From: Candidatus Woesearchaeota archaeon
GTDB lineage: Archaea > Nanobdellota > Nanobdellia > Pacearchaeales > GW2011-AR1
Assembly (NCBI GenBank): GCA_964412025.1
Contig: CAYPLY010000001.1
Span: forward strand, 4,797 to 68,796
Length of the DNA stretch: 64,000 bases
Direction: 5' to 3'
Shown here: piece after piece, positions 1 through 64,000 of the stretch
Layout of the letters: each line of letters starts with the position of its first letter
Position numbering within the stretch: the stretch's first letter is position 1
Made by a program: the position numbers and the translations under genes
The notes under the pieces: model-generated
What the model saw: the letters and a program-made list of their open reading frames with translations, nothing else
The model's database searches: none
Told to the model about the DNA's origin: nothing

Positions 1-493
1 TTCTTCCAGCACAACTTTTTTTAATGTATTTTGGTAGGAGTATAGAAGCTTGAGGTCTATGGCATACAGAGAAGGCATCATTAACATAAATTTCAAAGTT
101 TTTAGAAAAGAAATTTGTAAGTGCGTTTGGTTTTGTATCAAATTCTTCTTTAAGATTTCTAACGTTTTCTAGGAGTATTGCTTCCCCTTCCTTCAATTCT
201 TTTATTTTCTTTTCTGCTTTTTCTCCAATAATGTCTTCAACAAACGTAACTTTAGAATATTTGTTTAATTGTTTGCAGTGTTGCTTTAATGAGATAAAAT
301 CCTCATCCCCCGGTCTTCCTTGGTGTGCAAGAATTACTAATTTTGCTTTCTTTTTCTTTAATTCATTTATTGTTATTGAGGCTTCTTTTATTCTTTCTGA
401 TTTTAGAAGTTTTTTATTCTGAACATCAGAATTTAAATCAGATCTAAGCAAGACCGTTTTTCCTTTGAAATCAAAATCATTTAGAGTTTTCAT
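1..493 (-). CDS. pgk: phosphoglycerate kinase, N-terminal part (gene runs off the window start)
   Basis: The minus-strand translation from an ATG (reverse complement of 491-493) reads MKTLNDFDFKGKTVLLRSDLN...LAHQGRPG. This matches the PGK N-terminal substrate-binding region. It lies immediately downstream of gap in the same orientation. It is not in the ORF track because it is truncated. Confidence 0.7.
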   Translation of the reverse strand, partial: MKTLNDFDFKGKTVLLRSDLNSDVQNKKLLKSERIKEASITINELKKKKAKLVILAHQGRPGDEDFISLKQHCKQLNKYSKVTFVEDIIGEKAEKKIKELKEGEAILLENVRNLKEEFDTKPNALTNFFSKNFEIYVNDAFSVCHRPQASILLPKYIKKSCAGR

Positions 494-526
494 TTTTGTT
501 TTATGCTTAGGGACTTTAATTAAGTC

Positions 527-1522
527 TTATCTTAAACGTTTGATGAGTTCAACTATTCTATTTGAATACCCGTACTCATTATCATACCAAGAGAGAACTT
601 TAACCAGGTTTCCATTGGCTTGGGTTAGGATAGAATCAACAATTGAAGAACTTGGATTTTTTATTATGTCTGATGAGACTAGTTCTTCTTCAGAGTATTC
701 TAATATTCCTTTTAATTCTTTTTCTGAAGCATTCTTTAAGGCTGTATTAACTTGCTCTTTTGTAACTTGAGCATTTAATACCGCTACAAAGTCGGTTATA
801 CTCCCGCAAGGAACTGGAGCTCTTATTGCTAATCCATCTAGTTTTCCTTTTAGTTCTGGAATTACTTCAACAACAGAAGTTGCTGCTCCAGAAGTTGTAG
901 GTATAAGGTTTACTGCTCCTGCTCTCCCCCTTCTTAATTTTTTATGGGGAACATCTAAAATAACCTGGTCATTGGTATATGCATGTACTGTCGTCATATA
1001 TCCTCTTTCAATTTTGAAATTATCATTAAGAACCTTAACAATTGGGGCTAGGCAATTAGTTGTACAGGATGCCATAGAGATTATTTTGTGTTCTTTTTTT
1101 AGTTGGTTTTCATTAACCCCTAAAACCACTGTGATATCCGGATTTTTTCCTGGAGCAGAAATTAAAACTTTCTTTGCTCCTCCCCAAAGGTGCTTGTTTG
1201 CCCCCTCTCTATCTGTAAATTTTCCTGTTGATTCAACAACCACATCTACTCCCAATTCTCCCCAGGGTAAATTTTCAGGTTCTTTTTCTGAGAAGACAAG
1301 TATCTTTTTCCTGTTTATTTTTATGAAATTCTCACCAAATTCTATTTTTCCTTCATAGTTCCCATATACAGAATCGTGTTTCATCAAGTATACAATTGAT
1401 TCAATGCTAGCTAAATCATTTATTGCTACAACATTTATTCCCTTTTCAATTGCTATTTTCAAAACAGCTCTACCAATTCTTCCTAAACCATTAATTGCTA
1501 TTTTTACCATCTTTTTATACAA
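527..1522 (-). CDS. gap: glyceraldehyde-3-phosphate dehydrogenase, type I (bacterial/eukaryotic-like)
   Basis: N-terminal NAD-binding motif INGLGRIGR and the active-site signature ASCTTNCLAP. The ORF is 331 aa. Confidence 0.9.
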   Translation of the reverse strand: MYKKMVKIAINGLGRIGRAVLKIAIEKGINVVAINDLASIESIVYLMKHDSVYGNYEGKIEFGENFIKINRKKILVFSEKEPENLPWGELGVDVVVESTGKFTDREGANKHLWGGAKKVLISAPGKNPDITVVLGVNENQLKKEHKIISMASCTTNCLAPIVKVLNDNFKIERGYMTTVHAYTNDQVILDVPHKKLRRGRAGAVNLIPTTSGAATSVVEVIPELKGKLDGLAIRAPVPCGSITDFVAVLNAQVTKEQVNTALKNASEKELKGILEYSEEELVSSDIIKNPSSSIVDSILTQANGNLVKVLSWYDNEYGYSNRIVELIKRLR

Positions 1523-1594
1523 TGAAAAGAAGAATTGATTTAATAAATCTTACTAATCAAAAATTAAAAAATAAAGAAATAGAAAAAAAGAGAT

Positions 1595-1672
1595 TTACTT
1601 TCTCTTTTTCTTCGCAGCTTTTTTCTTAGCTGGTTTTTTAGCTACTTTTTTTGCAGCTTTTTTCTTAGCCAT
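1595..1672 (-). CDS. possible 25-aa lysine/alanine-rich small basic protein
   Basis: Reading the reverse complement gives MAKKKAAKKVAKKPAKKKAAKKKRK followed by a stop. It sits in the gap-glyS intergenic region. It is too short to validate from sequence alone. Confidence 0.2.
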   Translation of the reverse strand: MAKKKAAKKVAKKPAKKKAAKKKRK

Positions 1673-1771
1673 TCTTATCACCTCATGTTTAATTGGTATT
1701 GTAAATCCTTAAAACTTTATAAGTGTTTTGCAAATTAATTAAATATTAATATTTATCCTCGATAAAATTAA

Positions 1772-3493
1772 TTATATTTCTTTAAAAGAAATCTTTTCGT
1801 TTACCAAATTTCTTAAAATCTCTCTTAGTTTTTCAATTTTAACTCTTTTTTGAACTCTTGAATTTCTATCTCGAATTGTTATATCTTTGTTTTTCAAAGA
1901 ATCATCGTCTATTGTTATACAAAAAGGGGTTCCTATCTCATCATTTCTAGCATACCTTCTACCAATGCTTCCAGATTTATCATATGCAATATTAAATTCT
2001 TCTCTTAAATCTTTTACAATTTCATCTGCAATCTTTTCAAAGTCCTCTCTTTTAACTAAGGGAAAGACCGCTGCTTTTACTGGAGAGATTCTTGGAGGAA
2101 ATTTAAACATGCTTCCCTCTTTTCCTAAAGAATAGAAAATATCAAGTAAAGTCCAGACATTTCTATCCACACCAAAACTTAATTCTAAAATATGTGGAAG
2201 AATCTTTTTATCTTCGTAGGAAACAGTTAAATCTTTTCCAGAAATCTTGCTATGTCCTAGTAAATCATGATCTGTTCTATAGTGTATTCCTCCAACTTCT
2301 TTAAATCCTCCCAGAGTGTCTAAAAGAACTTCTACATCAAAATGTAACTTATTATAAAATGCTCTTTCTTCTTTGTTTAATTCTCTTAACCTGAATTTTT
2401 CTTTAGGAATCTTAAGAATTTTCAAATAAAAATTTTGGACTTTTAAAGCGTGGAATAAATAGAATTTAGGAATCTCAAATTTTTTGTTTAATTCTTCACA
2501 TTCAACTTCCTCAACAGATTCTTTATCTGCAAATTTAATTCTTAATTTACCCTTTTTAACTTCTTCCCATTGTTCATGTTCATTTATTTTATCTGGATCA
2601 AAGAATATTTGTAATTCTGCTTGTGAGAATTCTCTTAATCTGAAGAACATTTGTCTTGGGGATATTTCATTTCTGTATGCTTTATCTATAATTGCTAACC
2701 CCAGAGGAAGTTTATTCCTTGTTGCCTGGAATTCTTCTTTAAATGCAAGATAAGCTGCCTGTGCAGTTTCTGGGCTAAGATATGCTTTTTCTTCATTGAA
2801 TCCTATATTTACCGGAAACATCATGTTAAACTGTTTTATTGGAATTAATTCTCCACCGCATTTTGGGCATTTAAGCTTTAATTCATCCATTTTCTCATTC
2901 ATTTTCTCGATTGAAATAGATCCTGCATTTTCAACTCCATTATCTTCTAAGAAAGTATCTGCTCTGAATCTAAAATGGCATTTTTTACATTCAGTCATTG
3001 GATCATTAAAGTTTTCTATATGTCCAGATGCCTTAAATACTGGCTCTGGAAGAATATTATTTCCTTGTATTTCATAAAAATTATCGTTTAGTGCCAAGAT
3101 ATTTTTTCTCCAAAGATTCTCCCAATTCATTTTTAAAATTTTTCCAAGATGCCCATAAGTGAAAAATCCCGCTTTTCCTCCATAAATATTTGCTGTTTGA
3201 AAAAAGATTCCTCTTTTGCTTGCAATTGAATTTATTTCATTTAATTTTTCTTCTGGTTTTACTTCTCTTTCTTCAACAATTTCTTCTGAGTTTTTTTCTT
3301 CATTTTCCATTTTAATTTCTTTTTTATTCAAATCAATGTTTTTAATCATTTCTGCATATTTTTTCTCAGCCTCTTCTCTGTTTGTCCCTAAATATGCAAC
3401 GTGTTTGCTCGTTACTTTATTTCCGCTTCTGACACTTTTTCTTAGATAAAAATAATCCTTTCCATTTATTTTTTGCTTAACAATATAAGCCAT
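1772..3493 (-). CDS. glyS: glycyl-tRNA synthetase, archaeal/eukaryotic type, with an N-terminal extension of about 85 aa
   Basis: The core begins RGIFFQTANIYGGKAGFFTYGHLG and contains the zinc-knuckle insertion CKKCHFRFRAD...CPKCGG. The class II catalytic core follows. The first roughly 85 residues are extra. Confidence 0.85.
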   Translation of the reverse strand: MAYIVKQKINGKDYFYLRKSVRSGNKVTSKHVAYLGTNREEAEKKYAEMIKNIDLNKKEIKMENEEKNSEEIVEEREVKPEEKLNEINSIASKRGIFFQTANIYGGKAGFFTYGHLGKILKMNWENLWRKNILALNDNFYEIQGNNILPEPVFKASGHIENFNDPMTECKKCHFRFRADTFLEDNGVENAGSISIEKMNEKMDELKLKCPKCGGELIPIKQFNMMFPVNIGFNEEKAYLSPETAQAAYLAFKEEFQATRNKLPLGLAIIDKAYRNEISPRQMFFRLREFSQAELQIFFDPDKINEHEQWEEVKKGKLRIKFADKESVEEVECEELNKKFEIPKFYLFHALKVQNFYLKILKIPKEKFRLRELNKEERAFYNKLHFDVEVLLDTLGGFKEVGGIHYRTDHDLLGHSKISGKDLTVSYEDKKILPHILELSFGVDRNVWTLLDIFYSLGKEGSMFKFPPRISPVKAAVFPLVKREDFEKIADEIVKDLREEFNIAYDKSGSIGRRYARNDEIGTPFCITIDDDSLKNKDITIRDRNSRVQKRVKIEKLREILRNLVNEKISFKEI

Positions 3494-3557
3494 GTTTTGA
3501 TAACTACATTTTGTTTTATAAATGTTATTATAACTACAAATTTCTGTTTATTATTTA

Positions 3558-3602
3558 TACATATATAATAAGTATTTTTAACAAATAATAGATATATTTA
3601 TA
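3558..3602 (+). promoter_or_regulatory. AT-rich TATA-like promoter region upstream of the giant surface-protein gene
   Basis: TTTATACATATATAATAAG and TATATTTATAAGG motifs lie 25-70 nt upstream of the ATG at 3628. Confidence 0.3.
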
Positions 3603-3627
3603 AGGTATATTACATAAATAATAAGTA

Positions 3628-6600
3628 ATGGGAAGGACTCGATTAGCAAAGGCACTAGTTAGTAGTTTACAAAGAAATAAAGAGGCTTCTCAAAGCAGAA
3701 AAAATGAGCTTGTTGATTATTTAAAAAGATTAAATCAAGCACATGCAAATAAACAGATTTCTGGGGCAAAATATGTAGAGACGCTCACGAAAAAAACCAA
3801 TGGAAGAAACATAAAAGAGTGGGTTGATTATTATGAAAATTATTCTAAGAACTGCGAAAAGGCGATCGAGAGACAAAAGGCAAAGGTAATAAGGAACAGA
3901 GTTTTAGCTTTATTTTTTGGAGTTCTATTTTTAGGAGGGTTTATTTTTGCTGCTCTTTCTTTAGATTATTCTAGTATTGGGTTAACAGGATTTTTTGTGG
4001 GTGAAGGATTTCAGGAACAAGAGTATTCACAGATAATTGGACTGATAACTAATGAATCTACAAATTATGAATTGAACTTAGAAAATCCTGGACAATTAAG
4101 TTCAGTTAAAATTAATGGTGAGATAAAAGGAGAGGGAGAGATTAAAGTTTATCTCAATGATTTGTTAATATTGGATAGTTCAAAGATTAAATCGAAATCA
4201 AGTTCTCCAAAATATAATTCTCCTTTAACCGGAATGATTATTGAAGAAACAGAAACAATAACAACAGATTCTCAGACAACTACTTCAGAAGATTCATATT
4301 CAGAAACAGAGACTCCTTCAAAAGAAGATTCGAGTCCTTCCCAGGAGGAGTCTCTAACTGAAACTACAAATTCTCAAACAATTTCATCAGAAGTATCATA
4401 TTCAGAAGAGAAGATAGAGAGCGAGGTTCCTTTGCAAGAAGAGTCGAGTCCTTCCCAGGAGGAACCTCAAGCTTCTGAAAGTTTAGATAAGACTTTGGAT
4501 GATACGCCTCAAACAGAAAACGAATCGATTTCATATTCAGAAACAGAGACTCCTTCAAAAGAAGAGTCGAGTCCTTCCCAGGAGGAGTCTCTAACTGAAA
4601 CAAATCAATCATACCCCCAGAGAAATCAAACAGAAGATATTGAAACTAATGAGAGAGAAGTTCAAACAAATGTTACTTATGAACAGGAAAGCAATGAAAC
4701 ACAATCCAATATATCATATTCAGAAACAGAGACTCCTCTAAAAGAAGAGTCGAGTCCTTCCCAAGGGGAGTCTCTAACTGAAAATATTTTTAATGAGTTT
4801 TGTGAAGATACATGCAATCTCGAAAAATTGAATTTAACAAATTCTTCTTATACTTTAAGAGTAGAGATAGAAGGAAATGTTACACTAAGGTTGGGGAGTA
4901 TTGATTATTCTATTATTCTGGAAGAAGTTCCTCTTATCTCGGAGAATATTACAGTAAATACTGTCCAGTATGATGCAGTTCTTGGAAAACCAGTAAAATG
5001 GAAAAAGCAAATCGAACTTCCTGAAAAAGGAAATGTTAAGGTTGAACTTCCAAAGGGTTCTGAGAAAATTGTTGTTAGCAAGATTATTGATAGAGAATCA
5101 TATTCAGAAAAAGAAGCTTCTCAAAAAGAAGAGTCGAGTCCTTCCCAAGGGAAGCTTCTTACTGAAAATAGGAAAGTTAAAGAAAAATCAAACTCAATAG
5201 AAGTATTAATTGAAGATAATTCTGACTTATATGAAATTGAATATGAAACTCCTGCACCATACTCTTCTGAAGAAGAAACTGAAAAAGGAAAGAAAGTAAT
5301 AATTGCAGGTTCTGAAGAGGTTCATTATGAAAATGTTTTAGCATTTACAAATTTAAGTGAAAGTTTGGATATAAGAAGTCCTTCTGAACTGAAAATATAC
5401 TGGATTGAAGAAGAAGTTTACCTTCCTGCAGAGAGGGTTGAAGACAAAGATAATAACGGATTTTATGATTATGTTGAATGGATTGTTCCTCATTTATCCA
5501 ATCAGACATTTTTGATAACTATCCAATCAGGGACAGAAGGAAAAGATGCTCATATTGATAGTTCAACTCCAAACAGAAATTTTGGCGCATCTACTTCTAT
5601 GATAATAAGTAACACAGAAAGAATGTTGCTAGAATTTGATTTATCCGATGTAACAGAAACAGCAAATATTGTTAATGCAAATCTTACTTTATATTTATCT
5701 TCTGCAGGAACAGGAACTAATCCCATAAGTGTTTATAGGATAAATAACAGCTGGATTGAGGGTACAGGGGATAGCCAGAATACTTATGATGGAGTAACCT
5801 GGACTAACAGAAGCGGAACAGAAAGTTGGGATATCCCTGGAGGGGATTTTGATTCAAGAGTATGGGCAATTAGAAATTTAACAACAGCAGGAACTTATTA
5901 TACATTGGATATAACTCAGTTAGTACAGAACTGGGTTAATGGAACTTACGAAAATTATGGGATTATACTTTATGGTGAAAACGGACATGGACAATGGCAT
6001 TTCCCTTCAAGTGATAATATTAACGCTACAATCAGACCTCAGTTAAACATAACTTATAATGAATCTCAAGTTCCTGTAATAAATTCAGTGAGTATTCCGT
6101 CAACAATTAGAGAAGGAGAAAACCTAAGTTTAACAGCAAATATTACAGATAATTTGGAAGTTGAGGGAGCAATAATTGAGATAGATAATTTAAATTATTC
6201 ATTAGGACAAAATCCTCAAACAATCTCAAATGTTGCAATAATAAGGCCTGCTGCAAAAGGTACAATTGAAACTAACAGGGTGGTTAATTATCTTAACTCT
6301 TATGATAATAATAATGATACTTCTTCAGGAATAAATGCAGTTAATCCTCTCTTAACAATAAAAACTTCTGGAGTGAGCGTAGCAGGTATAATAAATTCAG
6401 TAAAGGTAAAAGTTATTCATTCTAAATTAAGTTATGACACAATAGGGTATTTACATTGGGCAAGCTCTAATGGAGGAGAAGAGCAAGGTTTAACCCATGA
6501 ATTTAATTCAACAAGTGAAACACCAGAGATAACAGAATTTGATGTTACATCAGAGAGGGACTGGAGTTTTGCAGATTTCAATCTTCTTACAGAAATACAT

Positions 6601-9600
6601 CTTAATAATTCAGATTCAACATTAAAGATATATGAAGTTTGGTTTGAAGTAAATTACACAACTCCTGCAAGCAACGACTTGTGGAACGGAACAATTGATA
6701 CTTCCAGATTATCTGCAGGAAATTACACTTATACTATTTTTGCAAATGATAGCTCAGATAATCTTGCAAATTATCAAAATAATTTTACAATATTACCTCA
6801 ACTTGTCCTGGTGAATGTTTCAATGAATGATGCGCAAGGGAATTTTCAGGAAGCTGAAGTTATAATTTATAATACTGAGAGTCAGGAAGTGGAGATGAAC
6901 TCAACTATGACTGAATCAGAATTAATATCTGTTGAAGAAGGAGAGAAGAATATTTTGATAAATCCTGTTGGAACTCCTGTATTCCAAATTGAATATGAAA
7001 ATACTTTAATTGAAAACTACACTGAAGGAATAATTGATATCGATCAGCCTTCTGAAGTAGAAAATTTTACCAAGGTATATGCATTAAATCCTCATTTAAA
7101 TACAAATGCTACAGTAACTGCATTTGCAACGGGTAATGAATTATACAAATGTAAAGACTGGAACTTTACAAATCAATCTTGTTATGGGGAATGGATTAAA
7201 GTTATGGATATCACTCCAGGAGAAGAATATAACTTCACACTCTCTCCAGAAGATCCTGCTTTTGCTGAAGTTATTGTAATAATATTTGCACATCATCTTA
7301 ACTCAACTAGAGACTTTATTTCGGATATCTACCAAGAGGTTGTTCTATTAGATGATATTTGGAGCGAGGAAATTCCTGATGGAGATTATGTTAGAGTTAC
7401 TTTTGAGAGTAATTTGACAAGTGATAGAGATATAACAATATATCCAAGGATAGTTTCAGGAACACCAAGGATTGAGATTTATGAAGTGAATGAAAGTACA
7501 TTGATTGCCGAATTTAATCCAATTATTAATAATTCTTATAACAAAAGATTCTTGACAAGTCTGATTGGAGAGCAAGATACATTTGATTTGAGAATTATTG
7601 GAGGAAGTGTTGAGTTTGATTATATTGTTGATCCTCCAGATTACTTAAGTTGCGTTTCAGGAACATGTATAGCAGTATTTAATATTACAACTGGTGCAAA
7701 CACATGGCAGGTTCCTACCGAAGTTACTGAAATAATGATTGAAGCTTGGGGAGGAGGCGGAGCAGGTGGAGGTTCTATATCGAATGGTTATGGTGGAGGA
7801 GGCGGAGCAGGTGGCCAGTATGCTAAACGTAATTTAACTGTAACTCCTTCGACTACTTTTAACATTTTTATTGCTTCATCAATAACGGGGGGTACAGGTG
7901 ATGGTTCACAAGGATATAATACAAGTTTCTTCAATTCTACAGGAAATTATGTTGTTGCAATGGGTGGTGAAGGAGGTAAAGGAGGAATTAATAAAGCTGC
8001 AGGGGCTGGAGGCTTAGGTTCTATTTCTGGAGGTGTGGGTACCACAATTTATGGGGGCGGAAATGGATACACTGGGAGTTCATCAGGAGGAGGAGGAGGA
8101 GGAGGTTCTGGAACAACTGGTTGGGGTGGAAATAGTACAAGTGCTACAGGAGGAACAGGAACTTCAATTGGGGGAGGAGATGGAGGTGCAGGTAACACAG
8201 ACGCAAGTGGAGACGCTGGACTTAATTATGGTGGAGCTGGAGGGGGAGGAGAAAGAGCAGGAGGAACTAATGGAGTGGGAGGAACAGGAGCACAAGGGAT
8301 GTTAAAAATAACATATGCAGAACCTGTTGATTTAACTTCTCCTCAGTATAATTCTGTTTCAGTTAATAATACTCTTGCAGGGCAAATAACTAATTTTGCA
8401 ATAAATGTGACTGATAATATCGCATTGCATCCAAATGGGCAATATATTTTCTCAACTAATAATACTGGAGTTTGGATAAATGATAGCTTTTGGCAAAAAG
8501 ATTTAACTATAAATGCAAGTTTGCCAGATATTGGAACTAATTCAAAACCTTCTGTATTTTATAAAGATTCTTCATGGTACCTAATAAGCGGTATTCAATC
8601 AGGGGAGTTTTTTGGTTTTGCTTATAATGGAACTAATTGGTTGCCAAATTCAACAATAAATGCAAGTTTGCCCGATATTGGATCTAATACAAACCCTTAT
8701 GTATTCTATAAAGATTCTTCATGGTATCTAATAAGCGGAGAAGCTGGGGGAAATTTTTATGGCTTTGCTTGGGATGGTACTCAATGGTTGCCAAATTCAA
8801 CAATAAATGCAAGTTTGCCCGGTATTGGAATTAGTTCAGTACCTTCTGTATTTTATAAAGATTCTTCATGGTATCTAATAAGCGGAGAAAGAGATGGAAA
8901 TTTTTATGGCTTTGCTTGGGATGGTACTCAATGGTTACCTAATTCAACAATAAATACAAGCTTGCCTAATCTTGGAGAAACTTCTTTCATATCTCCTTAT
9001 GTATTCTATAAAGATTCTTCATGGTACCTAATAAGCGGAGAAAATACTGGAAATTTTTATGGCTTTGCTTGGGATGGTACTCAATGGTTACCTAATTCAA
9101 TAATAAATGCAAGCTTGTCTAAAACAATTTCTAAATCATCTCCTTCTGTATTTTATAAAGATTCCTCTTGGTATTTAATCTCTGGAGATACAAATGGAAT
9201 ATTTTTTGGTTACAAATATTCTGATGCTACAAATTTCACCTCAACTCCTTCCTGGGCAAATGTTACAAAAACATTGAATTCAACTAGTGGGATGGTTGTA
9301 GGTTATAGGTGGTATTTCAAAGATTCTTATTCAACACCAAATTATAATTCAACACCTGTTTATACTTTGACAACGACTCCTTATTATGGTATCTTAAATG
9401 TTAGCATAATTCTTCCTGAAAATTATTCTGGATACTTCACTGGAAATACTAATTTAACAATAAATGCAAGTGTTACTTGTGTGGGTGGAGCATATTGCGG
9501 AACAGTAAGTGCGACAGCGAGATATAATCTTTCAAGTGCTTCTCCTGATACAAATATTAATATTAGTGAAGGAGGATCTCCTTTTTATAACCTTGGAAGT

Positions 9601-12600
9601 GGCGGAGAGGATATATATGTCTATAATTTTAGTGGGATAACTAATCCTTCTTCAACACATAAAGCTACTAATGGCTCATGTTCTTCATTTGTCTCATTTC
9701 AACCTAATAATCAATATGAGTTTTATAATGAAGGTTATTCTAATCTAGTTTTTATTGATGGATTTGTTACAAAAACTTCCCTTCCATCTGGATTTGGATC
9801 GAATAAACCTTATGAGAAATTTGATTTTAAAATTTTAGAGTCAAAAGATTCCATAAATGAGATAAATCTCTCAATATATGGAAGATCATATTCTAGTTCA
9901 GATTATCAATTTACTGTTTTTGTATATAATTATAGCGGAGGCATCATGGGTGATCCATGGAAGCAAGTATCTTCAATTAATTTAGAGGGTTTTCAATATC
10001 ATAATCTAACCTTTAACAAAACTACCTCCCCAAACATAGATGAGATAATTGGTTCTGATGGAATAATTCAGATTCTTGTAAAAGGTTATTCTGATATTGT
10101 TAGTACTTCTATTGAAGTTGATTTTATTGAAATCAAAGTCAATGGTTCCAGAGGAGCCTCAAATCCACAAACCTCCTCAGTAATTCTTAATGAGGGAGAA
10201 TCTTTCTATCCAAATTGGACAATAAACGTTACATCAACAACCCCCAATCAAGAATACTTGTTGGATGTTTTATTTAATTCAAGCTATGGAAATTCCAATG
10301 TTCTTGATAATAATACAGAAGACAGAAGAATAATATTGAATCCTGGTGCTGGAAGTTCTGAATGTGGTTCTCTAGATATTGAAAATAAATCATGTACCTT
10401 AACAGGAAATATTTCTTCCTTGGAAAATGGTTTTAATATAACAGCTCAAAATATAACTTTAGATTGTGGAGGAAATTACATAATAGGCAGTAATGTTCCA
10501 AATTCAAAAGGTATATTGATAAATAGCTCAAATGTAACAATTACGAATTGTAAGTTTTCTAATTTTCCAATAGATATTTACACTTTAAATGGAAATAATA
10601 TAACTTTGTATAACATAACTGGTGGTAGCGAATATGGTTTGATTGTAAATGGAACAACTAATAGCAATTTCACTAATATTTCTTTTAATAATGTTACAAT
10701 TGCAGGTATTTTAGTTACTAATAATTCACATAATAATACTTTCACAGATATAAACATAAACAGTAGTGCTCATGGAATATATGTTGAAGGGGGTCAGAGT
10801 AATACATTTGATTGTGCTAATGGTTTGATTAATTATTCCCAGGGAGGAGGAGGGTGGTATTTTGGTATTACAAGTAACCAGTTTAATACTACAATAAAGA
10901 ATTGTAATATTTTTAATTCTAATAGAACAACTACGTATTCATATAGCATGGGTATCCAATTAACTGGAAGTTCTAACTCTTCTTTATATAATAATTATGT
11001 TGATTCCGGAAGTTCTGCTGGGATATATGTTACAAACTCTCATTTTAATCTTTTGGTTAATAATTTTGGATCTTCTGTTAATAATCAGGGGTTAAGACTT
11101 GAATCCTCTTATAATAATCTTTTAATCAACAATACGGGGAGTAGTTCTTCAAATGGAGGTATTGGTATTACTGGAAGCACTTCTCATTCAAATACTTTAA
11201 TTAATTGTACAGCTAGAGGAGGCAATACAGGAGGAATGTATTTTACAACCTCTTCTCATGATAATGAGATAATTAATTTAAATGCTTCAGGTTCAAGGGC
11301 TGTACGTATTACAGGTTCTTCTAATAATACTATAAGAGATTGTTTATCTATTTCTGGAACGTCTGCTGATGTATATATATCAAATGATGCGGGAGGAATT
11401 AATAGTTCGTTTGTTAATTGTTCATATGACCTCAGTAAAGAAATATTTGAAGATGCTGTTAATGAGTTGACAAGGAAATGGTATTATATGGCATATGTTA
11501 ACGATAGTTCTGGAAATCCAGTTGAGAACGCAAACATAACTGCTTATAACTCAACAGGAGATTTACAATTTACGGCATTAACAAATTCAACAGGACATAT
11601 TTCAAGACAGGAAGTTATAGAATATTTTAATGATGCAGGAACAAGAAGTTATTATAACAATTATACAATAAACGCAAATAAATCTGGTTATATTAATGAT
11701 AGTAATGAGTTTAATTTTACAATAACGCAGAATAAGGTTGACGATTGGTTTACTTTAACGGAGGAAGCAGCAGGTCCTGCAGATTGTAATACAATTGGTA
11801 ACTCTGGGATTTTAGATACGGATAATGGGGTTTATACTTTAACAGAGAATATCTCATCACAGGGAACATGTTTGACTGTTGCTGCAGCAAATGTAACAAT
11901 TGATTGTAATGGATATTGGATAACTTTTTCAACTGATGGAGCAACAGGCACCAGAGGTATTTACTCCAATCAATTTAATACAACTATAAAAGATTGTAAT
12001 ATAATTGATGGGAACTGGACAACTCCAGATAGTTGGAGAGCAGGAGTTTTCTTTACTATTGGGGCAGATTATGGATTAATACAGAATGTTTCTACTAATG
12101 TCAGTAATTGTCACGGTATTGATATTAATGGGGGTTCTGGTATAAGAGTATATAATTCTACAGGAAGGACAAAAGATTATCATGGAATAATAATATGGAC
12201 TGATGCTTCTAATATTACTCTATTAAACTCTACAGGAATATCGAATACAAGTGTAGGTATTGGAATATATGGTAACAATAATTCTATTTATAATTCTACA
12301 GGGCAGTCTACATATAATAGTTATGGTATCTATTTACCTTCAGTTTCTAATAATCTAATCTCTGGGTGTAATGCTAGTTCTGATTCAAATCATGGAATAT
12401 TTGCCCAGAACAGTACAAATAATACTTTAATTAATAATAATATAACAAGTAATTCTGGGGGCGGGATTGTTATTTATTCTTATTCAACAAATAATACTCT
12501 CATAAATAATAATGTATCAACAAATTCTGGAAGTGCAATTTACATTCTGGCGCTTTCCAATAACAATACTTTACTTAGAAACAATGCTACAACTAATTCA

Positions 12601-15600
12601 GCGAGTGGTCAGGCAATTTATATTTACAATTCTTCATATATGAATTTAACTGAAAACAAAGCAACAAGTACTTCCTCAAGCGGTATTTACATAGAAGAAT
12701 CTTCAGATAATAACACTTTAACATCAAATAACGGAACTAGTTATGCTGCTGATAATTTTGGAATTGTATTGGGAACTTCCAGCAACAACATCCTTACAAA
12801 CAATACTGGTATGAATGTAAATAATGGAATTGGAATCTATATTGCAGTTTCTTCAAATAACAATACTTTGATTAATAATACGGCAATTTCAAATACAGGA
12901 CAGGGGGTTTATATTTATTCTAATTACAATAACACTCTTATTAATCAAAAAGCATACGGTGGTCTGGGGGTCTTTATAATAAATGCAAATTCTACAACTT
13001 TCAGAGATTGTGTTGAGATATCCGGGACAACTTTTGATGTAAATTTATTTTCAACTCCTTTAAGCAAGAACAACACTTTCATAAACTGTTCTTATGATAC
13101 GGAAACTGTTGGAGGGACAGATAACGAGCTAATAAGAAAATGGTATTATCAAGCATATGTTAATGATACTTCAGGAAGTTCAGTTTCAGATGCAAATGTA
13201 ACTTCATACAATGCAACAGGAGTTCTTCAATCTACAGCTCAAACTAATTCTTCTGGTTGGATTTCAAGACAGGAAGTTACAGAATATGTAAATACAGGAG
13301 GAACAAGAAGTTTCTATAATAATTATTCCATATTTGCGAATAAATCAGGATATATTAATGATAGTAATGAGTTTAATTTTACAATAACGCAGAATAAGGT
13401 TAATGACTGGTTTACTTTGGAGGGAGGAGGTCCAGCAGACTGTACAACAATTGGTAACTCAGGAATATTAGATACTGATAATGCATTTTATACCTTGACA
13501 GAGAATATCTCATCGCAGGGAACATGTCTTGATGTTGTAGCTGATAATGTTACAATTGATTGTAATGGATATTGGATAAATTATTCAATAAATGGACAAA
13601 GCGGGGATCATGGTATCTACACTAATCAGTTTAATACTACTATAAGGAACTGTAATATTGTTGATGGGAATTGGACAACTTCAAATACAGGAAGGTCTGG
13701 AATATATTTTAGTGGAGTTATAAACGGAACTATACAAAACAATTCTATTAATATAAGCAACACTCTAGGTATTCTTTTAAATTATAAGTCTTCAAATAAT
13801 ATCTTAATCAACAATAATGTTTACAGTTTTTCTGGAACTGCAATAAGCATTTACAATTCTACTAATAATTTATTGGAAAATAATACCGGGATAAGTAATT
13901 CAAGCTACGGAATCTCTTTACAATATTATGATGAGGGCAATATCTTAATAAATAATACTGGGATAAGTAATACAAGTAATGGAATTTATGTTTATTACTC
14001 GCATACAAATAATCTAACTAATAATAATGCAACAAGCACTTCTAATCATGGGATGCTTCTTGATCATTCAGACAATAATACCTTAACTAATAATAATGGA
14101 ACCAGTTTAGAAGATAGCAATGGAATTTATATATATCCTTATTCAGAGAATAATACCTTAATAGGTAATATTGGAACTTCTTTAGAAGGAGGAGTTGGAA
14201 TATCTCTTTGGTCTTCAGCAAATAATACTTTAATAAATAATACTGGTTTAAGTAATAGTAGCCGTGGAATCTTGCTTGCGTATTCAAATAATGTTACTCT
14301 AACAAATAATACTGGAAGAAGTAATTTTGCCCGTGGAATAGATATTCAATCCTCAAATGAGAGTGCTTTAATAGATAACGAAGGAATAAGTTTAGCAGGA
14401 AGTTACGGAATTATTGTTTATACGTCAAAGGACAATACTTTAATAGATAATATAGGAACAAGTAATACAAGCAACGGAATCTCTATACAATATTCTTCAA
14501 ATATCAATTTAATAAATAATACGGGTATAAACAACTATCAAAGCCAAGGATTCCTTATATATTACTCTAATAATAATACTCTTATAAATAATACTGGAAG
14601 AAATCTTGATTATGGTAATAGAGGACTTTATATTAGTAATTGTTTAAATAACACTGTAATAAATCAAATAGGAACAGGAACCAGAGGTATTGCAATATCT
14701 GGTTCAAATCATACTTTGATTCGAGATTGTATTAATGTTACTGGAAGAACCAACGATGTTTATATTAGTGATGCAAGTACTAATGTAACTTTCATAAATT
14801 GTTCTTATAATTACACTCCGGAATATGTTGGGGCTGGTAGCGAACTAATCAGAAAATGGTATTATCAAGCTTATGTAAATGACAGTTCTGGGGCTGCAGT
14901 TGAAGACGCGAATGTAACTGCATATAATATAACAGCGCAAATTCAATTCACAGAACAGACTAATGGAAGCGGGTGGATCGGAAGGCAGGAAGTTATTGAG
15001 TATATTAATACAGCTGGAACAAGGAGTTATTACAATAATTACACTATAAATGCAACAAATACCACTTTTACAGAAGATCACATATTCAACTTTACAATAA
15101 CACAGAATAAGGTTGACGACGTGTTTACATTGGACGATTCAGGTACAGCAGATTGTAATACAATTGGAAACTCCGGAAAATTGGATGTCGAGGGGCAAAC
15201 ATATACTTTAACAGAAAATATTTCCTCTCAGGGAACATGTTTAACCGTCTCTGCTGAAAATGTTACAATCGATTGTAATGGGTATTGGATAAATCATTCT
15301 ATAAATGGAACAGATGCAATGTATGGGATATATTCAAACCAATTTAATACAACAATAAAGAATTGTAATATTATTGATGGGAATTGGTCAATAGGTACTC
15401 AAAGCAGAAGAGGGATTTATTTGGTTTCGAGTCATAATTCTACTCTATTTAGAAATTTCATAAACGAAAGTAATTCTCAGGGGGTTTATACTAGCGGTTC
15501 GAATTATATGAATATTACCAACAATACGATTTCTTCTTCTTCTAGCCAGGCAATAAGGTTGTCTTCTTCTCATTATAATATTTTGGTTGGAAATAATATT

Positions 15601-17565
15601 AGGGCTTACTCCTTATATGGTACTGCTTTAACAAGCGGTTCAAGTAATAACACATTTATTAATCACACCTCTAAAAGTAATACTGATTCTATACGCTTTG
15701 AATCAAGCGCCAATGGTAATTTATTCATAAATACAAACTCTTCGGGTAAATATGCATTTCATTTTGAAGATAGTAGTTACAATAACATCACAGATTGTAT
15801 TTATGCGAGCGGGACTCTCGAGGATGTGTATGCCGAGTTTGAGACAATAGGTTCTGCTGGAAATATTTTCTTAAATTGTTCTTATGACACTGAAAATACT
15901 ACAGGCGAGGTAAATCAGATTATAAGAAAATGGTACTATCAAGCTTATGTAAATGATACCTCGGGAAGTGCGGTTGAAAGTGCAAATATCACGGCTTATA
16001 ACACAACCGGAGATTTGCAGTTTACAGCTTTAACAAATTCAACAGGGCATATTTCAAGACAGGAAGTTATTGAATATGTGAATGCTTCTGGGACGGTAAG
16101 TTACTACAATAATTACACAATTTTTGCAAATAAGACAGGTTATGTTGGAGATATAAATGTCTTCAACTTTACAATAACTCAGAATAAGGTTGATGACTGG
16201 TTTACATTAGATGAAAATACTCCTCCACAGATAATCTCGGTTTATAATTCAACTGAAATGACAGATATTTCATCTGGACCTAATGAAGGACCTGTTGTAA
16301 CGTATGTTTTATTGAACTTTACAGCATATGATGAACAGGGATTTGATAATTTGGATGATAGCTCGGTACAGGTAAATTTCTCACTAGCGGGTGAAAGTTC
16401 AAGGGTTAATTCAAGCTGTGCATTGTTGGGAGACTATGATACAAACTATGCAAATTATACTTGTAATGTAACAATGTGGTGGTGGGATGCTCCTGGAACA
16501 TGGTCTATAAATGCTTCTATAGAAGATGTTGATGGAAACTCTGGATTTAATGATTCAACAACTTTTGCAGTTGGTTCAACAACTGGTTTTTTAGCTAATT
16601 CTACAAATGTTAACTGGCCAGATATTCCTCCGGGTGCAACTAATATAGAGGCATTATCTCCTATGTTGTTAAACAATACGGGAAATGAAGAAATAAATGT
16701 TGAAGTTAATGCAACTAATCTTACTGGAGAAAGCTATTCAAATTATGCTTTGGGAGCAAGTAACTTTAGTGTTCATACTTCTCCTGGTTGCGGAGGAACT
16801 CAAATGTTCTGGTATCAGTACACAACTGTTGTTGGAGCTGTAATTCCTAAGGGAAATTATAGTTTAAATGATGGAACTGCTCAGGAAACAATTTATTTCT
16901 GTTTAGAAGAATCAAATGCCAATTTAATCTCGCAGGCATATTCAACAACACAACAGGGTAGTTGGACAATAAGAATATTCCTTGTTGCAGTTACATTTGG
17001 AAGGAGAAGAAAGAAGAAAGGAAAAACAGGGACAATTGAAAAAGATAAACTTCTGAAAGCAATAAATCTTGTTTCAGAAGAGATGAAGGAAGAATATTCT
17101 CCTGAAAAAGAACAGGTAATTAATATCTTGGTTAAGGAAGTCAAGAAAAAATACAGAGTGAACAACAAGGAAATATCTGAATTTATAATCTCAAAGAAGG
17201 AAATAGAAGTATCTATAGATGTATTCAGTAAAAATCTTGGAGCATTAGAAGCTCTTGTCAAATATATGAAAGAAAACTTGAATATGAATTATGTTGAAAT
17301 CGCGAGAAGACTTGGAAGGGATGAAAGGACAATATGGACAGCTTATAAGAAAGCAAGTGATAAACATAAAGAACCTCTTAAGATAAAAGAGAGTGGATTT
17401 ACCATTCCAATTGAGAGATTAGGAAATGAGAAACTAACAGTGTTAGAAGCTATTATAATATATTTAAAAGAAAAAGGAAAGAAATATTCTGAAATTGGTA
17501 AATTGTTAAATAGAGATCAGAGAAATATCTGGACAATATATTCGAAAGCGATTAACAAGAGATAA
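3628..17565 (+). CDS. giant (4645 aa) cell-surface beta-helix repeat protein
   Basis: A single uninterrupted ORF. It opens with a cytoplasmic segment of about 95 aa followed by one TM helix (LALFFGVLFLGGFIFAALSL). It contains at least six copies of an acidic S/T/E-rich repeat (core SYSETETP[SL]KEESSPSQ[EG]ESLTE), a Gly-rich tract, five tandem units of about 62 aa (VFYKDSSWYLISGE..GNFYGFAWDGTQWLPNSTINASLP), and four mega-repeats of about 570 aa made of PbH1-like NNTLINNTG beta-helix turns plus RKWYYQAYVND..ISRQEV modules. N-x-S/T sequons are extremely dense. A C-terminal domain is paralogous to ORF 17616-18539. It ends with a hydrophobic/RRRKKK segment and a tandem HTH tail. Confidence 0.85.
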   Translation: MGRTRLAKALVSSLQRNKEASQSRKNELVDYLKRLNQAHANKQISGAKYVETLTKKTNGRNIKEWVDYYENYSKNCEKAIERQKAKVIRNRVLALFFGVLFLGGFIFAALSLDYSSIGLTGFFVGEGFQEQEYSQIIGLITNESTNYELNLENPGQLSSVKINGEIKGEGEIKVYLNDLLILDSSKIKSKSSSPKYNSPLTGMIIEETETITTDSQTTTSEDSYSETETPSKEDSSPSQEESLTETTNSQTISSEVSYSEEKIESEVPLQEESSPSQEEPQASESLDKTLDDTPQTENESISYSETETPSKEESSPSQEESLTETNQSYPQRNQTEDIETNEREVQTNVTYEQESNETQSNISYSETETPLKEESSPSQGESLTENIFNEFCEDTCNLEKLNLTNSSYTLRVEIEGNVTLRLGSIDYSIILEEVPLISENITVNTVQYDAVLGKPVKWKKQIELPEKGNVKVELPKGSEKIVVSKIIDRESYSEKEASQKEESSPSQGKLLTENRKVKEKSNSIEVLIEDNSDLYEIEYETPAPYSSEEETEKGKKVIIAGSEEVHYENVLAFTNLSESLDIRSPSELKIYWIEEEVYLPAERVEDKDNNGFYDYVEWIVPHLSNQTFLITIQSGTEGKDAHIDSSTPNRNFGASTSMIISNTERMLLEFDLSDVTETANIVNANLTLYLSSAGTGTNPISVYRINNSWIEGTGDSQNTYDGVTWTNRSGTESWDIPGGDFDSRVWAIRNLTTAGTYYTLDITQLVQNWVNGTYENYGIILYGENGHGQWHFPSSDNINATIRPQLNITYNESQVPVINSVSIPSTIREGENLSLTANITDNLEVEGAIIEIDNLNYSLGQNPQTISNVAIIRPAAKGTIETNRVVNYLNSYDNNNDTSSGINAVNPLLTIKTSGVSVAGIINSVKVKVIHSKLSYDTIGYLHWASSNGGEEQGLTHEFNSTSETPEITEFDVTSERDWSFADFNLLTEIHLNNSDSTLKIYEVWFEVNYTTPASNDLWNGTIDTSRLSAGNYTYTIFANDSSDNLANYQNNFTILPQLVLVNVSMNDAQGNFQEAEVIIYNTESQEVEMNSTMTESELISVEEGEKNILINPVGTPVFQIEYENTLIENYTEGIIDIDQPSEVENFTKVYALNPHLNTNATVTAFATGNELYKCKDWNFTNQSCYGEWIKVMDITPGEEYNFTLSPEDPAFAEVIVIIFAHHLNSTRDFISDIYQEVVLLDDIWSEEIPDGDYVRVTFESNLTSDRDITIYPRIVSGTPRIEIYEVNESTLIAEFNPIINNSYNKRFLTSLIGEQDTFDLRIIGGSVEFDYIVDPPDYLSCVSGTCIAVFNITTGANTWQVPTEVTEIMIEAWGGGGAGGGSISNGYGGGGGAGGQYAKRNLTVTPSTTFNIFIASSITGGTGDGSQGYNTSFFNSTGNYVVAMGGEGGKGGINKAAGAGGLGSISGGVGTTIYGGGNGYTGSSSGGGGGGGSGTTGWGGNSTSATGGTGTSIGGGDGGAGNTDASGDAGLNYGGAGGGGERAGGTNGVGGTGAQGMLKITYAEPVDLTSPQYNSVSVNNTLAGQITNFAINVTDNIALHPNGQYIFSTNNTGVWINDSFWQKDLTINASLPDIGTNSKPSVFYKDSSWYLISGIQSGEFFGFAYNGTNWLPNSTINASLPDIGSNTNPYVFYKDSSWYLISGEAGGNFYGFAWDGTQWLPNSTINASLPGIGISSVPSVFYKDSSWYLISGERDGNFYGFAWDGTQWLPNSTINTSLPNLGETSFISPYVFYKDSSWYLISGENTGNFYGFAWDGTQWLPNSIINASLSKTISKSSPSVFYKDSSWYLISGDTNGIFFGYKYSDATNFTSTPSWANVTKTLNSTSGMVVGYRWYFKDSYSTPNYNSTPVYTLTTTPYYGILNVSIILPENYSGYFTGNTNLTINASVTCVGGAYCGTVSATARYNLSSASPDTNINISEGGSPFYNLGSGGEDIYVYNFSGITNPSSTHKATNGSCSSFVSFQPNNQYEFYNEGYSNLVFIDGFVTKTSLPSGFGSNKPYEKFDFKILESKDSINEINLSIYGRSYSSSDYQFTVFVYNYSGGIMGDPWKQVSSINLEGFQYHNLTFNKTTSPNIDEIIGSDGIIQILVKGYSDIVSTSIEVDFIEIKVNGSRGASNPQTSSVILNEGESFYPNWTINVTSTTPNQEYLLDVLFNSSYGNSNVLDNNTEDRRIILNPGAGSSECGSLDIENKSCTLTGNISSLENGFNITAQNITLDCGGNYIIGSNVPNSKGILINSSNVTITNCKFSNFPIDIYTLNGNNITLYNITGGSEYGLIVNGTTNSNFTNISFNNVTIAGILVTNNSHNNTFTDININSSAHGIYVEGGQSNTFDCANGLINYSQGGGGWYFGITSNQFNTTIKNCNIFNSNRTTTYSYSMGIQLTGSSNSSLYNNYVDSGSSAGIYVTNSHFNLLVNNFGSSVNNQGLRLESSYNNLLINNTGSSSSNGGIGITGSTSHSNTLINCTARGGNTGGMYFTTSSHDNEIINLNASGSRAVRITGSSNNTIRDCLSISGTSADVYISNDAGGINSSFVNCSYDLSKEIFEDAVNELTRKWYYMAYVNDSSGNPVENANITAYNSTGDLQFTALTNSTGHISRQEVIEYFNDAGTRSYYNNYTINANKSGYINDSNEFNFTITQNKVDDWFTLTEEAAGPADCNTIGNSGILDTDNGVYTLTENISSQGTCLTVAAANVTIDCNGYWITFSTDGATGTRGIYSNQFNTTIKDCNIIDGNWTTPDSWRAGVFFTIGADYGLIQNVSTNVSNCHGIDINGGSGIRVYNSTGRTKDYHGIIIWTDASNITLLNSTGISNTSVGIGIYGNNNSIYNSTGQSTYNSYGIYLPSVSNNLISGCNASSDSNHGIFAQNSTNNTLINNNITSNSGGGIVIYSYSTNNTLINNNVSTNSGSAIYILALSNNNTLLRNNATTNSASGQAIYIYNSSYMNLTENKATSTSSSGIYIEESSDNNTLTSNNGTSYAADNFGIVLGTSSNNILTNNTGMNVNNGIGIYIAVSSNNNTLINNTAISNTGQGVYIYSNYNNTLINQKAYGGLGVFIINANSTTFRDCVEISGTTFDVNLFSTPLSKNNTFINCSYDTETVGGTDNELIRKWYYQAYVNDTSGSSVSDANVTSYNATGVLQSTAQTNSSGWISRQEVTEYVNTGGTRSFYNNYSIFANKSGYINDSNEFNFTITQNKVNDWFTLEGGGPADCTTIGNSGILDTDNAFYTLTENISSQGTCLDVVADNVTIDCNGYWINYSINGQSGDHGIYTNQFNTTIRNCNIVDGNWTTSNTGRSGIYFSGVINGTIQNNSINISNTLGILLNYKSSNNILINNNVYSFSGTAISIYNSTNNLLENNTGISNSSYGISLQYYDEGNILINNTGISNTSNGIYVYYSHTNNLTNNNATSTSNHGMLLDHSDNNTLTNNNGTSLEDSNGIYIYPYSENNTLIGNIGTSLEGGVGISLWSSANNTLINNTGLSNSSRGILLAYSNNVTLTNNTGRSNFARGIDIQSSNESALIDNEGISLAGSYGIIVYTSKDNTLIDNIGTSNTSNGISIQYSSNINLINNTGINNYQSQGFLIYYSNNNTLINNTGRNLDYGNRGLYISNCLNNTVINQIGTGTRGIAISGSNHTLIRDCINVTGRTNDVYISDASTNVTFINCSYNYTPEYVGAGSELIRKWYYQAYVNDSSGAAVEDANVTAYNITAQIQFTEQTNGSGWIGRQEVIEYINTAGTRSYYNNYTINATNTTFTEDHIFNFTITQNKVDDVFTLDDSGTADCNTIGNSGKLDVEGQTYTLTENISSQGTCLTVSAENVTIDCNGYWINHSINGTDAMYGIYSNQFNTTIKNCNIIDGNWSIGTQSRRGIYLVSSHNSTLFRNFINESNSQGVYTSGSNYMNITNNTISSSSSQAIRLSSSHYNILVGNNIRAYSLYGTALTSGSSNNTFINHTSKSNTDSIRFESSANGNLFINTNSSGKYAFHFEDSSYNNITDCIYASGTLEDVYAEFETIGSAGNIFLNCSYDTENTTGEVNQIIRKWYYQAYVNDTSGSAVESANITAYNTTGDLQFTALTNSTGHISRQEVIEYVNASGTVSYYNNYTIFANKTGYVGDINVFNFTITQNKVDDWFTLDENTPPQIISVYNSTEMTDISSGPNEGPVVTYVLLNFTAYDEQGFDNLDDSSVQVNFSLAGESSRVNSSCALLGDYDTNYANYTCNVTMWWWDAPGTWSINASIEDVDGNSGFNDSTTFAVGSTTGFLANSTNVNWPDIPPGATNIEALSPMLLNNTGNEEINVEVNATNLTGESYSNYALGASNFSVHTSPGCGGTQMFWYQYTTVVGAVIPKGNYSLNDGTAQETIYFCLEESNANLISQAYSTTQQGSWTIRIFLVAVTFGRRRKKKGKTGTIEKDKLLKAINLVSEEMKEEYSPEKEQVINILVKEVKKKYRVNNKEISEFIISKKEIEVSIDVFSKNLGALEALVKYMKENLNMNYVEIARRLGRDERTIWTAYKKASDKHKEPLKIKESGFTIPIERLGNEKLTVLEAIIIYLKEKGKKYSEIGKLLNRDQRNIWTIYSKAINKR

Positions 17566-17615
17566 TAATATTTATAAAGCTAAATAATTTAAATAATTGA
17601 TAGGTTAGTAAAAAG

Positions 17616-18539
17616 ATGAAAAGAGGAATTTATGTTTTTGTTCTGTTTTTTGCAATTTTATTAACTTTGTCCATGGTTTCTGCTGGAGGCTTTGATGAAT
17701 TTTGGGATAAGATTACTGGAAGAGCTACTACTCAGGATGTTAGTTTAAGCGTAACAGTAACTGGTGGAAGTGTACCTGTTGTAGTCGCAGTGTATAACGA
17801 GACCGCAACAAGTATGCAAAGTGGTCCAAATGAGGGTCCTGCTCCAACTCATGTTATTGCCGTTTTTAGAGTAAATGATCCTGATGGAATAGGAAATTTA
17901 GATAATTCATCTGCAGTTATGAATTTTTCTTTGGCAGGTGAAACTACAAGGCAGGCAACGTGCACTTTTGTTGCTGGGCAAAGTACTTCAACCCAAGCAA
18001 ATTATACTTGCAACGTTACAATGTGGTGGTATGATGCACCCGGACAATGGACTATTAATACCTATATAGAAGATTTAAGTGGAAATTCTGGATATAATAG
18101 CACTTCAAAAAATGTTTATGTTGGAACAACTGATGGACTTTTGGCAAATCAGACTTCTTTGACTTGGCCTTCTATAAATCCGGGGGCAGCAAATACAGAA
18201 GCGAATGAATTTATGGGATTAAACAATACTGGAAATAGACCTAGATCATTATATGTTAATCCTTCAGATCTTCTTGGAGATGTTAATGAGAATTATGCTT
18301 TGGGTGCAAATAATTTTAGCGTTAAGAATGCAACAGGATGTGAAGGTACTCTTATGGTGAATAGAACCGATACAAATATAACCTCTGTTGCTGTATTTAA
18401 TAGAGGTAATTATACTTTGAATGATGGAACTGCACAGGCAAATCTATATTATTGTCTTGAGACTTCAAACTCAAACTTAATTGCACAGTCATATTCAACC
18501 GGTGCTCTTGGAGCATGGATAATAAAGACAGGAAATTAA
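17616..18539 (+). CDS. secreted protein paralogous to the C-terminal domain of the giant protein
   Basis: Signal peptide MKRGIYVFVLFFAILLTLSMVSAGG. The block SGPNEGPAPTHV...NFSLAGETTR...ANYTCNVTMWWYDAPGQWTIN...LNDGTAQANLYYCLE aligns with giant-protein residues near its C-terminus (SGPNEGPVVTYV...NVTMWWWDAPGTWSIN...LNDGTAQETIYFCLE). Confidence 0.7.
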   Translation: MKRGIYVFVLFFAILLTLSMVSAGGFDEFWDKITGRATTQDVSLSVTVTGGSVPVVVAVYNETATSMQSGPNEGPAPTHVIAVFRVNDPDGIGNLDNSSAVMNFSLAGETTRQATCTFVAGQSTSTQANYTCNVTMWWYDAPGQWTINTYIEDLSGNSGYNSTSKNVYVGTTDGLLANQTSLTWPSINPGAANTEANEFMGLNNTGNRPRSLYVNPSDLLGDVNENYALGANNFSVKNATGCEGTLMVNRTDTNITSVAVFNRGNYTLNDGTAQANLYYCLETSNSNLIAQSYSTGALGAWIIKTGN

Positions 18540-18540
18540 A

Positions 18541-19071
18541 ATGAAAACAATTAAAAAAGTATATCTTAGTATGATAGTTCTCCTAGCAGGAGTTCTTGTC
18601 ATGGGGAATGTTTTAGCTTTTGCAGTTTCTTCAATGTATTGGGAAGAGAATCCGTTATCTATTAATCCAGGAGAGACTCAACAGGCATACATTGTTCTGC
18701 AGAATATGGCAGGAACAGAGAGTGTTAGTGCTAGAGTGGGTATTTTAGAGGGATCTGAGATAGCAACCTTAGATGAACCTGGAAAGATTTACGAGGTTCC
18801 TGTTGGACAGAGGGTCGAGGTTTATTTTACTGTTAATGTTCCAGAAGAAAGTGAGATTGGAGGAGTACAGAACGTTGTTTTTGATGTTTCTACGATTGCT
18901 AGTCAAGAAGAAGGGCCGATGACTTTTGGTTCTGGTGCTCAGAAATTAGTTCCAGTTTTGGTCTCTGCTGAGCCGAGAGAAAAAATCTCTCCTTGGTTAT
19001 ATTATGTTATTGCAGGGATAGTATTGTTTGGGATAGTGGCTTTGGTGGTTCTTAAAAGTAAGAGAAAATAA
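18541..19071 (+). CDS. small membrane-anchored surface protein (N-terminal signal/TM, C-terminal TM with KSKRK tail)
   Basis: Its start lies 2 nt after the stop of the previous gene. Hydrophobic N-terminus; C-terminal segment ISPWLYYVIAGIVLFGIVALVVLKSKRK. Confidence 0.55.
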   Translation: MKTIKKVYLSMIVLLAGVLVMGNVLAFAVSSMYWEENPLSINPGETQQAYIVLQNMAGTESVSARVGILEGSEIATLDEPGKIYEVPVGQRVEVYFTVNVPEESEIGGVQNVVFDVSTIASQEEGPMTFGSGAQKLVPVLVSAEPREKISPWLYYVIAGIVLFGIVALVVLKSKRK

Positions 19072-19108
19072 ATAGAATAACTTTTTAATACTGCTTTGCT
19101 TTATCTAA

Positions 19109-20815
19109 TTGATGAAAAAGGGATTGATGTTTTGGGGTATTTTTTTATCTCTATTTATATTATTTATAGGATTTGTATTGGCTGATGCAGATATAACCGG
19201 ACAAACCATAACGGGGGAAGCTGTTACAGGAAAGGCATTGCAATCTTCTTTGGCATTAAATATCACTGTTACCCTCCCTATTCCAGTTATAACCATATTA
19301 AGTCCTAAAAATGGAACTTATTTAACTAATGAATCAATTTTAATAAATTATTCTTCGGTTAATGCAGATAATGTTTGGTATAGTTTGGATTCGGGAAGCA
19401 ATATAACTTTGAATTCTCCCGTTTATATTAATGTTTCTCAAGGCCAACACACATTGTATATTTATGGAAACAATAGTTATGATTCTGTAACAGAAATGGT
19501 TTCTTTTGTTTCAAATTCAAGTTTATTCATAATTTTATATAGTGAGTATAATGGTTCCACAAGAGGAAATTCTACAGGTTTTATCAAATATACCTATGAG
19601 GATTTACAAGGTTTAAGTAGTATTGTCTTGGAGAACACACTCTATGGAAAAATAAGGTTTAATCAGGCAATAAATATAACTAATGATAGGATTAATTCAG
19701 ATAATTTATTGGATTTAGATTCCAATTCACAGGTTTCTTCAAATAGAATAGAGTTAAATGTTACAGAACTTCCTAATTTTAACACTTCTGCAACTTTATG
19801 GTTATATGGATTGTCTTTTACAAACCCCAGGATATTAAGAGAGGGGGTAATTTGTCCTACAGATGAATGTATTAAGGAGAGTTATTCTGGAGGGATATTA
19901 AGGTTTTATGTAAATCATCTTGGTATTTATTCTGCTGAAGAGACTCCTTATACTCCTCCTTCAACTGGGGGGGGAGGAGGTGGTGGAGGTTCTTCTTCTA
20001 CAGAAGTGTATGATGATACTCCTATTATCGATATAGTTGAGGATAACATTACTTTAATTTCTGATGAAATAAAAGTATCTTTAAATCCAGGGGAAACTAT
20101 TTTCCAGGATTTTTATTTGATGAATGCTTATGATGGAATTGTTGAGGCAGATATAAGTTTTGTAGGTATTGAAAATTTTGTTAGCGTAAGTGAAACAAAT
20201 ATTATTCTTCCTTACCAGGAGATAAAAGCATTAAAACTTAATTTTTCAATTCCAAAAGATACACCTCCAGATAATTATGTTGGGAAGATATTGGTAAAAT
20301 CAAATGGAGTTATTTATGAATCTGTCATTTCTATAGATGTTCAATCTGTTGAGTCTCTCTTTGATGTTCGTTTAGAGATGGACGAGGAGAAACTTCCTGC
20401 AACTCCTGGAAGTTATATTTGGTTTAAGACCTTAATTTATAATTTGGGTGGTGATGAGGACGTTGAGGCATATTTAGAATATTCTATTAAGGATAGTTCG
20501 GGAGGGGTAATCTTTGAGGGAGAGGATCTTGTGTTGGTAGGAGATTATCTTGAAAAGGAGGGAAAAATTAAGCTTCCAAGGGATATTTCAGATGGAAAAT
20601 ACGTTCTCTCAACAAAGATAGGTTATGAAGGAAAGACTGCTGTTACAAGCGTTAGCTTTGATATTCAAAGAAGAAAATTACCCAAAATATGGAAGATTTT
20701 AATCCCTATACTTGTAATATTTTTATTATTGTTTATATTATGGTTTATTGGTAAGAAGGATGAGAAAAAGAGAAAAAGAGAACAAGAGAAAAAGCACGAG
20801 TCTTTGAATTATTAA
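19109..20815 (+). CDS. surface glycoprotein-like protein with C-terminal TM anchor
   Basis: Signal peptide MMKKGLMFWGIFLSLFILFIGFVLA. Many N-x-S/T sequons. A poly-Gly/Ser linker PPSTGGGGGGGGSSS. C-terminal TM (ILIPILVIFLLLFILWFIG) followed by a K/R/E-rich tail. Confidence 0.65.
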   Translation: MMKKGLMFWGIFLSLFILFIGFVLADADITGQTITGEAVTGKALQSSLALNITVTLPIPVITILSPKNGTYLTNESILINYSSVNADNVWYSLDSGSNITLNSPVYINVSQGQHTLYIYGNNSYDSVTEMVSFVSNSSLFIILYSEYNGSTRGNSTGFIKYTYEDLQGLSSIVLENTLYGKIRFNQAINITNDRINSDNLLDLDSNSQVSSNRIELNVTELPNFNTSATLWLYGLSFTNPRILREGVICPTDECIKESYSGGILRFYVNHLGIYSAEETPYTPPSTGGGGGGGGSSSTEVYDDTPIIDIVEDNITLISDEIKVSLNPGETIFQDFYLMNAYDGIVEADISFVGIENFVSVSETNIILPYQEIKALKLNFSIPKDTPPDNYVGKILVKSNGVIYESVISIDVQSVESLFDVRLEMDEEKLPATPGSYIWFKTLIYNLGGDEDVEAYLEYSIKDSSGGVIFEGEDLVLVGDYLEKEGKIKLPRDISDGKYVLSTKIGYEGKTAVTSVSFDIQRRKLPKIWKILIPILVIFLLLFILWFIGKKDEKKRKREQEKKHESLNY

Positions 20816-20834
20816 TAATTCTTTGGAAATTAAA

Positions 20835-20906
20835 AGCACGGGGTGGGAGTCGAACCCACGAAAATTCGCTCTGCAGGCGAACGCAGTACCGTTGTGCCAC
20901 CCGTGC
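20835..20906 (-). tRNA. tRNA-Cys (GCA)
   Basis: The reverse complement folds as a cloverleaf. Acceptor GCACGGG/CCCGTGC; anticodon stem TTCGC/GCGAA; loop CTGCAGA; T-arm GTGGG-TTCGACT-CCCAC. The discriminator is U73, as expected for Cys. Confidence 0.65.
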
Positions 20907-20909
20907 GTA

Positions 20910-20999
20910 TGCCCCGGACAGGATTTGAACCTGCGACCCCTAACTTTCTTCTCTATTTATTAGAAGGCTAGTGCTCTATCCAGGCTGAGCTACCAGGGC
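20910..20999 (-). tRNA. tRNA-Arg (TCT) with an intron of about 15 nt in the anticodon loop
   Basis: Acceptor GCCCTGG/CCGGGGC; D-arm GCTC-AGCCTGGATA-GAGC; anticodon stem CTAGC...GTTAG. The 22 nt between the stem halves are CTTCTA[ATAAATAGAGAAGAA]A. T-arm GCAGG-TTCAAAT-CCTGT. The intron position is assumed to be the canonical 37/38 site. Confidence 0.55.
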
Positions 21000-21027
21000 T
21001 TGTTGTTTTGCCAAGAGTCAGATTGGA

Positions 21028-21066
21028 TTGTGCGTTAACACTTTATCCAGGCTGAACTACAGAGGC
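21028..21066 (-). pseudogene. degenerate 5'-half tRNA-like fragment (acceptor plus D-arm only) upstream of tRNA-Arg
   Basis: The reverse complement GCCTCTGTAGTTCAGCCTGGATAAAGTG resembles the first roughly 28 nt of the adjacent tRNA-Arg (GCCCTGGTAGCTCAGCCTGGATAGAGCA). The D-stem cannot pair and no T-arm follows. Confidence 0.35.
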
Positions 21067-21123
21067 ATAGATTATAAATAAATTATTCATCCGACTATTT
21101 AAAAGGTTTTGTTTTAAAGATAA

Positions 21124-22026
21124 TTAAATCTCAAACTCATCGAGGTCTTCTGCAATAGAAACATTTTTGAAAGAGGTTTTTGCATCATATAAAAGCTCTT
21201 TTAATCTGTTATCATATCTTTGAGAGATATGGGTAAGTATCAGCTTTTTTGCTTTTGCATATTGGGCTATTTCTCCATCTTGTTTTGCAGTTAAATGCAT
21301 GTGTTCTTTAGCTTCTTTTTCATTTTCTGAACTAAAACTTGAATCGCATACTAAAAAATCTGCATTTTCCACAAATTTCTTAATTTTGAGGTTAAATAAT
21401 GTATCCAAGACAAATGAAACCTTTTTTCCTTCCTCTTTGTAAGTTAAGTCTTTTGCCTTGTATTTCTTATTATTATAGATAATATCTTTTCCTTCTTTTA
21501 TATTCTTTAAAAGCGGTCCTTCAGGTATCTTGTATTTTTTTAATTTAGATTTGTCTATTCTTATTTTCGATTTAATAACAAAATTATATGCATTTGTAGG
21601 TATCCCATGTTGCATGCTCTCTGCCTCTAAATAAAATTCTTCATTTTCATAAAACTTGCCCGAGACTTCTTCTATTCCTATTTTGAAATTATTTTTTAAA
21701 TTCTTTAGATCAATAAAATTTTCAATTATTTTTTTAGCTCCTTTTGGACAGTATATGTTCAGTTTTTTGTTATATCCACTGAAATTTAAAGTAGACAATA
21801 ATCCTGGGAGTCCAAAAGTATGATCTCCGTGGATATGTGTGATAAGTATCTTTGTAAGCTTGCATGGGTTTAATTTGGCTTTTCTGAATTGTCTTTGTGT
21901 TCCTTCTCCACAATCCACAAGAATATTTTCTTCTTTGTAACTTAAAAGGATTGAAGTATGATTTCTCTTAGCAGTAGGTATTTGTGCCGATGTTCCTAAG
22001 AAAATTATTTTTATCTTCGATGCCAT
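21124..22026 (-). CDS. rnz: ribonuclease Z (tRNA 3'-processing endonuclease, metallo-beta-lactamase fold)
   Basis: HxHxDH zinc motif in LITHIHGDHTFGLPGLL. N-terminal IIFLGTSAQIPT. 300 aa. Confidence 0.85.
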   Translation of the reverse strand: MASKIKIIFLGTSAQIPTAKRNHTSILLSYKEENILVDCGEGTQRQFRKAKLNPCKLTKILITHIHGDHTFGLPGLLSTLNFSGYNKKLNIYCPKGAKKIIENFIDLKNLKNNFKIGIEEVSGKFYENEEFYLEAESMQHGIPTNAYNFVIKSKIRIDKSKLKKYKIPEGPLLKNIKEGKDIIYNNKKYKAKDLTYKEEGKKVSFVLDTLFNLKIKKFVENADFLVCDSSFSSENEKEAKEHMHLTAKQDGEIAQYAKAKKLILTHISQRYDNRLKELLYDAKTSFKNVSIAEDLDEFEI

Positions 22027-22260
22027 AAAATATAGAATGAAATAGGATTTTTATAGTTAGTGATTTGTTTCATTTAGCATAATTGAGTAATAAGTTATCT
22101 GTAATTTAACATTGTAATTGCTGAACAAGATTATAAGGATTAGCTGTTAATAGAAGATTTATTTTTTCTAAAGCTCACGCTAAGTTTAATACGCCGAGAA
22201 AAAGCCCAGCGAAAAATAAAGCAACGCTTAATTCTTTAATTTTTGAAGTTATTGAGGGAT

Positions 22261-22518
22261 TTATTCCTTCTTAAGTGCAGTTGAAGCAGGAGAGATATAT
22301 ATTATTGTATCTCCTCTAAGGAAAGTCAAACCAAGACTTTTTTTAAGTTCGCCTTCGTGCATTTCCTTAACGTTATCCAATACCAAATTGATATGGATAT
22401 CGAAAGCCAATAATGTACCCACAAAGTACTTATCGCCCTTCAAATGTACTAAAACTTCTTTACCTTTTGATGTGTTCAACAAATCCAAAGGTCTTTCAAT
22501 TCCATTAGCCATATTCAC
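22261..22518 (-). CDS. Sm-like archaeal protein (SmAP/LSm)
   Basis: Sm1/Sm2 fold pattern: RPLDLLNTSKGKEVLVHLKGDKYFVGTLLAFDIHINLVLDNVKEM. 85 aa. Confidence 0.8.
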   Translation of the reverse strand: MNMANGIERPLDLLNTSKGKEVLVHLKGDKYFVGTLLAFDIHINLVLDNVKEMHEGELKKSLGLTFLRGDTIIYISPASTALKKE

Positions 22519-22609
22519 AATATATTAAATTCGTTTTTAAACTTTTCTTATATTTTTTACAATAAATTTTTATAAAAAGGTTTATAAACAAAAAATCAAC
22601 TATGATAGT

Positions 22610-22975
22610 ATGAGATTAGGAAGAAAGATTACTGGAGGAAGGTATATTAAGAGTAGGAAGAAAAAGAAACATTCTCTTTCTGGTCAGAAGAAAACAGTGA
22701 AACTTTCTCCGATTGAAAAGAGAAAATCAACAAGAGTCAGAGGGGGAGATAAAAAAAATTATCTTCTTAGGGCTAAGTTTGTAAATATACAAGAAAAAGG
22801 AAAAAAATCTAAAAAAGTTGAGATAAAAAATGTTCTTGAAACCCCTTCAAATAAATTCTTGGCTAGGCAGAATGTTCTTACAAAAGGAACAATAGTTCAG
22901 ACTGAGGTGGGCAGAGTTAAGATAACCAACAGACCTTCTCAGGAAGGGATGATTAATGGGGTTTTGGTTGAATAA
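22610..22975 (+). CDS. rps8e: 30S ribosomal protein S8e
   Basis: N-terminal GRKITGGRY motif. 121 aa, basic. Confidence 0.85.
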   Translation: MRLGRKITGGRYIKSRKKKKHSLSGQKKTVKLSPIEKRKSTRVRGGDKKNYLLRAKFVNIQEKGKKSKKVEIKNVLETPSNKFLARQNVLTKGTIVQTEVGRVKITNRPSQEGMINGVLVE

Positions 22976-23096
22976 TTCTTCCAAAACGCTTAAAAACCCA
23001 GATATTTCTTCCTTGTAAAGTATACGAAAGCTTTATAAAGGGGAAAACTTTATAAACCATATTATTAAACCTTGAAATAGTAAAATATAATTCATT

Positions 23097-24032
23097 ATGG
23101 CCGGAATAAGAAAATGTCCTGAATGTGGGAGTATCAATTTAACTTACGATTCTCATCTTGGAGAGGTAATTTGTAATGATTGTGGTCTTGTTGTAGAAGA
23201 AAAGATGGTTGATACAGGGATGGACCTGTCTGGAAAGTTTGATAAAAGTGAAAAAAAGGGAAGAGGTGGAGCTCCAATTTCCATACAAAAATTTGATAAG
23301 GGTTTAACTACAAATGTTGGGGAGATTTCTGATATTTATAGGCTTGAGCCAAAGCAAACAAGAAAGTTTTTGAGATTGAAAAAATGGCAGGAGAGGGTTT
23401 CAACTTCAATTGAAAGAAATTTAAGACTTGCAATGGCAGAGTTAAGGGTTATTGCCTCTTATCTTAATTTGCCCAATGTTGTAAGAGATGAAGCTTCAAG
23501 GATATACAATTATGTTCTTCAAAGAGGGTTGGTAAGAGGACGAAGTATGGAATCTGTCATTGCTGCCTGTCTTTATGCTGCCTGTCGTTCTTATAATATT
23601 CCAAGAACGCTTGATGAGATGGCAACAGCTTCCGATGTTGAAAGAAAAGAAATAGGAAGGACTTATAGATTTATTATAAGGAAATTAGGAATAAAAGTAA
23701 ATCAATCTTCTCCAAAAGATTATGTATCAAGATTTTCTTCAGTGTTAAAATTAAGTCCAAAGACACAGAATGATGCTTTAAAGGTATTAAAACAAGCAGA
23801 AGATGTTGAGCTTACTTCCGGAAGAGGTCCCGCAGGAATTGCTGCAGCAGCACTCTACGTCGCTGCTTTGATGAATGATGAAAAGAAAACTCAGAGAGAG
23901 GTTGCAGATATTGCGGGGATAACTGAAGTTACAATAAGAAACAGATATAAAGAATTAATAGAAAAACTTAAACTTGAAGAAAAGATAAAACAGAAAGAAT
24001 CTGAATCTAAGAAAAAGAAACAACAGGATTAA
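23097..24032 (+). CDS. tfb: transcription initiation factor TFB (TFIIB homologue)
   Basis: N-terminal zinc ribbon CPECGS...CNDCG followed by two cyclin-fold repeats (RGRSMESVIAACLYAACR...). 311 aa. Confidence 0.9.
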   Translation: MAGIRKCPECGSINLTYDSHLGEVICNDCGLVVEEKMVDTGMDLSGKFDKSEKKGRGGAPISIQKFDKGLTTNVGEISDIYRLEPKQTRKFLRLKKWQERVSTSIERNLRLAMAELRVIASYLNLPNVVRDEASRIYNYVLQRGLVRGRSMESVIAACLYAACRSYNIPRTLDEMATASDVERKEIGRTYRFIIRKLGIKVNQSSPKDYVSRFSSVLKLSPKTQNDALKVLKQAEDVELTSGRGPAGIAAAALYVAALMNDEKKTQREVADIAGITEVTIRNRYKELIEKLKLEEKIKQKESESKKKKQQD

Positions 24033-24139
24033 ATTTATTCTTTAAATAAAAATATTATTGTTCTATCCACCCTTAAATTTTGTTTGAATTATAAATTAAT
24101 AAATGGATGATTAATAACAAAATTTCTAAACCCTAAACC

Positions 24140-24149
24140 TTTTTATATG
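24140..24149 (+). promoter_or_regulatory. TATA-like box upstream of tRNA-Leu
   Basis: TTTTTATATG lies about 25-30 nt upstream of tRNA position +1. Confidence 0.3.
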
Positions 24150-24170
24150 CATGATTTTTAAATTCCATAT

Positions 24171-24254
24171 GCGGGGGTGCCGGAGTGGTCAAACGGGTCA
24201 GATTTAGGCTCTGATAGCTCAGTGCTTACCTAGGTTCGAATCCTAGCCCTCGCA
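24171..24254 (+). tRNA. tRNA-Leu (TAG), type II with long variable arm
   Basis: Acceptor GCGGGGG/CCCTCGC with discriminator A; anticodon stem TCAGA/TCTGA; loop TTTAGGC; long variable arm TAGCTCAGTGCTTACC; T-arm TAGG-TTCGAAT-CCTA. Confidence 0.8.
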
Positions 24255-24258
24255 TTTC

Positions 24259-27200
24259 TTAAATACACTTTGCTCTCCAAACATGAGTTATATACCAAGT
24301 AGTTCCAAATGGATTTGTGTATGTCTTTGAACTAATATCTACAGACTGCCCTCCATCATGAATAATTGTTATCCCTGGACTTGTTGATGCATAATTAGAG
24401 AAGATAGTTATGTGCTGATATTCTCTGTCATAACTTCCACTTCCCCCCCATATAATTAAATCCCCCTCTTTCAATCCGGTTTTCCATTCTGATTCTGGTA
24501 TCTCGGTGAAATCCGCTTTATCAAAAATATCTATTAGTTCCATTATAGCATCTCTATAAGGTATTGTATCGGATGTGCAGCTTTGAAATTGTGGGAGGGT
24601 ATCTGCTTCGATTAATACATTAGATACAAAAGTAGCGCAAACATTATCATAAACAATTGCTCCGTTTTCAACACGGGTTGTATCTTCTCCAAGCTTATTT
24701 TTTGCTATTGATAGTATTCTTTTGCCCGTTTGTGAATTATCACAACTTGAAGGAGCCTCCCCATTGTATAATCTAACTAATTCAAAATATTTCTCTTTAA
24801 CATTTCTAACATAGTTTGAGTCTCCGGTTGAACAGTCAGTATTCCATCCATTATATCCTCTTAAAGCATATTCCCATCCACTATACCTTTCAATAGGGTT
24901 AACACAAGTATAAATTTTACTTGAGGAACTATATGCTTCCTTTAATACTTGTGCTCCTATATTGATATTTAATTGTTCATTGGATAATAAAATAGATTTG
25001 CATTGGGTAATATCTGAGGGTAAACCTTTAGTTCCACAATGTATTGTGTTGATTTGCATTAATCCATTATCTCCCCCAGAAGTTACTGATCTACAAGATG
25101 ATTCTTGGACCATTATTGCAAGCAATAACAATTCATCCGGGATATTGCTACTGGCTGAACTAGCAGCACTTGTAATCCATTTAGCGTACTCATCACAATT
25201 TTCTCCACAAGAACATCTTAAATTAGTGTTTAAAACTCCCAGAGTAGACAATGCTTTCATTAAATTAGTCAGTTTTGTTAAATCTCTTCTTTGAAGCTGA
25301 GAATCAAGTGTATTTGTGTATGTTGTGGGAGTTTCTCCTTCTCCAAATGCTTCCGACATTTCTTGTATTTCTTCTGAGGAGTAATCAAACAGAATAGCAG
25401 CCCCCTTATATAAATCACTTTCTTTTAACATCGTTATAATATTTTTTTGCTCTTCGTTAAATCCAGGAGCAACATTTGACATACTTTGCCAAACACCTCC
25501 TCCCTCGAACATATCATCAATTTGCCAGAACCAATCTCCATTCTCATATTTGTAGTAAAGTTTTTTCATTGGTTCATAATCAACATCCTTAAATTTAACA
25601 GTGAATAGTCCTTCTTCATCTAGAGTCGTTGTTTCTAAAGTTTCATCCGAAAGTTCGGCGTTTTTATCTCCAATTATCTTGTTTATAAGTATTTTTAGTC
25701 CTCCAAGATAATCTCCATCTTTATCTTGTAGTGCAATTATAAGTTCTTCATTTTCTTCAGAAACATGATTTGTATATTCGGTTCCTAAACTATCTACATC
25801 ATACCATGGCACTGTTGTGCTACATGTAAATGCAAATTGCCATTTAGAGTTATAATATCTATAACACCTGTCATCTAACGTTAAAGGATTTTTATCATTG
25901 AAATGGAAATAGGGTGAAATATATTTTGCATTAAATTGTGCTTGAAGATTTTCGGGAGTGGAGGTTGTTGTCCCTCCTGTACTTGTTCCTGTAGATGTTC
26001 CTCCTGTTGTGGTTCCACTAACAATTGCTGCTTCCATTAAATTAACCGAATATTCTCCAATTGCAAGAGCAGAATATAACTGTCCTCTCATTAAAAATAA
26101 CTTTGCTTTTTGGTTGTTAAAGAATATTTTATCCCATAGTTCATCTATCATTTCTATTTTCTTTTTAACATATGTCTCATCTTTTATATCTTCTATAGCT
26201 TCCTTGAATTCTTTGGTTGTAAGATAATCTCCTTCATTGAACAGGACATTTTCATAGTTTGTTGCAGTTTGGCTTAGTATGTTATCTTCTATATTCAATG
26301 AGTGGACTATTTCTTTAACCTTATCTCTATCAAGCCAACACTTTACTTTTGTATCTCCACATACTCCCACAGGAGTCCATCTTGCTTCTTCTGGATCTTC
26401 CCATGATTCATCTGTTCCTTTTCCAGGATTGTCTGTTGCACACACTCTTATTATTCCGTTTTCGTATATCTTTGGGTCTAAAATTTCCTCTGCTGCGTTT
26501 TGAATATTAGGGTTTAACAAACTGTATAAACTTGCTGTTCCAGAAATACATTCCTCTTCTGTTTTTACCTGGGTTGTCGTTTGTTCTTGTATATATAATT
26601 CGCTCATGTAATTAACTGCAAAAGATGTTGAAACCTGCTCGAAATCACAGTTTTCTCTTCCGTTTACTGTAATGCATAAATATTTGAATCCGGATGGTGC
26701 TGTAAAGTCTGTACTGTTTGTTGCATATTCTCCTGCAGGAATATATCCTGATGCAACCTTTCTATCAAACATAGTATCTTGATAGTAAGAGCTTCCTGTT
26801 CCTTGTTTTAATGCAACCTGATAATAAACTCCAGTGTCCTTTCCTGCATATATATGGTATGAAACTTTATAATGGGAAGTAGGAGGGTTTGTTGCTGTGG
26901 TGTAGGGTATCTCCTGGAATTTTCCTGTGTATTGTGTTGGAGAGTCTGGGTCGGTTAAGCTATCAAGGAAATCTCCGCTTCCAGGGAAGATTACTGAAGG
27001 GAAGCTTTTGCAAACTTCAGCACCTACTTCATCTGTTGAACGTAGTTTGAATGCTTTCCAGGAGTTTTCAGCATAGAATCCTTTGAAAAATTCTATTGAA
27101 TCCTGGGCTTTTGAAAGTGCATCCTTTACCCCCAGATATTCTCCTCCTCCACGAGGGTTTTCTTTGAATATTGCACTTAATATCTTGGGTATGGTCAATT

Positions 27201-30200
27201 TTGCAAGAGGAAGGGCCTGTCTCCAGAAGAAATCACAAATATATATGCTATATACTTCATCACAAATTCCTACCGTTTCTCCAGTTTCTATATTTTGTTG
27301 AAGACAATCTCTGTAAGATTTTTGTACGCTTAAAAATCCATCCAATCCTGTTTGTACTCCTGATACACATATTGGAACAACTATTCCTTCTTTTGCATTA
27401 GGAAGACATAAAGCTATACTTCCTATTACTCCTGATTGTATAACATCCTGAACTGGATATGTTCCTCCCAAGTCGCATCTTGAGCTTGGACATACAACAG
27501 GATCACATACATTGAATAGTATTTGACATTCTTTAGGGGACATGAAATCCTGACATTGTACTGCAGGGGTTTGTACTGCAGGACTTCCAACATCATAGGA
27601 CACTCCTCCTATTCTAACTCTTCTTGCTCCACTTGCATATGCTCTTTGTGCTTCTTCAATTGATTGTCTTGCTTTTTCAACCATTGCAGAAGCTTCGTTT
27701 TCACTTAATCCTAAAACCTGATTTAATGCCTGTCCCGTTCTCAGGTTAATCATTTCACATTTATCATCTCTTGCCTCACTGAAAAAATCTTCCAACCCGT
27801 CCTGTCCAACATTACAAATCCAGAAAACTTCTATTCTTCCAGAATCGTCATAAGCCTTTAGAGTTTCAGAAGTAAGCATTGGTTTTGTTGCTGCATACCA
27901 TCCAGTTGCTTTATCAAGAGGAACTATTGCGGGATTTCCCTTATTTGGTTCTTCTTCATAGTATTTTAATTCAGCATTTTTATAGGTGTTTTTCAAGGAG
28001 TTTTTATCGTATCTTTGGAAGACTATATTGAAAGGGTTTTCCTGGACAACCCCCTCTTCTTTACCATTTTCTCGATACAAGGAAATTGTTTTTGTTGTTT
28101 CATCAATCTTGTAAGTTTGTTCCACTACCCCTTTATCTCCATCAAGTTTGTAAGTTAATAAGAATGTTCCAAATCCTCTTTCATCTTTTACAACATAAAC
28201 TGGTTTGTTTCTGTCTATTGAGGCACCAGTATAACCATTCTTAACATATTCTGTGTTTGCAAAAGTCTCTATATAGTAAACTGGAATTTCTGTTGTTTTT
28301 ATCCCTTTTAGGTTCCATACTCCGCTACTGGATAACCCACTTGTTTCTTTTAGAGAGATTTGAGAAGAATAAGTTTGGGAGTTAACCTGAACATCTCTTA
28401 GAACAGTATATAGTCTTTTTGTTGCTGTTTCTTTTAATTCATCACTGGAACTAGGATCGTTTAATATTTCAGAGTATAACCCTATTTCTTTAAGTTGGTC
28501 TGTGCTGTATACTCCTTCCTTAAATCCCCCCTCTGTAAGGATGTTGTTTATGTTTTGGAATTCAATTTTTTTTGTTTCTGATATTTCTTCGTTGTTTATT
28601 GCTTGTTGAATTGAACTTTCACTCAAAGTTTCTCGTGTTTTTTCAGAATAATCATTTATCCATCCTTCTTGGGTATTTGTTCCTTCTTCTGCTTTTTTTA
28701 TTCTTTGATTTTCAAATTGAATGTATTTGTAAGTTTCTTCAACTTGGGAATCTATTTCATCTGCATTTTTGTAAAAACAAGAATCTAGAGAAGGATATTC
28801 TCTCGGATTATCTCTGACTAGATTTTCACATTTTTCAGTCCATCCATTTTCTCCCTGCATTACTTTTTGCCTTGCAATGGATTTTCCTCCCATATTTGAG
28901 AGCATATTTTTGAATGTCAAGAAACCAGCTGTTCCAGTACATGCATATTTCCATACTTTAACAACTCCTGCTAAAGTGTTGGAGACTTTTTCTATGCTTT
29001 CTATTTGTTTGTTTAAGGTTTCAATTTTGCTTGCAGCTTTTTCAGGAGTTAGAGGGAAACTTCTTTTTTCAATTCCTACTTTGAAATTAAAATCTACCTC
29101 GCTATATTCAAAGTTCGTGTTTCCTCTTATTGCGACCTTTGCAGATTTTTCTAAGTTTATTTTCTTTAATGTGAAAACATATCCCCCGTATGGGAATGCT
29201 TTATCTATTTCAAGTTTCTTTGTGTCGCTTGCAAATCCTTTTTGCCAGGTGCTTTCATCAGCCACATAAATGTATACATCTGCAGATTCTGTTTCTAGAG
29301 AACTTAACATAATATATTCTTCTCTTTCAAGTTCATTTTCTCTAAATCCTTCCAGGTTTATCTTTTTGTCTTTTTCAAGTTCAAATGTTCTTGTTACCCC
29401 ATTTGGTCCTCTAACATAAAGCTCTACTCCATAATCTTCAAACTGAGGGTCATCTATTCCCAGAAGAGAAATTTCCTTAACTCTTCCATTAATTGAGACT
29501 TCCATTGTTGAAAGTGTATCGCTTGAGATTCTATAATCGTCCTCACAAATTGATAAAACAGTTGGATAAAGAGTAGACTCTTCATATCTTTCTTTAAATT
29601 CCTCACATAATTCCAATGCTGTTCTTTTTTTGTTTAATTTTATTGACAACGCAATTGCTTCATATAATGCTCTTTCTCCATACGTTTCAATAGAGCTCTC
29701 GGAATCTTTTTCTCCGGAGAAACTTGATCTAACAGTTTGGAAGTCATTCATTGCATTTTCGTAATATTGATTAAAAAGCTCATCAGGAGAATCGGTGTAT
29801 GTTGCTCTCTCAACAATAAGCTTGTTTTCTTTAGGGATTATTCTTGCTCCTATAATATGTTCGAAGAAATCGTCTAAGTTGGAAGGAGGATCGAAATTGC
29901 TATTTGTTGATAGAGTATAATTAGAAGGACAATTTAGATAATTATTGCATCCTGTTTCTGAATAAAAAGCTCCGTATTTTTTTAGAAGACTTGTTTTTGC
30001 AACTATATCGTCTGCACCCAATATAAGTATTGATTGTCCAAGGTCTGATTTTAATTCTTCAACAATTAAACCTGTCTTTTCATTTCCTTGTTTTATGGTG
30101 TATATAGTTCTTCCAAATAGTGAGAATATGGAAGTATCTCTTTCTAAGCTATATTCGTTTTCTTCTATTTTTAAAATCCCCTGGTCTGCTCCTTCTCCAA

Positions 30201-31686
30201 ATCCAACTATTGAGACTTCTTTTCCTTTAACGTCTTTGGGTAGGGAAACCCCTCCTGTTTTTGGATGCTCAAAAGGTATGAAGTAGAAATCTTCTCCAAC
30301 GACCGCCCACTTTCCTATAGTCATAGTAGCATGAGTAAATCCAGTTACTCCAGATACAATTGCATCATAAACTCCTGCTCCTGTTTTACCAGATTGTAAG
30401 GTGTTTGCGTATGAGTTTACAGAAGCAAGGTCGTTTGCATCGAGTCTTTCTTTGTGTTCCGGAGCAGCGAATAAATATACATATAAATCCTTGGATAATT
30501 CACTTCCGTCCCAAGAACCCACATATCCCAAATAAACTGATTTTTGCCCATCGGGAGTTTTGTATAACCAATCTCCCACCTCATACTCTCCTACTTCTCC
30601 ATCTATCTTCAGTTTAACTCTTGGAGATATTCCAAGAGATACTGTCTGAGGTTTATCTCCATTGCAATGTACTTTTACGCTTTGATAAAGTCCTTCTTTA
30701 TTTATGTCTTTTACATAACATTTATTATCAAGGAATTTTTCATTTTTTGCAACTTCAATGTAATCAGAACCTACCTTTAATTTTACTCTCGTATCTGGAT
30801 TAACTAAATCTTGTAATGTTACAGATAGTGTTGCAAGACAGGGGCTAAATCCGGGGAGATACAATTCATCGGATTTTTCTCCTTCATTTAAATGGAAGCT
30901 TGCATATTTTGATTTGCTGTAGGTTCTTCCTTCTCTTGAAAAAGTCCCAGAGCTTACTATTGTATCGTCGGAGTACATTACAATTTGGGCTCCTTCATTA
31001 TCTACAGATAATGCTCTTAGGTATCCTCTTCCTTCCCAAAAGCTGTATTGGATATACTTTTCATTCCATTCTTCATCACTCATTTCTTTAAGGTAAAAAT
31101 CTGTGTTTCCAACTCCAAATGCATTTTTTATGTCATATCTTACTTTTGCTGTAAGATTTCCCTGGACATATTCTGGCATTTGAGATTCGTTTGGTTGTTT
31201 TTTTATGGTTATTACAACATAACCTAAATCACTTAATATTGGGGAAGTTAACACCCCTTCTTGATTTGAAGTTCCAAGTGCAGCTTTAGAAGGGAAATAT
31301 CCAACACTTCTAACTTGCTCGGAAAGTTCTTGTTGTGAGGGAGCAAAGCTCAGATAATCTATTGCTTCTATTTCTATTAAGGGATTAATTTGAGTTGCTC
31401 CTAATTGGCAATAAACCTGAACATCTTGTTCTTCCAACAAATCGCTTCTTACAACGGCAGGAGTGCATCCAAAAGGAACTATTTGTATTAATAAGTCAGT
31501 TCCTCCTTCTTCACACATAGATTTATCAAACTGTAGGCTACTTCCACTTCCAAATGCTCCTATTCCTATTGTGTTTGAATATTGCATTCCGCTTGTTACT
31601 GCACGAGTATATGCTGAAACAGATGAAATTAGTATTAATCCTACAAGTAGTATTAGCATTCCAATTAAGTGTCTTTTATTTATCAT
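24259..31686 (-). CDS. giant (2475 aa) secreted Cys-rich protein with C-terminal lytic transglycosylase (SLT/GH23-like) and CHAP amidase/peptidase domains
   Basis: Sec-type signal MINKRHLIGMLILLVGLILISSVSA. C-terminal region LLLAIMVQESSCRSV...GLMQIN...YALRGYNGW (SLT catalytic Glu, GLMQ and Y-x-GW motifs). It is followed by NVCATFVSNV ... GDLIIWGG ... YQHITIF (CHAP Cys/His). A Thr/Gly linker TTGGTSTGTSTGGTTTSTP precedes the C-terminal module. Confidence 0.8.
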   Translation of the reverse strand: MINKRHLIGMLILLVGLILISSVSAYTRAVTSGMQYSNTIGIGAFGSGSSLQFDKSMCEEGGTDLLIQIVPFGCTPAVVRSDLLEEQDVQVYCQLGATQINPLIEIEAIDYLSFAPSQQELSEQVRSVGYFPSKAALGTSNQEGVLTSPILSDLGYVVITIKKQPNESQMPEYVQGNLTAKVRYDIKNAFGVGNTDFYLKEMSDEEWNEKYIQYSFWEGRGYLRALSVDNEGAQIVMYSDDTIVSSGTFSREGRTYSKSKYASFHLNEGEKSDELYLPGFSPCLATLSVTLQDLVNPDTRVKLKVGSDYIEVAKNEKFLDNKCYVKDINKEGLYQSVKVHCNGDKPQTVSLGISPRVKLKIDGEVGEYEVGDWLYKTPDGQKSVYLGYVGSWDGSELSKDLYVYLFAAPEHKERLDANDLASVNSYANTLQSGKTGAGVYDAIVSGVTGFTHATMTIGKWAVVGEDFYFIPFEHPKTGGVSLPKDVKGKEVSIVGFGEGADQGILKIEENEYSLERDTSIFSLFGRTIYTIKQGNEKTGLIVEELKSDLGQSILILGADDIVAKTSLLKKYGAFYSETGCNNYLNCPSNYTLSTNSNFDPPSNLDDFFEHIIGARIIPKENKLIVERATYTDSPDELFNQYYENAMNDFQTVRSSFSGEKDSESSIETYGERALYEAIALSIKLNKKRTALELCEEFKERYEESTLYPTVLSICEDDYRISSDTLSTMEVSINGRVKEISLLGIDDPQFEDYGVELYVRGPNGVTRTFELEKDKKINLEGFRENELEREEYIMLSSLETESADVYIYVADESTWQKGFASDTKKLEIDKAFPYGGYVFTLKKINLEKSAKVAIRGNTNFEYSEVDFNFKVGIEKRSFPLTPEKAASKIETLNKQIESIEKVSNTLAGVVKVWKYACTGTAGFLTFKNMLSNMGGKSIARQKVMQGENGWTEKCENLVRDNPREYPSLDSCFYKNADEIDSQVEETYKYIQFENQRIKKAEEGTNTQEGWINDYSEKTRETLSESSIQQAINNEEISETKKIEFQNINNILTEGGFKEGVYSTDQLKEIGLYSEILNDPSSSDELKETATKRLYTVLRDVQVNSQTYSSQISLKETSGLSSSGVWNLKGIKTTEIPVYYIETFANTEYVKNGYTGASIDRNKPVYVVKDERGFGTFLLTYKLDGDKGVVEQTYKIDETTKTISLYRENGKEEGVVQENPFNIVFQRYDKNSLKNTYKNAELKYYEEEPNKGNPAIVPLDKATGWYAATKPMLTSETLKAYDDSGRIEVFWICNVGQDGLEDFFSEARDDKCEMINLRTGQALNQVLGLSENEASAMVEKARQSIEEAQRAYASGARRVRIGGVSYDVGSPAVQTPAVQCQDFMSPKECQILFNVCDPVVCPSSRCDLGGTYPVQDVIQSGVIGSIALCLPNAKEGIVVPICVSGVQTGLDGFLSVQKSYRDCLQQNIETGETVGICDEVYSIYICDFFWRQALPLAKLTIPKILSAIFKENPRGGGEYLGVKDALSKAQDSIEFFKGFYAENSWKAFKLRSTDEVGAEVCKSFPSVIFPGSGDFLDSLTDPDSPTQYTGKFQEIPYTTATNPPTSHYKVSYHIYAGKDTGVYYQVALKQGTGSSYYQDTMFDRKVASGYIPAGEYATNSTDFTAPSGFKYLCITVNGRENCDFEQVSTSFAVNYMSELYIQEQTTTQVKTEEECISGTASLYSLLNPNIQNAAEEILDPKIYENGIIRVCATDNPGKGTDESWEDPEEARWTPVGVCGDTKVKCWLDRDKVKEIVHSLNIEDNILSQTATNYENVLFNEGDYLTTKEFKEAIEDIKDETYVKKKIEMIDELWDKIFFNNQKAKLFLMRGQLYSALAIGEYSVNLMEAAIVSGTTTGGTSTGTSTGGTTTSTPENLQAQFNAKYISPYFHFNDKNPLTLDDRCYRYYNSKWQFAFTCSTTVPWYDVDSLGTEYTNHVSEENEELIIALQDKDGDYLGGLKILINKIIGDKNAELSDETLETTTLDEEGLFTVKFKDVDYEPMKKLYYKYENGDWFWQIDDMFEGGGVWQSMSNVAPGFNEEQKNIITMLKESDLYKGAAILFDYSSEEIQEMSEAFGEGETPTTYTNTLDSQLQRRDLTKLTNLMKALSTLGVLNTNLRCSCGENCDEYAKWITSAASSASSNIPDELLLLAIMVQESSCRSVTSGGDNGLMQINTIHCGTKGLPSDITQCKSILLSNEQLNINIGAQVLKEAYSSSSKIYTCVNPIERYSGWEYALRGYNGWNTDCSTGDSNYVRNVKEKYFELVRLYNGEAPSSCDNSQTGKRILSIAKNKLGEDTTRVENGAIVYDNVCATFVSNVLIEADTLPQFQSCTSDTIPYRDAIMELIDIFDKADFTEIPESEWKTGLKEGDLIIWGGSGSYDREYQHITIFSNYASTSPGITIIHDGGQSVDISSKTYTNPFGTTWYITHVWRAKCI

Positions 31687-33521
31687 CTAAGGTCTACGTC
31701 TAGTGTTTTAGTTTCAAATAAAATATAATTTGCTTGTATCTGTTCGAATGATGAAGGATTTGGCATACTTTCTGCATTAATATAAATTGTTTTTGAGTTT
31801 TGTAATTCATATTCGGATATGGAGTAATTTTGTTTTCCTCCTCCTGCAAGTGCACTTGAAATCATTTGTTGAGGGTAATCTACATTGAAGCATTGTTTCT
31901 CTGTTAAGCCTAATAATGAACCCAGCCCTCCTCTTGGGACATCTATACATTGTTCCATTGTTGTTTCTCCAAGACTTAATGAGGAATTTTTATATATTTG
32001 AACCTCTATCTCATAATCTCCTTCACTTAATTCTACCTTCTTCTCCTCAGGATACATTATCGTCTTTGAGAAATCGTCCGATATAAATGTGATTGATGCC
32101 TGCCCGTTATATTCCCTTCTATCAACATATAGATTTATTCCTATTTCATGTATTTTATTAAGGATTATCGATACACTTGTTTTATCAAGGGTGGTTGTGT
32201 GCATTAATTTCTCATCTCTATATCCCTCTGATCTTACATAAATATATCCATTAACACACTCAGGGAATCTGTCGTATAGTACCCCTCCTTCAGATTCTCC
32301 TATTAGACAACTTGTTCCAAGACATTGGTAAGATACGTTTCCATCTATCTTTTTTAAGTCATTTCCATATATACTTACAGTTACTAAAGAAGTTTTATCG
32401 TCGCAAAGTTCAGAGAATTCTCCTCCAATTGCCGAACCTTCTAGAGGCTTTCTTGGTTTATTTCCCAGTATTACTATTGCCAATGGGAATTGGAAAGTTT
32501 CTTCTCCAGACATAACTTGTACTAAAACAGGGTGTTTTAGATTATATACAAAGTGGTATGTAACGTAACAGAATCCTAATACTCCCAATCCGGCTTGAGT
32601 TCCTACCGGCTTAGCTATAAGCATGTTTCCTTCAGACGGAAGTACCTCAAAGCTATAAGGCCAATCTTTGGAATTTAGGAACTTTACATTATGGTCTGAG
32701 GGGATATCTTCAATTTCAACCTCAAAATAATCATTTTTATTTGAGCTTCCTTTTAATGCCATAGTATTTATTTCAATTGCTTCCTGTAAATCATTAAATA
32801 TGCTATTTGCTTCCCAAACTTTTGGAGAGCAAGTTAACTCAACTCCATCTACAGGAGCATACATTCTTAAAATATCAATGGTGTAATTTTCTAAAAATAG
32901 ATTTTCTTGCTCCTCTTCGTATACTTTAAGGGCAGATTCATAGAGAGAACCTAATTTGGAATCAATTATAATTTTATGCTCTCTTACAATATAGGTTTCA
33001 TCTTCTTTGGTTATAGAAAAATCCATTTTCAAGTTAAGAGTTATTTGTTTATCGTTTATTACTATTTCTACATCGGGTTCTTCCATAGTTATTTCATATC
33101 CCTGATTGTAATAATCTTCAAAATAACATCCTCTTGATTTGGATTCTATGAATTTTGATAAATCTTTTTCCATATCATTTATAGAAGGTACTTGTTCTTT
33201 GGGTACATTGTTTGCGGATACATAATACCAATAAGGAATTGAACTTCCTACGAAGTCAAGTTGAGAAGAGAAAGGCATATATTCGGAGCCTTCTTCGTAT
33301 TCAGGAAGATAAATATATCCTCCCTGACTTTCTAATAATTGAATTCCAACTTTAGCATCTTCTTCAATACAGGAAGTAAACGTTTTGTAAATCGGGTTCA
33401 TTTCTGAAGGTATTCTCCCCGGGAAAATGTCCTTCCAAAAAACAATAAACAACACAGCCATTGCAACTATTACAATTGCAAGAATAATAAAAATAGTAAC
33501 CTGCCCTCTTTTAAACCTCAT
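31683..33521 (-). CDS. 612-aa protein with class III (archaeal type IV pilin-like) signal peptide
   Basis: N-terminus MRFKRGQVTIFIILAIVIVAMAVLFIVFW. That is basic residues, then G, then Q, then a roughly 21-residue hydrophobic helix, which is the prepilin-peptidase substrate pattern. Its stop overlaps the start of the downstream giant gene by 4 nt (operon). Confidence 0.6.
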   Translation of the reverse strand: MRFKRGQVTIFIILAIVIVAMAVLFIVFWKDIFPGRIPSEMNPIYKTFTSCIEEDAKVGIQLLESQGGYIYLPEYEEGSEYMPFSSQLDFVGSSIPYWYYVSANNVPKEQVPSINDMEKDLSKFIESKSRGCYFEDYYNQGYEITMEEPDVEIVINDKQITLNLKMDFSITKEDETYIVREHKIIIDSKLGSLYESALKVYEEEQENLFLENYTIDILRMYAPVDGVELTCSPKVWEANSIFNDLQEAIEINTMALKGSSNKNDYFEVEIEDIPSDHNVKFLNSKDWPYSFEVLPSEGNMLIAKPVGTQAGLGVLGFCYVTYHFVYNLKHPVLVQVMSGEETFQFPLAIVILGNKPRKPLEGSAIGGEFSELCDDKTSLVTVSIYGNDLKKIDGNVSYQCLGTSCLIGESEGGVLYDRFPECVNGYIYVRSEGYRDEKLMHTTTLDKTSVSIILNKIHEIGINLYVDRREYNGQASITFISDDFSKTIMYPEEKKVELSEGDYEIEVQIYKNSSLSLGETTMEQCIDVPRGGLGSLLGLTEKQCFNVDYPQQMISSALAGGGKQNYSISEYELQNSKTIYINAESMPNPSSFEQIQANYILFETKTLDVDLR

Positions 33522-33580
33522 CTAGATTTAATGAAAATTACATATATAAAGTTTATTGAAATTTCAAAAAGAAATAAATT

Positions 33581-33796
33581 TTAGTATCTTTTTCTTATTG
33601 TGTTATATCTGTTAACCTTGAGGAAATTTATTCCTCCAAAAATTAAAAGAATTCCTCCGGCAAAAATTATCCATCTGTTTATATCAGAAGAGAATCCCGT
33701 AAATTTAGGTATAAATGTTATCCCAAAATTAAGAAAATATATACCTAAAAGTAAGTATAATATGAAAAAAATCATTCCTCCACCACTTCTTACCAT
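33581..33796 (-). CDS. small two-TM membrane protein (71 aa), first gene of the minus-strand surface operon
   Basis: Hydrophobic segments FFILYLLLGIYFLNFGITFI and WIIFAGGILLIFGGINFL. It has the same orientation as the pilin-like gene, 59 nt upstream of it. Confidence 0.4.
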   Translation of the reverse strand: MVRSGGGMIFFILYLLLGIYFLNFGITFIPKFTGFSSDINRWIIFAGGILLIFGGINFLKVNRYNTIRKRY

Positions 33797-33851
33797 GGTT
33801 AAAATAGAAAAGAAGTATATTTAAATATTTTTATTATGAATATTTTATATT

Positions 33852-34053
33852 GGTCCCATAGTTTAATGGTAGAACATGTCCTTGACGATGGGGTTCTTTA
33901 GAAAAGAACCTACAATGGTAGAAAGTGGGTTTTTCTTTTAGAAAAAGAAAATCTACAATGTAAAAGAAAAACTGCAAGAGTAGAAAAAAAGAAATTACAA
34001 TTGTAGAAAAAACTACCCTTGAGAATACAACATCAAAATGGACAGGGCTGCAG
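33852..34053 (+). tRNA. intron-containing tRNA (tentatively Val, anticodon GAC) with an intron of about 130 nt built from hairpin/direct repeats
   Basis: 5' exon GGTCCCA-TA-GTTT-AATGGTA-GAAC-A-TGTCC-TTGACG. 3' exon GGACA-GGGC-TGCAG-TCCGATT-CTGCA-TGGGACC-A. The acceptor and anticodon stems pair perfectly across the interruption. The interruption contains perfect hairpins GGTTCTTT-AGA-AAAGAACC and TTTTCTTTT-AGA-AAAAGAAAA, and repeated TACAAT(G)GTAGAAAA motifs. Confidence 0.5.
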
Positions 34054-34077
34054 TCCGATTCTGCATGGGACCATTTT

Positions 34078-34356
34078 CTAATTTCTTTTACTAATTTTCC
34101 CCCCCTTAACTTGTCCCCAATTATCTTTTAAGATTTGTATGTTCAATTCTTCTTTATTTATCTTTGAAATATAACATAAATCATTAAAAAGATTTTCAGG
34201 CAAAAGTCTTTCTTCGGCAAGATAGTTTTTCAGGGTAGAATAATTAATGCTTAATCTGTTCCCTAATTCCCTTAAGGATGGTGAATTTATTTTTTTCATT
34301 ACTTCTTTAATAAATTTCTTTTGTTCTCCTTTCTTGAATTCTACTCTATTATTCAT
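34078..34356 (-). CDS. possible small HTH DNA-binding protein (93 aa, from the internal Met)
   Basis: The translation ...INSPSLRELGNRLSINYSTLKNYLAEERLLP... looks like a helix-turn-helix. The longer version of this ORF overlaps rpl44e on the opposite strand, so the start at 34356 is preferred. Confidence 0.3.
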   Translation of the reverse strand: MNNRVEFKKGEQKKFIKEVMKKINSPSLRELGNRLSINYSTLKNYLAEERLLPENLFNDLCYISKINKEELNIQILKDNWGQVKGGKISKRN

Positions 34357-34372
34357 TAAATAACTGCGGGAC

Positions 34373-34382
34373 CAATATATAA
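34373..34382 (+). promoter_or_regulatory. TATA-like box for rpl44e
   Basis: ATATATAAAA lies about 35-45 nt upstream of the ATG at 34417. Confidence 0.3.
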
Positions 34383-34416
34383 AAAACTTTTTAAACCCTC
34401 TAAAATAAAGAGTTCT

Positions 34417-34728
34417 ATGAAAATTCCAAAAGTGACGAAAAGATTTTGTCCTTATTGTAAGAAAAAGACAGAACAAAAAATAAAATTAGTTGGAACGGGA
34501 TTCCAGAGAGGAACACTTACTAGAGGTTCAAAGTATAGGGCTAAATTAAGAGGGTTAGCAAGAGGAATAGGAAATAAAGGAAAATGGGGTTCAAAACCTG
34601 CCGCTTCTAAGTTTAAACGAAAATCTAAAACAACTAAAAAAACAAATATAATGTACACGTGCAAAGTCTGCAATAAATCTAAATACCAGAAGAAAGGTAT
34701 CAGACTAAGCAAACAAGTACAGGAGTAA
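34417..34728 (+). CDS. rpl44e: 50S ribosomal protein L44e
   Basis: C4 zinc ribbon CPYC...CKVC. Basic, 103 aa, with a typical L44e N-terminus MKIPKVTKRFCPYCKKKT. Confidence 0.85.
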   Translation: MKIPKVTKRFCPYCKKKTEQKIKLVGTGFQRGTLTRGSKYRAKLRGLARGIGNKGKWGSKPAASKFKRKSKTTKKTNIMYTCKVCNKSKYQKKGIRLSKQVQE

Positions 34729-34744
34729 ATAAAAATTAATTAAA

Positions 34745-35407
34745 ATGGCACAGGCAAAAAAGAAAAAAAGGTTTTTCGATGTAGAAATGCCTTTAATAAA
34801 CAAACAAACTCAAATCTTTGCTTATGAACTTTCAGAACTTGAAGGAAAATTCATAAAATACGATTTAACAAGAATATTAAGAGGTAAAAGCATACTTATG
34901 CAATTTAAGATTTCTATAAAGGAGCATCAGGCTATTGCTTATCCAAGAGGAATTCTTCTTATGCCTTATTTTTTAAGAAGGATGATAAGGAAAGGAACAG
35001 ATTATGTTGAAGATTCATTTACTGCAGATTGTAGGGATGCAACTCTTAAAATAAAGCCATTCTTAATAACCAGAAGAAAGGTTTCTAAGAGAGTAAGAAG
35101 AGGATTAAGAGATAAAGCTAGAGAAGAGATAAAGAGATATATTAAAGATAAACCTTCTCAGAGGATATTTGAAGATATACTTAAGAATAAACTTCAAAAG
35201 GAGTTAAGTTTGTTGTTGAAGAAGATTTATCCTCTTTCATTGTGTGAAATCAAATTTGTAGATATTGATAAGGATTTAGAAGTGAAGGAAAAATCAAAAG
35301 AAGAGAAAGAAAATAAAGAAGAAAACCCTGAAAAAGACAATAAAGAAAAGAAAGAGAAAAAATCAAAAAAGAAAGAAGAAAAAGAAGTGGATTCTGAAGA
35401 AAACTAA
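34745..35407 (+). CDS. rps3ae: 30S ribosomal protein S3Ae (S1e) with a K/E-rich C-terminal tail
   Basis: The pattern DLTRILRGKSILMQFKI...YFLRRMIRKGTDYVED...ATLKIKPFLIT matches conserved S3Ae blocks (..LGDLTG.F....KL.FK.. / Y.RS.VRR). Confidence 0.65.
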   Translation: MAQAKKKKRFFDVEMPLINKQTQIFAYELSELEGKFIKYDLTRILRGKSILMQFKISIKEHQAIAYPRGILLMPYFLRRMIRKGTDYVEDSFTADCRDATLKIKPFLITRRKVSKRVRRGLRDKAREEIKRYIKDKPSQRIFEDILKNKLQKELSLLLKKIYPLSLCEIKFVDIDKDLEVKEKSKEEKENKEENPEKDNKEKKEKKSKKKEEKEVDSEEN

Positions 35408-35451
35408 AGACAATCTATAAAATACGAAATCTTTTAAAGCACTTATATATT

Positions 35452-35475
35452 TGTTTTATCATACCTGTATAGCTC
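35452..35475 (+). pseudogene. partial 5' duplicate of the tRNA-Thr gene (acceptor plus D-arm fragment)
   Basis: CCTGTATAGCTCAGCGATAG is identical to nt 2-21 of the tRNA-Thr 55 nt downstream. It then diverges and has no anticodon or T arm. Confidence 0.35.
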
Positions 35476-35530
35476 AGCGATAGGCTCAGATTAACATCTG
35501 GCCAAATCACTTTGCTTAGGGTATTAATAA

Positions 35531-35602
<72 letters not shown>

Positions 35603-35659
35603 TTTGGACTTCTGTTGTATTCCAATAATATTTATAAATAATTATTCCCATTTTATAAT

Positions 35660-36289
35660 ATGGTAGAAAGAGGGGAAATTGCCTTCAATAAAAAGGTTAT
35701 ACGTGAAGCAAAAAAAAGACATGGAGATGAAATTGAGTCTTGGAAAAAGGATTTAGAAGAAGCAATAATTACTAGCTATAATTTCATAAAAAAATATCCA
35801 AAAAAATCTGAAAAGAAATTCGAATCTGTTAAATTATTATTAGAAGATGGTCTGGCTTTATTGGAAGATAGAACCTATAAAGAAAATTTCTCGGAGGGAA
35901 GAGAAATATTTTATTATATGAAGGAAGCTATATCCAAAAAAGAAAGCAAAGTTGTTTTATCTAAAGAGATAGATAAATATAGAAAAAACCTTGCATTGAG
36001 GGGAGGGGTGTTAGTTGAGAAGTCTCATTTAAAACAAGATTATGGAAATAAGGATTCAGATATTGTGCGTTATTATGATAAACATGTTGGAAATATAGCT
36101 GTAGGATTAGAGAAATCAATAACTGCTGTTTCAGCCTTATCAATGGCTTTGGGAATTGCATTGGGTTATCCTGCTTTGACCGGAAATGCCATAGCGAATA
36201 CTTTTGCAGGTTCTTTTAGTTACGGGGCCATACTTTTTATGGTTGGACTTCTTGGAGTATTTTTATCTAATAGGAATAAGTTTAAGTGA
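35660..36289 (+). CDS. hypothetical protein with C-terminal transmembrane helices
   Basis: 209-aa ORF. The C-terminus AVSALSMALGIALGYPALTGNAIANTFAGSFSYGAILFMVGLLGVFL is hydrophobic. No recognisable family. Confidence 0.5.
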   Translation: MVERGEIAFNKKVIREAKKRHGDEIESWKKDLEEAIITSYNFIKKYPKKSEKKFESVKLLLEDGLALLEDRTYKENFSEGREIFYYMKEAISKKESKVVLSKEIDKYRKNLALRGGVLVEKSHLKQDYGNKDSDIVRYYDKHVGNIAVGLEKSITAVSALSMALGIALGYPALTGNAIANTFAGSFSYGAILFMVGLLGVFLSNRNKFK

Positions 36290-36335
36290 TAAAAATTATT
36301 TTCTATTTTATTTGAGGAAAGTTATATTAAAAGAA

Positions 36336-36665
36336 TTATCTTAATTTCACAGCAGTGCCGTATGCAAGCATCTCTGAAGCACCCTGCATGACCATTGATG
36401 TTGAAAAATTAAAACCTATAATTGCATCTGCTCCCATTTTTATTGCGTCATTAATCATTCTATTAAATGCTTCATCTCTTGATTGTGCTGTCATCTCCGT
36501 GTAAGTTTGTATTTCTCCCCCCACTAAGTTTTTTAGACCTGCCCCAATATCTCTGCCAATATTTCTTGCTCTTACAGTATTTCCTCTTGCTATTCCGATT
36601 ACTTTAGAAATTGCTCTTCCAGGTATCTCAAATGCTGTTGTAACAATTATTTCTTTATTTGCCAT
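36336..36665 (-). CDS. YbjQ/UPF0145 family protein (DUF74)
   Basis: 109 aa. IVTTAFEIPGRAISKVIGIARGNTVRARNIGRDIGAGLKNLVGGEIQTYTEMT...AIIGFNF is the characteristic UPF0145 pattern. Confidence 0.75.
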   Translation of the reverse strand: MANKEIIVTTAFEIPGRAISKVIGIARGNTVRARNIGRDIGAGLKNLVGGEIQTYTEMTAQSRDEAFNRMINDAIKMGADAIIGFNFSTSMVMQGASEMLAYGTAVKLR

Positions 36666-36666
36666 A

Positions 36667-36873
36667 TTATTTTTTATATTCTTTTTCTTTTAAATCCTTT
36701 CTTTTTTCTATTTGGTCTTCTTTTTTATTGAAGATTATAACGATTCCAATTATTATCAGAGGTATTCCATATATTAGCATAAATAATGTTACTAACATCG
36801 AGATTATTGTTAATATTACTCCGAGTGTTATTAGTGCTATTCCAACAATAATTCTGCTTGTACTGATTGTCAT
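36667..36873 (-). CDS. small membrane protein (68 aa) translationally coupled to the YbjQ-like gene
   Basis: Two hydrophobic helices followed by a K/E-rich tail. Its stop abuts the YbjQ start. Confidence 0.4.
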   Translation of the reverse strand: MTISTSRIIVGIALITLGVILTIISMLVTLFMLIYGIPLIIIGIVIIFNKKEDQIEKRKDLKEKEYKK

Positions 36874-36905
36874 GATATTATTTAGGGAATGGTGTTTAAT
36901 AAATA

Positions 36906-37463
36906 TTACTTATCAATTATCTCAACTTTTCTTCCATCAGAGAGTATTTTTGCAATTTCTCTTGGAAGATTAGCAATATCTCCTTTTTGATAGGGCCCCA
37001 TTTTTGTTTCATCTGCTCCAAGAAATTCTTCAACATCATCAAGGAAAACTACTAGATCATTATTTTTTGTTACCTCTCCTTTAATCCCACTTAAAAGTTC
37101 ATTTAGTTTCTTTTCTGAAGAATCCATGCAACTCATTAGTCCTTCAAACAGCTCTTTTTCTATTGCAAGCATATTTTCAAAGTCTTGTTTTGAGATTCCG
37201 GTTTCTGTTGCTATTAATACCAGATTAAGTATCTTCTTCCTTCTTCTTATTATCAATTCTTTAAACAGGGTTGTTGCATTTTCTAATTGTTTTTTTGTTT
37301 TAATTATAACATCTGAAAAATCCTCGCTATCTTTTGCAGCAATCTCTTTTTTATCTTTTATATATTTAGCAACCTCAGATATGAAATTCTTAGGTATTTG
37401 CTGGAGTTGTTCCGAATATCTCTCTTTTCTTGCAGCCTCATATATATCATTGTATGTTATCAT
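36906..37463 (-). CDS. probable GINS complex subunit (Gins51/Gins15-like)
   Basis: The N-terminal helical pattern YNDIYEAARKERYSEQLQQIPKNFISEVAKYIKD resembles the archaeal GINS A-domain (..ER.s.eLq.ip.dFy.ev..Y..). 185 aa. Confidence 0.45.
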   Translation of the reverse strand: MITYNDIYEAARKERYSEQLQQIPKNFISEVAKYIKDKKEIAAKDSEDFSDVIIKTKKQLENATTLFKELIIRRRKKILNLVLIATETGISKQDFENMLAIEKELFEGLMSCMDSSEKKLNELLSGIKGEVTKNNDLVVFLDDVEEFLGADETKMGPYQKGDIANLPREIAKILSDGRKVEIIDK

Positions 37464-37533
37464 CTAAAAAAAGAAGAACCAACGTTTTTAATAATTGTTG
37501 TATTATATAAAAAGGGTTACAGATGATTATCTT

Positions 37534-37872
37534 TTATTTATAACTGAATTTCTCTTTAAACCCAAAGTAGTATATGTTCATCTTATGCATTTTCATATCC
37601 TCAGTGTTTCTTGAATTAAATTTTCCTCCTCTTTTCATCCAGTAATCTAGGATCTGTTCTGAGGTAAATATTTCTCCATTTGGGGAGACTACAGAAAGAC
37701 TTTTGTCCACATTTCCAGGGTAATCTTTGTCTTCAAGCATACCAAATCCTTCTTCTTCTAATTTTGTACAACTATGAATAATCTGTTTGTTTAAGTGGCT
37801 TGAATTATTCCTCTCATCAAAACTATATGCCCATAGAATTTTTTTCCTTAATGTATTCTCACTTTCTTTCAT
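37534..37872 (-). CDS. hypothetical protein (112 aa)
   Basis: Last gene of a tightly packed three-gene minus-strand unit (38535 to 37534). No recognisable motif. Confidence 0.45.
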   Translation of the reverse strand: MKESENTLRKKILWAYSFDERNNSSHLNKQIIHSCTKLEEEGFGMLEDKDYPGNVDKSLSVVSPNGEIFTSEQILDYWMKRGGKFNSRNTEDMKMHKMNIYYFGFKEKFSYK

Positions 37873-37874
37873 CT

Positions 37875-38225
37875 TTACAAATCTATAACACCTTCTTTTG
37901 TCAGAGCTGCAAATCTTATTCCAACTGGAAGGTTAATTAATGCAGATATAAGTGCCATATGTTCTTTTCCTTCCCCACTTGCTATTGAAAGTGCCACTTC
38001 AGTTCCATCTATTTTATTTTTAAGTTTTTTAAGAAATTCTTCTCTTAGGTCTTTTATTTTTGCCTTTAAATCTACTTTTATGAATTCAAATTTTTTTTCG
38101 TGTGTAAAACCTGTTCCAAACTCATCCCCTATAACAATTATTTTGTCCCATTCTCCATGCTTCATAAGTCCAGAAACCTGTCCCCAGCTTCCTTTCCCAG
38201 TAGATAATAATGCTACTAATTCCAT
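37875..38225 (-). CDS. hypothetical protein (116 aa)
   Basis: ORF with 2-nt spacing to its neighbours. Sequence ...ALSIASGEGKEHMALISALINLPVGIRFAAL; family not recognised. Confidence 0.5.
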   Translation of the reverse strand: MELVALLSTGKGSWGQVSGLMKHGEWDKIIVIGDEFGTGFTHEKKFEFIKVDLKAKIKDLREEFLKKLKNKIDGTEVALSIASGEGKEHMALISALINLPVGIRFAALTKEGVIDL

Positions 38226-38226
38226 T

Positions 38227-38535
38227 TTAAAGTTTCTCCACTAATTTCTCAATATTTGAAACATTATTTTTGGAGATAATTTCAATTGCAGAAGTTTTAC
38301 TTATTTTAACAGGAGGTAAAAGATATCTTGGTACAGATAATTCCCCTTTATCATTCAACTTGATTCCCATTTTCTTAGGGGAAATCGAACTTCCAATTAT
38401 ATCAAGCTTATTGTTTGATTTAAGTAATACGTAAGAAACCTTCTCAGGAGAGGATTTATATCTTAAACCATAATATTCGTCCATGTTAGAAAAGTGAAAT
38501 TCCTTGTTTTTAAGGATTATTGTAATTTTGGGCAT
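38227..38535 (-). CDS. hypothetical protein (102 aa)
   Basis: First gene of the three-gene unit. No recognisable motif. Confidence 0.45.
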   Translation of the reverse strand: MPKITIILKNKEFHFSNMDEYYGLRYKSSPEKVSYVLLKSNNKLDIIGSSISPKKMGIKLNDKGELSVPRYLLPPVKISKTSAIEIISKNNVSNIEKLVEKL

Positions 38536-38647
38536 AACCTAACATTTAAAAACCCAAAAAAACATAGAAAAATAGCCGTTTGAACCATATCGTGCTGGAT
38601 TACATTCTATATCCAGGGCGCATAATTTGGGAGGCTAAAACAGTAAG

Positions 38648-39280
38648 ATGGCAGAATTAGAAGAAGAACTAAAGAAAGCATTGACTGAGCTAAGAAAGTC
38701 TAAGGAAAGAAAGTTTGACCAGACGGTCGATTTAATTGTAAATCTTCAAAAATTTGATATTAAAAAAAGTAATGTAAACCTTTTTGTTAGCGTTCCGCAT
38801 AAAATTAAGGATAAGAAAATAGCTGGATTTTTAGAGGTTAAAAATTCAAGTATAGATACTATAACTCCTGACGAATTCAAGAAATATAATGATAAAGCTA
38901 AGATGAAAGGTCTTGTTAATCATTACGATTTCTTTATAGCTCAAGCTAGTCTTATGCCAAGCGTTGCTACAAATTTTGGTAGGGCTTTGGGACCAACAGG
39001 AAAGATGCCCTCTCCACAGCTTGGGATTATAATGAATGCTGATGAGAAGACGTTAAAGGAGCTCACATCTAAGATAAATACAAGCATTAAGATAAAGGTA
39101 AAAGAATCAAGTATAAAAATTCCGATAGGAAAGCAAACAATGAAAGATGAGGATATAATTGAGAATATTCTTGCAGTTTATAATCTGCTTCTTAAGACTC
39201 TCCCAAGAAATAAAGAGAACATAAAAAATGTTGAAATAAAATTCACAATGACTAAACCTTACAAAATATCAATTAAATGA
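38648..39280 (+). CDS. rpl1: 50S ribosomal protein L1
   Basis: FIAQASLMP...GRALGPTGKMPSP core. 210 aa. Confidence 0.9.
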   Translation: MAELEEELKKALTELRKSKERKFDQTVDLIVNLQKFDIKKSNVNLFVSVPHKIKDKKIAGFLEVKNSSIDTITPDEFKKYNDKAKMKGLVNHYDFFIAQASLMPSVATNFGRALGPTGKMPSPQLGIIMNADEKTLKELTSKINTSIKIKVKESSIKIPIGKQTMKDEDIIENILAVYNLLLKTLPRNKENIKNVEIKFTMTKPYKISIK

Positions 39281-39281
39281 A

Positions 39282-40127
39282 ATGAAAACTAAAAAAACTG
39301 ATAAATCTGTCAAGACAACGCATGTTTCTGAAAGGAAAAAGAATGCTGTTGCAGAGTTATCTAAACTTTTGAAAGAGAATAAGACATTGCTTATAGCTTC
39401 AATAAAGAATATACCCGGTTCTCAGTTTCAAGAGATTGTTAAGAAGATGAGGGGGAAAGCTGTTGTTAAGGTTCCTAAGAAGAATTTAATAATAAAAGCT
39501 ATAGATTCTTCAAAGGATGAAGATATAAAGAAAGTAAAAGAAAGCATAACTAATGATTTTGCTTTGTTATTTTCAAATGTTGACTCTTTTGAATTAGCTA
39601 TTGAATTAATAAGAAAGAAGAGTCCTTCTAAAGCAAAGGCTGGACAAATAGCTCCGGAAGATATCGAGATACCTGCAGGTCCAACAGATTTGGTTCCTGG
39701 ACCGGCAATAAGCGAATTAGGTGCTTTAGGAATACAAATTCAAATTGAAGGGGGAAAAATAACAATCAAAACCCCTAAAGTTGTTGCAAAGAAGGGAGAA
39801 AAGATAAGTCAGGGTGCTGCTGATATGATGGGTAAACTGGATATTAAACCATTTACAATAGGATTTATTCCAGTTGCAGCATTTGATAATGAGAAGAAGT
39901 TATTTTATCCTGAGATAAATTTGAATCCAGAAAAGACTCTTGAAGATTTCAAAGAAGCTTATGGAAGAGCACTCCCTTTCGCAGTAAATGTAGGGTATGC
40001 TACTCCTGAAACAATTACATTCTTAATTGGAAAAGCAGGGATGCATGAAAAAGCAATTGAAAGATTACAGGAAAATAAATCAGATACTCAAACTCCTGAA
40101 TTAAATTCTACAGGAGAAGGAAATTAA
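39282..40127 (+). CDS. rplP0: 50S ribosomal stalk protein P0 (L10)
   Basis: Position and length (281 aa) are typical of archaeal P0 between L1 and P1. The acidic/Ala-rich tail and conserved body fit P0. Confidence 0.85.
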
Positions 40128-40128
40128 A

Positions 40129-40416
40129 ATGGAATACATATATGCGGCACTTTTGTTGCACAAACTTGGAAAAGAAGTTAGTGAAGCAAACATAAAAAGT
40201 GTTGTTGTAGCTGCTGGCGCACATGCAGATGATTCAAAAATCAAATCGCTTGTCGCTAGTTTAAATGGTGTTGATATAGCAAGTGAATTGGCTAATGCTA
40301 GTTTAGTTGCTGCTGCTCCTTCTAGCTCAGCTCCTGCTGAAGCAAAGAAAGAAGAAGCTCCAAAAGAAGAGAAACACGAAGCTGCAGCAGAGGGACTTAG
40401 TGCACTTTTCGGTTAA
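40129..40416 (+). CDS. rpl12: 50S ribosomal stalk protein P1 (L12)
   Basis: [25 protein letters not shown]... with an Ala-rich hinge and a conserved C-terminus [16 protein letters not shown]. Confidence 0.85.
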
Positions 40417-40438
40417 TTTTAAATTTTTTTAAAAGTAA
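40417..40438 (+). terminator. oligo-T tract, putative archaeal terminator after the L1-P0-P1 operon
   Basis: TTTTAAATTTTTTTTAAAAG lies immediately after the rpl12 stop, in a convergent intergenic region. Confidence 0.35.
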
Positions 40439-40594
40439 CTAAGCCCTTTACACTTTCATAGTTTGTACGCAAACTCTGAACTGACGACAAGCCCTAAATG
40501 TATTTTCAATGATAAGAATTTTTAAAAATAAATAGCCTCAGAAATATACTTAATGAAAAATAAAGCATAAATTAATTTATCTAAATAATAACTC

Positions 40595-41842
40595 TTATCT
40601 CACAAACCCAACTTTCTTTAGAATTTCCGGACCCATAATTCTTCCCAATTCTCCCTTTCTGCATTCTTTTTCACAGAATTTCTTTGCAACTGGGAGATGC
40701 CTGCAATCATAAAATAAAACTGGAACCGGGTCTGCAGAATGTGATTTAAGTTTACAGGGAGTTGAATGGTCTCCTGTAACAACAATTTTTATTTTGTATT
40801 GGGGAGCAATGCTCCTCAAATATTTGAATAGAGTAATATCAATATACTCAATCATTAATTTTTTTTCAACAGGTTTGTTATCATGTCCTGGCAAATCTGT
40901 TTCTTTTATATGAATATACGCGTAGTCTGCCCTTTTGATATTTTTTTTAATTACATTCGCAGCATGCTTGCAAGCTTTGCGGAGGCCTTTCCACAAGTTT
41001 TCATATGCGTCTATCCCTGTAAGTTCAGGGTAATCAAAGGAATAATTTTTCATTCCGCAGGTATTTGCAAAACCTATTTCTAACGGCATATAGTTTGAAG
41101 AGACCCATTTTTTGTATTGTTTTAATTTAGGAGGTTCAATTCCGGCTCCTCTTACCAGCAAAAAATTTGCAGGAAGTAATCCTCTTCTTACTCTTTCAAC
41201 ATTTACTGGATGTGAATTAAGTATAAAGTATGCCTTTTCAATAAATTCATTTACAATGTTTGCACTATATTGGGAGTTTTCATCCTCATCTAATGCCCTG
41301 CATTTCATAATTTTGTTTGAAATTAAGGTCATACCTTCCATATAAGTAGTATCATTTCCGGATACGTTATCTGAAAATCCTCCTCTGAATACAAGTGCTG
41401 CTCTGTGCTGAACAGTTGGTTTGAAGGTAAATTCACATGGAAGTTTTATTTTATTAATCGCCTTTGCAAGGAGATTCGCTTCATTGGTTGTTAGAGTTCT
41501 TCCAGCTCTTCTATCAATGATGTTTCCATTTTCTAAAGAATCTATTGTACCAAAATTTACTCTAAATGCCAAGTCTCCTCTTGTTATCTTTAAATCACTC
41601 CCTCTTGCTTCTAATTGCCCTCTTGTGCTTGATATTAATTCATTTCCAAATAATGAGACTATTGCCTCATCTGATTCAGGAATGAATCCTGGTTTTACTG
41701 TATACACATATCCAAGTTGTCCTCTGGCGGCCAAGAAATCCAGATTTGGAGTTTGTGCAGCCTCTAAAGGGGTTTGTTCATTTAGGAGTTTATGTGGCAA
41801 ATCTCCTAATCCATCAAGTATTACAAATATGCCTTTCATCAT
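40595..41842 (-). CDS. apgM: 2,3-bisphosphoglycerate-independent phosphoglycerate mutase, archaeal type
   Basis: MMKGIFVILDGLGD N-terminus and 415-aa length are typical of the ApgM family. Confidence 0.85.
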   Translation of the reverse strand: MMKGIFVILDGLGDLPHKLLNEQTPLEAAQTPNLDFLAARGQLGYVYTVKPGFIPESDEAIVSLFGNELISSTRGQLEARGSDLKITRGDLAFRVNFGTIDSLENGNIIDRRAGRTLTTNEANLLAKAINKIKLPCEFTFKPTVQHRAALVFRGGFSDNVSGNDTTYMEGMTLISNKIMKCRALDEDENSQYSANIVNEFIEKAYFILNSHPVNVERVRRGLLPANFLLVRGAGIEPPKLKQYKKWVSSNYMPLEIGFANTCGMKNYSFDYPELTGIDAYENLWKGLRKACKHAANVIKKNIKRADYAYIHIKETDLPGHDNKPVEKKLMIEYIDITLFKYLRSIAPQYKIKIVVTGDHSTPCKLKSHSADPVPVLFYDCRHLPVAKKFCEKECRKGELGRIMGPEILKKVGFVR

Positions 41843-41938
41843 AATATAATAGAGCGCCCTTTCTTTATAAAAATTTAGATTAGAAGCTTAAACCTGTTAA
41901 ACCAAAACCTTAATAACTAATTATTTGCTTTAAAAAAC

Positions 41939-43189
41939 ATGTTTGGAAAACTTAAGGAAAAGTTAAAAAGTTGGACACAGGGAATAATAAAAAAGGCAGT
42001 TGTAGAAGAAGTTGAGGAAGTTGCAAAGAAGGAAAAGTCCAAAAAGAGTGAAAAATCTGTTAAGGAAAAGAAGGAAACTAAGGTTAAGGAAATATCTAAA
42101 AAAGAGAAGAAAGATAGCAAGATAAAGAATAAAGGAGCTGAAGAGATAATTCAAGAGATTGAAAAAAAAGAGAAAGCTAAGGAAGAGATAAAGCCAATAG
42201 AGGAACACGAATATATTGAACCTGCTCCAAAAGTTTTTGATAAGGAAGAAAGAGAGATAAGTGAGAAGGTAATAAAAGATATAAAAGTAGAAGAAGAGGA
42301 GAAAAAAGGATTCTTCAAAAAAATATTTTCAGGTATAAATAAAGTACAAATATCAGATGAGGATTTCGACTCATATTCTGGTGATTTAGAAATGATTTTG
42401 CTTGAGAATAATGTTGCACTTGAAGTTTCAGATAAGATAATTAATCAGCTTAGAAAGAATTTGGTTGGTAAAGAATTTCTAAAAAAAGAGATAGAGGGAC
42501 AGATAAGAGAATCTCTTAAGGATATAATTTATAATATACTCATAGAGCCCTTTGATGTTATTGAGAAGATAAAAGACAAAAAGTTGTCAGAAAAAAAGCC
42601 TTTTGTTATTCTTTTTTGTGGCATTAATGGTACTGGAAAGACAACCAGTATTGCTAAGCTTGGAAATATGCTTAAAGATAAAAAACTATCCTGTGTGTTT
42701 GCTGCAGGAGATACGTTCAGGGCAGCTTCAATAGAACAATTAAAAAAACACGGTTCTAAACTGAATATAGAAGTTATAGCTCACGAGTATGGTTCTGATC
42801 CAGCTTCTGTTGGTTTTGATGCAATAAAATATGCTGAAAAAAATCATATAGATGTTGTTTTAATTGATACTGCTGGAAGGATGCATACTGAAAAAAATCT
42901 GATGGCGCAGATTGAAAAGGTCGCAAAAGTTTGTAATCCTGATTTGAAGATCTTTGTAGGAGAGAGTATAACGGGTAATGATATAATTGAACAGATTAAA
43001 TCGTTTAATCAATCCGTTAAAATAGACGGAATAATCTTAAGCAAGGCAGATATTGATGAAAAGGGAGGAACTGCTTTGAGTGTAGGATATACAACAGAGA
43101 AACCTATTTTGTATCTTGGAGTGGGTCAGGAATATAAAGATTTACAGAAATTTGATAAGAATAAGTTTGTCGAGAGTTTGGGTTTGTAA
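41939..43189 (+). CDS. ftsY: signal recognition particle receptor FtsY
   Basis: K/E-rich N-terminal A domain followed by an NG domain with GINGTGKTTSIAKL, DTAGRMHT and a TKLD-type motif. Confidence 0.9.
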   Translation: MFGKLKEKLKSWTQGIIKKAVVEEVEEVAKKEKSKKSEKSVKEKKETKVKEISKKEKKDSKIKNKGAEEIIQEIEKKEKAKEEIKPIEEHEYIEPAPKVFDKEEREISEKVIKDIKVEEEEKKGFFKKIFSGINKVQISDEDFDSYSGDLEMILLENNVALEVSDKIINQLRKNLVGKEFLKKEIEGQIRESLKDIIYNILIEPFDVIEKIKDKKLSEKKPFVILFCGINGTGKTTSIAKLGNMLKDKKLSCVFAAGDTFRAASIEQLKKHGSKLNIEVIAHEYGSDPASVGFDAIKYAEKNHIDVVLIDTAGRMHTEKNLMAQIEKVAKVCNPDLKIFVGESITGNDIIEQIKSFNQSVKIDGIILSKADIDEKGGTALSVGYTTEKPILYLGVGQEYKDLQKFDKNKFVESLGL

Positions 43190-43191
43190 AA

Positions 43192-43554
43192 TTAGTTTTC
43201 AGTGAGTTTACCTAGAGATTCTGCTTTAATGTTATTTATTTTTCCTTCAAGGTTTCTATCATAAAAATTTCTGAAATTGTCTTCGCTAAAATTTACTTCT
43301 TTTCTTGATAAATAATTTATATAAAAAATGGGATATGAACTTATGAATGTTTCTGTGCCAACATCGTCAACTCCTTCCGGAGGAGATATTTTCTCTGAAT
43401 AAATATCAGGTATTACCTGGAGGGATAAAATATTCCCTCTTGACCTGTAAACTTTTTTATAAAATGCATGGATTAATTCCTGATTATATATTGAATCATT
43501 GCTATCCGATTTAATTACCTTTGTCCAAATCCTCTTTTTATCGAAAACACGCAT
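43192..43554 (-). CDS. hypothetical protein (120 aa)
   Basis: ORF convergent with ftsY. No recognisable motif. Confidence 0.4.
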   Translation of the reverse strand: MRVFDKKRIWTKVIKSDSNDSIYNQELIHAFYKKVYRSRGNILSLQVIPDIYSEKISPPEGVDDVGTETFISSYPIFYINYLSRKEVNFSEDNFRNFYDRNLEGKINNIKAESLGKLTEN

Positions 43555-43610
43555 AGAATAATATTATAATTTTAACTTAAATATATTTATATTCTAGATT
43601 TTATTAATTA

Positions 43611-43691
43611 CGCCGGAACCAGGAATCGAACCTGGAAATCCTTGCGGATCACGATTTCCAATCGTGTGGAGTACCATTGTCCCATTCCGGC
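43611..43691 (-). tRNA. tRNA-Ser (GGA), type II
   Basis: Reverse-complement cloverleaf. Acceptor GCCGGAA/TTCCGGC with discriminator G; anticodon stem CACGA/TCGTG; loop TTGGAAA; long variable arm ATCCGCAAGGATTT; T-arm CCAGG-TTCGATT-CCTGG. Confidence 0.75.
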
Positions 43692-43775
43692 ATATAAGAC
43701 TCTAGGGGAGAGTATTTTAAAATGTATTTCTAATTTGCTAAATTGTTATAAACAAACCCTTTTTCTAGTGATTTA

Positions 43776-44246
43776 ATGGATAATCTTGAGATAATAGAGG
43801 ATATCTTTAATAGAACTAGATCAATTACTAAGTTAATTATTCCAAATCAAGAAAACCTCCAGATTGTTTCTATAATGAATTATTTTCTTGTAACATCTCT
43901 TTATTTAAATGGGCGCAGGGAAGTTAGTAAATTTAAGAAAAATTGGACAGAAATTAGTAACCAGCTTAAACAGGGTATAGATAAAAATATTTGGAGAGAG
44001 TATTACAATTCAATTCATAATAATGTTAATAGCAGATTGACTCATGAGGAGGTTTCTTATAATGAACTTGCTAACTTTTATCAGAATATCTTTTTGAGAA
44101 TGTATGGAGAGGCCAAGATGAAGTATGATTCTTATTATAAGAATTTTGGAGATAGAAGAAGGGAACATTATGAGTATATCTTTAGTACAAACGCAAGGTT
44201 TGAAGAAGCATTAAGTAATGGAGATCCGGCTGCTTTTTGTGATTAA
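43776..44246 (+). CDS. hypothetical protein (156 aa)
   Basis: ORF directly upstream of srp54 in the same orientation. No recognisable motif. Confidence 0.45.
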   Translation: MDNLEIIEDIFNRTRSITKLIIPNQENLQIVSIMNYFLVTSLYLNGRREVSKFKKNWTEISNQLKQGIDKNIWREYYNSIHNNVNSRLTHEEVSYNELANFYQNIFLRMYGEAKMKYDSYYKNFGDRRREHYEYIFSTNARFEEALSNGDPAAFCD

Positions 44247-44304
44247 ATTTTTAATATATTTACTAAACCACAAATTTATTAACCCTAAATAAACTCGTTT
44301 TAGT

Positions 44305-45687
44305 ATGTTAGAGAAGTTAGGAGATGCATTAAGGAAAGCAAGAGATAAACTAGCTAATGCTCTTTTTCTAGATAAGAATGTTGTTGAGAGTGTAGTTAAA
44401 GATTTGCAAAGGGCTTTAATTGAAGCAGATGTAAATATACTTCTTGTAAAAGAGATATCTGATAAAATAAAGAAAGCGGCTTATGATGAAAGAATAAAAG
44501 AAATCGATAAAAAAGAACATGTAATTAAACTTCTTCATGACGAATTAGTAAAAATTCTTGGAGAGCATAAAACTTTGGAATTGCCTTCAGGGAAGCAGTC
44601 TAGAATAATGTTTTTGGGACTGTATGGAGCGGGAAAGACAACTACTATTGCAAAGATTGGTAACTGGTATGCAAAGAGAGGAAAAAAAGTAATTCTTGTC
44701 GGTTTAGATGTCCATAGGCCAGCTGCAAAAGAACAGCTGGAACAGCTTGCTAAGAAAAATAATATTCCCTATTTTGTAGATTTTGATGAAGCAGATGCAG
44801 TTAAGACTTGGAAAAAGTTTGAGAAAAAACAGGATTTAAAAAAATATGATTTAATACTTGTAGATACTGCAGGGAGACATACTTTAGATAAGGATTTAAT
44901 AAAGGAGATAAAGGAGTTAAATAAAGAGATAAAACCCACAGAAACAATTTTGGTTATGCCCGCAGATATTGGACAGGCTGCAAAGAAACAAGCGAGTGAA
45001 TTTCAAGAGGCATTAAAGATTTCTGGAGTAATAATTACTAGAATGGATTCTACAGCTAAAGGAGGGGGAGCTTTAACCGCCTGTGCAGAAACAAAAGCAG
45101 GAGTATATTATATAACTACAGGAGAGAAGATAAATGATATAGAAGAGTTTAATCCTGAAAGTTTTCTTTCTAGACTTTTAGGGATGGGAGATTTACAGGC
45201 GCTTATAGATAAAATTCGCTCAGTTACAGATGAGAAAAATCAGGAAAAAATGCAGAAGAAGCTTGAAGAGGGAAAACTTTCTCTGGAAGATGTAATTGAA
45301 CAGGTAAAATCTATGAATCAACTTGGAGGATTTGATAAGATAAAGGGGATGATTCCTGGGTTTGGTAAAGCAAAGATTCCTGAAGGGATGTTGGATAGTC
45401 AACAGGAGAAGATTGCTAAGTGGGAACATATTTTGAAATCTATGACTTTAGAGGAAAGAGAAAACCCAGAATTGTTTGATAAACAAACCTCAAGAATAGG
45501 GAGAGTTGCAAAGGGTGCAGGAGTCAATAACAGCGATATTAGGGCTTTGCTCAAACAATATAAGATGCTTCAGGATTTGATTAAGGGAGGAGTTGAGAAT
45601 ATGGATATGTCCAAGGGTTTCTCTCAAAAACAAATGCAAAAAATGATGAAGAATTTTGGAAAGAAAAAGATGATGAAATTTAGATAA
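44305..45687 (+). CDS. srp54: signal recognition particle protein SRP54
   Basis: NG domain with GLYGAGKTTTIAKI and DTAGRH. Met-rich M domain at the C-terminus (KQMQKMMKNFGKKKMMKF). Confidence 0.9.
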   Translation: MLEKLGDALRKARDKLANALFLDKNVVESVVKDLQRALIEADVNILLVKEISDKIKKAAYDERIKEIDKKEHVIKLLHDELVKILGEHKTLELPSGKQSRIMFLGLYGAGKTTTIAKIGNWYAKRGKKVILVGLDVHRPAAKEQLEQLAKKNNIPYFVDFDEADAVKTWKKFEKKQDLKKYDLILVDTAGRHTLDKDLIKEIKELNKEIKPTETILVMPADIGQAAKKQASEFQEALKISGVIITRMDSTAKGGGALTACAETKAGVYYITTGEKINDIEEFNPESFLSRLLGMGDLQALIDKIRSVTDEKNQEKMQKKLEEGKLSLEDVIEQVKSMNQLGGFDKIKGMIPGFGKAKIPEGMLDSQQEKIAKWEHILKSMTLEERENPELFDKQTSRIGRVAKGAGVNNSDIRALLKQYKMLQDLIKGGVENMDMSKGFSQKQMQKMMKNFGKKKMMKFR

Positions 45688-45864
45688 ATTTTTAATATTA
45701 TTTTCTTTCATTAAATTTAATAATTATCTGCCACAGCATATTTATAATTAAGTGCAATAAGTTAAACCCTGTTTGATTTTACCTTGATAAATATAATATT
45801 ATAATTGTAATAATTTCTCCTGAAATCTTTTTTAAAGAATACAAAATATTTATTAATATTTTTC

Positions 45865-47016
45865 TTACTTCTCAATCTTTTCAATCTTATCCAAGTTTTG
45901 AGAAGCTTCGATTAAATTTGAGAGCTTTTTTGAAGGTTCTCCCATACTTAAGATTACGTATTTTAAGCCTAGTTGGGAGGCTTTCTTGTTTGCATTTATT
46001 ATGTCTGTATCCAATATTTTTCTTTTGTTATATGCAACAAGGAGTTTTTCTGAACCCTCTGATTTTATTTTTAGATGTATTTCGTTTTTATTGAAACTCT
46101 CTATATTAATTATCTCAATAGTTTCTTTTGATAGGAACTCTTTTATTTTATTGAAAAATTTATCGTCTTGCTTTTGCGTTGCTGAAGGTTTCTTTTTTGT
46201 TGCTTTTTCTTGTTTGTATTTTGTTTTAGATTTGTTTTTTTCTGTTTTTTCTTTGGATATTTTTTCTTTCTTTCTTTCTTGAGAGAGTTCTTCTTTTTTT
46301 TCTACATCTTTAGGCTTTTCTTTAACTGGTATCTGTAATAATGCTTCTTCTTTATTTTCTTTTTCATATTCAGTTACTTCTTGTTTTATTTCTTCTTTTT
46401 CTTGAATTTCTTCTTCCTTGATTTCTTCTTCAATTTCTTTTTCCTTCTCGAGATCTTCTTTTTCTTTTCTTATTTTTTCTATTTCTTTTATATCAATATC
46501 TTTAATCATCTTTTCCCCTATCTTTCTTTCTTCTTCACTGAATGCTTTTGGTTTTGCCTGTACAAACTCATGTTCTTCTATGGGTTTGAAGTCATTTTTG
46601 TATTCAGACTCTTTTGAAGTAAAGTATCTCCATATTATTTGGTTATCTTTTCTGAAAGGCACCGCAAAATCTTTTATCTCTCTTAGAGCAACTCTTATCG
46701 CGGGAGGTTGTTCAAAATCTCTAAGGAATCTTTTTTCCTGGAGTAAAATGAATGCTTCTTTTTCTTTACTTTTTAGGTAGTTTCCGAATTTTTCTAATTG
46801 TGGTTCTTGTCCTGGGATATAATATATTGGAGAATTTCCAACTCTCATATGGCTTAATTTTATTTGTCTATCTGAAAGGAGTTCAGATAAGAAAGCAGAA
46901 GCAAAAAGCATGCTTATTCCGGTATCCTGAGAGATGTAAACAGGTAAAGTTGGACCTTTTATTCTAAGTATTGAAAGAATCTTCTCTTTTATTTTTGAGG
47001 CGTCTTGAGTGGGCAT
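45865..47016 (-). CDS. winged-helix-like DNA-binding protein with a long K/E-rich low-complexity region
   Basis: N-terminus KILSILRIKGPTLPVYISQDTGISMLFASAFLSELLSDRQI is wHTH-like. The central region shares a roughly 30-aa module, KPIEEHEF..PKAF.EEER.I.EK.IKDI, with the FtsY A-domain. Confidence 0.55.
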   Translation of the reverse strand: MPTQDASKIKEKILSILRIKGPTLPVYISQDTGISMLFASAFLSELLSDRQIKLSHMRVGNSPIYYIPGQEPQLEKFGNYLKSKEKEAFILLQEKRFLRDFEQPPAIRVALREIKDFAVPFRKDNQIIWRYFTSKESEYKNDFKPIEEHEFVQAKPKAFSEEERKIGEKMIKDIDIKEIEKIRKEKEDLEKEKEIEEEIKEEEIQEKEEIKQEVTEYEKENKEEALLQIPVKEKPKDVEKKEELSQERKKEKISKEKTEKNKSKTKYKQEKATKKKPSATQKQDDKFFNKIKEFLSKETIEIINIESFNKNEIHLKIKSEGSEKLLVAYNKRKILDTDIINANKKASQLGLKYVILSMGEPSKKLSNLIEASQNLDKIEKIEK

Positions 47017-47064
47017 TATTTTAGAAAAGTCTTACGGATTATAAACATTTATGTTTGTATCTTT

Positions 47065-47589
47065 TTATGTTTTAACCCAACTTACTTCGTAATAAGAAAC
47101 ATCTGATTCTTCATCAATTATTGCTAAAAGTAGATTCTTTTTTGTAGAATGCGCTACCCTATTTTTTGCAGCAAACTCGTGCCAGGAGAATTTTTTTGAT
47201 TCATGTTCACAGAAAACAATCCATTTAGCATGTTCTTCATCCGGGGTTGTTCCTTTTTCATATACTCTGAAATCAGCTCCAAATTTAAGTGCAGTTTTTA
47301 GTACATATCCTTTGTCACGTAAATCTCTAAAAACGGGATATTTTAATTGAATTCTGCTGTCTATCTTTTTGAATATCCTTAAAATCTCTTCAAAATTAAG
47401 TATCTTGTTTGATTTTTTTATTTGTATTTTGTTTTTCTCAAGAAGATAAAGAGCTTCAACCAGAGAATATTGTATTTTTTGTCCCACTGGCTGTCCAAAA
47501 TTGGACTTTTTGTAGAGTGTAAATGCCTCAGATTCGTTTGTTGAGACAATTTCTCCTATTAAATAGGTATTTATTTTCTCCATGTTCAT
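47065..47589 (-). CDS. endA: tRNA-splicing endonuclease
   Basis: ...RDLRDKGYVLKTALKFGADFRVYEKG...HAKWIVFCEHE is the EndA catalytic C-terminal domain pattern. 174 aa. Confidence 0.8.
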   Translation of the reverse strand: MNMEKINTYLIGEIVSTNESEAFTLYKKSNFGQPVGQKIQYSLVEALYLLEKNKIQIKKSNKILNFEEILRIFKKIDSRIQLKYPVFRDLRDKGYVLKTALKFGADFRVYEKGTTPDEEHAKWIVFCEHESKKFSWHEFAAKNRVAHSTKKNLLLAIIDEESDVSYYEVSWVKT

Positions 47590-47635
47590 GTTATGTTAGG
47601 AGAATATTTAAAAGTTCCTGATTAATTACTTAATT

Positions 47636-50131
47636 ATGGTCAAACCGGTTGAAACTGTGGAGAATAAGGAATTTAACTTTCATGTAATAGAGCAGAAATG
47701 GCAGAAGAAATGGGAAAAAGAAAAAATATTTCAGGTTAGTGAGAAATCAAAAAAACCGAAATATTATGTTTTAGAGATGTTTCCTTATCCATCTGCTGCA
47801 GGATTGCATATGGGTCATGCTTTGAATTATACGATAGGAGATATTCATGCAAGATTTAAGAGAATGAATGGATTTAATGTTCTTTATCCTATGGGATATG
47901 ATGCATTAGGGTTGCCTGCAGAGAATGCTGCAATTAAAGAAAAAACCCATCCTGAAGATTACACAAATAAATCTGCTGCTAACTTTATGAACCAGCAGAA
48001 AACTCTGGGATTTAGTTATGATTGGTCAAGGATGGTTAATACTTCTTATCCCGATTTTTATAAGTGGGATCAGTGGATATTTCTGAAGATGTTAGAGAAA
48101 GGAATTGCATACCGAAAGAAATCTCCGGTTAATTGGTGTAATAAATGTCAGACTGTTCTTGCAAATGAGCAAGTTCACAATGGAAAATGCTGGAGACACG
48201 AAGATACAGAGGTTGAGATAAAACATCTTGAACAATGGTTCTTTAAGATTACAGATTATGTTGAAGAGATTTTAGATAATATTGATGGTTTAGATTGGCC
48301 ATCAAAAACAAAACTTATGCAAAAGAATTGGATAGGTAAATCTTATGGTACTGAAATTGATTTTGAAATAAATGGCAGGAAATGGCCTGTATTTACAACG
48401 CGCCCAGATACTTTATTTGGGGTTACTTTTATGGTTATTTCTGCACAACATTCCAAATTGTTTGATTTAGTTACAGATAAACAAAAGAAAGAGGTGGAGA
48501 AATTTTTGAAGAGATTAAAATCTGTTAGTGAGAAGGAATTGGAAGATATGGAAAAGGAGGGAGTTTTTACAGGAAGCTATGCAACCAATCCTATTACTAA
48601 GGAAAAGATTCCTGTTTATGCTGGAAATTTCGTTATTTCGGATTATGGTTCAGGAATGGTTATGGCTGTTCCGGCTCATGATCAGAGGGATTTCGAATTT
48701 GCAAGGAAGTATAATATTCCAATTAAAGTTGTTATTGATCCTGTTGGTCAAGAGATAGAAGTTCCTAAAAAAATGACTCACGCTTACACAGAAAAAGGAA
48801 ACTTGATAAATTCAGGAGATTTTAATGGGATAATTAATGAAGACGCGAAAGAAAAGATTACAGAATTTTTAATGAAAAAGAAGTTGGGAAAGAAGGTTGT
48901 TCAATTTAAGTTGAGAGATTGGTTAGTCTCAAGGCAAAGATATTGGGGAACTCCAATACCTGTTGTTTATTGTGAAAAGTGTGGGATAGTTCCTGTAAAT
49001 GAAAAGGATCTTCCTGTTAAGTTGCCTAGAGAGGTTAAGTTTGGAGAAGGTAATCCTTTATTAACAAATGAGAAATGGATAAATACTAAATGTCCAAAAT
49101 GTAATTGTAAGGCAAAAAGAGAAACAGATACTATGGATACTTTTGTTAACTCTTCCTGGTATTTTTTAAGATATTGCGACCCAAATAATACTAAAGAAAT
49201 ATTTGATAAAAATAAGGTTAAATCCTGGATGCCCGTTGATCAATATATCGGTGGTGCAGAGCATGCTTGTATGCATTTAATTTATTGTAGATTTTATACT
49301 AAATTTTTAAGGGATTTAGGACTTTTGAATTTTGATGAACCAGTTAAAAAATTATTTCATCAGGGGATGCTTCATGGGGCAGATGGTAATAAAATGTCTA
49401 AAAGTCTAGGGAATGTTATTGATCCTTTAGATATAACTAAGAATTATAGCGCAGATTCTTTGAGATTAGCTTTAATGAGTTTTGCGTCTCCAGATTCAGA
49501 TACTAATTGGGATGAGAAAGTTTTGATTGGCAGTCATAGGTTTTTATCTAAATTATATGAATATTTTGGCAAAGTTAAGATTATTAAAACTTCCAATCCC
49601 AAGATAGAAAACAAAATTAATAAAATAATTAAGGAAGTAACAAATCAAATTGAGAATTTCAAATATAATCTAGCTATAATTAAAATTAGGGAATTATTCA
49701 ACTCGTTACCTGAAGAGTGTCCAAAAGATATTTTGGAAAAGAGTTTGAAGTTATTACATCCATTTTGTCCGCACATTACGGAGGAGTTATGGGAGAAGAT
49801 AGGAAATAAAATTTTTATAAGTCTTGCGAGTTGGCCTGAAGTTGATGAGAAAAAGATTGACGATAAGTTTGATAAACAGGAAGAGGCTATGGAGAAAATT
49901 GTTTCTGATATATTGAATATATACAAAATAGTAGAATCAAGAGGAGAGAGGAAAAATAAAGTTTATGTTTATGTTCTTCCAAATGAAAAAGAGTTTTATG
50001 ATGTATCTGAGATAAGTACAAGAGTAGGTAAGGAAGTAAATATTTTTGCTGTAAATGATTCAAAAAAATATGATCCTAATGGTATTTCAAAGAAATCTAA
50101 GCCAGGGAAACCTGGGATATATATGGAATAA
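47636..50131 (+). CDS. leuS: leucyl-tRNA synthetase, bacterial-type
   Basis: MFPYPSAAGLHMGHALNYTIGD (HMGH) ... NKMSKSLGNVIDP (KMSKS). The 831-aa architecture and N-terminal block resemble bacterial LeuS rather than the longer archaeal form. Confidence 0.9.
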   Translation: MVKPVETVENKEFNFHVIEQKWQKKWEKEKIFQVSEKSKKPKYYVLEMFPYPSAAGLHMGHALNYTIGDIHARFKRMNGFNVLYPMGYDALGLPAENAAIKEKTHPEDYTNKSAANFMNQQKTLGFSYDWSRMVNTSYPDFYKWDQWIFLKMLEKGIAYRKKSPVNWCNKCQTVLANEQVHNGKCWRHEDTEVEIKHLEQWFFKITDYVEEILDNIDGLDWPSKTKLMQKNWIGKSYGTEIDFEINGRKWPVFTTRPDTLFGVTFMVISAQHSKLFDLVTDKQKKEVEKFLKRLKSVSEKELEDMEKEGVFTGSYATNPITKEKIPVYAGNFVISDYGSGMVMAVPAHDQRDFEFARKYNIPIKVVIDPVGQEIEVPKKMTHAYTEKGNLINSGDFNGIINEDAKEKITEFLMKKKLGKKVVQFKLRDWLVSRQRYWGTPIPVVYCEKCGIVPVNEKDLPVKLPREVKFGEGNPLLTNEKWINTKCPKCNCKAKRETDTMDTFVNSSWYFLRYCDPNNTKEIFDKNKVKSWMPVDQYIGGAEHACMHLIYCRFYTKFLRDLGLLNFDEPVKKLFHQGMLHGADGNKMSKSLGNVIDPLDITKNYSADSLRLALMSFASPDSDTNWDEKVLIGSHRFLSKLYEYFGKVKIIKTSNPKIENKINKIIKEVTNQIENFKYNLAIIKIRELFNSLPEECPKDILEKSLKLLHPFCPHITEELWEKIGNKIFISLASWPEVDEKKIDDKFDKQEEAMEKIVSDILNIYKIVESRGERKNKVYVYVLPNEKEFYDVSEISTRVGKEVNIFAVNDSKKYDPNGISKKSKPGKPGIYME

Positions 50132-50165
50132 TCAGGTTTTTATATCCTGATTTTCTATTTAATTT

Positions 50166-51266
50166 ATGGATGATAATAGAGGTGCGTCTCCTGGTTTTTA
50201 TAGGAAGATAAGATTTTCTCCCTATAAGAAATATCTCATATTGACTATTCTTGTTTTATTCTTGTTTTTTCTTTTCTCTGGGGGCTTTGGTTTTGTTCAG
50301 TCTCCGGAGGAGGAGATTTCTTTTTTGGATGATGGTTTATGTGGGGACGATACCCCTGAGAATACCTGTTCTGACGTTAAGCCATATTTTTGTAAGGAAG
50401 GTATATTAATTGAGATGGCTTCTGTTTGTGGATGTCCAGAAGGATTTGGAACAAATAAAAATATTTGTTTTTCAAATTATAATACTGGATATAAAAATAT
50501 CAGATTAAATTATACTCTTAAGGGAGAGAATGGCTTTATTGATTTTGCAGTATATGATGGTTTTAGAAATTATATCTCTTCTATCCCTCGCTCAATAGTT
50601 TATTTCTCTAATGGAAATTCTTCTAGGGCAGATTTTACTTTAAAGGCAATAAATGAGGAAGAACAAAGGAAATTCCTTATGCCTCTTGTAATTATAATAC
50701 AAAATATAACGGATAATAAAGATGATCAGATGAGAATTGCAATAAGTATTGTTCAAAATATTCCTTTTGGGGCATCAAATAAGACAGCTTATTTTGGGGT
50801 TAACAAAATTAACTATTCTAGATATCCTTATGAGGTTCTTTATGATATGCAGGGAGTTTGTGGGGAGAAGACTGATTTATTGGCATTTTTCCTGAGGGAG
50901 TTAGGATATGGAACTTCATTTTTTTACTATGCAGATGAAAATCACGAAGCATTGGGTTTAAAATGTCCTATAGAAGAGAGTTTAAGTAAAAGCGGGTATT
51001 GTTTTGTTGAGACAACCGGACCTTCTATAATAACAGATAACAAAATATCTTATGTAGGAGTTGGAAAACTATTCTCTGAACCAGAGATTTATTTTATAAA
51101 TTATGGAGAGTCAATTAGTTTTAATCTTGATGAATATGAAGATGCGGATAAATTAATTCAGATAAGAAATTCTGCTGAGAAAACAGGGTTTATAGGTCCT
51201 ATAAATAAGATGAATTTGGAAAAGATTAAGAAAAAGTACGGCCTGGCAGAAAGGTATTACGGATAG
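50166..51266 (+). CDS. membrane-anchored transglutaminase-like (Cys-His) domain protein
   Basis: N-terminal TM (LILTILVLFLFFLFSGGFGFV) and a Cys-rich ectodomain. GVCGEKTDLLAFFLRELGYGTSFFYYADENH resembles the transglutaminase-like G.C.d.A.lf.allRalGIPAR...H core. It uses a TAG stop. Confidence 0.45.
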   Translation: MDDNRGASPGFYRKIRFSPYKKYLILTILVLFLFFLFSGGFGFVQSPEEEISFLDDGLCGDDTPENTCSDVKPYFCKEGILIEMASVCGCPEGFGTNKNICFSNYNTGYKNIRLNYTLKGENGFIDFAVYDGFRNYISSIPRSIVYFSNGNSSRADFTLKAINEEEQRKFLMPLVIIIQNITDNKDDQMRIAISIVQNIPFGASNKTAYFGVNKINYSRYPYEVLYDMQGVCGEKTDLLAFFLRELGYGTSFFYYADENHEALGLKCPIEESLSKSGYCFVETTGPSIITDNKISYVGVGKLFSEPEIYFINYGESISFNLDEYEDADKLIQIRNSAEKTGFIGPINKMNLEKIKKKYGLAERYYG

Positions 51267-51269
51267 TGT

Positions 51270-53018
51270 TTACTCAAGTATTGCCTTAATTCTTCTTACT
51301 CCACTAGATGAGGATTCTTCTTTTGTTATCTTGAATTTTCCAAGTTCACAGGTGTTTTTTACATGGGGTCCAGTACATATTTCTTTAGAACATTCTCCTA
51401 TAGCGTAAACAGATACAATTTCTCCATACTTATGCTCAAATACTCCAGATATCCCTCTTTTTTTTGCTTCATCCAGGGTCATTTCCTCTCTTATAACCTC
51501 ACATCCTTTTTGTATGTTTAAATTTACTTCTTTTTCTATCTCTTTTATTTCTTCATCAGTTAATTTTCTTGGAAAATTGAAATCAAATCTCAATCTTTCA
51601 GCATTTATATTAGAGCCCTTTTGGTGTATTGAATTATCATTGAGTATTTTTCTTATTGCTGCTAAAAGCAGGTGAGATGCGGTATGTAAGCGAGTTGTTT
51701 CTCTGCTATTATCTGCAAGTCCAGATTTGAATTTTCCTTCTGCAGCAGTTCTTGATAGTTCTTGATGTACTTTACATTCTTCATCAAATTCTTTTCTTGA
51801 GAATCTTATTTTTCTTGTTTTACATTCTTCTTCAATCATTTCTACAGGGAAACCATATGATTGGTACAAAAGGAAGGAATCTTTGCAGGAAATTTCTTTT
51901 TTATCTCTGGTTATTTTATCAAAAATGTTTATCCCTCTTTCAAGAGTTTGTCTGAACTTATTTTCTTCTCTCTCTAGTTCTGTTATTATATTATTTCTCC
52001 TCTTTTTTAGTTCAGGATAATCCGGATATATCTCTATGAGAGTATCTACAAATTTTGAACTGAAATTTTCCTTTATTCCAATTGATTGACCATATCTTAC
52101 TGCTCTTCTTATTAGTCTTCTTAGAATATATCCTTGTTCTGTGTTACCAGGTACAACTCCATCGGATATTATAAATATAGCTGCCTTAAGGTGGTCTGCT
52201 ATTACCCTCATCTCTCTTTTGTTTTTATTATAATCTTTTTTGGACATTTTTTCAATCTCTTTTATGATTGGAAAAAATGATTCTGTTAGATAGTTATCTT
52301 TTAAATTATTTAAAACTGCAATTGTTCTTTCAACCCCTCCTCCATAATCTATATTTCTTTGTTTTGCAGGTATAAATTTACCTTCTTCATTTTTTGTGAA
52401 CTCCATTAAAACATTATTTCCTATCTCTACCCAATTATTATCATGAGGATTAAATTTTTCTGGGGCTTTATTTTTCCCTGACCAGTAAAATATCTCTGTA
52501 TCAGGACCACAAGGTCCCGTTTTACCTGCAGGTCCCCACCAGTTATCTTGTATTTTTGCTATTCTTTCTTTTTTTATTCCCAGAGATTTCCAGACTTCTA
52601 TTGCTGTTTTGTCTTCATTTATATTTTGTTTTTTATCTCCTGAAAAGACTGATACTGCTAGATTTTCTTTTGGTATCTCTAGTATCCTTGTCAGAAATTC
52701 ATATGTAAACTTTATTGCTTCTTCTTTCCAGTAATCTCCTAAGCTCCAATTTCCCATCATTTCAAAAAAAGTATGATGTATTTCATCTCCTACTTCTTCA
52801 ATATCTCCTGTTCTTATGCATTTTTGAATACTCACAAGTCTTTTTCCAAGAGGATGTGATTGTCCTAGAAGAAAAGGAACTAGAGGATGCATACCTGCTG
52901 TAGTAAATAATACTGTTGGGTCATTTTCTGGAATTAAGGAAGAGTTTGGAACCTCTTTATGGTTTTTTGATTTAAAAAATTCTACATACTTTTTAATCAG
53001 TTCTTTTCTATATATCAT
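51270..53018 (-). CDS. alaS: alanyl-tRNA synthetase, short (582 aa) bacterial-type form lacking the C-Ala domain
   Basis: N-terminus FFKSKNHKEVPNSSLIPENDPTVLFTTAGMHPLVPFLLG. Editing-domain Zn motif HTASHLL...C.GPHV. Confidence 0.85.
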   Translation of the reverse strand: MIYRKELIKKYVEFFKSKNHKEVPNSSLIPENDPTVLFTTAGMHPLVPFLLGQSHPLGKRLVSIQKCIRTGDIEEVGDEIHHTFFEMMGNWSLGDYWKEEAIKFTYEFLTRILEIPKENLAVSVFSGDKKQNINEDKTAIEVWKSLGIKKERIAKIQDNWWGPAGKTGPCGPDTEIFYWSGKNKAPEKFNPHDNNWVEIGNNVLMEFTKNEEGKFIPAKQRNIDYGGGVERTIAVLNNLKDNYLTESFFPIIKEIEKMSKKDYNKNKREMRVIADHLKAAIFIISDGVVPGNTEQGYILRRLIRRAVRYGQSIGIKENFSSKFVDTLIEIYPDYPELKKRRNNIITELEREENKFRQTLERGINIFDKITRDKKEISCKDSFLLYQSYGFPVEMIEEECKTRKIRFSRKEFDEECKVHQELSRTAAEGKFKSGLADNSRETTRLHTASHLLLAAIRKILNDNSIHQKGSNINAERLRFDFNFPRKLTDEEIKEIEKEVNLNIQKGCEVIREEMTLDEAKKRGISGVFEHKYGEIVSVYAIGECSKEICTGPHVKNTCELGKFKITKEESSSSGVRRIKAILE

Positions 53019-53055
53019 ACTATGCAGAGAAGTAGTTTACTTTTAAAAATATTGT

Positions 53056-53439
53056 TTATCCAAGTTTTCTAAGTTTTTCTTGAATCTCTCTTAGTTGTCT
53101 TTCTAAATCATCTTCATCAGGAGATTGTTTTATCCTTGTTGGTATTTTTATAGGTTCTTCTTCTATCTCTTTTTTTTCAGTATCATTTTTCTTTTTTAAT
53201 ATATCTGGTAATTTTATTTTTGGAAGAATGTTGTTTATTTTTGTTAAATTAATTTTAAGGTCTCTTATCTTATTTTGCATTCTTAATTTATTTGTTAATT
53301 CTTCTCTTCTCAATAATTCGTATCTTTTTATTATCTTAAGAATCCTTAAAAAATCCCTTTCTGCTGAAAGCACATCTTTTTTTGATTGAATCGCTTCGTT
53401 ATAATTCACCTTTATGTGGAAAATACTTTCTTCTTTCAT
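53056..53439 (-). CDS. coiled-coil protein (127 aa)
   Basis: Heptad-rich K/E/L sequence. Overlaps the upstream ORF by 4 nt (ATGA). Confidence 0.4.
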   Translation of the reverse strand: MKEESIFHIKVNYNEAIQSKKDVLSAERDFLRILKIIKRYELLRREELTNKLRMQNKIRDLKINLTKINNILPKIKLPDILKKKNDTEKKEIEEEPIKIPTRIKQSPDEDDLERQLREIQEKLRKLG

Positions 53440-54191
53440 TCTACTCTTGAGAAGATTTCATTATCTACTTTTTCTATCTCATTTTTTATTTTTTGTATTT
53501 CCTTTTCCCAAGAAATAAGCTCTTGTTCTTCTTTGGCTTTTATCTCCTTTGTATCTTTAATGAGACTTTCTATTTCTGATATCTGGGATTTTATAGTATG
53601 AAATATTTTCATACTTTCTTCGAACTTATCTATTCTTATGAATACTGGTTCTGCTTTCTTAGTCATATAATTTCTTACTGCGAACTCTTGAGTTATCTCT
53701 TTTGTCTTTACAGGCTTTGGAGGAGGCAATCTTTTTACTTCTTCCTCTTCTTCTTCCTCAACTATTATCTCTTCTCCATCTTCTTCCTCTGCAAATGATT
53801 TCTGTGGAACTCCATTCTCATCATAATTTTGTGTAAATGTTTTTTTTACAGTTTTAGCTTGTGGTCTGTCCTGGTAGTTCTCATATTCTTGGCTGAAAGA
53901 TCTTTTCAGAGGTTTTTGCATCATTCCGTGTTGTTCAGGGAAGTCCTCTGCATCAAAAACCTCTTTCTCCTCTTTTTTCCCAGCTACAGCTTCTTTAATA
54001 GTATTTTGAGAAAATTTGTTTCCCAATTGATTATTTGGAAATGTTGGTAATTGAGGAAGAGTATTCTCTTCGTGAGAAACATTATGCATTGCAGGCAACT
54101 CTGGAAGCTTAGGAAGCTCTGGTAATTCTGGAGCACTCATTAGACTTCTCTTCATCTCCTCTTTTTTATCTTTTTTGTTGAATAAACCCAT
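53436..54191 (-). CDS. hypothetical protein with PELP repeats, acidic stretch and C-terminal coiled coil (251 aa)
   Basis: PELPELPKLPELP repeat, an EEEEEEE run, and a C-terminal helical region. Transcribed divergently from tfe. Confidence 0.45.
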   Translation of the reverse strand: MGLFNKKDKKEEMKRSLMSAPELPELPKLPELPAMHNVSHEENTLPQLPTFPNNQLGNKFSQNTIKEAVAGKKEEKEVFDAEDFPEQHGMMQKPLKRSFSQEYENYQDRPQAKTVKKTFTQNYDENGVPQKSFAEEEDGEEIIVEEEEEEEVKRLPPPKPVKTKEITQEFAVRNYMTKKAEPVFIRIDKFEESMKIFHTIKSQISEIESLIKDTKEIKAKEEQELISWEKEIQKIKNEIEKVDNEIFSRVE

Positions 54192-54314
54192 TTTTAGTTT
54201 GTTCTTGATATACTCTTTTTGATATATATAAGAGATAATATAGGTTTAAAAACTTTTATCTTTCTTTATTTTTTAAACAGAAAACTATTTAATGGGATTG
54301 TTTTTATTATTTCA

Positions 54315-55085
54315 ATGCTGAAAAATTTTTTAAATGAGGTGATATCCATTGTTGTTGGGAAACCTGCAGATTCAATTGTTAATCTTCTCGAGGGAGATAA
54401 ATATGTTAATGAATTTATAATTGCTAAGAAACTAGATTTGACTATAAATCAGGCTAGAAATATTTTATACAAAATATCCGATAATGGTCTCGTTTCCTCT
54501 ATAAGAAAAAAGGATAAAAAGAAAGGATGGTATACTTATTTTTGGAAGATTGAAGTTTTGAAATCTTTGGAATTCTTAAGAGAACTTGTATTAAAGAATC
54601 TCACACAGATGAAAAACCAGATAAAAAGCAGAGAAACAAAGAGATTTTATGTTTGTGAGAGATGTAATATAGAATTTAATGAGGAGAATGCGATGCTTCA
54701 TGATTTTACTTGTAATGAGTGTGGAGAGGTTTTTTCAGTTAAGGATAATGAAAAGGTTCTTAAGGAATTTAAGAAAAATGAGGAAAAGCTCGAGAATAAA
54801 TTGAAGATGATTGATGAACAGATAGAGATAGAGAAAGCTAAATTAGAAAAGATAAAGATGAAAGAGATTAAGAAAATTCAAAATGAAAAGATAAAACAGA
54901 GAGAAGAGACTAGGAGATTACAGAAGGAAGCAAGAGAGAGAGAAAAAGGTAAAAAGGTACCGGTTAAGAATAAAAAAGATATTAAGAAAGTTGTTAAAAA
55001 ATCTGGTTTGAAAAAAAATTTAGATAAGAAATCCAAGAAAGTATCTGTAAAAGATAAAAGTAAGAAAGCTTCCAAGAAGAAATAA
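54315..55085 (+). CDS. tfe: transcription factor E alpha subunit (TFIIE-alpha homologue) with a K-rich C-terminal extension
   Basis: Winged helix NEFIIAKKLDLTINQARNILYKISDNGLVSSIRKKDKKKGWYTYFWKI plus zinc ribbon CERCNIEF...CNECGEVF. The start is moved to the internal Met (MLKNFLNEV) because the upstream 32 codons look like AT-rich non-coding sequence. Confidence 0.7.
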   Translation: MLKNFLNEVISIVVGKPADSIVNLLEGDKYVNEFIIAKKLDLTINQARNILYKISDNGLVSSIRKKDKKKGWYTYFWKIEVLKSLEFLRELVLKNLTQMKNQIKSRETKRFYVCERCNIEFNEENAMLHDFTCNECGEVFSVKDNEKVLKEFKKNEEKLENKLKMIDEQIEIEKAKLEKIKMKEIKKIQNEKIKQREETRRLQKEAREREKGKKVPVKNKKDIKKVVKKSGLKKNLDKKSKKVSVKDKSKKASKKK

Positions 55086-55093
55086 ACTTAATT

Positions 55094-55954
55094 TTGTTTA
55101 AAATGACGTATGTTTATCAAGTTCATCCGAATAGAAAAAGGAGTATTTTTGATTCTTTAAGTTTGAACACTATTTTGATTATTTTAAATGTAGCCTTTTT
55201 TATTATATTCACTATCCTGATGAAATTGGGGTATTTATCTGTTGATTTTGTTGCTATAAAACCCTCAAATATTGTTGAAGGAAAATATCTTTGGACATTT
55301 TTGACCAGCATGTTTATGCACGCAGGTTTTTTTCATCTTTTTGTAAATATGTTTTCGCTTTTTTTTATTGGGTCTATTGTTGAAAAAATTGTTGGACGTA
55401 AAAGATATCTTTGGTTTTACCTTTTATCGGGAGTATTTGCTGGATTATTTTATGTTCTATTTGCTTACTTTTTAGGGGGAAGTGCGATAGGTGGAAGGAT
55501 TTTTGGAGGGCCGGACACTCTTGCTTTAGGAGCTAGTGGTGCAATCTTTGGTTTGGCAGGTTTATTAACCGTTATGATCCCCCACAAGAAAGTTTATTTA
55601 ATTGTAGGCCCTATGATCGCGATAGTCCTACAGGCAATATTTAATCATGTTTCTCCTTTATCTTCTTTTACAGGAATTATAGACTTTTTAGTGACTGTAT
55701 ACATCTTCGTAGCAATATTTTCAATGTTATCTTTTAATGAAAGGTCTAGACGAATAAGCGTTCCTATAGAAATGTCTTTCTGGTTGCTTCCCGTAATTGC
55801 AATAGTTCCTCTTGTAATAATTGGGCTATTTGTTGAACTACCAATAGGAAACACTGCACATCTTGGGGGTTTAGTTGCTGGTCTTATATATGGGGCTTTT
55901 TTGAGAAGCAAGTATAAAAATAAAACAATGTATATTCGGAAGCATTTTAGTTAG
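55094..55954 (+). CDS. rhomboid family intramembrane serine protease
   Basis: GASGAIFGLAGLL (GxSG) and the His in AHLGGLVAGLIYG. Multiple TM helices. Uses a TAG stop. Confidence 0.8.
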   Translation: MFKMTYVYQVHPNRKRSIFDSLSLNTILIILNVAFFIIFTILMKLGYLSVDFVAIKPSNIVEGKYLWTFLTSMFMHAGFFHLFVNMFSLFFIGSIVEKIVGRKRYLWFYLLSGVFAGLFYVLFAYFLGGSAIGGRIFGGPDTLALGASGAIFGLAGLLTVMIPHKKVYLIVGPMIAIVLQAIFNHVSPLSSFTGIIDFLVTVYIFVAIFSMLSFNERSRRISVPIEMSFWLLPVIAIVPLVIIGLFVELPIGNTAHLGGLVAGLIYGAFLRSKYKNKTMYIRKHFS

Positions 55955-55969
55955 ATTTATATATAATTC

Positions 55970-56611
55970 TTGGATATTTTAATTATGAAACGGGTGAAAA
56001 AAGGAAAGAGAAGTTATGAGAAGAATGTAAATGAGGAAAATTTTTTCAAAGAAAATTATTTAAGGAGTTGGAGATATATCAAACAATCAAAGAAATTTAT
56101 ATTTGCCATAGCAATTCTTTTTTTCTTTTTTTCTTTTATAGGTTTTGTTTTTCAACCTTCTGATTTAGTTAACCTTATATTGGAATACATTCAGGAGATA
56201 TTAACAAAAACCGAATCTATGTCTTCTTCTGAGATGATTTTGTTTATCTTTTTTAATAATCTCAGAATAGCATTTATGGGGATAATTTACGGTTTTGCAT
56301 TTGGGTTATTTCCTGTTTTATCTATAATAGTTAATGGATATGTTGTTGGATATGTCTCTTCTTCTGCCGTTTCTTCCTCAGGAGTTGCTTCTTTGTTGAG
56401 TCTTCTTCCTCATGGAATATTTGAGTTGCCGGCAATTTTTATTTCATTTGGCTTGGGATTAAAATTTGGAACTTTTTTATTGTATAAAGAAAAGATGAAA
56501 AAGTTCAAAGAGTTTTTTACAAATTCTTTAAGAGTATTTGTATTTGTAGTTATTCCTCTTTTGGCGGTTGCAGCTATAATAGAGGGGGGTTTAATTTTTC
56601 TTTTTAATTAA
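55970..56611 (+). CDS. SpoIIM-like / DUF95 family membrane protein
   Basis: LLSLLPHGIFELPAIFISFGLGLKFG motif and multiple TM helices. Confidence 0.6.
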   Translation: MDILIMKRVKKGKRSYEKNVNEENFFKENYLRSWRYIKQSKKFIFAIAILFFFFSFIGFVFQPSDLVNLILEYIQEILTKTESMSSSEMILFIFFNNLRIAFMGIIYGFAFGLFPVLSIIVNGYVVGYVSSSAVSSSGVASLLSLLPHGIFELPAIFISFGLGLKFGTFLLYKEKMKKFKEFFTNSLRVFVFVVIPLLAVAAIIEGGLIFLFN

Positions 56612-56620
56612 GTTTGATAC

Positions 56621-56812
56621 TTATCCTTTTATCTCACTTATTCCAAGAATTATAAGAATCAACCCTATTAGTGCAACAATCCAAGTTAATGCTCCTTTTA
56701 GGACAATCCAGGCAGCAAGTCCCCAAGAACCTAAGGGCATTCCCGGAAATACTAGTGCTATAACTCCTACAAGAAGAATCACTCCTAGAATTAACTCTAA
56801 CCATTTGTTCAT
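56621..56812 (-). CDS. small membrane protein (63 aa)
   Basis: Two hydrophobic helices rich in Trp and Gly. Convergent with the DUF95 gene. Confidence 0.4.
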   Translation of the reverse strand: MNKWLELILGVILLVGVIALVFPGMPLGSWGLAAWIVLKGALTWIVALIGLILIILGISEIKG

Positions 56813-56895
56813 TGTAGATTTATAGAGTATATTTTGTTTAAAAAGATTTTGATAGTCAAAGATAGATTTTTAAGTAGATTTAATTAATTTATTTA

Positions 56896-57900
56896 ATGAA
56901 AAAGTTAAAAATGTCTGGGAATAACTCGGCTGTAGAGAATATTCTAAAAAAATCTGGAAAAGTGAATGGAGAGGTTATTGAGGGTTATGAATTTAATAAT
57001 GGAGTTGATTATGAAAAAATAATTGATAGCTTTGGCTCAACCGGTTTTCAGGCTTCAAATCTTAGCCAGGCAATAGGTATTGTTAATGAGATGATTAAGG
57101 TTAAATCTAAAATTTATATAGGTTATACCTCAAATATGGTTAGTTCAGGTTTAAGAGAAGTAATAAGATATTTAGTTGAGCATAAAAAAGTGGATGTTTG
57201 TGTTACAAGCGGGGGAGGTTTTGAAGAAGATATAATTAAATGCTTAGGAGATACTGTTTTGGGGGATTTCAGGCTTCCGGGAAAAGAACTTAGAGAGAAG
57301 GCAATAAACAGAATAGGGAATTTACTTGTCCCAAATAATAATTATATCTCTTTTGAGGAGTTTTCAATGCCTATCCTTGAAGAAATTTATAATGAACAAA
57401 AGACAACTGGAAAGGTTTATACTCCTTATGAGATAATCTGGAAATTTGGAGAAAAAATAAACAATGAAAAGAGCATTTGTTATTGGGCATGGAAGAACAA
57501 AATACCTATATATTGCCCGGCAATTCTTGATGGGAGTTTTGGGGATATGGTTTATTTCTTTAAATATAAACATGAGGATTTTAAGGTAGATATTGCTGAA
57601 GAAACAAGGATGTTAAACGAATCCACTACCGGACTAAAAAAATCAGGAGTTTTGATTCTTGGGGCCGGAATTGTTAAACATGCCATATTAAATGCTCATC
57701 TTTATAGGAATGGGGCAGATTATGCCGTTTATATAAACAATGCTCAGGAATTTGATGGAAGTGATGCAGGGGCTCTTCCAGAAGAGGCAGTATCTTGGGG
57801 AAAGTTAACTCCCGAATCAAAAAGAGTTAAGGTTTATGGAGACGCAACAATCTTATTTCCATTGTTGGTTGCAAAGACATTTGCAAAAAACTCTATATAA
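56896..57900 (+). CDS. dys: deoxyhypusine synthase
   Basis: VTSGGGFEEDIIKCLG and KIPIYCPAILDGSFGDM blocks characteristic of DHS. 334 aa. Confidence 0.85.
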   Translation: MKKLKMSGNNSAVENILKKSGKVNGEVIEGYEFNNGVDYEKIIDSFGSTGFQASNLSQAIGIVNEMIKVKSKIYIGYTSNMVSSGLREVIRYLVEHKKVDVCVTSGGGFEEDIIKCLGDTVLGDFRLPGKELREKAINRIGNLLVPNNNYISFEEFSMPILEEIYNEQKTTGKVYTPYEIIWKFGEKINNEKSICYWAWKNKIPIYCPAILDGSFGDMVYFFKYKHEDFKVDIAEETRMLNESTTGLKKSGVLILGAGIVKHAILNAHLYRNGADYAVYINNAQEFDGSDAGALPEEAVSWGKLTPESKRVKVYGDATILFPLLVAKTFAKNSI

Positions 57901-57933
57901 AAGTTTATATATATCTTCTTAATACATTTTTTT

Positions 57934-59025
57934 ATGGACGAAAATGAAGAAATAGGTGATTTGTTCGTTCCCCATAATGAACAAGAGAAGATAATCATTG
58001 AAAAAGATTTTATGGATGTTCTTAAGATGGTTGCACCCGGAACATCTATACGTGTTGCAATGGATGATTTGCTTAATGCAGGGATGGGAGCATTGATAGT
58101 TATTGATAATGGGAATTTGTCTTCCGCGTATCAAAAGGGTTTTTCAATTCATTCTAAGTTTAGCCCTCAAAAACTTGTTGAACTTGCTAAGATGGATGGG
58201 GCGATTATTCTTTCAGGAAATGTTAAAAAGATATTGTATGCGAACTCTTTTCTTTCTCCCAATTCCGAGATAAATACTCGTGAAACAGGGACAAGACATA
58301 AATCTGCAGAAAGGACAGCAAAACAGACAGGAGCGATAGTCATTGCAATCTCTGAGAGAAAAAAGAAAATTACAATTTATCAGGGAGATAAAAGGCATGA
58401 ACTTAAGGAAAGTTCAGAGATATTGAGGAGAGCTGCAGAAACTTTACAGATTTTGGAGAAACAAAAAGAGAGTTTCAATGAAGCTATAACTCACCTTAAC
58501 CTTATGGAATTACAAAGAATAGTTACTGTTAAAGATGTTTGTGGAGTTATACAGAGATTTGAGATAATAAAAAGAATCTCAGAGATTGTTAAAAGGTATT
58601 TGATTGAGCTTGGAAGGGAAGGAGCAATAGTTAGTATGAGTTTAAAGGATTTAATAAGGGGGTTAGATAAAGAGGAAGAATTGCTTCTTAGAGATTATTT
58701 TGGATCCAATTCTGCTTATGCTGAGAAAGTTCTTGAGAAGATGGATTTTGATTTTCTTTTAGAACCTCTTAATATATCAAGGATGCTTTTTGAAGAGTTG
58801 CACGATAAACAAATATCTCCTAAGGGATTAAGGATATTAAGCAAGACGAATATTCTAGAGAGATATATTAGTTCTTTGATAGCACATTTTCAATTTTTAG
58901 ATAAGATTCTTCTTGCTAATGATGAAGAATTGCTTAGAGTATTTCAAAACGAGGGAATGCTAGCATTTTTTAAGGAAGAAATATATAGTCTTAGAGAGAA
59001 ACTTGTTGTTGGAAAGTCGATATAA
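57934..59025 (+). CDS. disA: DisA-like diadenylate cyclase (DAC domain followed by a helical/HhH-like C-terminal region)
   Basis: DAC hallmark motifs are present: DGA in KMDGAIILSG and RHR-type in GTRHKSAERTAKQTGAIVIAISE. The 363-aa length equals that of bacterial DisA. Confidence 0.75.
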   Translation: MDENEEIGDLFVPHNEQEKIIIEKDFMDVLKMVAPGTSIRVAMDDLLNAGMGALIVIDNGNLSSAYQKGFSIHSKFSPQKLVELAKMDGAIILSGNVKKILYANSFLSPNSEINTRETGTRHKSAERTAKQTGAIVIAISERKKKITIYQGDKRHELKESSEILRRAAETLQILEKQKESFNEAITHLNLMELQRIVTVKDVCGVIQRFEIIKRISEIVKRYLIELGREGAIVSMSLKDLIRGLDKEEELLLRDYFGSNSAYAEKVLEKMDFDFLLEPLNISRMLFEELHDKQISPKGLRILSKTNILERYISSLIAHFQFLDKILLANDEELLRVFQNEGMLAFFKEEIYSLREKLVVGKSI

Positions 59026-59026
59026 A

Positions 59027-60067
59027 ATGTTAACGGAAAAACAGATAGAAGAGATAAAAAATCATCTTGATAAGGCTCAAAATCCAGTTTTCTTTTTTGA
59101 TAATGATCAGGATGGACTTTGTAGTTTTTTGTTGTTGCAAAAGTATCTGGGCAGGGGTAAGGGTTTTCCAATTAAAACCTCTCCAGCTTTGACTAAAGAT
59201 TATCTTAGAAAAGTTGAGGAGTTTAATGCAGATTATATATTCATATTAGATAAGCCAGAAGTTTCTGGAGAATTTATATCTGAAATTGAGAAAGTTAATA
59301 TACCTATAGTTTGGATTGATCATCATACTACAGATAGGGATAAGATATCTAAATATGTGAATTATTACAACCCATTATTTAACAAGGATAAGAGTAATGA
59401 ACCTGTAACTTATCTTTGTCAAAAGATAACAAATAAAAAAGAAAATTTGTGGATTGCGGTTGTTGGATGCATATCCGATAATCTAGTCCCAGATTTTTAT
59501 CAAGATTTTATGAAAAACTATCCTGATTTATGTAAGGACAAGAAAGATGCGTTTGAGATATTTTATGGTTCGGATATTGGAAAGATTGCAAGAATTATTG
59601 GTTTTGGATTAAAAGACAAAATAAGCAATGTTATTAGCATGGTTAAATTTCTAATATCGTGCAATAGTCCTTATGATTTTTTGGAAGAGAACAATAAAAA
59701 TAAATCAATACATAAGAGGTTTCAGGAGGTTGATAAAAAATATCAAAAGATTTTGAATAAAGCTAAAAGAATTTCAACATCCAAAAAACTTTTATTTTTC
59801 AAATATGAGGGGGATACAAGTATGAGCTCAGATATTGCAAATGGTTTAAAATATCTTTTTCCAGATAAATTTATTGTTGTTGTTTATACAAAGGGCTATA
59901 AGGCGAATGTTTCTGCAAGAGGAGAGGACATTAAAACGATTATTTTGTCTGCAATAGAAGGTCTTGAGGGTTCAACAGGAGGAGGACATGAAAATGCTGT
60001 TGGTGCCCAAATTAATAAAGAGGATGTCGGAGAGTTTGAGAAGAGAGTTAGAAGGTTAATTTTGTAA
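59027..60067 (+). CDS. DHH/DHHA1 family phosphoesterase (candidate c-di-AMP/nanoRNA phosphodiesterase)
   Basis: DHH motif in VWIDHHTTD and the DHHA1 motif GGGHENAVGA. The frame is open from 59003 and overlaps disA by 23 nt. The ATG at 59027 lies 1 nt after the disA stop. Confidence 0.75.
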   Translation: MLTEKQIEEIKNHLDKAQNPVFFFDNDQDGLCSFLLLQKYLGRGKGFPIKTSPALTKDYLRKVEEFNADYIFILDKPEVSGEFISEIEKVNIPIVWIDHHTTDRDKISKYVNYYNPLFNKDKSNEPVTYLCQKITNKKENLWIAVVGCISDNLVPDFYQDFMKNYPDLCKDKKDAFEIFYGSDIGKIARIIGFGLKDKISNVISMVKFLISCNSPYDFLEENNKNKSIHKRFQEVDKKYQKILNKAKRISTSKKLLFFKYEGDTSMSSDIANGLKYLFPDKFIVVVYTKGYKANVSARGEDIKTIILSAIEGLEGSTGGGHENAVGAQINKEDVGEFEKRVRRLIL

Positions 60068-60300
60068 TTTATTGTTGCATATAAATATTTATAAACTTGT
60101 TTCTCTTAAAATGTTTATGAAGGATGGACTGAACAGAATAAATTGGATGATTGTTGATGGGTGTTCTTGTTTAGTCTACACTTTCAATATTAAACTAAAC
60201 TCAATTTAATTCAGCTTTCAAATCTGGGTTGAGTTGAGGCAGGAATTCTATCTAGATTTGTAAGGGAGATCGAATTAAATTATTTTTGTTTCCGTTAAGA

Positions 60301-60420
60301 TGGAAAAAGAAAAGCTAAAGATGGAAAAAAAGACAGTTGAGCAGGAGTTAAGCAAGTTAATAGCCTTTACTATACAGCTTGAAGATGAACTTAACAATTG
60401 CATAAAATGTGAACAATGAT
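60301..60420 (+). CDS. possible 39-aa small ORF in the convergent intergenic region
   Basis: Translates to MEKEKLKMEKKTVEQELSKLIAFTIQLEDELNNCIKCEQ. No support beyond an open frame. Confidence 0.15.
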
Positions 60421-60470
60421 ATATTTTTTAGAGGTTAATATCCTCTAGTTGTTACTATGCTTTTTATTAG

Positions 60471-61952
60471 TCAGTAACTTCTACCGATATAAACAATTTT
60501 TGTTGCTGGTTTCCCACAGAATAAACACTTTCCTGAAGCCTTTTCATTTTTGTTTGCAAGAGTTCCTCTGACATCTCCTGAGAATTCTTTTTCTATTATC
60601 TCTGCGCAATGTATTCCATTTTTGTCTGTTGAACAAAAATTTATTCTTGCCATCTTTCCTGAGGAGAGGGCATCCTTTATCTCCTTTTTTGTTGAGCATG
60701 ATTGTATTCTATTATTCATAAATTTGTCTGCTTTTTCTCTTAATCTTTTATCAAAATCTATTCCTAAAGAGTTTATCTTCTTTATATCTGATATTTTCAT
60801 TTTTTCTTTATTTTTTGTATCTCTTGTAAAGATAATTATCTCATTATTCTTCAATTCTTTTTCACCCAGCTCAATTCTAAACGGAACTCCCTTTAACTCC
60901 CAAATATGATATTTTTCTCCAGGACGTTTATATTCTCTTTCATCTATTTCTGCTTTAATATTTTCTTTTTCTAATTTATCTAAGATTTCTTTTGATTTAT
61001 TCATTATTTTTTCTTTATTTTCTGTGTTGAATATAGGGATTATAATTACTTGTATAGGCGATAGGGAGTAAGGCAAAATCATCCCAGAATCGTCTCCATG
61101 AGTTGCAATAACTGATGCTAATATCCTAGATACAGCAGGACCATAAGCCGTTGTCCAAAGATACTCTTCTTTTTCTTCTTTATTTTTGAATGTTGCATCA
61201 AACGCTTTTGAGAATTTTTGTCCCATTAAATGTGTTGAAGGTTGTTGAATTAATTTTCCATCTGGCATAAAACAATCTGAACCTACAGTATATTCTGCCC
61301 CGGCGAATTTATCCCACTCGGGTCTTTTCATTGGTAAAAAAGGTATTCCGTAAATTTGATGCATTACTTTTTCTGTTGTGTCTATATCCTCTTGAACCTG
61401 AGCTTCTGCTTCTTCTTTTGTTGCAAAAGCATCATGGCATTCAATCCATATAAATTCTCTCCCTCTTATTAATGGGCGGGTCGCTTTAGTATCCATTCTG
61501 AAGACTGAACCTCTTTGGTATAGTTTCATTGGCAAGTCTCTATGACCTCTTATCCAAAGTTTAAACATTGGAGTATATAGTGTTTCGGAAGTCGGTCTTA
61601 AAGCAAGTTCTTTATTATCCCCTATATCTTTTAACCAAAATACTTCTGGAGTAAATCCCTGAACATGTTCTGACTCCTTCATAAGATTTTCTTTAGGTAT
61701 TACAGAAGGCATAAATGTTGGTAAGTGATGTTTTTTTTGAAGTTCTTTTTCAAGATGTTCAAACATATTCTCTATAGTTAATGCAGCCCAGGGGCGTATT
61801 ATTGTGAATCCTTTAACGTCTAACCTTAAATCTACCAGTTCTGCTTTTTCAATAACTTGTGTAAACCATTCAGAAAAATTCTCTTGTTTTTTTACAGTTA
61901 TTCCCTCTCGGGATTTTTCCTGATTTTCTTCTTTAAACTTCTTTTCTTTCAT
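60471..61952 (-). CDS. proS: prolyl-tRNA synthetase, archaeal/eukaryotic type
   Basis: Class II core and a C-terminal zinc-binding tail CLFCGKPATKIVYIGRSY typical of archaeal ProRS. 493 aa. Confidence 0.9.
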   Translation of the reverse strand: MKEKKFKEENQEKSREGITVKKQENFSEWFTQVIEKAELVDLRLDVKGFTIIRPWAALTIENMFEHLEKELQKKHHLPTFMPSVIPKENLMKESEHVQGFTPEVFWLKDIGDNKELALRPTSETLYTPMFKLWIRGHRDLPMKLYQRGSVFRMDTKATRPLIRGREFIWIECHDAFATKEEAEAQVQEDIDTTEKVMHQIYGIPFLPMKRPEWDKFAGAEYTVGSDCFMPDGKLIQQPSTHLMGQKFSKAFDATFKNKEEKEEYLWTTAYGPAVSRILASVIATHGDDSGMILPYSLSPIQVIIIPIFNTENKEKIMNKSKEILDKLEKENIKAEIDEREYKRPGEKYHIWELKGVPFRIELGEKELKNNEIIIFTRDTKNKEKMKISDIKKINSLGIDFDKRLREKADKFMNNRIQSCSTKKEIKDALSSGKMARINFCSTDKNGIHCAEIIEKEFSGDVRGTLANKNEKASGKCLFCGKPATKIVYIGRSY

Positions 61953-62055
61953 GTTTGGATAAGTTAAGGAGCATATTTAAAATTATTTAATTATATAGTA
62001 GACGGTTAAATCTTAAAGTATAAAAAGGTTTTTGGACTTTATTTATTGTTGATTT

Positions 62056-62127
62056 GGGCCCATAGTTCAACGGATAGAATTTCGGGTTTCGGCCCCGGTG
62101 ATGGAGGTTCGATTCCTCCTGGGCTCA
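62056..62127 (+). tRNA. tRNA-Arg (TCG)
   Basis: Acceptor GGGCCCA/TGGGCTC with discriminator A; D-arm GTTC-AACGGATA-GAAT; anticodon stem TCGGG/CCCGG; loop TTTCGGC (G37); T-arm GGAGG-TTCGATT-CCTCC. Confidence 0.7.
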
Positions 62128-62188
62128 TTTTATATTAAAATAACACATATATCATTAAGTTTTTAATTGGTAGTTGGTTTTATTTGAA

Positions 62189-63523
62189 ATGGTAAAGAGT
62201 TTAAAGGAAAGAGCAAAACAAAGAGCAAATCAGTTAGAGGAAGTTTCAAAAAAAGAAATGCCTCAACCGGGAGATTTTGTAGAAGTGCATTTGGGGAAGG
62301 TTATCTATGAGGGGATATTTTTGGAAAGTCCTGAATCTGAGAAAGGAATTATTTTATTGAAATTAACTAATGGGTATAATATTGGTTTGAATAAGAAAGA
62401 TATTTTTAAGATTGATGTTTTAAAGAAAGCTAAGCATTTTAAGGAAGAGGTTGAATTTAAGAAACATCCTTCAAAACTTAATATTGCTATAATTATTACA
62501 GGAGGAACTATTTCTTCAAGGTATGATTCTAAGACAGGGGGAGTACATCCTCTGGACAGTCCTGAAAGCTTGTTCAGATTTTACCCAGAATTATTTGAGA
62601 GAGTAAATGTTTTGAAAGTTGAAGTTCCATTTATGAAATTTTCTGAAGAAATGAATTTTAAAGATTGGCAAAAGATTGCAAAAACCTGCGAGGATTTATT
62701 GAATAATCCCAATATACAGGGGGTTATTGTAACACATGGAACAGATTTTCTACATTATACTTCTGCAGCATTGAGTTTTATGCTTGGGAAATTAAATAAA
62801 CCGGTGGTTTTAACCTATTCTCAGAGGAGTATTGATAGGGCAAGCTCTGATGCTAATTTAAATTTAATTTGTTCTGCATTCGTCGCAGGAATGAGTGATA
62901 TTGCAGAAGTTGTTTTGGTGGGACATGCCGATTCAGAAGATAATTTTTGTTATGCTCTTCCTGGAACAAAAGTTAGAAAGATGCATACTTCTAGGAGAGA
63001 TGCATTTAAAGTTATAAATGGACAACCTCTAGCAAAGGTTTTTCCGGATGGAAGGGTGGAGGTTTTTAGAGAATTCAATAAAAGGAATAACGGCAAGAAG
63101 GTTAAAGTGGACAAGAAAATTGAAGAGAATGTAGCATTGGTTAAGTTTTATCCAGGACAATCTTCAGATATTTTAGATTATTATCATAAAAAAAATTACA
63201 AGGGAATTGTTTTAGAGTTAAGTGGAATAGGAAATGCTTCCCCCGAATTCATTAACAAGATTAAAGAGCTTTCATCTAAAGGAATGATATTTTGTGGAAC
63301 CTCTCAGTGTATAAATGGAAGGGTAGAAGGTTTAGTTTATTCTTCTGGAAGGAAATTAATAGAAGCAGGGGTTATTTATTTGGGAGATATGCTCTCTGAA
63401 ACTGCTCTTGTAAAGTTGGGGTGGGTTTTGGGACATCCGGATTGGGTAAAGTCAAAGGAAACTATCAAGCAAAAGATGCTTGAAAATATTGCTGGAGAGT
63501 TTAGTAATCGATTGGAGGATTAG
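62189..63523 (+). CDS. gatD: Glu-tRNA(Gln) amidotransferase subunit D
   Basis: N-terminal GatD-specific domain followed by an asparaginase-like domain with IAIIITGGTISS and THGTDFL. The track start at 62174 is a TTG; the first ATG is at 62189. It uses a TAG stop. Confidence 0.85.
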   Translation: MVKSLKERAKQRANQLEEVSKKEMPQPGDFVEVHLGKVIYEGIFLESPESEKGIILLKLTNGYNIGLNKKDIFKIDVLKKAKHFKEEVEFKKHPSKLNIAIIITGGTISSRYDSKTGGVHPLDSPESLFRFYPELFERVNVLKVEVPFMKFSEEMNFKDWQKIAKTCEDLLNNPNIQGVIVTHGTDFLHYTSAALSFMLGKLNKPVVLTYSQRSIDRASSDANLNLICSAFVAGMSDIAEVVLVGHADSEDNFCYALPGTKVRKMHTSRRDAFKVINGQPLAKVFPDGRVEVFREFNKRNNGKKVKVDKKIEENVALVKFYPGQSSDILDYYHKKNYKGIVLELSGIGNASPEFINKIKELSSKGMIFCGTSQCINGRVEGLVYSSGRKLIEAGVIYLGDMLSETALVKLGWVLGHPDWVKSKETIKQKMLENIAGEFSNRLED

Positions 63524-63524
63524 A

Positions 63525-64000
63525 ATGACTTTTAGTATCATCGCTGTTGATAGAAAAAATAAATAGTTGGGTGCGGCTTGTTTTAGTAAAGCTTTCGCAG
63601 TTGGAGGTATTGTTCCCGAAGTTAAACTAAAGATAGGGGCAGTATGTACTCAATCTTATCCAAATATTTCTTATAAGGAAGAAGGAATCGAATTAATGAA
63701 GAATTTATCTCCAAGTAATGTAATTGATAAATTGATTGATAATGATAAAGACAAAGAGATACGACAGGTAATTCTTATGAATAGTAAAGGAGAAAGTGCG
63801 GGATTTTCTGGAGAAAAAAATGTTGGATGGAAGGGACATTTGAAAGGCAGGAATCTTATTTGTGCTGGAAATATGCTTGTTGGAGAAAATGTTTTATTAG
63901 AAATGAAAAAAACATTTGAAAATTCTAAAGGGTGTTTAGCTGAGAGATTAATAGGCAGTCTAACTGCCGGAGAGAAGGTAGGGGGAGATAAGAGAAATAG
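63525..64000 (+). pseudogene. DUF1028 family (Ntn-hydrolase-like) gene interrupted by an in-frame TAG at 63564-63566; runs off the window end
   Basis: MTFSIIAVDRKNK*LGAACFSKAFAVGGIVPEVKLKIGAVCTQSYPNISYKEEGIELM... matches the DUF1028 consensus MTFSI.A.D..G.LGVAV.SK..AVGS.VP....G.GAVATQS.AN.S.G..GLELL. The match continues across the stop in the same frame. Confidence 0.5.

What the first reader, a model, noticed from the sequence alone, without database searches (positions are those of the whole stretch)
3628..17565. 4645-aa N-glycosylation-sequon-saturated beta-helix protein with four nested repeat systems
Several repeat systems are visible directly in the translation. There are at least six copies of the acidic repeat SYSETETP[SL]KEESSPSQ[EG]ESLTE. 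A Gly-rich block of about 180 aa follows. Then come five tandem VFYKDSSWYLISGE..GNFYGFAWDGTQWLPNSTINASLP units of about 62 aa. Four mega-repeats of about 570 aa follow, each combining a carboxypeptidase-regulatory-like RKWYYQAYVNDxSG...ISRQEVxEY module, an ADC(N/T)TIGNSGILDTDN...NVTIDCNGYWI module and about 20 PbH1-type beta-helix coils (NNTLINNTGxSNxxxGIYxY). N-x-S/T sequons occur every few residues. The N-terminus is a cytoplasmic 95-aa segment plus one TM helix, which gives type II anchoring. This is the dominant coding investment of the window at 14 kb. It is the kind of protein DPANN-like cells are thought to use for host contact.
Basis: seen in the sequence. Interest (0 to 1): 0.6.

Follow-up and report, generated by a model that had tools for sequence, protein, structure and literature searches.

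The report
Giant archaeal surface protein, DNA-binding tail
A real 4,645-residue sugar-coated surface protein of a tiny DPANN archaeon belongs to a large unnamed family: both ends lie inside the cell, the inner tail looks like a DNA-binding domain, and the family's promoters carry a conserved repeated DNA motif, so the protein may regulate its own gene.

Summary
The ORF 3628-17565 (+) is real: 4,645 aa with no stop. The repeats are diverged, so this is not an assembly artefact, and two related genomes carry intact syntenic versions of 4,280 and 5,686 aa.

- The acidic repeat has 5 copies, not at least 6.
- The tandem unit is 49 aa, not 62.
- The four beta-helix + CarboxypepD_reg units measure about 380, 554, 572 and 358 aa.
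- Sequons occur at 5.4 per 100 aa, twice expectation.

It holds an Ig-like pair, a 9-13-residue hydrophobic stretch, RRRKKK, and a sequon-free tail with two sigma70-region-4/LuxR-type HTH units.

This tail, and the N-terminal cytoplasmic domain plus TM helix, define a family of more than 2,000 clusters in Pacearchaeota, Woesearchaeota and Nanoarchaeota. The middle of the protein is hypervariable.

The promoter carries two perfect copies of ACATAWATAATAAGTA flanking the TATA box. These are the only matches in 64 kb. The same pair precedes family genes, HTH-only versions included, in 100 of 106 cases elsewhere.

Best reading: a doubly anchored glycan-binding surface protein whose cytoplasmic HTH tail autoregulates its promoter. 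DNA binding is inferred, not shown.

The parts
3559..3574 (+). Distal copy of the 16-nt promoter motif ACATATATAATAAGTA (candidate operator)
   Evidence: Perfect match. It is one of only two matches (up to 2 mismatches, both strands) in the 64-kb window. The same motif sits in the same position upstream of family genes in other species.
3597..3604 (+). TATA box TTTATAAG, about 27 nt (centre) upstream of the ATG, which implies a leaderless mRNA
   Evidence: Sequence read. The TATA box starts 15 nt before the proximal motif in most family promoters. The leaderless start is inferred from the usual archaeal TATA-to-TSS distance.
3612..3627 (+). Proximal copy of the motif, ACATAAATAATAAGTA, abutting the start codon (about -16 to -1)
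   Evidence: Perfect match. The motif ends 0 or 1 nt from the ATG in 79 of 97 family promoters. Pair spacing is 51-53 nt in 89 of 107 pairs.
3628..3900 (+). N-terminal cytoplasmic domain (aa 1-91), helical and basic, conserved across the family
   Evidence: Charged-residue (KRED) fraction 0.34, net charge +13, 1 sequon. Homologous N-termini are found in 44 of 67 tail-bearing proteins longer than 1000 aa.
3901..3963 (+). TM helix 1 (aa 92-112), signal anchor
   Evidence: The only 19-aa window with Kyte-Doolittle hydropathy above 1.6. The family median uncharged stretch here is 21 aa.
4293..5168 (+). Acidic Ser/Thr/Glu-rich insert with 5 interspersed copies of a 72-nt (24-aa) repeat, SYSETETPSKEESSPSQEESLTE
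   Evidence: Copies start at 4293, 4407, 4530, 4713 and 5097, at 64-99% identity. The SSPSQ core occurs 5 times. The flanking beta-domain is conserved in relatives.
5614..6051 (+). DNRLRE / Disaggregatase-repeat domain (aa 663-808), carbohydrate-binding-like
   Evidence: Pfam PF06848 at 49.3 bits (cut-off 33.9). NCBIfam NF033679 at 75.7 bits (cut-off 34). CBM96 is flagged on the L002 ortholog.
7687..8316 (+). Glycine-rich domain (aa 1354-1563)
   Evidence: Pfam PF21722 Gly_rich_2 at 38.2 bits (cut-off 24.3). There are 60 Gly in aa 1401-1600.
8488..9225 (+). Array of five 49-aa (147-nt) repeats (aa 1621-1866) inserted in a loop of an Ig-like domain, and absent from the closest relative
   Evidence: TRF gives period 147, 4.2 copies, 84% matches. 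Motif spacing is 49/49/51/49 aa. There is a clean indel relative to P0135/L004. The same 5-6-unit module occurs in 10 other secreted proteins.
10333..16215 (+). Four [parallel beta-helix (PbH1/NosD) + CarboxypepD_reg-like beta-sandwich] units (aa 2236-4196). Unit boundaries are at nt 11764, 13420 and 15136.
   Evidence: Pfam Beta_helix, NosD and CarboxypepD_reg. Module identities are 29-46% for the beta-helices and 67-82% for the CPD-reg modules. This is the most divergent and rearranged part relative to L004. Homologs are named NosD or parallel beta-helix proteins across archaea.
16216..16962 (+). Membrane-proximal pair of Ig/FnIII-like beta-sandwich domains with conserved Cys (aa about 4197-4445)
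   Evidence: AF2 model with pLDDT 89 shows two beta-sandwiches. The best Foldseek hit is the RbmA tandem FnIII (E=7.5e-4), followed by integrin leg domains. The domain is conserved in more than 120 proteins. It lies in the same ORF as the tail in 70 of 80 genome loci.
16963..17025 (+). Short hydrophobic segment WTIRIFLVAVTFG (aa 4446-4458) plus polybasic RRRKKKGK (aa 4459-4466), the inferred second membrane crossing
   Evidence: The pattern G.WTI[RK] + 8-13 hydrophobic residues + polybasic cluster is conserved in 100 members, with a median of 10 hydrophobic residues. Composition switches here: charged-residue (KRED) fraction goes from 0.14 to 0.38, and sequons from 5.4 per 100 aa to 0.
17026..17199 (+). 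Helical cytoplasmic linker (aa 4467-4524)
   Evidence: AF2 predicts helices with pLDDT 55-70. Conserved in alignment A1.
17200..17562 (+). Two sigma70-region-4/LuxR-type helix-turn-helix units (aa 4525-4580 and 4581-4645)
   Evidence: AF2 pLDDT above 90. Foldseek gives local superpositions on RcsB, SigR, SigD and SigF region 4 at rmsd 0.7-0.9 A over 42-49 residues. Pfam Sigma70_r4_2 scores 20.6 bits, below the 25.7 cut-off. A profile search finds 2218 cluster representatives, mostly at the C-terminus of 1000-5919-aa proteins.
17616..18539 (+). Downstream paralog: signal peptide plus the same Ig-like pair (52% identity), ending at the last strand with no anchor and no tail
   Evidence: BLASTP E=7e-83. 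The same gene pair is present in 51 of 64 eligible genome loci. Sequons 4.2 per 100 aa.
18541..19071 (+). 176-aa protein with a signal peptide and a C-terminal TM anchor, third gene of the conserved cluster
   Evidence: Translation. Homologs lie on the same strand in 59 of 80 genome loci. Syntenic in L002 and L004.
19109..20815 (+). 568-aa sequon-rich surface protein with a signal peptide and a C-terminal TM anchor, fourth gene of the cluster
   Evidence: Translation. Sequons 2.6 per 100 aa, z=4.3. Homologs are present in 57 of 80 loci, including next to HTH-only genes.

Best explanation
The ORF encodes a giant, heavily N-glycosylated cell-surface protein of a Pacearchaeota/Woesearchaeota-type DPANN archaeon. 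It belongs to a large, so far unnamed family with conserved ends and a variable middle.

Shown:
- The order of parts is: N-terminal cytoplasmic domain, TM helix, about 4,330 aa of extracellular modules, a membrane-proximal Ig-like pair, a short hydrophobic stretch with a polybasic cluster, and a tail of two sigma70-region-4/LuxR-type HTH units.
- The extracellular modules are an acidic stalk, a DNRLRE/CBM96-like domain, a Gly-rich domain, an inserted 5 x 49-aa array, and four beta-helix + CarboxypepD_reg units.
- The middle differs sharply between close relatives.
- The promoter carries two phased copies of a 16-nt motif flanking the TATA box. That motif pair is specific to genes encoding this HTH domain.

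Inferred:
- The chain crosses the membrane twice, so both ends are cytoplasmic and the ectodomain forms a giant glycan-binding loop used for cell-cell or envelope contact.
- The tandem HTH binds the promoter repeats, one unit per half-site (ACATA ... TAAGTA).
- The finished protein therefore feeds back on transcription of its own four-gene surface cluster.
- Feedback is most likely repression, because the proximal site covers -16 to -1 of a leaderless promoter.
- Whether the tail acts while tethered or after proteolytic release cannot be decided here.
For: ORF and domains:
-.
- Sequon enrichment is confined to the ectodomain and the neighbouring surface genes. The two ends have cytoplasm-like composition.

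Tail:
- Conserved alignment A1.
- AF2 pLDDT above 90 for the HTH pair.
- HTH fold matches, and a weak hit to an archaeal transcription regulator, 8hnp.
- 2218 cluster representatives, with the tail at the C-terminus of 1000-5919-aa proteins.
- At least 347 loci in species-representative genomes. The tail is fused in frame to the Ig pair in 70 of 80 loci.
- Free HTH-only proteins without a TM helix exist (L070, L076, L077, L080, L082, L084), which shows the domain is an autonomous cytoplasmic unit.

N-terminal domain:
- It co-occurs with the tail.

Variation between relatives (window against L004):
- 98% DNA identity up to nt 8486.
- The 49-aa array is absent from L004.
- The mega-repeat region is 79% identical or rearranged.
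- Identity is 91% downstream.

Promoter motif:
- Its only two matches in 64 kb are perfect and flank the TATA box.
- An independent metagenome scan with the paired motif returned 87 stretches.
- Over all held sequence, 100 of 106 motif-led ORFs are family genes. Of the 53 complete ORFs, 44 end in the tail, 10 of them HTH-only.
- Spacing is 51-53 nt, about 5 helical turns. Arrays of up to 10 copies have non-conserved spacers.
- The recognition helices (RDERTIWTAYKK and RDQRNIWTIYSR) and the motif are both near-invariant across 40 complete genes.
- A divergent HTH subfamily has a motif with the same half-sites but a shorter spacer.

Conserved cluster:
- The four-gene cluster is conserved.
Against: - No DNA-binding test was possible. 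The HTH-motif link rests on co-occurrence.
- HTH-only genes could have inherited the promoter through internal deletion of a giant gene, so they are not fully independent evidence.
- The C-terminal hydrophobic stretch is only 9-13 residues (family median 10). TM anchors of neighbouring genes and the N-terminal TM helix are about 21 residues. This is short for a helical membrane span. AF2 confidence there is low.
- Pfam's Sigma70_r4_2 match is below threshold, and the Foldseek E-values are not significant because the domains are small.
- The covariation evidence is n=2.
- Repression versus activation, and the leaderless start site, are inferred from spacing only.
- The function of the ectodomain (binding versus enzymatic, host versus own envelope) is untested. 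The beta-helix and DNRLRE regions have no sequence relatives in the PDB.
Confidence: 0.55

Rival explanations
1. This is a plain type II-anchored giant adhesin. Only the N-terminal TM helix anchors it. The C-terminal hydrophobic/basic segment does not cross the membrane, and the HTH-like tail is extracellular or functionally irrelevant.
For: The C-terminal hydrophobic stretch is too short (9-13 aa) for a standard TM helix. AF2 confidence for it is low.
Against: - The tail has cytoplasm-like composition (charged-residue (KRED) fraction 0.38, 0 sequons) against 0.14 and 5.4 sequons per 100 aa in the ectodomain.
- A polybasic cluster follows the hydrophobic stretch in 100 of 100 members examined.
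- The same tail exists as free proteins with no signal peptide and no TM helix.
- The tail is conserved in more than 2000 clusters.
Confidence: 0.08
2. The protein has the topology described, but the promoter repeats are bound by some other factor or are a structural promoter element. The HTH tail would then be a non-specific nucleoid- or protein-docking module, for example one that tethers the envelope complex to DNA or to a partner, with no gene-specific regulation.
For: - No binding data exist.
- Near-invariant recognition helices fit a conserved protein partner as well as a conserved DNA site.
- The motif co-occurs with the N-terminal domain too in most cases.
Against: - HTH-only genes, which lack every other family part, still carry the phased motif pair or arrays of it.
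- The motif is absent from the rest of the 64-kb window and almost absent from 860 kb of other loci outside these promoters.
- A subfamily with changed HTH helices has a changed motif.
Confidence: 0.22
3. The gene and its three downstream partners encode the cell's main envelope or S-layer-like coat rather than a host-contact adhesin. The variable middle would then reflect pressure from viruses or grazers.
For: - The four-gene cluster is conserved across the clade and sits between housekeeping genes in three syntenic genomes.
- Conserved anchors with a hypervariable exposed region are typical of major surface antigens.
- The neighbours are sequon-rich, tail-anchored surface proteins.
Against: - Beta-helix (CASH), DNRLRE and CBM96-type modules suggest glycan recognition rather than lattice formation.
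- A protein of 4,645 aa anchored at both ends is unlike known S-layer proteins.
- This rival concerns only the ectodomain's role. It is compatible with the regulatory tail.
Confidence: 0.25
4. The long ORF or its repeats are an assembly artefact or a pseudogene.
For: The window comes from a metagenome-type assembly. One related contig (L001) has the homologous gene broken into several ORFs.
Against: - A 13.9-kb stop-free frame in DNA of 31% GC.
- Repeat copies are 63-90% identical at DNA level, with only a 72-nt pair at 99%.
- Independent assemblies carry intact 4,280- and 5,686-aa orthologs in the same synteny.
- Both ends are conserved family-wide.
Confidence: 0.02

Closest known systems
Pectin-lyase-fold, heavily N-glycosylated surface proteins of cultivated DPANN (Nanobdella aerobiophila MJ1_0451, MJ1_0701 and MJ1_0776; bioRxiv 10.1101/2023.10.27.564410)
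   Same: DPANN cell-surface proteins that combine a parallel beta-helix with Ig-like folds and dozens of N-x-S/T sequons, proposed to act on host envelope glycans.
   Different: Those proteins are 908-1320 aa, and no cytoplasmic DNA-binding tail is reported for them. This one is 4,645 aa, has four beta-helix units, is anchored at both ends, and carries a tandem HTH.
Giant 'SPEARE' surface proteins of Nanohaloarchaeota (PMC10266531; Hamm et al. 2019 as cited there)
   Same: Giant DPANN ectodomain followed by a membrane span and a functional cytoplasmic domain. Size and content differ between strains.
   Different: The cytoplasmic domain there is a VirB4/TraG-like ATPase, and the ectodomain is made of Ig-like and WD40-like domains. 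No ATPase is present here. Here the cytoplasmic part is a tandem HTH, and a matching promoter motif exists.
Membrane-tethered transcription regulators (bacterial ToxR/CadC type; anti-sigma/ECF-sigma pairs released by regulated proteolysis; eukaryotic Notch, SREBP and ATF6). From general knowledge.
   Same: A DNA-binding domain on the cytoplasmic side is joined through one membrane span to an extracytoplasmic part that meets the environment. Autoregulation is common.
   Different: - ToxR and CadC carry an N-terminal OmpR-type winged helix, whereas here the HTH is C-terminal and of the sigma-r4/LuxR type.
- The extracellular part here is a 4,300-aa adhesin-like loop anchored at both ends.
- The host is an archaeon with TBP/TFB transcription.
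- Release by proteolysis is not shown.
Sigma-70 family / ECF sigma factors, and the 'sigma-70' family fam00359 reported in Woesearchaeota (PMC8204110)
   Same: The HTH units resemble sigma region 4 in sequence (sub-threshold) and in fold. JGI names fragments of this family 'sigma24 family protein'. Castelle et al. noted sigma-70-classified proteins without anti-sigma factors in these lineages.
   Different: There are no sigma regions 2 or 3, there are two region-4-like units in tandem, and the units are usually fused to a surface protein. Whether fam00359 is this family could not be checked.
NosD / CASH-domain parallel beta-helix proteins of archaea (Pfam PF05048 and PF13229)
   Same: The four beta-helix units score strongly and have homologs named NosD or parallel beta-helix repeat proteins in many archaeal phyla.
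   Different: NosD itself is a small periplasmic maturation factor. The NCBIfam NosD_copper_fam model scores 20 bits against a cut-off of 300. Only the fold module is shared.

Membership tests
Right-handed parallel beta-helix repeat proteins (Pfam PF13229 Beta_helix, PF05048 NosD; PbH1 repeats) | Profile match above the curated threshold, with multiple PbH1 coils | tested here: met
   PF13229 scores 235.9 bits (cut-off 25.9) over 12 stretches. PF05048 scores 153.8 bits over 11 stretches. TIGR03804 para_beta_helix scores 64.1 bits (cut-off 19.45).
NosD copper-maturation protein (NCBIfam TIGR04247) | Full-length match to the NosD subfamily model | tested here: not met
   20.2 bits against a cut-off of 300. 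Only the beta-helix fold is shared.
CarboxypepD_reg-like domain (PF13620) | Profile match above threshold | tested here: met
   38.2 bits (cut-off 32.3), best stretch aa 2624-2657. There are four copies at 67-82% mutual identity.
DNRLRE / Disaggregatase-related repeat (NF033679, PF06848) | Profile match above threshold | tested here: met
   NF033679 scores 75.7 bits (cut-off 34). PF06848 scores 49.3 bits (cut-off 33.9).
Sigma-70 family sigma factor | Region 4 match above threshold | tested here: not met
   PF08281 scores 20.6 bits against a cut-off of 25.7. TIGR02937 scores 17 bits against 42.9.
Sigma-70 family sigma factor | Presence of region 2 (core binding, -10 recognition) | tested here: not met
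   No Sigma70_r2 or r3 hit in the whole protein at E<=0.1. The tail consists of a helical linker and two region-4-like units only.
LuxR/GerE-type or sigma-r4-type tri-helical HTH fold | Structural superposition of the HTH core on solved members | tested here: inconclusive
Membrane-tethered transcription regulator (functional class) | DNA-binding domain and extracytoplasmic domain separated by a membrane span | tested here: inconclusive
   A composition and sequon switch together with a polybasic cluster argue for a crossing. The hydrophobic stretch is only 9-13 aa, and topology was not measured.
Membrane-tethered transcription regulator (functional class) | Sequence-specific binding to a defined operator | not testable with these tools
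   A candidate operator was identified by co-occurrence: 100 of 106 motif-led ORFs are family genes. No binding assay or protein-DNA modelling was available.
Archaeosortase/PGF-CTERM-type C-terminal sorting signal | Signature motif + TM helix + basic cluster at the extreme C-terminus | tested here: not met
   There is no PGF-type motif, no NCBIfam sorting-domain hit, and the basic cluster is followed by about 180 further conserved residues.
SPEARE-type giant proteins of Nanohaloarchaeota | C-terminal cytoplasmic VirB4/TraG-like ATPase domain | tested here: not met
   No ATPase family was hit in the whole protein.
The unnamed DPANN family described here (conserved N-terminal cytoplasmic domain + TM ... 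Ig pair + short hydrophobic/polybasic + tandem HTH) | All four conserved end modules present in one ORF, and the motif pair in the promoter | tested here: met
   The tail HMM gives E=2.4e-91 and the N-terminal HMM gives E=5.7e-43 on the ORF. The Ig pair is shown. The motif pair is shown.

The most novel reading that the evidence does not exclude
DPANN archaea of the Pace-/Woese-/Nanoarchaeota clade may run a Notch-like or ToxR-like contact-to-gene pathway.

- Giant variable surface adhesins would end in a cytoplasmic tandem HTH that binds phased 16-nt iteron-like repeats at the promoters of all family members.
- Completion, engagement or intramembrane cleavage of one adhesin would then control expression of its own surface cluster and of paralogous ones. 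A rhomboid protease gene lies at 55094-55954.
- This could enforce the choice of one surface variant.
- It would also reinterpret the 'sigma-70 factors without anti-sigma factors' reported from these genomes as this HTH module.
Probability: 0.2. Interest if true: 0.85.

Novelty: new variant of a known kind. Interest (0 to 1): 0.7.

Why it matters
DPANN archaea have tiny genomes, yet they spend 14 kb on this one gene. How they sense and control contact with other cells is unknown.

If the tail binds the promoter repeats, this family would be the first described archaeal case of a surface protein that is itself a membrane-tethered transcription regulator. The family has more than 2,000 sequence clusters and at least 347 loci in species-representative genomes.

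The system offers three things to work with:
- a defined operator for direct testing;
- a hypervariable ectodomain that can be compared between strains;
- a conserved four-gene surface cluster.

It would also correct database names: fragments of these proteins are now labelled sigma-24 or CsgD-family regulators. And it gives a ready marker (motif pair plus HTH) for finding the major surface loci in uncultured DPANN genomes.

Tried and rejected
- The whole-protein homology search timed out. The exact-sequence look-up found no record.
- PDB sequence searches with one beta-helix unit and with the DNRLRE region found nothing.
- The supplement of PMC8204110 holds no text for fam00359 or fam00969, so the link to the reported 'sigma-70' family stays a lead.
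- Literature searches for a DPANN surface protein with an HTH tail found nothing.
- An alternative start that would give a classical signal peptide was rejected: V86 is GTA, and no ATG, GTG or TTG lies near the TM helix.
- A sortase/archaeosortase-type sorting signal was rejected, because about 180 conserved residues follow the basic cluster.
- A CRISPR-like reading of the motif arrays was rejected. The repeat is only 16 nt, some spacers are tandem duplicates, and the arrays always sit just upstream of family genes.
- The idea that the tail is more conserved than the ectodomain between close relatives was not borne out. The Ig pair is 90% identical and the tail 70-80%.
- Bulk covariation between recognition helix and motif could not be done. 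Both are near-invariant, and only two divergent examples have both ends in hand.
- The bacterial promoter/terminator scanner was not used, because the organism is an archaeon.


Full report
**1. The observation**

The ORF at 3628..17565 (+) is real. It is 4,645 codons long, starts with ATG and has no internal stop.

- The start is credible. The codon at V86 just before the hydrophobic helix is GTA, so no shorter version with a classical signal peptide exists. A TATA box (TTTATAAG, 3597-3604) lies 31 nt upstream of the ATG.
- The organism is an archaeon with about 31% GC. TFB and TFE genes are present, together with tRNA genes, one of them carrying an intron.
- Its relatives are MAGs labelled Pacearchaeota, Woesearchaeota, Nanoarchaeota or Nanobdellota, that is, DPANN.

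**2. Repeat systems**

All four repeat systems exist, but several numbers need correcting.

- The acidic repeat has five copies of a 72-nt unit, starting at 4293, 4407, 4530, 4713 and 5097. They are 64-99% identical and interspersed, not tandem.
- The Gly-rich block is Pfam Gly_rich_2 (aa 1354-1563).
- The VFYKDSSWYLISG repeat has a 49-aa (147-nt) period and five copies.
- The RKWYY.../CarboxypepD_reg module occurs at aa 2616, 3170, 3742 and 4100.
- Together with the beta-helices this gives four [beta-helix + CPD-reg] units of about 380, 554, 572 and 358 aa. The CPD-reg copies are 67-82% identical and the beta-helices 29-46%.
- At DNA level the large repeats are 63-82% identical. Collapse or expansion during assembly is therefore not a concern.

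Sequons number 236, against 116 +/- 8.5 in composition-preserving shuffles. All but one lie in the ectodomain, at 5.4 per 100 aa. Other proteins in the window have 0-1.4 per 100 aa, except the two downstream surface genes.

**3.

After the last CPD-reg module the order is as follows.

- A roughly 250-aa domain that AF2 models with pLDDT 89 as two Ig/FnIII-like sandwiches.
- The segment WTIRIFLVAVTFG followed by RRRKKKGK.
- About 180 residues without sequons, with a charged-residue (KRED) fraction of 0.38 against 0.14 in the ectodomain.

This tail contains a helical linker and two helix-turn-helix units, KYMKENLNMNYVEIARRLGRDERTIWTAYKKA and LTVLEAIIIYLKEKGKKYSEIGKLLNRDQRNIWTIYSKA.

- AF2 gives pLDDT above 90 for both units.
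- Foldseek superposes them locally on sigma region 4 and on RcsB/LuxR-type HTH domains, at rmsd 0.7-0.9 A over 42-49 residues. The E-values are not significant for such small domains.
- Pfam Sigma70_r4_2 scores below threshold, and no sigma regions 2 or 3 are present. This is not a sigma factor.

**4. A large family with conserved ends**

- The C-terminal 451 aa find more than 120 proteins.
- A profile of the tail finds 2,218 cluster representatives, 903 of them at E<=1e-30. Nearly all have the tail at the extreme C-terminus of proteins of 1,000-5,919 aa.
- A scan of species-representative genomes confirmed at least 347 loci. The best 80 are almost all Pace-, Woese- or Nanoarchaeota MAGs.
- In 70 of these 80 loci the tail is in frame with the Ig-like pair.
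- The N-terminal 91-aa basic helical domain plus TM helix is conserved as well (MGRT...ISYxxY...GRxxxEWxxYYDxY). It is detected in 44 of 67 tail-bearing proteins longer than 1,000 aa, and most of the rest are truncated.
- Pfam and NCBIfam have no model for the N-terminal domain, the Ig pair or the tail.

**5. The short hydrophobic segment**

In 100 family members the hydrophobic run between the conserved R/K of WTI[RK] and the polybasic cluster is 8-13 residues, with a median of 10. The N-terminal TM helix is about 21 residues, and the C-terminal anchors of the neighbouring genes are 21-23.

The Ig pair is sequon-rich, while the tail also exists as free proteins without any signal peptide or TM helix (L070, L076, L077, L080, L082, L084). 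The chain must therefore cross the membrane here. How so short a segment does that is unexplained.

**6. Variation between relatives**

Two syntenic genomes carry the same locus: tRNA synthetase, giant gene, 306/307-aa gene, 176/177-aa gene, 565-573-aa gene, RNase Z, LSM, S8e, TFB, and a giant SLT protein. Their giant genes are 4,280 aa (L004, GCA_029560575.1) and 5,686 aa (L002, GCA_054083115.1).

Identity of the window to L004 changes along the locus:

| Window positions | Comparison with L004 |
|---|---|
| up to 8486 | 98.3% DNA identity |
| 8487-9231 (five-repeat array) | absent from L004, a clean indel inside an Ig-like domain |
| 9232-10926 | 92.9% |
| 11461-13816 | 79.5% |
| 13817-16208 | only paralogous matches |
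| from 16209 | 91.2% |

The beta-helix region is thus a hot spot of change between close relatives.

The 49-aa module is rare, with 10 homologs. Elsewhere it occurs as a self-contained 5-6-unit domain of secreted proteins.

**7. A conserved gene cluster**

- The next gene (17616-18539) encodes a signal peptide plus a 52%-identical copy of the Ig pair. It stops exactly at the last strand, without anchor or tail. This gene pair is present in 51 of 64 eligible genome loci.
- The following two genes encode tail-anchored surface proteins of 176 and 568 aa. They are conserved in 59 and 57 of the 80 loci, including next to HTH-only genes.

**8. The promoter motif**

When I aligned the upstream regions of family genes from different species, a 16-nt motif stood out.

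In the window:
- ACATATATAATAAGTA lies at 3559-3574 and ACATAAATAATAAGTA at 3612-3627. They flank the TATA box, and the second copy abuts the ATG.
- These are the only matches in all 64 kb on both strands, even allowing two mismatches. About 0.002 perfect matches are expected from base composition (my estimate).

In other sequence:
- In 860 kb of other loci, 63 matches were found, nearly all on the gene strand just upstream of family genes.
- As an independent test I scanned the metagenome collection with the paired motif and obtained 87 stretches.
- Over all held sequence, 106 ORFs are led by a motif pair.
- Of the 53 complete ORFs, 34 have the N-terminal domain and the tail, 10 are HTH-only proteins, 6 have the N-terminal domain with a premature stop, and 3 are unrelated.
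- Of the 53 ORFs that run off their contig, 50 start with the family N-terminal domain.

Geometry:
- Pair spacing is 51-53 nt in 89 of 107 pairs, about five helical turns.
- The proximal copy ends 0 or 1 nt from the ATG in 79 of 97 cases.
- The TATA box most often starts 15 nt before the proximal copy. That puts its centre about 27 nt before the ATG, which implies a leaderless transcript with the proximal motif at -16 to -1.
- Some loci have arrays of 5-10 copies at 52-53-nt spacing with non-conserved spacers.

**9. Linking motif and tail**

- The only protein part shared by the giant genes and the HTH-only genes is the tandem HTH.
- Both the recognition helices and the motif are nearly invariant across 40 complete genes from different species. 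That fits a fixed protein-DNA pair.
- Two members of a divergent subfamily have different HTH1 helices (RDQRTVALNYKN and RNQRTLWINYRN). Their motif keeps the half-sites ACATA and TAAGTA but has a spacer of 1-3 nt instead of 5. This is suggestive but anecdotal.
- L070 shows a natural split version: the surface protein stops at the end of the Ig pair, and the HTH protein starts at the next base, without a hydrophobic segment.

**10. Interpretation**

Shown: the architecture, the family, the variation, the cluster, and the promoter motif with its specificity.

Inferred: both ends are cytoplasmic; the ectodomain is a glycan-binding loop; the tail binds the motif and so regulates its own cluster.

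- The glycan-binding reading rests on the beta-helix/CASH, DNRLRE and CBM96-like modules.
- Repression is the more likely sign because the proximal site lies between the TATA box and the start site. The upstream copy or copies could serve cooperative binding or activation.
- Whether the tail works while tethered or after cleavage is open. A rhomboid protease gene lies in the window at 55094-55954, but it is not linked to the locus.

**11. Relation to known things**

- Beta-helix-containing glycosylated surface proteins are known in cultivated DPANN.
- Giant DPANN proteins with a cytoplasmic functional domain are known in Nanohaloarchaeota, where that domain is an ATPase.
- Castelle et al. reported sigma-70-classified proteins without anti-sigma factors in Woesearchaeota. 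Fragments of the present family are named 'sigma24' or 'CsgD family' in JGI annotation. The two observations may be the same thing, but I could not check this.
- I found no paper describing the tail, the family architecture or the promoter repeats. The searchable library is incomplete, so this is not proof of novelty.

**12. Verdict**

The finding as written is a new member of a known kind, with some miscounts. The family architecture and the operator-like repeats uncovered here make it a new variant of known kinds (membrane-tethered regulators, giant DPANN surface proteins), and it is directly testable.

Noticed in passing
window 24259-31686 (-): A second giant ORF (2,475 aa) with an SLT lytic-transglycosylase domain. 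The L002 ortholog also has VanY. It matches the Pace-/Woesearchaeota-specific family of large murein-transglycosylase proteins noted by Castelle et al. 2021 (PMC8204110). Unlike the surface cluster, it is strongly depleted in N-x-S/T sequons: 4 against 20.7 expected, z=-4.2.
   Followed up: partly
window 55094-55954 (+): A rhomboid intramembrane protease gene directly downstream of a TFE-alpha gene and upstream of a SpoIIM-like membrane protein gene. It is a candidate, though unlinked, for cleaving the short C-terminal membrane segment.
   Followed up: no
window 57934-60067 (+): A DisA-type diadenylate cyclase gene (DAC + DisA-linker) overlaps by 23 nt a DHH/DHHA1 phosphoesterase gene. This looks like a c-di-AMP synthesis and degradation pair in a reduced DPANN genome.
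   Followed up: no
window 20910-20999 (-): A 90-nt tRNA found by Rfam but not by ARAGORN, next to tRNA-Cys. It probably carries an intron. A tRNA-splicing endonuclease gene lies at 47065-47589.
   Followed up: no
L103 2042-2514; L153 and L163; L159; L121, L122 and L147: Arrays of 5-10 copies of the 16-nt promoter motif at 52-53-nt spacing, upstream of family genes or HTH-only genes. The spacers are mostly non-conserved, and some arose by 106-nt tandem duplication.
   Followed up: partly
L070 119-6274: A natural split version. An 1,874-aa surface protein ends with a stop right after the Ig-like pair, and a 176-aa HTH-only protein starts at the next base. The hydrophobic segment is missing.
   Followed up: partly
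L069 and L072 promoters and tails: A divergent HTH subfamily (HTH1 ...NY[KR]N, HTH2 KD.RN...) has a shortened motif (ACATATTAAGTA or ACACAAATTAAGTA) with the same outer half-sites. This may be covariation, n=2.
   Followed up: partly
L015, L016, L023, L068, L075: Contigs carrying this archaeal family sit in MAGs labelled Patescibacteria, Bacillota, Paceibacterota or 'bacterium'. This is probably mis-binning.
   Followed up: no
L001 1-12109: In one ENA contig the homologous giant gene is broken into six consecutive ORFs (1976+, 869, 1100, 189, 314 and 702 aa). This reflects either frameshift errors or a decaying copy. Its tail has four HTH units instead of two.
   Followed up: no
window 16963-17001 and family-wide: The inferred second membrane span has only 8-13 hydrophobic residues in 100 family members, preceded by a conserved R/K. 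Ordinary anchors in the same genomes are about 21 residues. No explanation was found.
   Followed up: partly

What the first reader, a model, noticed from the sequence alone, without database searches (positions are those of the whole stretch)
16969..17565. Tandem helix-turn-helix tail fused in frame to the C-terminus of the 4645-aa surface protein
After the last extracellular domain the ORF continues through a short hydrophobic stretch and a basic cluster (IRIFLVAVTFGRRRKKKGK). This looks like a stop-transfer anchor. A further roughly 180 aa then follow, containing two copies of an HTH_10/sigma-70-region-4-like motif: VEIARRLGRDERTIWTAYKKA and SEIGKLLNRDQRNIWTIYSKA. Each is preceded by LEA..Y.KE. 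If genuine, this is a membrane-spanning giant adhesin carrying a cytoplasmic DNA-binding module. That would be a one-component surface sensor, perhaps released by intramembrane proteolysis. The alternative is that a separate small regulator gene (possible start MKEEYSPEKEQ at about 17086) has been fused by loss of a stop codon or an assembly error. Both outcomes matter for annotation.
Basis: partly seen in the sequence, partly recalled or inferred. Interest (0 to 1): 0.7.

Follow-up and report, generated by a model that had tools for sequence, protein, structure and literature searches.

The report
Giant archaeal surface protein with self-regulating DNA-binding tail
A 4645-residue surface protein of a tiny DPANN archaeon really does end in a pair of DNA-binding domains, this layout recurs in dozens of related genomes, and a 17-base motif found almost only in front of such genes suggests the tail controls its own gene.

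Summary

The fusion is not an assembly artefact. About 50 DPANN genomes carry the same in-frame layout, together with a conserved roughly 90-aa N-terminal cytoplasmic module and a strong TM1.

Relatives show two other layouts. In one, a free HTH-pair gene overlaps the start of a gene for an N-in membrane protein. In the other, a surface protein ends in a canonical 22-aa TM anchor and overlaps a free HTH gene.

New here: a 17-bp motif, TACATAnATAATAAGTA, occurs twice in the window, flanking the TATA box of the giant gene. The proximal copy ends at -1 of the ATG. Across 1.16 Mb of related loci, 92 of 101 copies lie in promoters of genes of this family (3.7 copies expected in total).

Best reading: a membrane-tethered, autoregulatory DNA-binding tail.

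Main open point: the hydrophobic stretch is only 8-10 uncharged residues, and AF2 predicts no helix there. Sensing and proteolytic release remain speculative.

The parts
3558..3574 (+). Distal copy of the 17-bp motif TACATATATAATAAGTA (candidate operator), about -70 to -54 from the ATG, upstream of the TATA box.
   Evidence: exact match. It is one of only two matches (<=2 mismatches) in the 64-kb window. The same position (-67 to -70) is used in most complete fused homologues.
3597..3604 (+). TATA-like box TTTATAAG. Its centre lies about 27 nt before the ATG, which implies a leaderless or nearly leaderless mRNA.
   Evidence: sequence. The same TTTATAAG lies between the two motif copies in most homologous promoters. 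The inferred transcription start rests on the usual archaeal TATA-to-start distance (established knowledge).
3611..3627 (+). Proximal copy of the 17-bp motif TACATAAATAATAAGTA. It ends at -1 of the start codon, between the TATA box and the predicted transcription start.
   Evidence: In 25 promoters the motif starts at -16 or -17.
3628..17565 (+). The 4645-aa ORF (stop codon included).
3628..3900 (+). N-module: conserved basic helical N-terminal domain of about 91 aa (MGRTRLAKA...EWVDYYENYSKNCE...), 24% K+R, with no Pfam family.
   Evidence: The exhaustive profile search gave 209 hits, always at residues 1-125.
3901..3966 (+). TM1, a strong signal-anchor helix (VLALFFGVLFLGGFIFAALSL), preceded by RQKAKVIRNR, so N-in.
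   Evidence: Kyte-Doolittle 2.64 over 19 aa, the best in the protein. Conserved in the complete homologues.
3967..16962 (+). Ectodomain of about 4330 aa. It contains an S/T/E-rich stalk, Disaggr_repeat, Gly_rich_2, a FYKDSSWYLISG repeat run, four blocks of right-handed beta-helix/NosD repeats, CarboxypepD_reg-like domains and two membrane-proximal Ig-like domains. There are 235 N-x-S/T sequons.
16963..17001 (+). Short hydrophobic segment WTIRIFLVAVTFG. WTIRI(FL) is modelled as the last beta-strand of the Ig-like domain, and 9 uncharged residues follow the R.
   Evidence: Family-wide, the W-to-polybasic distance is 12-14 aa in 35 of 43 proteins. The secreted paralogue at 17616..18539 ends right after the equivalent AWIIK.
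17002..17025 (+). Polybasic cluster RRRKKKGK, a candidate stop-transfer and positive-inside signal.
   Evidence: present in all fused homologues.
17047..17196 (+). Three-helix linker domain (KDKLLKAINLVSEEMKEEYSPEKEQVINILVKEVKKKYRVNNKEISEFII). It is present in most fused and some free homologues and absent in a few.
   Evidence: helices 158-172, 176-193 and 197-207 of the model, pLDDT about 90-95.
17206..17364 (+). HTH repeat 1 (IDVFSKNLGALEALVKYMKENLNMNYVEIARRLGRDERTIWTAYKKASD).
17401..17559 (+). HTH repeat 2 (IPIERLGNEKLTVLEAIIIYLKEKGKKYSEIGKLLNRDQRNIWTIYSKAINK).
17616..18539 (+). Neighbouring gene for a 307-aa secreted paralogue of the giant protein's two membrane-proximal Ig-like domains. 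It has a signal peptide and stops right after ...GAWIIKTGN.
   Evidence: The gene order giant tail, then genes of about 300, 180 and 550 aa, is repeated in L081.

Best explanation
The gene encodes a giant glycosylated surface protein of a DPANN archaeon (Pacearchaeota/Woesearchaeota-like) whose two ends both stay in the cytoplasm.

A conserved basic N-terminal module and a strong signal-anchor helix start export. About 4330 aa are translocated. Translocation then stops at a very short hydrophobic stretch followed by RRRKKKGK. The last 179 aa fold inside the cell into a three-helix linker domain plus a compact pair of sigma-region-4/LuxR-like helix-turn-helix domains.

This tethered HTH pair binds the 17-bp motif TACATAnATAATAAGTA. 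The motif has half-sites TACATA and TAAGTA, 11 bp apart, and is present twice around the TATA box of the protein's own leaderless promoter. Each finished protein molecule therefore feeds back on transcription of its own very costly gene. The feedback is most likely repression, because the proximal copy covers -17 to -1.

Shown: the domains, the conserved fusion, the conserved promoter motif and its specificity. Inferred: the membrane crossing, the DNA binding, and the sign of regulation.
For: **HTH identity.**
- Pfam Sigma70_r4_2 scores 31 bits against a cut-off of 25.7.
- AF2 of the pair gives pLDDT 92.2 and pTM 0.83.

**Conserved fusion.**
- 73 tail homologues were found. Many are N-truncated fragments with the same ectodomain, hydrophobic stretch, polybasic cluster and HTH layout.
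- 287 relatives occur in GTDB genomes. In about 55 of the 80 fetched loci the tail is in frame with open frames of up to 3485 aa.
- An N-module profile search made without reference to the HTH finds 37 proteins ending in the HTH pair, among them a 4280-aa near-orthologue.

**Cytoplasmic location of the tail.**
- Composition switches sharply. The ectodomain has 4.1% K+R and 5.4 sequons per 100 aa. The tail has 24.1% K+R and no sequons. The N-module has 24.2% K+R.
- Free homologues lack a signal peptide.
- In 11-13 of 16 free-gene loci the HTH gene overlaps the start of a gene for an N-in single-pass membrane protein. That protein has the same first ectodomain module as the giant protein.
- A variant syntenic with the window ends the surface protein in a canonical 22-aa TM plus RRIRK, and starts a free HTH gene by an ATGA overlap.

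**Operator.**
- The window has only two matches, both exact and both in this promoter (0.26 expected).
- There are 101 matches in 1.16 Mb against 3.7 simulated.
- 92 of the 101 lie in promoter windows of genes of this family, which make up 1.3% of the search space. The preferred positions are -16/-17 and -67 to -70. At free HTH genes they are -30 and -83.
- A divergent clade with altered recognition helices has a shortened motif, TACATATTAAGTA.

**Precedent.** Transcription regulators acting from the membrane are documented in bacteria and archaea (PMC10269533, PMC6396743).
Against: - The hydrophobic segment is far shorter than normal. Family-wide it has 8-10 uncharged residues and 12-14 residues from W to the basic cluster. 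C-terminal anchors of neighbouring genes in the same window have 19-22.
- The segment is absent from the eight best 19-residue Kyte-Doolittle windows, the lowest of which scores 1.03.
- AF2 models WTIRIFL as the last strand of the Ig-like domain and the rest as coil with pLDDT below 50.
- No DNA-binding test exists. The motif could be bound by another factor.
- 7 of 34 complete fused genes lack the motif at <=2 mismatches. Some of these have variant motifs and two have none recognised.
- A regulator tethered at the end of a 4645-aa protein must reach its promoter from the membrane. That is plausible in a very small cell but is not shown.
Confidence: 0.6

Rival explanations
1. Signal-dependent release. 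The giant ectodomain senses contact or tension. An intramembrane or juxtamembrane protease then cuts at the short hydrophobic/polybasic segment, and the freed HTH pair regulates genes, in the manner of Notch, SREBP or RsiW. Tethering keeps the tail inactive until cleavage.
For: - The hydrophobic stretch is short and often ends in Pro or Gly (IPA, TFG, IPR), features that would favour cleavage or extraction.
- The window encodes a rhomboid protease at 55094..55954.
- Free HTH proteins exist in relatives, so the module can work untethered.
- This reading is compatible with the operator evidence.
Against: - No cleavage site, protease linkage or gene neighbourhood supports it.
- The rhomboid gene is 38 kb away and is a common housekeeping gene.
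- No ligand-binding or sensor domain was recognised in the ectodomain.
- The promoter motif is confined to the gene itself in the window, so no wider regulon is visible.
Confidence: 0.2
2. Sigma/anti-sigma-like partner switch within one polypeptide. The conserved N-terminal cytoplasmic module binds and masks the HTH pair. The state of the ectodomain or membrane controls this contact. The two-gene form in Woesearchaeota is the ancestral regulator/anti-regulator pair.
For: - Within the fetched loci the N-module goes with the HTH module. It is found in ORFs that also end in the HTH pair, or in the gene directly downstream of a free HTH gene.
- In the unbiased search, every N-module protein with a recognisable C-terminal end carries the HTH pair.
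- The gene order (HTH gene overlapping a gene for an N-in single-pass membrane protein) mirrors ECF sigma/anti-sigma operons. That comparison rests on established knowledge.
- Castelle et al. noted sigma-70-classified genes in DPANN with no anti-sigma factor found (PMC8204110).
Against: - No structural or sequence similarity of the N-module to anti-sigma domains was found. It has no Pfam family, and its structure was not predicted.
- Many N-module proteins without an HTH cannot be judged, because they may be truncated.
- Co-occurrence could simply reflect one gene family.
Confidence: 0.15
3. The tail is not inside the cell. The protein is anchored only by TM1, and its C-terminal end is the distal tip. 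There the short hydrophobic stretch plus polybasic cluster acts on a host membrane or binds extracellular polyanions or DNA. The HTH pair might even be delivered into the host.
For: - The hydrophobic stretch is too short for a standard helix, and AF2 gives no helix.
- TM1 alone would suffice as an anchor.
- Polybasic peptides can be membrane-active (general knowledge).
Against: - The tail has cytoplasmic-type composition and no glycosylation sequons, unlike the 4330 aa before it.
- Free homologues have no signal peptide.
- The syntenic split variant places a canonical TM anchor with a basic inside-flank exactly at this junction.
- The operator motif in the organism's own promoter argues for a target inside the cell.
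- A 346-aa mini-variant has only about 85 ectodomain residues between TM1 and the second hydrophobic stretch.
Confidence: 0.08
4. Artefact: a separate small regulator gene was joined to the surface-protein gene by an assembly or sequencing error in this window.
For: - Free HTH genes exist in relatives.
- A few loci show the gene split: L014, L032 and L012.
- The exact 4645-aa product is not on record elsewhere.
Against: - The in-frame fusion is seen in about 50 independent genomes and many metagenome fragments at 35-76% identity.
- The closest relatives, L001 and L002 (75-76% identity), and the 4280-aa P0077 share it.
- There is no second promoter motif and no conserved start codon before the tail.
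Confidence: 0.02

Closest known systems
Transmembrane transcription regulators (ToxR, CadC, TcpP; survey in PMC10269533) and the archaeal membrane-bound regulators ArnR/ArnR1 of Sulfolobus (PMC6396743)
   Same: A DNA-binding domain and membrane segment(s) sit in one polypeptide. Regulation is exerted from the membrane. ArnR shows that this occurs in archaea and controls surface structures.
   Different: - Those proteins are small, with the DNA-binding domain usually N-terminal and a modest sensor domain.
- Here the DNA-binding pair is at the C-terminus, behind an ectodomain of about 4330 aa, with a second and unusually short membrane segment.
- The apparent target is the protein's own promoter.
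- The 2023 survey text does not mention DPANN or Nanoarchaeota.
ECF sigma factor / membrane anti-sigma factor pairs (e.g. SigW-RsiW, SigE-RseA)
   Same: - In Woesearchaeota relatives the HTH gene overlaps a gene for an N-in single-pass membrane protein, as in sigma/anti-sigma operons.
   Different: - There is no sigma region 2, and both repeats are region-4-like.
- The organism is an archaeon with TFB and TFE, so the module cannot act as a bacterial sigma subunit.
- No anti-sigma-domain similarity was found for the N-module.
'Sigma-70' genes reported in DPANN archaea, especially Woesearchaeota (Castelle et al. 2021, PMC8204110)
   Same: These are probably the same or an overlapping family. The free homologues here come largely from Woesearchaeota and hit Sigma70_r4_2. 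That paper stated that no anti-sigma factor was found and that the control mechanism was unclear.
   Different: - Identity with their family fam00359 could not be verified.
- That paper does not describe the fusion to giant surface proteins, the adjacent membrane-protein gene or the promoter motif.
LuxR/NarL/GerE-type and Tfx-like HTH regulators (e.g. NarL 1je8, RcsB, GerE 1fse; archaeal regulator 8hno)
   Different: - Those proteins carry one HTH per chain and dimerise.
- Here two repeats in one chain pack as a fixed pair (pTM 0.83). No PDB or BFVD entry matches both repeats together.
- Pfam GerE was not hit.
Eukaryotic giant or large surface receptors with transcriptionally active intracellular domains (Notch, teneurins)
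   Same: The logic is similar: a very large adhesive ectodomain is coupled to a cytoplasmic domain with a role at DNA.
   Different: There is no homology, and cleavage and release are unproven here. The tail is itself a classical prokaryotic HTH with a candidate operator in its own promoter. The comparison is an analogy from general knowledge only.

Membership tests
Sigma-70 family sigma factors | Region 4 HTH (-35 recognition fold) | tested here: met
   [not shown]
Sigma-70 family sigma factors | Region 2 (core-binding and -10 recognition domain) | tested here: not met
   No Sigma70_r2 hit in the tail or in the whole protein. Both repeats are region-4-like, and the linker domain is a small three-helix unit.
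Sigma-70 family sigma factors | Acts with a bacterial-type RNA polymerase core | tested here: not met
   The window is archaeal. It encodes TFB (23097..24032), TFE-alpha (54219..55085) and archaeal ribosomal proteins. Archaeal polymerase uses TBP and TFB (established knowledge).
LuxR/GerE-type HTH regulators (Pfam GerE PF00196) | Match to the GerE profile | tested here: not met
   GerE is not among the Pfam hits of the tail at E<=1. Only one distant homologue, P0052, carries a precomputed PF00196 hit.
LuxR/GerE-type HTH regulators (Pfam GerE PF00196) | Tetra-helical HTH fold | tested here: met
   [not shown]
   Not among 14 Pfam families listed at E<=1.
Transmembrane transcription regulators (one-component, membrane-bound) | DNA-binding domain and at least one transmembrane segment in one polypeptide | tested here: met
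   TM1 at aa 92-113 (Kyte-Doolittle 2.64), plus the HTH pair. This is the criterion used in PMC10269533.
Transmembrane transcription regulators (one-component, membrane-bound) | DNA-binding domain on the cytoplasmic side | tested here: inconclusive
   For: composition switch, signal-less free homologues, and a split variant with a canonical TM at the junction. Against: 8-10 aa hydrophobic stretch and no helix in AF2.
Transmembrane transcription regulators (one-component, membrane-bound) | Binds specific promoter DNA and changes transcription | not testable with these tools
   There is only comparative evidence. The 17-bp motif is specific to promoters of genes of this family.
Membrane anti-sigma factor / ECF sigma pairs | Regulator gene adjacent to a gene for an N-in single-pass membrane protein | tested here: met
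   In 11-13 of 16 free-HTH loci the next gene overlaps by 6-60 nt. It encodes a cytoplasmic N-domain, a TM and an ectodomain.
Membrane anti-sigma factor / ECF sigma pairs | N-terminal anti-sigma domain that binds the regulator | not tested
   The N-module has no Pfam family. Only 3 usable homologues were available for modelling, so no structure was predicted and no complex prediction was possible.
Substrates of regulated intramembrane proteolysis | Cleavage in or next to the membrane segment, releasing the cytoplasmic domain | not testable with these tools
   There are only hints. Pro or Gly often precedes the basic cluster, and a rhomboid gene lies elsewhere in the window.
C-terminal sorting signals (PGF-CTERM / LPXTG-like tripartite signals) | Motif, hydrophobic helix and basic residues at the extreme C-terminus | tested here: not met
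   187 aa (polybasic cluster included) follow the hydrophobic stretch, and 130-390 aa in homologues. The hydrophobic part is shorter than in such signals.

The most novel reading that the evidence does not exclude
A family of DPANN giant adhesins carries its own repressor. Each exported molecule leaves a tethered tandem-HTH in the cytoplasm, and that module binds operators flanking the TATA box of the same gene. This would give product-counting feedback from the membrane, possibly modulated by the conserved N-terminal module or by cleavage. It would also explain the 'sigma-70-like' genes of DPANN that lack anti-sigma factors. It would be the first case of a cell-surface giant protein acting as its own transcription factor in archaea.
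Probability: 0.45. Interest if true: 0.8.

Novelty: new variant of a known kind. Interest (0 to 1): 0.72.

Why it matters
- **Annotation.** The gene is one gene, and the tail should not be split off. The tail should be called a tandem sigma-r4/LuxR-like HTH, not a sigma factor.
- **Biology.** DPANN archaea depend on cell contact, and their giant surface proteins are their most conspicuous and most costly products, yet nothing is known about how these are controlled.
- **A testable circuit.** A conserved chassis combines an N-module, a variable ectodomain and an HTH tail. A conserved 17-bp promoter motif goes with it. Together they give a concrete circuit of one protein and one operator.
- **An open remark addressed.** The circuit bears on a published observation that sigma-70-like genes occur in DPANN without a known controlling partner (PMC8204110).
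- **Membrane biology.** The extremely short, length-conserved hydrophobic segment raises a question of its own.

Tried and rejected
- Assembly or stop-loss artefact: rejected on comparative grounds.
- Internal start at MKEEY (about 17086): the Met is not conserved, and there is no second copy of the promoter motif inside the ORF.
- HTH_10 assignment: no hit.
- True sigma factor: no region 2, and the basal transcription machinery is archaeal.
- C-terminal sorting signal: the segment is not at the C-terminus.
- PDB profile search of the tail: only weak single-repeat hits.
- Foldseek with the 329-aa model: no significant match.
- BFVD viral fold search: nothing significant. The afdb50 library was unavailable.
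- N-module homologue searches in the word-indexed database returned only 3 proteins, both with a single sequence and with a 31-sequence alignment. No N-module structure was therefore predicted.
- Pfam on the N-module: no family.
- Supplement search for fam00359 in PMC8204110: nothing found.
- Exact-product look-up of the 4645-aa protein: not on record.
- The 'ACTACA/CACTAC' repeats upstream (3500-3545) were considered as a second operator. They flank the TATA box of the divergent GlyRS gene, which is conserved in synteny, so they were set aside.
- Literature searches found no description of this architecture. The library is limited, so absence is not proof.

Full report
**1. Observation**

The window holds one uninterrupted ORF, 3628..17565 on the + strand, of 4645 aa. 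After the last extracellular domain it reads ...QQGSWTIRIFLVAVTFGRRRKKKGKTG... (aa 4446-4466). It then continues for 179 aa that contain VEIARRLGRDERTIWTAYKKA and SEIGKLLNRDQRNIWTIYSKA.

Scanned alone, the tail passes Pfam's curated cut-off for Sigma70_r4_2 (31.0 against 25.7 bits, two stretches) and for HTH_23. HTH_10 is not hit.

The body of the protein is a typical archaeal surface protein. It has twelve Beta_helix/NosD stretches, Disaggr_repeat, Gly_rich_2 and CarboxypepD_reg. It carries 235 N-x-S/T sequons.

The window is a chromosomal piece of a low-GC (about 32%) DPANN-type archaeon. It encodes GAPDH, GlyRS, TFB, TFE-alpha, ribosomal proteins S3Ae, L1 and L10, SRP54, FtsY, several tRNA synthetases and 5 tRNAs.

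**2. What the tail is**

AlphaFold2 was run on the last 329 aa with 53 aligned homologues (mean pLDDT 86). The model shows four parts.
- An Ig-like beta domain whose last strand is WTIRIFL.
- An unstructured VAVTFGRRRKKKGKTG (pLDDT below 50).
- A three-helix domain.
- Two repeats of strand, mini-helix and three helices at pLDDT 94-98.

The HTH pair modelled alone gives pLDDT 92.2 and pTM 0.83, so the two repeats pack in a fixed arrangement.

No chain aligns with more than 64 residues, so none matches both repeats together. A profile search of PDB sequences and a fold search of viral models add nothing stronger.

The tail therefore has no sigma region 2, and the organism has the archaeal basal machinery. 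It is a tandem sigma-r4/LuxR-like HTH DNA-binding module, not a sigma factor.

**3. The fusion is real and conserved**

A search with the tail found 73 proteins from Pacearchaeota, Nanoarchaeota and Woesearchaeota metagenomes. Many are fragments cut at their N-terminus by contig ends. They show the same order:
- ...NDGTAQEELYFC...YSTxxxGSWTI[RK]ILLVAL...RRRKKKK;
- then an optional linker domain;
- then two HTH repeats.

In GTDB species genomes 287 loci encode a relative. Among the 80 loci fetched, about 55 have the tail in frame with large open frames. Complete ones are 1207-3456 aa, and others run off the locus. In every case a hydrophobic stretch plus polybasic cluster lies about 140-390 aa before the stop, usually 180-200 aa.

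The closest relatives, L001 and L002 (75-76% identity), are in frame as well.

An exhaustive HMMER search used the N-terminal 125 aa, so it was made without reference to the tail. It found 209 proteins with the module always at residues 1-125. Of the best 150, 37 end in the HTH pair, including a 4280-aa close relative. The rest are mostly short N-terminal fragments or end inside the ectodomain, so their completeness cannot be judged.

The Met of the proposed internal start (MKEEY) is not conserved. An assembly or stop-loss artefact is therefore rejected. A few loci (L012, L014, L032) do show the gene split, probably by frameshifts.

**4. Family anatomy**

Both ends are conserved and the middle is not.
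- The N-terminus is a basic, helical module of about 90 aa (MGRTRLAKA...IS..xY.ET..KK.DGKT..EWI.YYD.YIK.CE). A strong TM helix follows it in nearly all complete members. It has no Pfam family.
- The ectodomain varies from about 85 aa (a 346-aa mini-variant, P0125) to over 4300 aa.
- Many of these genes sit divergently next to the same GlyRS gene. They are therefore positional orthologues of very different length.

**5. Topology: the weak point**

*For a cytoplasmic tail:*
- TM1 is N-in, preceded by RQKAKVIRNR.
- Composition switches abruptly at the junction. The ectodomain has 4.1% K+R and 5.4 sequons per 100 aa. The tail has 24.1% K+R and no sequon, the same as the N-module at 24.2%.
- Free homologues have no signal peptide.
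- Related cassette proteins have a canonical second TM followed by a basic cytoplasmic tail (L063 11692..12618).
- Most tellingly, one lineage is syntenic with the window (RNase Z, S8e, TFB and a giant gene on the other strand). It ends its surface protein with a canonical 22-aa TM (FIITFFIILIMALVAMVIFFLV) plus RRIRK. It starts a free HTH gene by an ATGA overlap. This is seen in three independent assemblies.

*Against:*
- The hydrophobic segment of the fused family is strikingly short and length-conserved. The uncharged run is 8-10 aa in 34 of 46 proteins. The W-to-polybasic distance is 12-14 aa in 35 of 43.
- It is absent from the eight best 19-residue Kyte-Doolittle windows, the lowest of which scores 1.03.
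- AF2 gives no helix there.
- The secreted 307-aa paralogue next door stops right after the equivalent AWIIK strand. The first five residues therefore probably belong to the Ig-like fold.
- True C-terminal anchors of the two following genes have 19-22 hydrophobic residues.

From published work on short poly-Leu segments and on positively charged flanks (my own knowledge), I consider a short, strongly hydrophobic segment followed by 6-9 Lys/Arg a workable stop-transfer. This is inference. I put the membrane crossing at roughly 75-80%.

**6. Three genomic configurations**

(a) Fused, as in the window.

(b) Woesearchaeota-type. A free 170-240-aa HTH-pair gene overlaps by 6-60 nt the start of a gene for an N-in single-pass membrane protein. 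This holds in 11-13 of 16 loci. The ectodomain of that protein begins with the same module as the giant protein (P.ITG[YH]AV...NESGNY...KVYIE; giant aa about 115-185). In L054 it also has a recognisable N-module.

(c) Split at a canonical anchor.

The HTH module is thus persistently linked to this kind of surface protein, whether fused or not. Configuration (b) has the gene order of ECF sigma/anti-sigma operons.

**7. A conserved promoter motif**

I aligned the 130 nt upstream of the start codons of 31 complete fused genes. This exposed a 17-bp motif, TACATAnATAATAAGTA, present twice as direct repeats around a TTTATAAG box.

In the window the copies are at 3558-3574 and 3611-3627. The second ends at -1 of the ATG, and the TATA-like box is at 3597-3604. 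These are the only two matches (<=2 mismatches, both strands) in 64 kb, where 0.26 are expected.

In the window plus 80 loci (1.16 Mb) there are 101 matches, against 2-7 (mean 3.7) in Markov simulations. Of these, 92 lie within -60 to +300 of the starts of genes that carry the HTH and/or N-module. That is 1.3% of the search space.

The preferred positions are -16/-17 and -67 to -70 for fused genes. For free HTH genes they are -30 and -83, measured to the first ATG. The spacing is the same 52-53 bp in both classes.

The motif reads as two half-sites, TACATA and TAAGTA, 11 bp apart. That would fit two HTHs of one chain on one face of the helix (inference).

A divergent clade (L070, L071, and partly L079) has altered recognition helices (..NY[KR]NA; KD.RN.WT) and carries a shortened variant, TACATATTAAGTA. 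Two members (L072, L073) show no recognisable motif.

The TATA centre is about 27 nt before the ATG, so the mRNA is probably leaderless. The proximal copy then lies between the TATA box and the transcription start. Archaeal repressors commonly bind at that position (established knowledge).

**8. Mechanism proposed**

The giant protein is exported from its N-terminal signal anchor. Export stops at the hydrophobic/polybasic segment, and the tail folds in the cytoplasm. The tethered HTH pair occupies the operators of its own promoter.

In a cell about 300 nm across, one molecule corresponds to roughly 0.1 µM (my arithmetic). A handful of finished proteins could therefore shut off a gene that costs 4645 codons per copy.

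- Shown: the domains, the conserved architecture, the motif and its specificity.
- Inferred: the membrane crossing, the binding and the sign of regulation.
- Possible additions, with no direct evidence: control by the N-module (a sigma/anti-sigma-like masking), and release by proteolysis. A rhomboid protease gene is present at 55094..55954, but nothing links it to this protein.

**9. Comparison with what is known**

Membrane-bound one-component regulators are known in bacteria and archaea (PMC10269533; ArnR/ArnR1, PMC6396743). The text of that survey does not mention DPANN or Nanoarchaeota.

Castelle et al. 2021 reported sigma-70-classified genes in DPANN, especially Woesearchaeota. They remarked that no anti-sigma factors were found and that the control mechanism was unclear (PMC8204110). 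The free homologues seen here are probably that family, although identity could not be verified.

I found no paper describing the fusion to giant surface proteins, the adjacent membrane-protein gene or the promoter motif. The searched library is incomplete.

I therefore file this as a new variant of a known kind, the transmembrane transcription regulators, and not as a member of the sigma or LuxR families.

**10. Verdict**

The fusion and a cytoplasmic DNA-binding module are supported. The artefact alternative is rejected. Sensing and release are untested.
- The main unresolved item is how, or whether, an 8-10-residue hydrophobic stretch spans the membrane.
- The most useful new lead is the operator-like motif, which makes the model directly testable.

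Noticed in passing
window 17616-20815: Three surface-protein genes follow the giant gene. The first is a 307-aa secreted paralogue of its two membrane-proximal Ig-like domains, ending at AWIIKTGN. The second is a 176-aa protein and the third a 568-aa protein, both with canonical C-terminal TM anchors. The same gene order follows a homologous giant-gene tail in L081.
   Followed up: partly
window 3494-3545: ATAACTACA is repeated on both sides of a TTTTATAAAT box, just upstream of the divergent GlyRS gene (ATG at 3493 on the - strand). Similar CACTAC pairs occur in many related loci where GlyRS is also the divergent neighbour. This is probably the GlyRS promoter with its own conserved element.
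   Followed up: partly
window 55094-55954: A rhomboid-family intramembrane protease gene (Pfam Rhomboid, 106 bits) is followed by a SpoIIM-like membrane protein gene (55970-56611). No link to the giant protein was found.
   Followed up: no
window 24259-31686 (- strand): A second very large secreted protein (2475 aa, with a signal peptide) has no Pfam match at E<=1e-5. Its C-terminal part contains a GLMQI-type stretch that reminded me of lytic transglycosylases, but this is unverified. A 2137-aa counterpart sits at the same syntenic position in L082.
   Followed up: no
window 57934-60067: A DisA-type diadenylate cyclase (DAC plus DisA-linker) is followed by a DHH/DHHA1 phosphoesterase. This looks like a c-di-AMP synthesis and degradation pair in a DPANN archaeon.
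   Followed up: no
P0125 (346 aa): A mini-member of the family. It has the N-module, TM1 and a single ectodomain module of about 85 aa. SWTITAIMSLALIRISSKRKKK and the HTH pair follow. It is either a natural minimal chassis or a deletion or assembly collapse.
   Followed up: no
L016, L036, L042, L065, L068; P0001-P0003, P0052: Some relatives carry the HTH module duplicated (3-5 repeats after the polybasic cluster, or four repeats in a free protein). The promoters of some of them (L042, L046, L065) hold 3-4 copies of the 17-bp motif.
   Followed up: partly
L063 11692-12618; L057 7398-8315: Cassette-associated membrane proteins in Woesearchaeota have a canonical second TM. Their cytoplasmic C-tail ends in a G[FL]ISxESYxKDKxRIE motif that resembles the ISxxxYxE stretch of the N-module (SHOCT-like by eye; not confirmed by Pfam).
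   Followed up: no
window 1772-3493 (- strand) and loci L006, L007, L008, L016, L020, L028, L030, L035, L044: GlyRS with a conserved N-terminal extension (MAYIVKQKINGKDYFYLRKS...) is the conserved divergent neighbour of the giant gene across many genomes. The giant gene's length varies from about 1450 to 4645 aa, so the ectodomain turns over quickly at a fixed locus.
   Followed up: partly

Follow-up and report, generated by a model that had tools for sequence, protein, structure and literature searches.

An intact giant gene in a DPANN archaeal chromosome

To our knowledge, archaea have no murein of their own. What use, then, would an archaeon have for a giant, probably exported protein whose C terminus resembles a pair of murein hydrolases? 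This question is raised by a gene on the minus strand of the window, the whole stretch of 64,000 nucleotides that we analyzed. The features of this gene and of the gene adjoining it are as follows, in window positions.

24259..31686, minus strand: giant gene, an intact open reading frame of 2475 aa plus stop codon
31612..31686, minus strand: predicted Sec-type signal peptide, residues 1-25 (MINKRHLIGMLILLVGLILISSVSA/YT; the slash marks the inferred cleavage site)
27862..31611, minus strand: conserved N-terminal scaffold without known domain, residues 26-1275
26047..27861, minus strand: most conserved core with an invariant-Cys cluster, residues 1276-1880
25267..26046, minus strand: Thr/Gly/Ser linker and two ~80-aa YYKY..W.W modules
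24787..25218, minus strand: CxCGxxCxxYA Cys motif and GH23/SLT lytic transglycosylase domain, residues 2157-2300
25102-25104, minus strand: codon of the catalytic Glu2195
24262..24756, minus strand: NlpC/P60-like papain-fold cysteine amidase/peptidase domain, residues 2311-2475
24637-24639, 24412-24414, and 24355-24357, minus strand: codons of Cys2350, His2425, and Asp2444, the putative triad
31683..33521, minus strand: partner gene, 612 aa, whose stop overlaps the giant-gene start by 4 nt

The concern that the giant gene could be a chimera was not borne out. An identical copy of the 2475-aa protein is present in a public protein collection, relatives of at least 90% identity were found in NCBI, JGI, ENA, and Logan assemblies (at least 4 independent ones) on contigs of up to 240 kb, and another MAG encodes a syntenic 2474-aa ortholog. 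There was no compositional break at the tail either, GC3 being 0.224 in the tail and 0.223 in the remainder of the gene. We therefore rejected an assembly chimera and, because GC3 is the same in both parts, a recent horizontal transfer of the tail.

The archaeal host was confirmed by genes for TFB, S8e, S3Ae, and an L10P insertion domain nearby. The chromosome surrounding the giant gene is that of a Woesearchaeota-type DPANN archaeon, with ribosomal proteins, tRNAs, and aminoacyl-tRNA synthetases as further neighbors and with synteny kept at a related locus (L001). The related genomic loci were DPANN MAGs in 13 of 13 cases, and annotation of the neighborhood revealed no T4SS or mobile-element genes around the giant gene. 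Given the archaeal housekeeping neighbors and the conserved synteny, we rejected the idea that the locus came from a mobile element or a virus.

The partner gene adjoins the giant gene upstream at related loci as well (L001, L002, L004, L008, L009, L011, and L013), with 47 to 90% identity. The N terminus of its product (MRFKRG/QVTIFIILAIVIV) resembles, in its sequence, a class III (pilin-like) signal, and the motif [KR]GQVT[IL]FII is kept across orthologs. No significant Pfam or PHROG match was obtained for the 612-aa protein, with nothing credible in Pfam even at E<=1; the PHROGs search gave two matches, both insignificant. NCBIfam yielded nothing relevant. The giant protein itself is predicted to be exported. 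Its signal peptide is its sole hydrophobic stretch, and orthologs repeat the pattern of a basic n-region, a hydrophobic core, and a small-x-small site.

The tail combines a lytic transglycosylase domain with an NlpC/P60-like domain

We analyzed the two halves of the tail separately. The SLT motifs named in the original prediction are all present: QESSC at residues 2194-2198 (window 25093-25107), GLMQI at residues 2208-2212, and YSGWE and YNGWN within residues 2268-2282. The module starts at about residue 2157 (window 25218), slightly past 25200, the end given in that prediction. The SLT match clearly exceeds what chance would give: PF01464 scored 28.9 bits on the tail (gathering cutoff 21.3; E 8.9e-7) and 25.5 bits on the complete protein. 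Searched with the single tail sequence, the PDB sequences yielded no match; the family profile matched MltC (E 5.9e-13) and Slt70 (E 1.2e-6), and these alignments bring the catalytic Glu into register. Indeed, E2195 aligns with the catalytic Glu of MltC (Q in the E217Q mutant) and with E478 of Slt70, so that the proposed check of the Glu against the active-site column came out positive. Among 76 SLT modules of the family, the E-S-like motif was found in 72, the GLMQ-like motif in 69, and the YNG-like motif in 73, and the modeled domain is predicted to adopt a goose-lysozyme-like helical fold.

The domain thus shares motifs (E-S, GLMQ, and YNG), the aligned catalytic Glu, and the predicted fold with bacterial family-1 lytic transglycosylases such as MltC, Slt70, MltE, MltF, and EtgA. 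Unlike these, it occurs in an archaeal host without murein of its own and is preceded by extra Cys residues and a CxCGxxC motif. Archaeal SLT domains were reportedly described by Rinke et al. in 2013, possibly with an activity assay.

The second domain had been read as CHAP. The residues behind this reading hold, since the Cys of NVCATF (residues 2348-2353) and the His of YQHITIF (residues 2423-2429) are present and are invariant in 16 homologs, most of which also have the Asp/Glu, but the family is a different one. PF05257 scored 15.7 bits (cutoff 26; E 0.02), any CHAP match was seen in only 5 of the 16 homologs (best E 1e-4), and the nearest fold neighbors of the domain were not CHAP structures. 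We therefore rejected CHAP in the strict sense; what the domain has in common with CHAP amidases/peptidases (PF05257, e.g., LysK and LysGH15) is a papain-like fold, the Cys/His dyad, and the weak Pfam match. The predicted fold matches solved NlpC/P60 enzymes, and the His region aligns with a catalytic His region (Acd24020, 7cfl). In the tail model, the triad occupies the secondary-structure positions canonical for such enzymes: C210 lies at the N terminus of a helix (209-220), H285 starts a strand (285-292), and D304 ends the next strand (299-304).

The domain scored below every Pfam cutoff, including that of NLPC_P60 (PF00877; 12.2 bits against 23), and its homologs gave weak, subthreshold matches to Amidase_6, CHAP, Amidase_5, DUF1287, NLPC_P60, and TseH. 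Because it belongs to a divergent branch below the PF00877 cutoff, we assign it as NlpC/P60-like (C40) at the superfamily level only. Degenerate copies of the domain exist in the family, for example, a second copy without the Cys in P0045.

Could the tail be a catalytically inactive wall-binding adhesin or the whole arrangement an artifact of annotation or assembly? The subthreshold Pfam score and the degenerate copies would fit such a reading, but this protein and its relatives retain the catalytic Glu, Cys, and His, and the independent assemblies, the synteny in another MAG, and the uniform composition argue against an artifact. We regard this explanation as very improbable.

Taken as a whole, the tail gave a confident model (pLDDT 90.6), whose best whole-tail Foldseek matches, the CwlT-type structures 4hpe and 4fdy (E 1.3e-4), cover both domains. 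As in CwlT, the glycosidase domain precedes the NlpC/P60 domain in one chain. The sequence analysis thus supports the dual module originally proposed, namely, a predicted glycan cutter and a predicted peptide-stem cutter in a giant archaeal protein that is predicted to be exported. In Gram-positive conjugation systems, hydrolases of the CwlT type pair both activities and open a local hole in the peptidoglycan.

The likeness to CwlT and to Tn916 Orf14-type hydrolases of Gram-positive conjugative elements lies in this two-domain architecture. However, identity is just 14 to 17%, the relative orientation of the domains differs (TM ~0.3), and the archaeal glycosidase half is nearer to true SLTs (MltC and MltF) than to the CwlT lysozyme. 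Moreover, the archaeal module is joined to a scaffold of 2,100 residues and, unlike CwlT, is encoded outside any T4SS or conjugative-element context. A tblastn search of the tail against phage and plasmid collections found no close homolog.

Variable tails on a conserved scaffold

Word-indexed searches detected few relatives, the tail query returning 2 proteins and an NlpC-like profile 1, whereas an exhaustive search of cluster representatives revealed a DPANN family of 925 clusters at E<1e-30. On a common scaffold, its members carry tails of the SLT type, of two NlpC/P60-like types, and of the Amidase_3 (146.9 bits), VanY (D-Ala-D-Ala carboxypeptidase), and OmpA-like types. DUF2272 was found as well, and two sister tails lie near their Pfam cutoffs, the OmpA-like one just above and a glucosaminidase-like one just below. 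The cassettes are sometimes duplicated or reordered along the family. On sequence grounds, the C-terminal tails are swappable cassettes on a conserved scaffold.

An SLT and/or NlpC/P60-like module was present in 107 of 136 full-length members, while the other 29 had none of the three recognized hydrolase modules; ankyrin or DUF1615 tails occur in some family members. The family is therefore not exclusively murein directed. In architecture alone, a conserved N-terminal part of ~1,880 aa with interchangeable C-terminal enzymatic cassettes is reminiscent of polymorphic toxin/effector systems. In contrast to these, the family shows no immunity gene, and none would be expected; where such systems carry nucleases or deaminases, its cassettes are wall hydrolases.

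The range of tails also bears on whether the target could be pseudomurein or another wall polymer of a methanogen host. Papain-fold cysteine peptidases can cut isopeptide bonds, and the endoisopeptidases that act on pseudomurein are cysteine enzymes too, which speaks for this substrate. However, GH23 enzymes act on beta-1,4-linked MurNAc-GlcNAc, and this specificity does not fit pseudomurein, which contains beta-1,3-linked N-acetyltalosaminuronic acid and is lysozyme resistant. The sister tails do not fit either, since VanY recognizes D-Ala-D-Ala and Amidase_3 recognizes MurNAc-L-Ala, both of which are absent from pseudomurein. An archaeal wall thus seems a most improbable target. The case for bacterial murein is, on the contrary, strengthened by the glycan-plus-peptide pair, which is complete in many family members, and by the amidase, VanY, and OmpA-like sister tails.

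The part upstream of the tail had been described as Cys-rich and unlike anything recognizable. The first description was an overstatement, as there are 46 Cys among 2475 residues (1.9%) and one real cluster, at residues 1291-1484. The second stands insofar as no Pfam family was found, with no credible match for the scaffold even at E<=1. Yet ~1,880 of these residues belong to a scaffold that is conserved throughout a very large DPANN family and are therefore not unique to this protein: three subsegments of the N-terminal scaffold (residues 26-1275) match 141 to 156 of 164 family sequences, and the core (residues 1276-1880) shows ~50% identity family-wide, with 46 invariant columns, 16 of them Cys. 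The AlphaFold model of the core was poor (pLDDT 67.8 overall and <50 in the Cys region), and Foldseek returned only generic beta-sandwiches (ApaG, Asf1, and Ig-like), all at E>1e-3, which we disregarded. As the scaffold gave no informative fold, its role as a delivery or binding apparatus is a conjecture.

Relation to published giant SLT proteins

Giant "murein-like lytic transglycosylase" proteins of Woesearchaeota and Pacearchaeota are known as fam00969 from Castelle et al. 2021 (PMC8204110), who also cite Rinke 2013 and Castelle 2015. Compared by description, our protein corresponds to this family of ~2,000- to 3,000-aa exported SLT proteins, and the agreement extends to the lineage, the size (up to ~3,000 aa), the predicted extracellular location, the SLT/GH23 domain, and the role proposed at bacterial walls. 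Attack on or binding of bacterial walls by the SLT-bearing family has already been proposed (PMC8204110; Vigneron 2022, PMC9723730), and both the existence of giant SLT proteins and this reading are also found in PMC10936187. Since the proteins and the wall-attack idea were published between 2013 and 2022, the original prediction overestimated its novelty. The published descriptions, however, cover the SLT domain only, without the NlpC/P60-like enzyme or tail exchange, and the 1,880-aa scaffold and the upstream pilin-like partner are unmentioned there. New here are the second enzyme, the modularity of the cassettes, and the partner gene, and new biology could still lie in this gene and in the scaffold.

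A proposed role at the bacterial wall

We know of no demonstration by cultivation that archaea live on bacteria, and the genomic case that some DPANN archaea do so relies chiefly on giant SLT proteins. On balance, we favor as fairly probable that the giant gene encodes a Sec-exported surface or extracellular protein in which a scaffold of ~1,880 residues carries a variable, murein-cutting C-terminal warhead cassette for use on the wall of a neighboring bacterium. The GH23 half would cleave the MurNAc-GlcNAc backbone, and the NlpC/P60-type Cys/His half would cleave peptide stems or cross-links. Because the archaeon makes no murein, the substrate would most likely be the wall of a neighboring bacterium. 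The giant protein would breach or grip this wall locally during a cell-cell interaction, be it episymbiotic contact or predation, and would probably do so jointly with its co-transcribed 612-aa pilin-like partner.

The same catalytic domains would also serve a digestive exoenzyme that solubilizes the peptidoglycan of dead bacteria or debris, without host contact, and thereby provides an archaeon of little biosynthetic capacity with amino sugars and amino acids. Such scavenging would be in line with the auxotrophy of DPANN archaea and with the published proposal that Pacearchaeota draw amino acids from peptidoglycan necromass (PMC11537232). Nevertheless, a 1,880-residue scaffold and a co-transcribed pilin-like partner are hard to justify for a simple digestive enzyme, and related DPANN archaea already have small SLT proteins that stand alone (P0002 and L005). 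We therefore consider nutrient scavenging unlikely.

We think it improbable, more so than scavenging, that the protein is an antibacterial weapon that kills competitors, analogous to the horizontally acquired lysozymes of other non-bacterial organisms. Nothing separates this reading from the contact-dependent model, but a free protein of 270 kDa would be kept from its substrate by the outer membrane of Gram-negative bacteria, and the fact that nearly all of the most reduced Woese- and Pacearchaeota have the family (PMC8204110) suggests a core lifestyle function and not an accessory weapon.

Extending the contact-dependent model, we suggest, tentatively and with considerable doubt, that the scaffold and the pilin-like partner may form a cross-domain, wall-breaching surface apparatus specific to Woese- and Pacearchaeota, with interchangeable murein-cutting cassettes that are presented in the manner of polymorphic effectors and tuned to the wall chemistry of the bacterial host. 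If so, these archaea would be bound to bacteria as obligate episymbionts or predators, and their set of tails would predict the host type.

Finally, a local jackhmmer search placed the two copies of the YYKY..W.W module, which has no Pfam match, at residues 1916-2015 and 2026-2106 and found the module in ~60% of the full-length family members. Our guess is that it binds the cell wall.

Genomic setting of the giant gene

The window has a GC content of about 32%, and its gene neighbors identify an archaeal host (TFB, S8e, S3Ae, L1, L10P with insertion domain, SRP54/FtsY, several aminoacyl-tRNA synthetases, and tRNAs). The genes discussed here are the following.

24259..31686, minus strand: giant gene, ORF of 2475 aa
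23097-24032: TFB gene, flanking the giant gene
31683..33521: partner ORF of 612 aa, overlapping the start of the giant gene by 4 nt

Using the tail as query, we fetched 13 related genomic loci, all from DPANN MAGs labeled Woesearchaeota, Nanoarchaeota, Pacearchaeota, or "Diapherotrites." One Woesearchaeota MAG (L001) carries a syntenic 2474-aa orthologue with 92% identity in the tail, and an identical giant protein is present in a public collection. Assembly chimerism, which the original prediction had named as a possible flaw, is ruled out: variants of at least 90% identity were independently assembled from NCBI, JGI, ENA, and Logan data, on contigs of up to 240 kb, and GC3 is equal in the tail (0.224) and the remainder of the gene (0.223). 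That the protein is an artefact, or else an inactive adhesin, seems very improbable to us.

A tRNA-Leu(TAG) gene (24170-24255, plus strand) has its 3' end 4 nt from the stop codon of the giant gene, on the opposite strand; in L001, the giant gene likewise stops a short distance from the TFB gene.

The tail pairs two predicted murein hydrolases

All motifs quoted in the original prediction were located in the giant protein.

Residues 2194-2198: QESSC, SLT motif
Residues 2208-2212: GLMQI, SLT motif
Residues 2268-2282: YSGWE and YNGWN, SLT motifs
Residues 2348-2353: NVCATF, Cys motif of the second domain
Residues 2423-2429: YQHITIF, His motif of the second domain

The predicted SLT domain was borne out by Pfam PF01464, which scored 28.9 bits on the tail (gathering cutoff, 21.3). 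A profile from 29 family tails matched MltC (E 5.9e-13), Slt70 (1.2e-6), EtgA, and MltE among PDB sequences, with the glutamate of QES aligned to their catalytic Glu; the entry for the E217Q mutant of MltC has its glutamine in that column, and RQESAWNP of Slt70 lines up in the same way. Across family SLT modules, the motifs are E-S-like in 72 of 76, GLMQ-like in 69, and YNG-like in 73.

The second domain had been assigned to CHAP on account of its Cys and His. Both residues stood (C2350 and H2425 are invariant in 16/16 second-domain sequences, and D2444, the acidic residue of the HDGG/GDPG motif, is nearly invariant in the same set), but the CHAP profile gave only a weak match (15.7 bits; cutoff, 26). 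DUF1287 and NLPC_P60 scored below CHAP, and the weak matches of 16 homologues were spread among Amidase_6, CHAP, Amidase_5, DUF1287, NLPC_P60, and TseH. In the AlphaFold model, C2350 lies at a helix N terminus, H2425 opens a strand, and D2444 ends the next one, which we take to be the usual papain-like active-site layout. NlpC/P60-like is a better name for this enzyme than CHAP.

The AlphaFold model of the whole tail (residues 2141-2475, alignment of 29 rows) was confident (pLDDT 90.6), and Foldseek returned three significant matches across it, namely, two chains of 4hpe and 4fdy (E 1.3e-4). Both entries are presumably CwlT-type bifunctional hydrolases combining a lysozyme-like domain with NlpC/P60 (Xu et al. 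2014). That work is cited in PMC9324163. Judged from the SLT profile, the Cys/His conservation, the tail model, and the Foldseek matches, the tail is predicted to be a genuine pair of a glycan cutter and a peptide cutter.

A conserved scaffold with exchangeable tails

The sole hydrophobic segment of the giant protein, its N-terminal 25 residues (…SSVSA/YT), looks like a Sec signal peptide, and the pattern recurs in orthologues. The description of the upstream part as Cys-rich fits only locally, since Cys makes up 1.9% of the protein and is densely clustered in one place only (residues 1291-1484).

When the final 1,200 residues served as query in an exhaustive search, 1,202 cluster representatives matched at E<=1e-3, and 925 did so at E<=1e-30; almost all measure 2,000 to 3,700 aa. 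In a local search of 164 family sequences, each of four N-terminal segments (residues 1-1880) had matches in 141 to 160, compared with 78 for the SLT segment and 17 for the Cys-peptidase segment. The core (residues 1276-1880) shows ~50% identity family-wide, with 46 invariant columns, 16 of them Cys. The scaffold has no family match in Pfam, NCBIfam, or PHROG; its model was poor, and the fold search gave no informative match.

Between scaffold and enzymes lies a module that is also common, often in many repeats, in other tails. It is found in ~60% of family members and has no Pfam match.

25369-25941, minus strand: two copies (residues 1916-2015 and 2026-2106) of the ~80-aa YYKY..W.W…L..K.Y..G module

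Among 136 full-length members, 70 carry SLT, 18 the NlpC/P60-like module, and 36 a divergent Cys/His domain of FDWNG type (for example, residues 2121-2335 of the homologue P0005), while 29 have none of the three. The SLT-then-NlpC order of our protein occurs in four members and the reverse in three. The FDWNG module, absent from the window protein and without a Pfam match, is homologous to the NlpC/P60-like module (hhalign probability 93.6%, E 2e-7), and the alignment pairs their catalytic Cys and His columns. The SLT module of some members is located in the N-terminal third. The same scaffold also bears Amidase_3 (146.9 bits), VanY, DUF2272, DUF1615, and ankyrin-repeat tails, together with an OmpA-like match just over and a glucosaminidase-like match just under the cutoff.

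Several of these cassettes recognize features specific to bacterial murein (MurNAc-L-Ala and D-Ala-D-Ala), which is the strongest, if indirect, argument for bacterial murein as the target. Pseudomurein, the other wall considered in the original prediction, is hardly credible as a target.

Small proteins of 369 to 376 aa from Pacearchaeota-type genomes (L005, 2812-3939, and P0002) contain the same CxCGxxCxxYA and SLT module behind a hydrophobic N terminus resembling a membrane anchor; the module therefore exists both free-standing and fused in DPANN. In another locus (L012, 5432-10864), an 1811-aa protein lacks the conserved core but has at its end an SLT-like module and, after it, a VanY D-Ala-D-Ala carboxypeptidase domain with a strong match (111 bits); it is a different giant scaffold with the same kind of murein-directed tail.

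Partner gene and proposed role

In seven loci, the giant gene is directly preceded, on its upstream side, by an orthologue of the partner (47 to 90% identity). The N terminus of the partner is conserved, with [KR]G-QVT[IL]FII ahead of a hydrophobic stretch, and has the look of a class III (prepilin-like) signal of archaea. Domain-family searches including Pfam and PHROG gave no significant match for the partner.

Beyond the observed domain identities, residue conservation, distribution, and synteny, we infer export, catalytic activity, a bacterial target, and a role for the giant protein. We somewhat favor a model in which the exported protein would present its CwlT-like enzyme pair, and the pair would locally open or grip bacterial peptidoglycan on contact with a neighboring or host bacterium; the partner may assist display. 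Scavenging of peptidoglycan from necromass is an unlikely use of the pair, and antibacterial competition is less likely still.

The idea of giant SLT proteins directed against bacterial walls is already published: Castelle et al. proposed that the proteins bind or degrade bacterial walls and that the archaea are episymbionts of bacteria, pointing to earlier sightings (Rinke 2013, Castelle 2015) (PMC8204110), Vigneron et al. 2022 used the term "large lytic murein transglycosylase" and made the case for predatory Woesearchaeota (PMC9723730), and later surveys restate this view (PMC10936187, PMC11537232). These accounts describe the SLT domain only, and no paper connecting DPANN with NlpC/P60 or CHAP was among the results listed by a broader full-text search. 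Within this limited corpus there therefore appears to be no description of the second enzyme, of the CwlT-like pairing, of the cassette exchange, or of the partner gene. The giant protein with its tail is a well-supported feature; it belongs to a known kind of protein and carries one catalytic domain more. The scaffold and the partner gene, like the cassette logic, merit experimental follow-up.

Other features of the window

Several further features were observed.

3628-17565, plus strand: second giant ORF, 4645 aa, with 12 right-handed beta-helix/NosD stretches, a disaggregatase repeat, and a Gly-rich domain
17616-20815: ORFs of 307, 176, and 568 aa, without Pfam match, syntenic in L001 and L011 (a further related locus)
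20910-20999, minus strand: 90-nt tRNA by Rfam (53.4 bits), adjoining tRNA-Cys and not reported by ARAGORN
47636-50131, plus strand: leucyl-tRNA synthetase, 831 aa, with PF13603 (LeuRS editing domain, 226 bits)
51270-53018, minus strand: alanyl-tRNA synthetase of only 582 aa, with catalytic core and SAD, stopping right after SAD

The 4645-aa ORF and the three ORFs following it may form another surface-protein module, and the 90-nt tRNA is probably an intron-containing archaeal tRNA. PF13603 and the protein length, which we associate with bacterial-type LeuRS, hint at a bacterial-type enzyme in this archaeon, and the AlaRS may be truncated or split.
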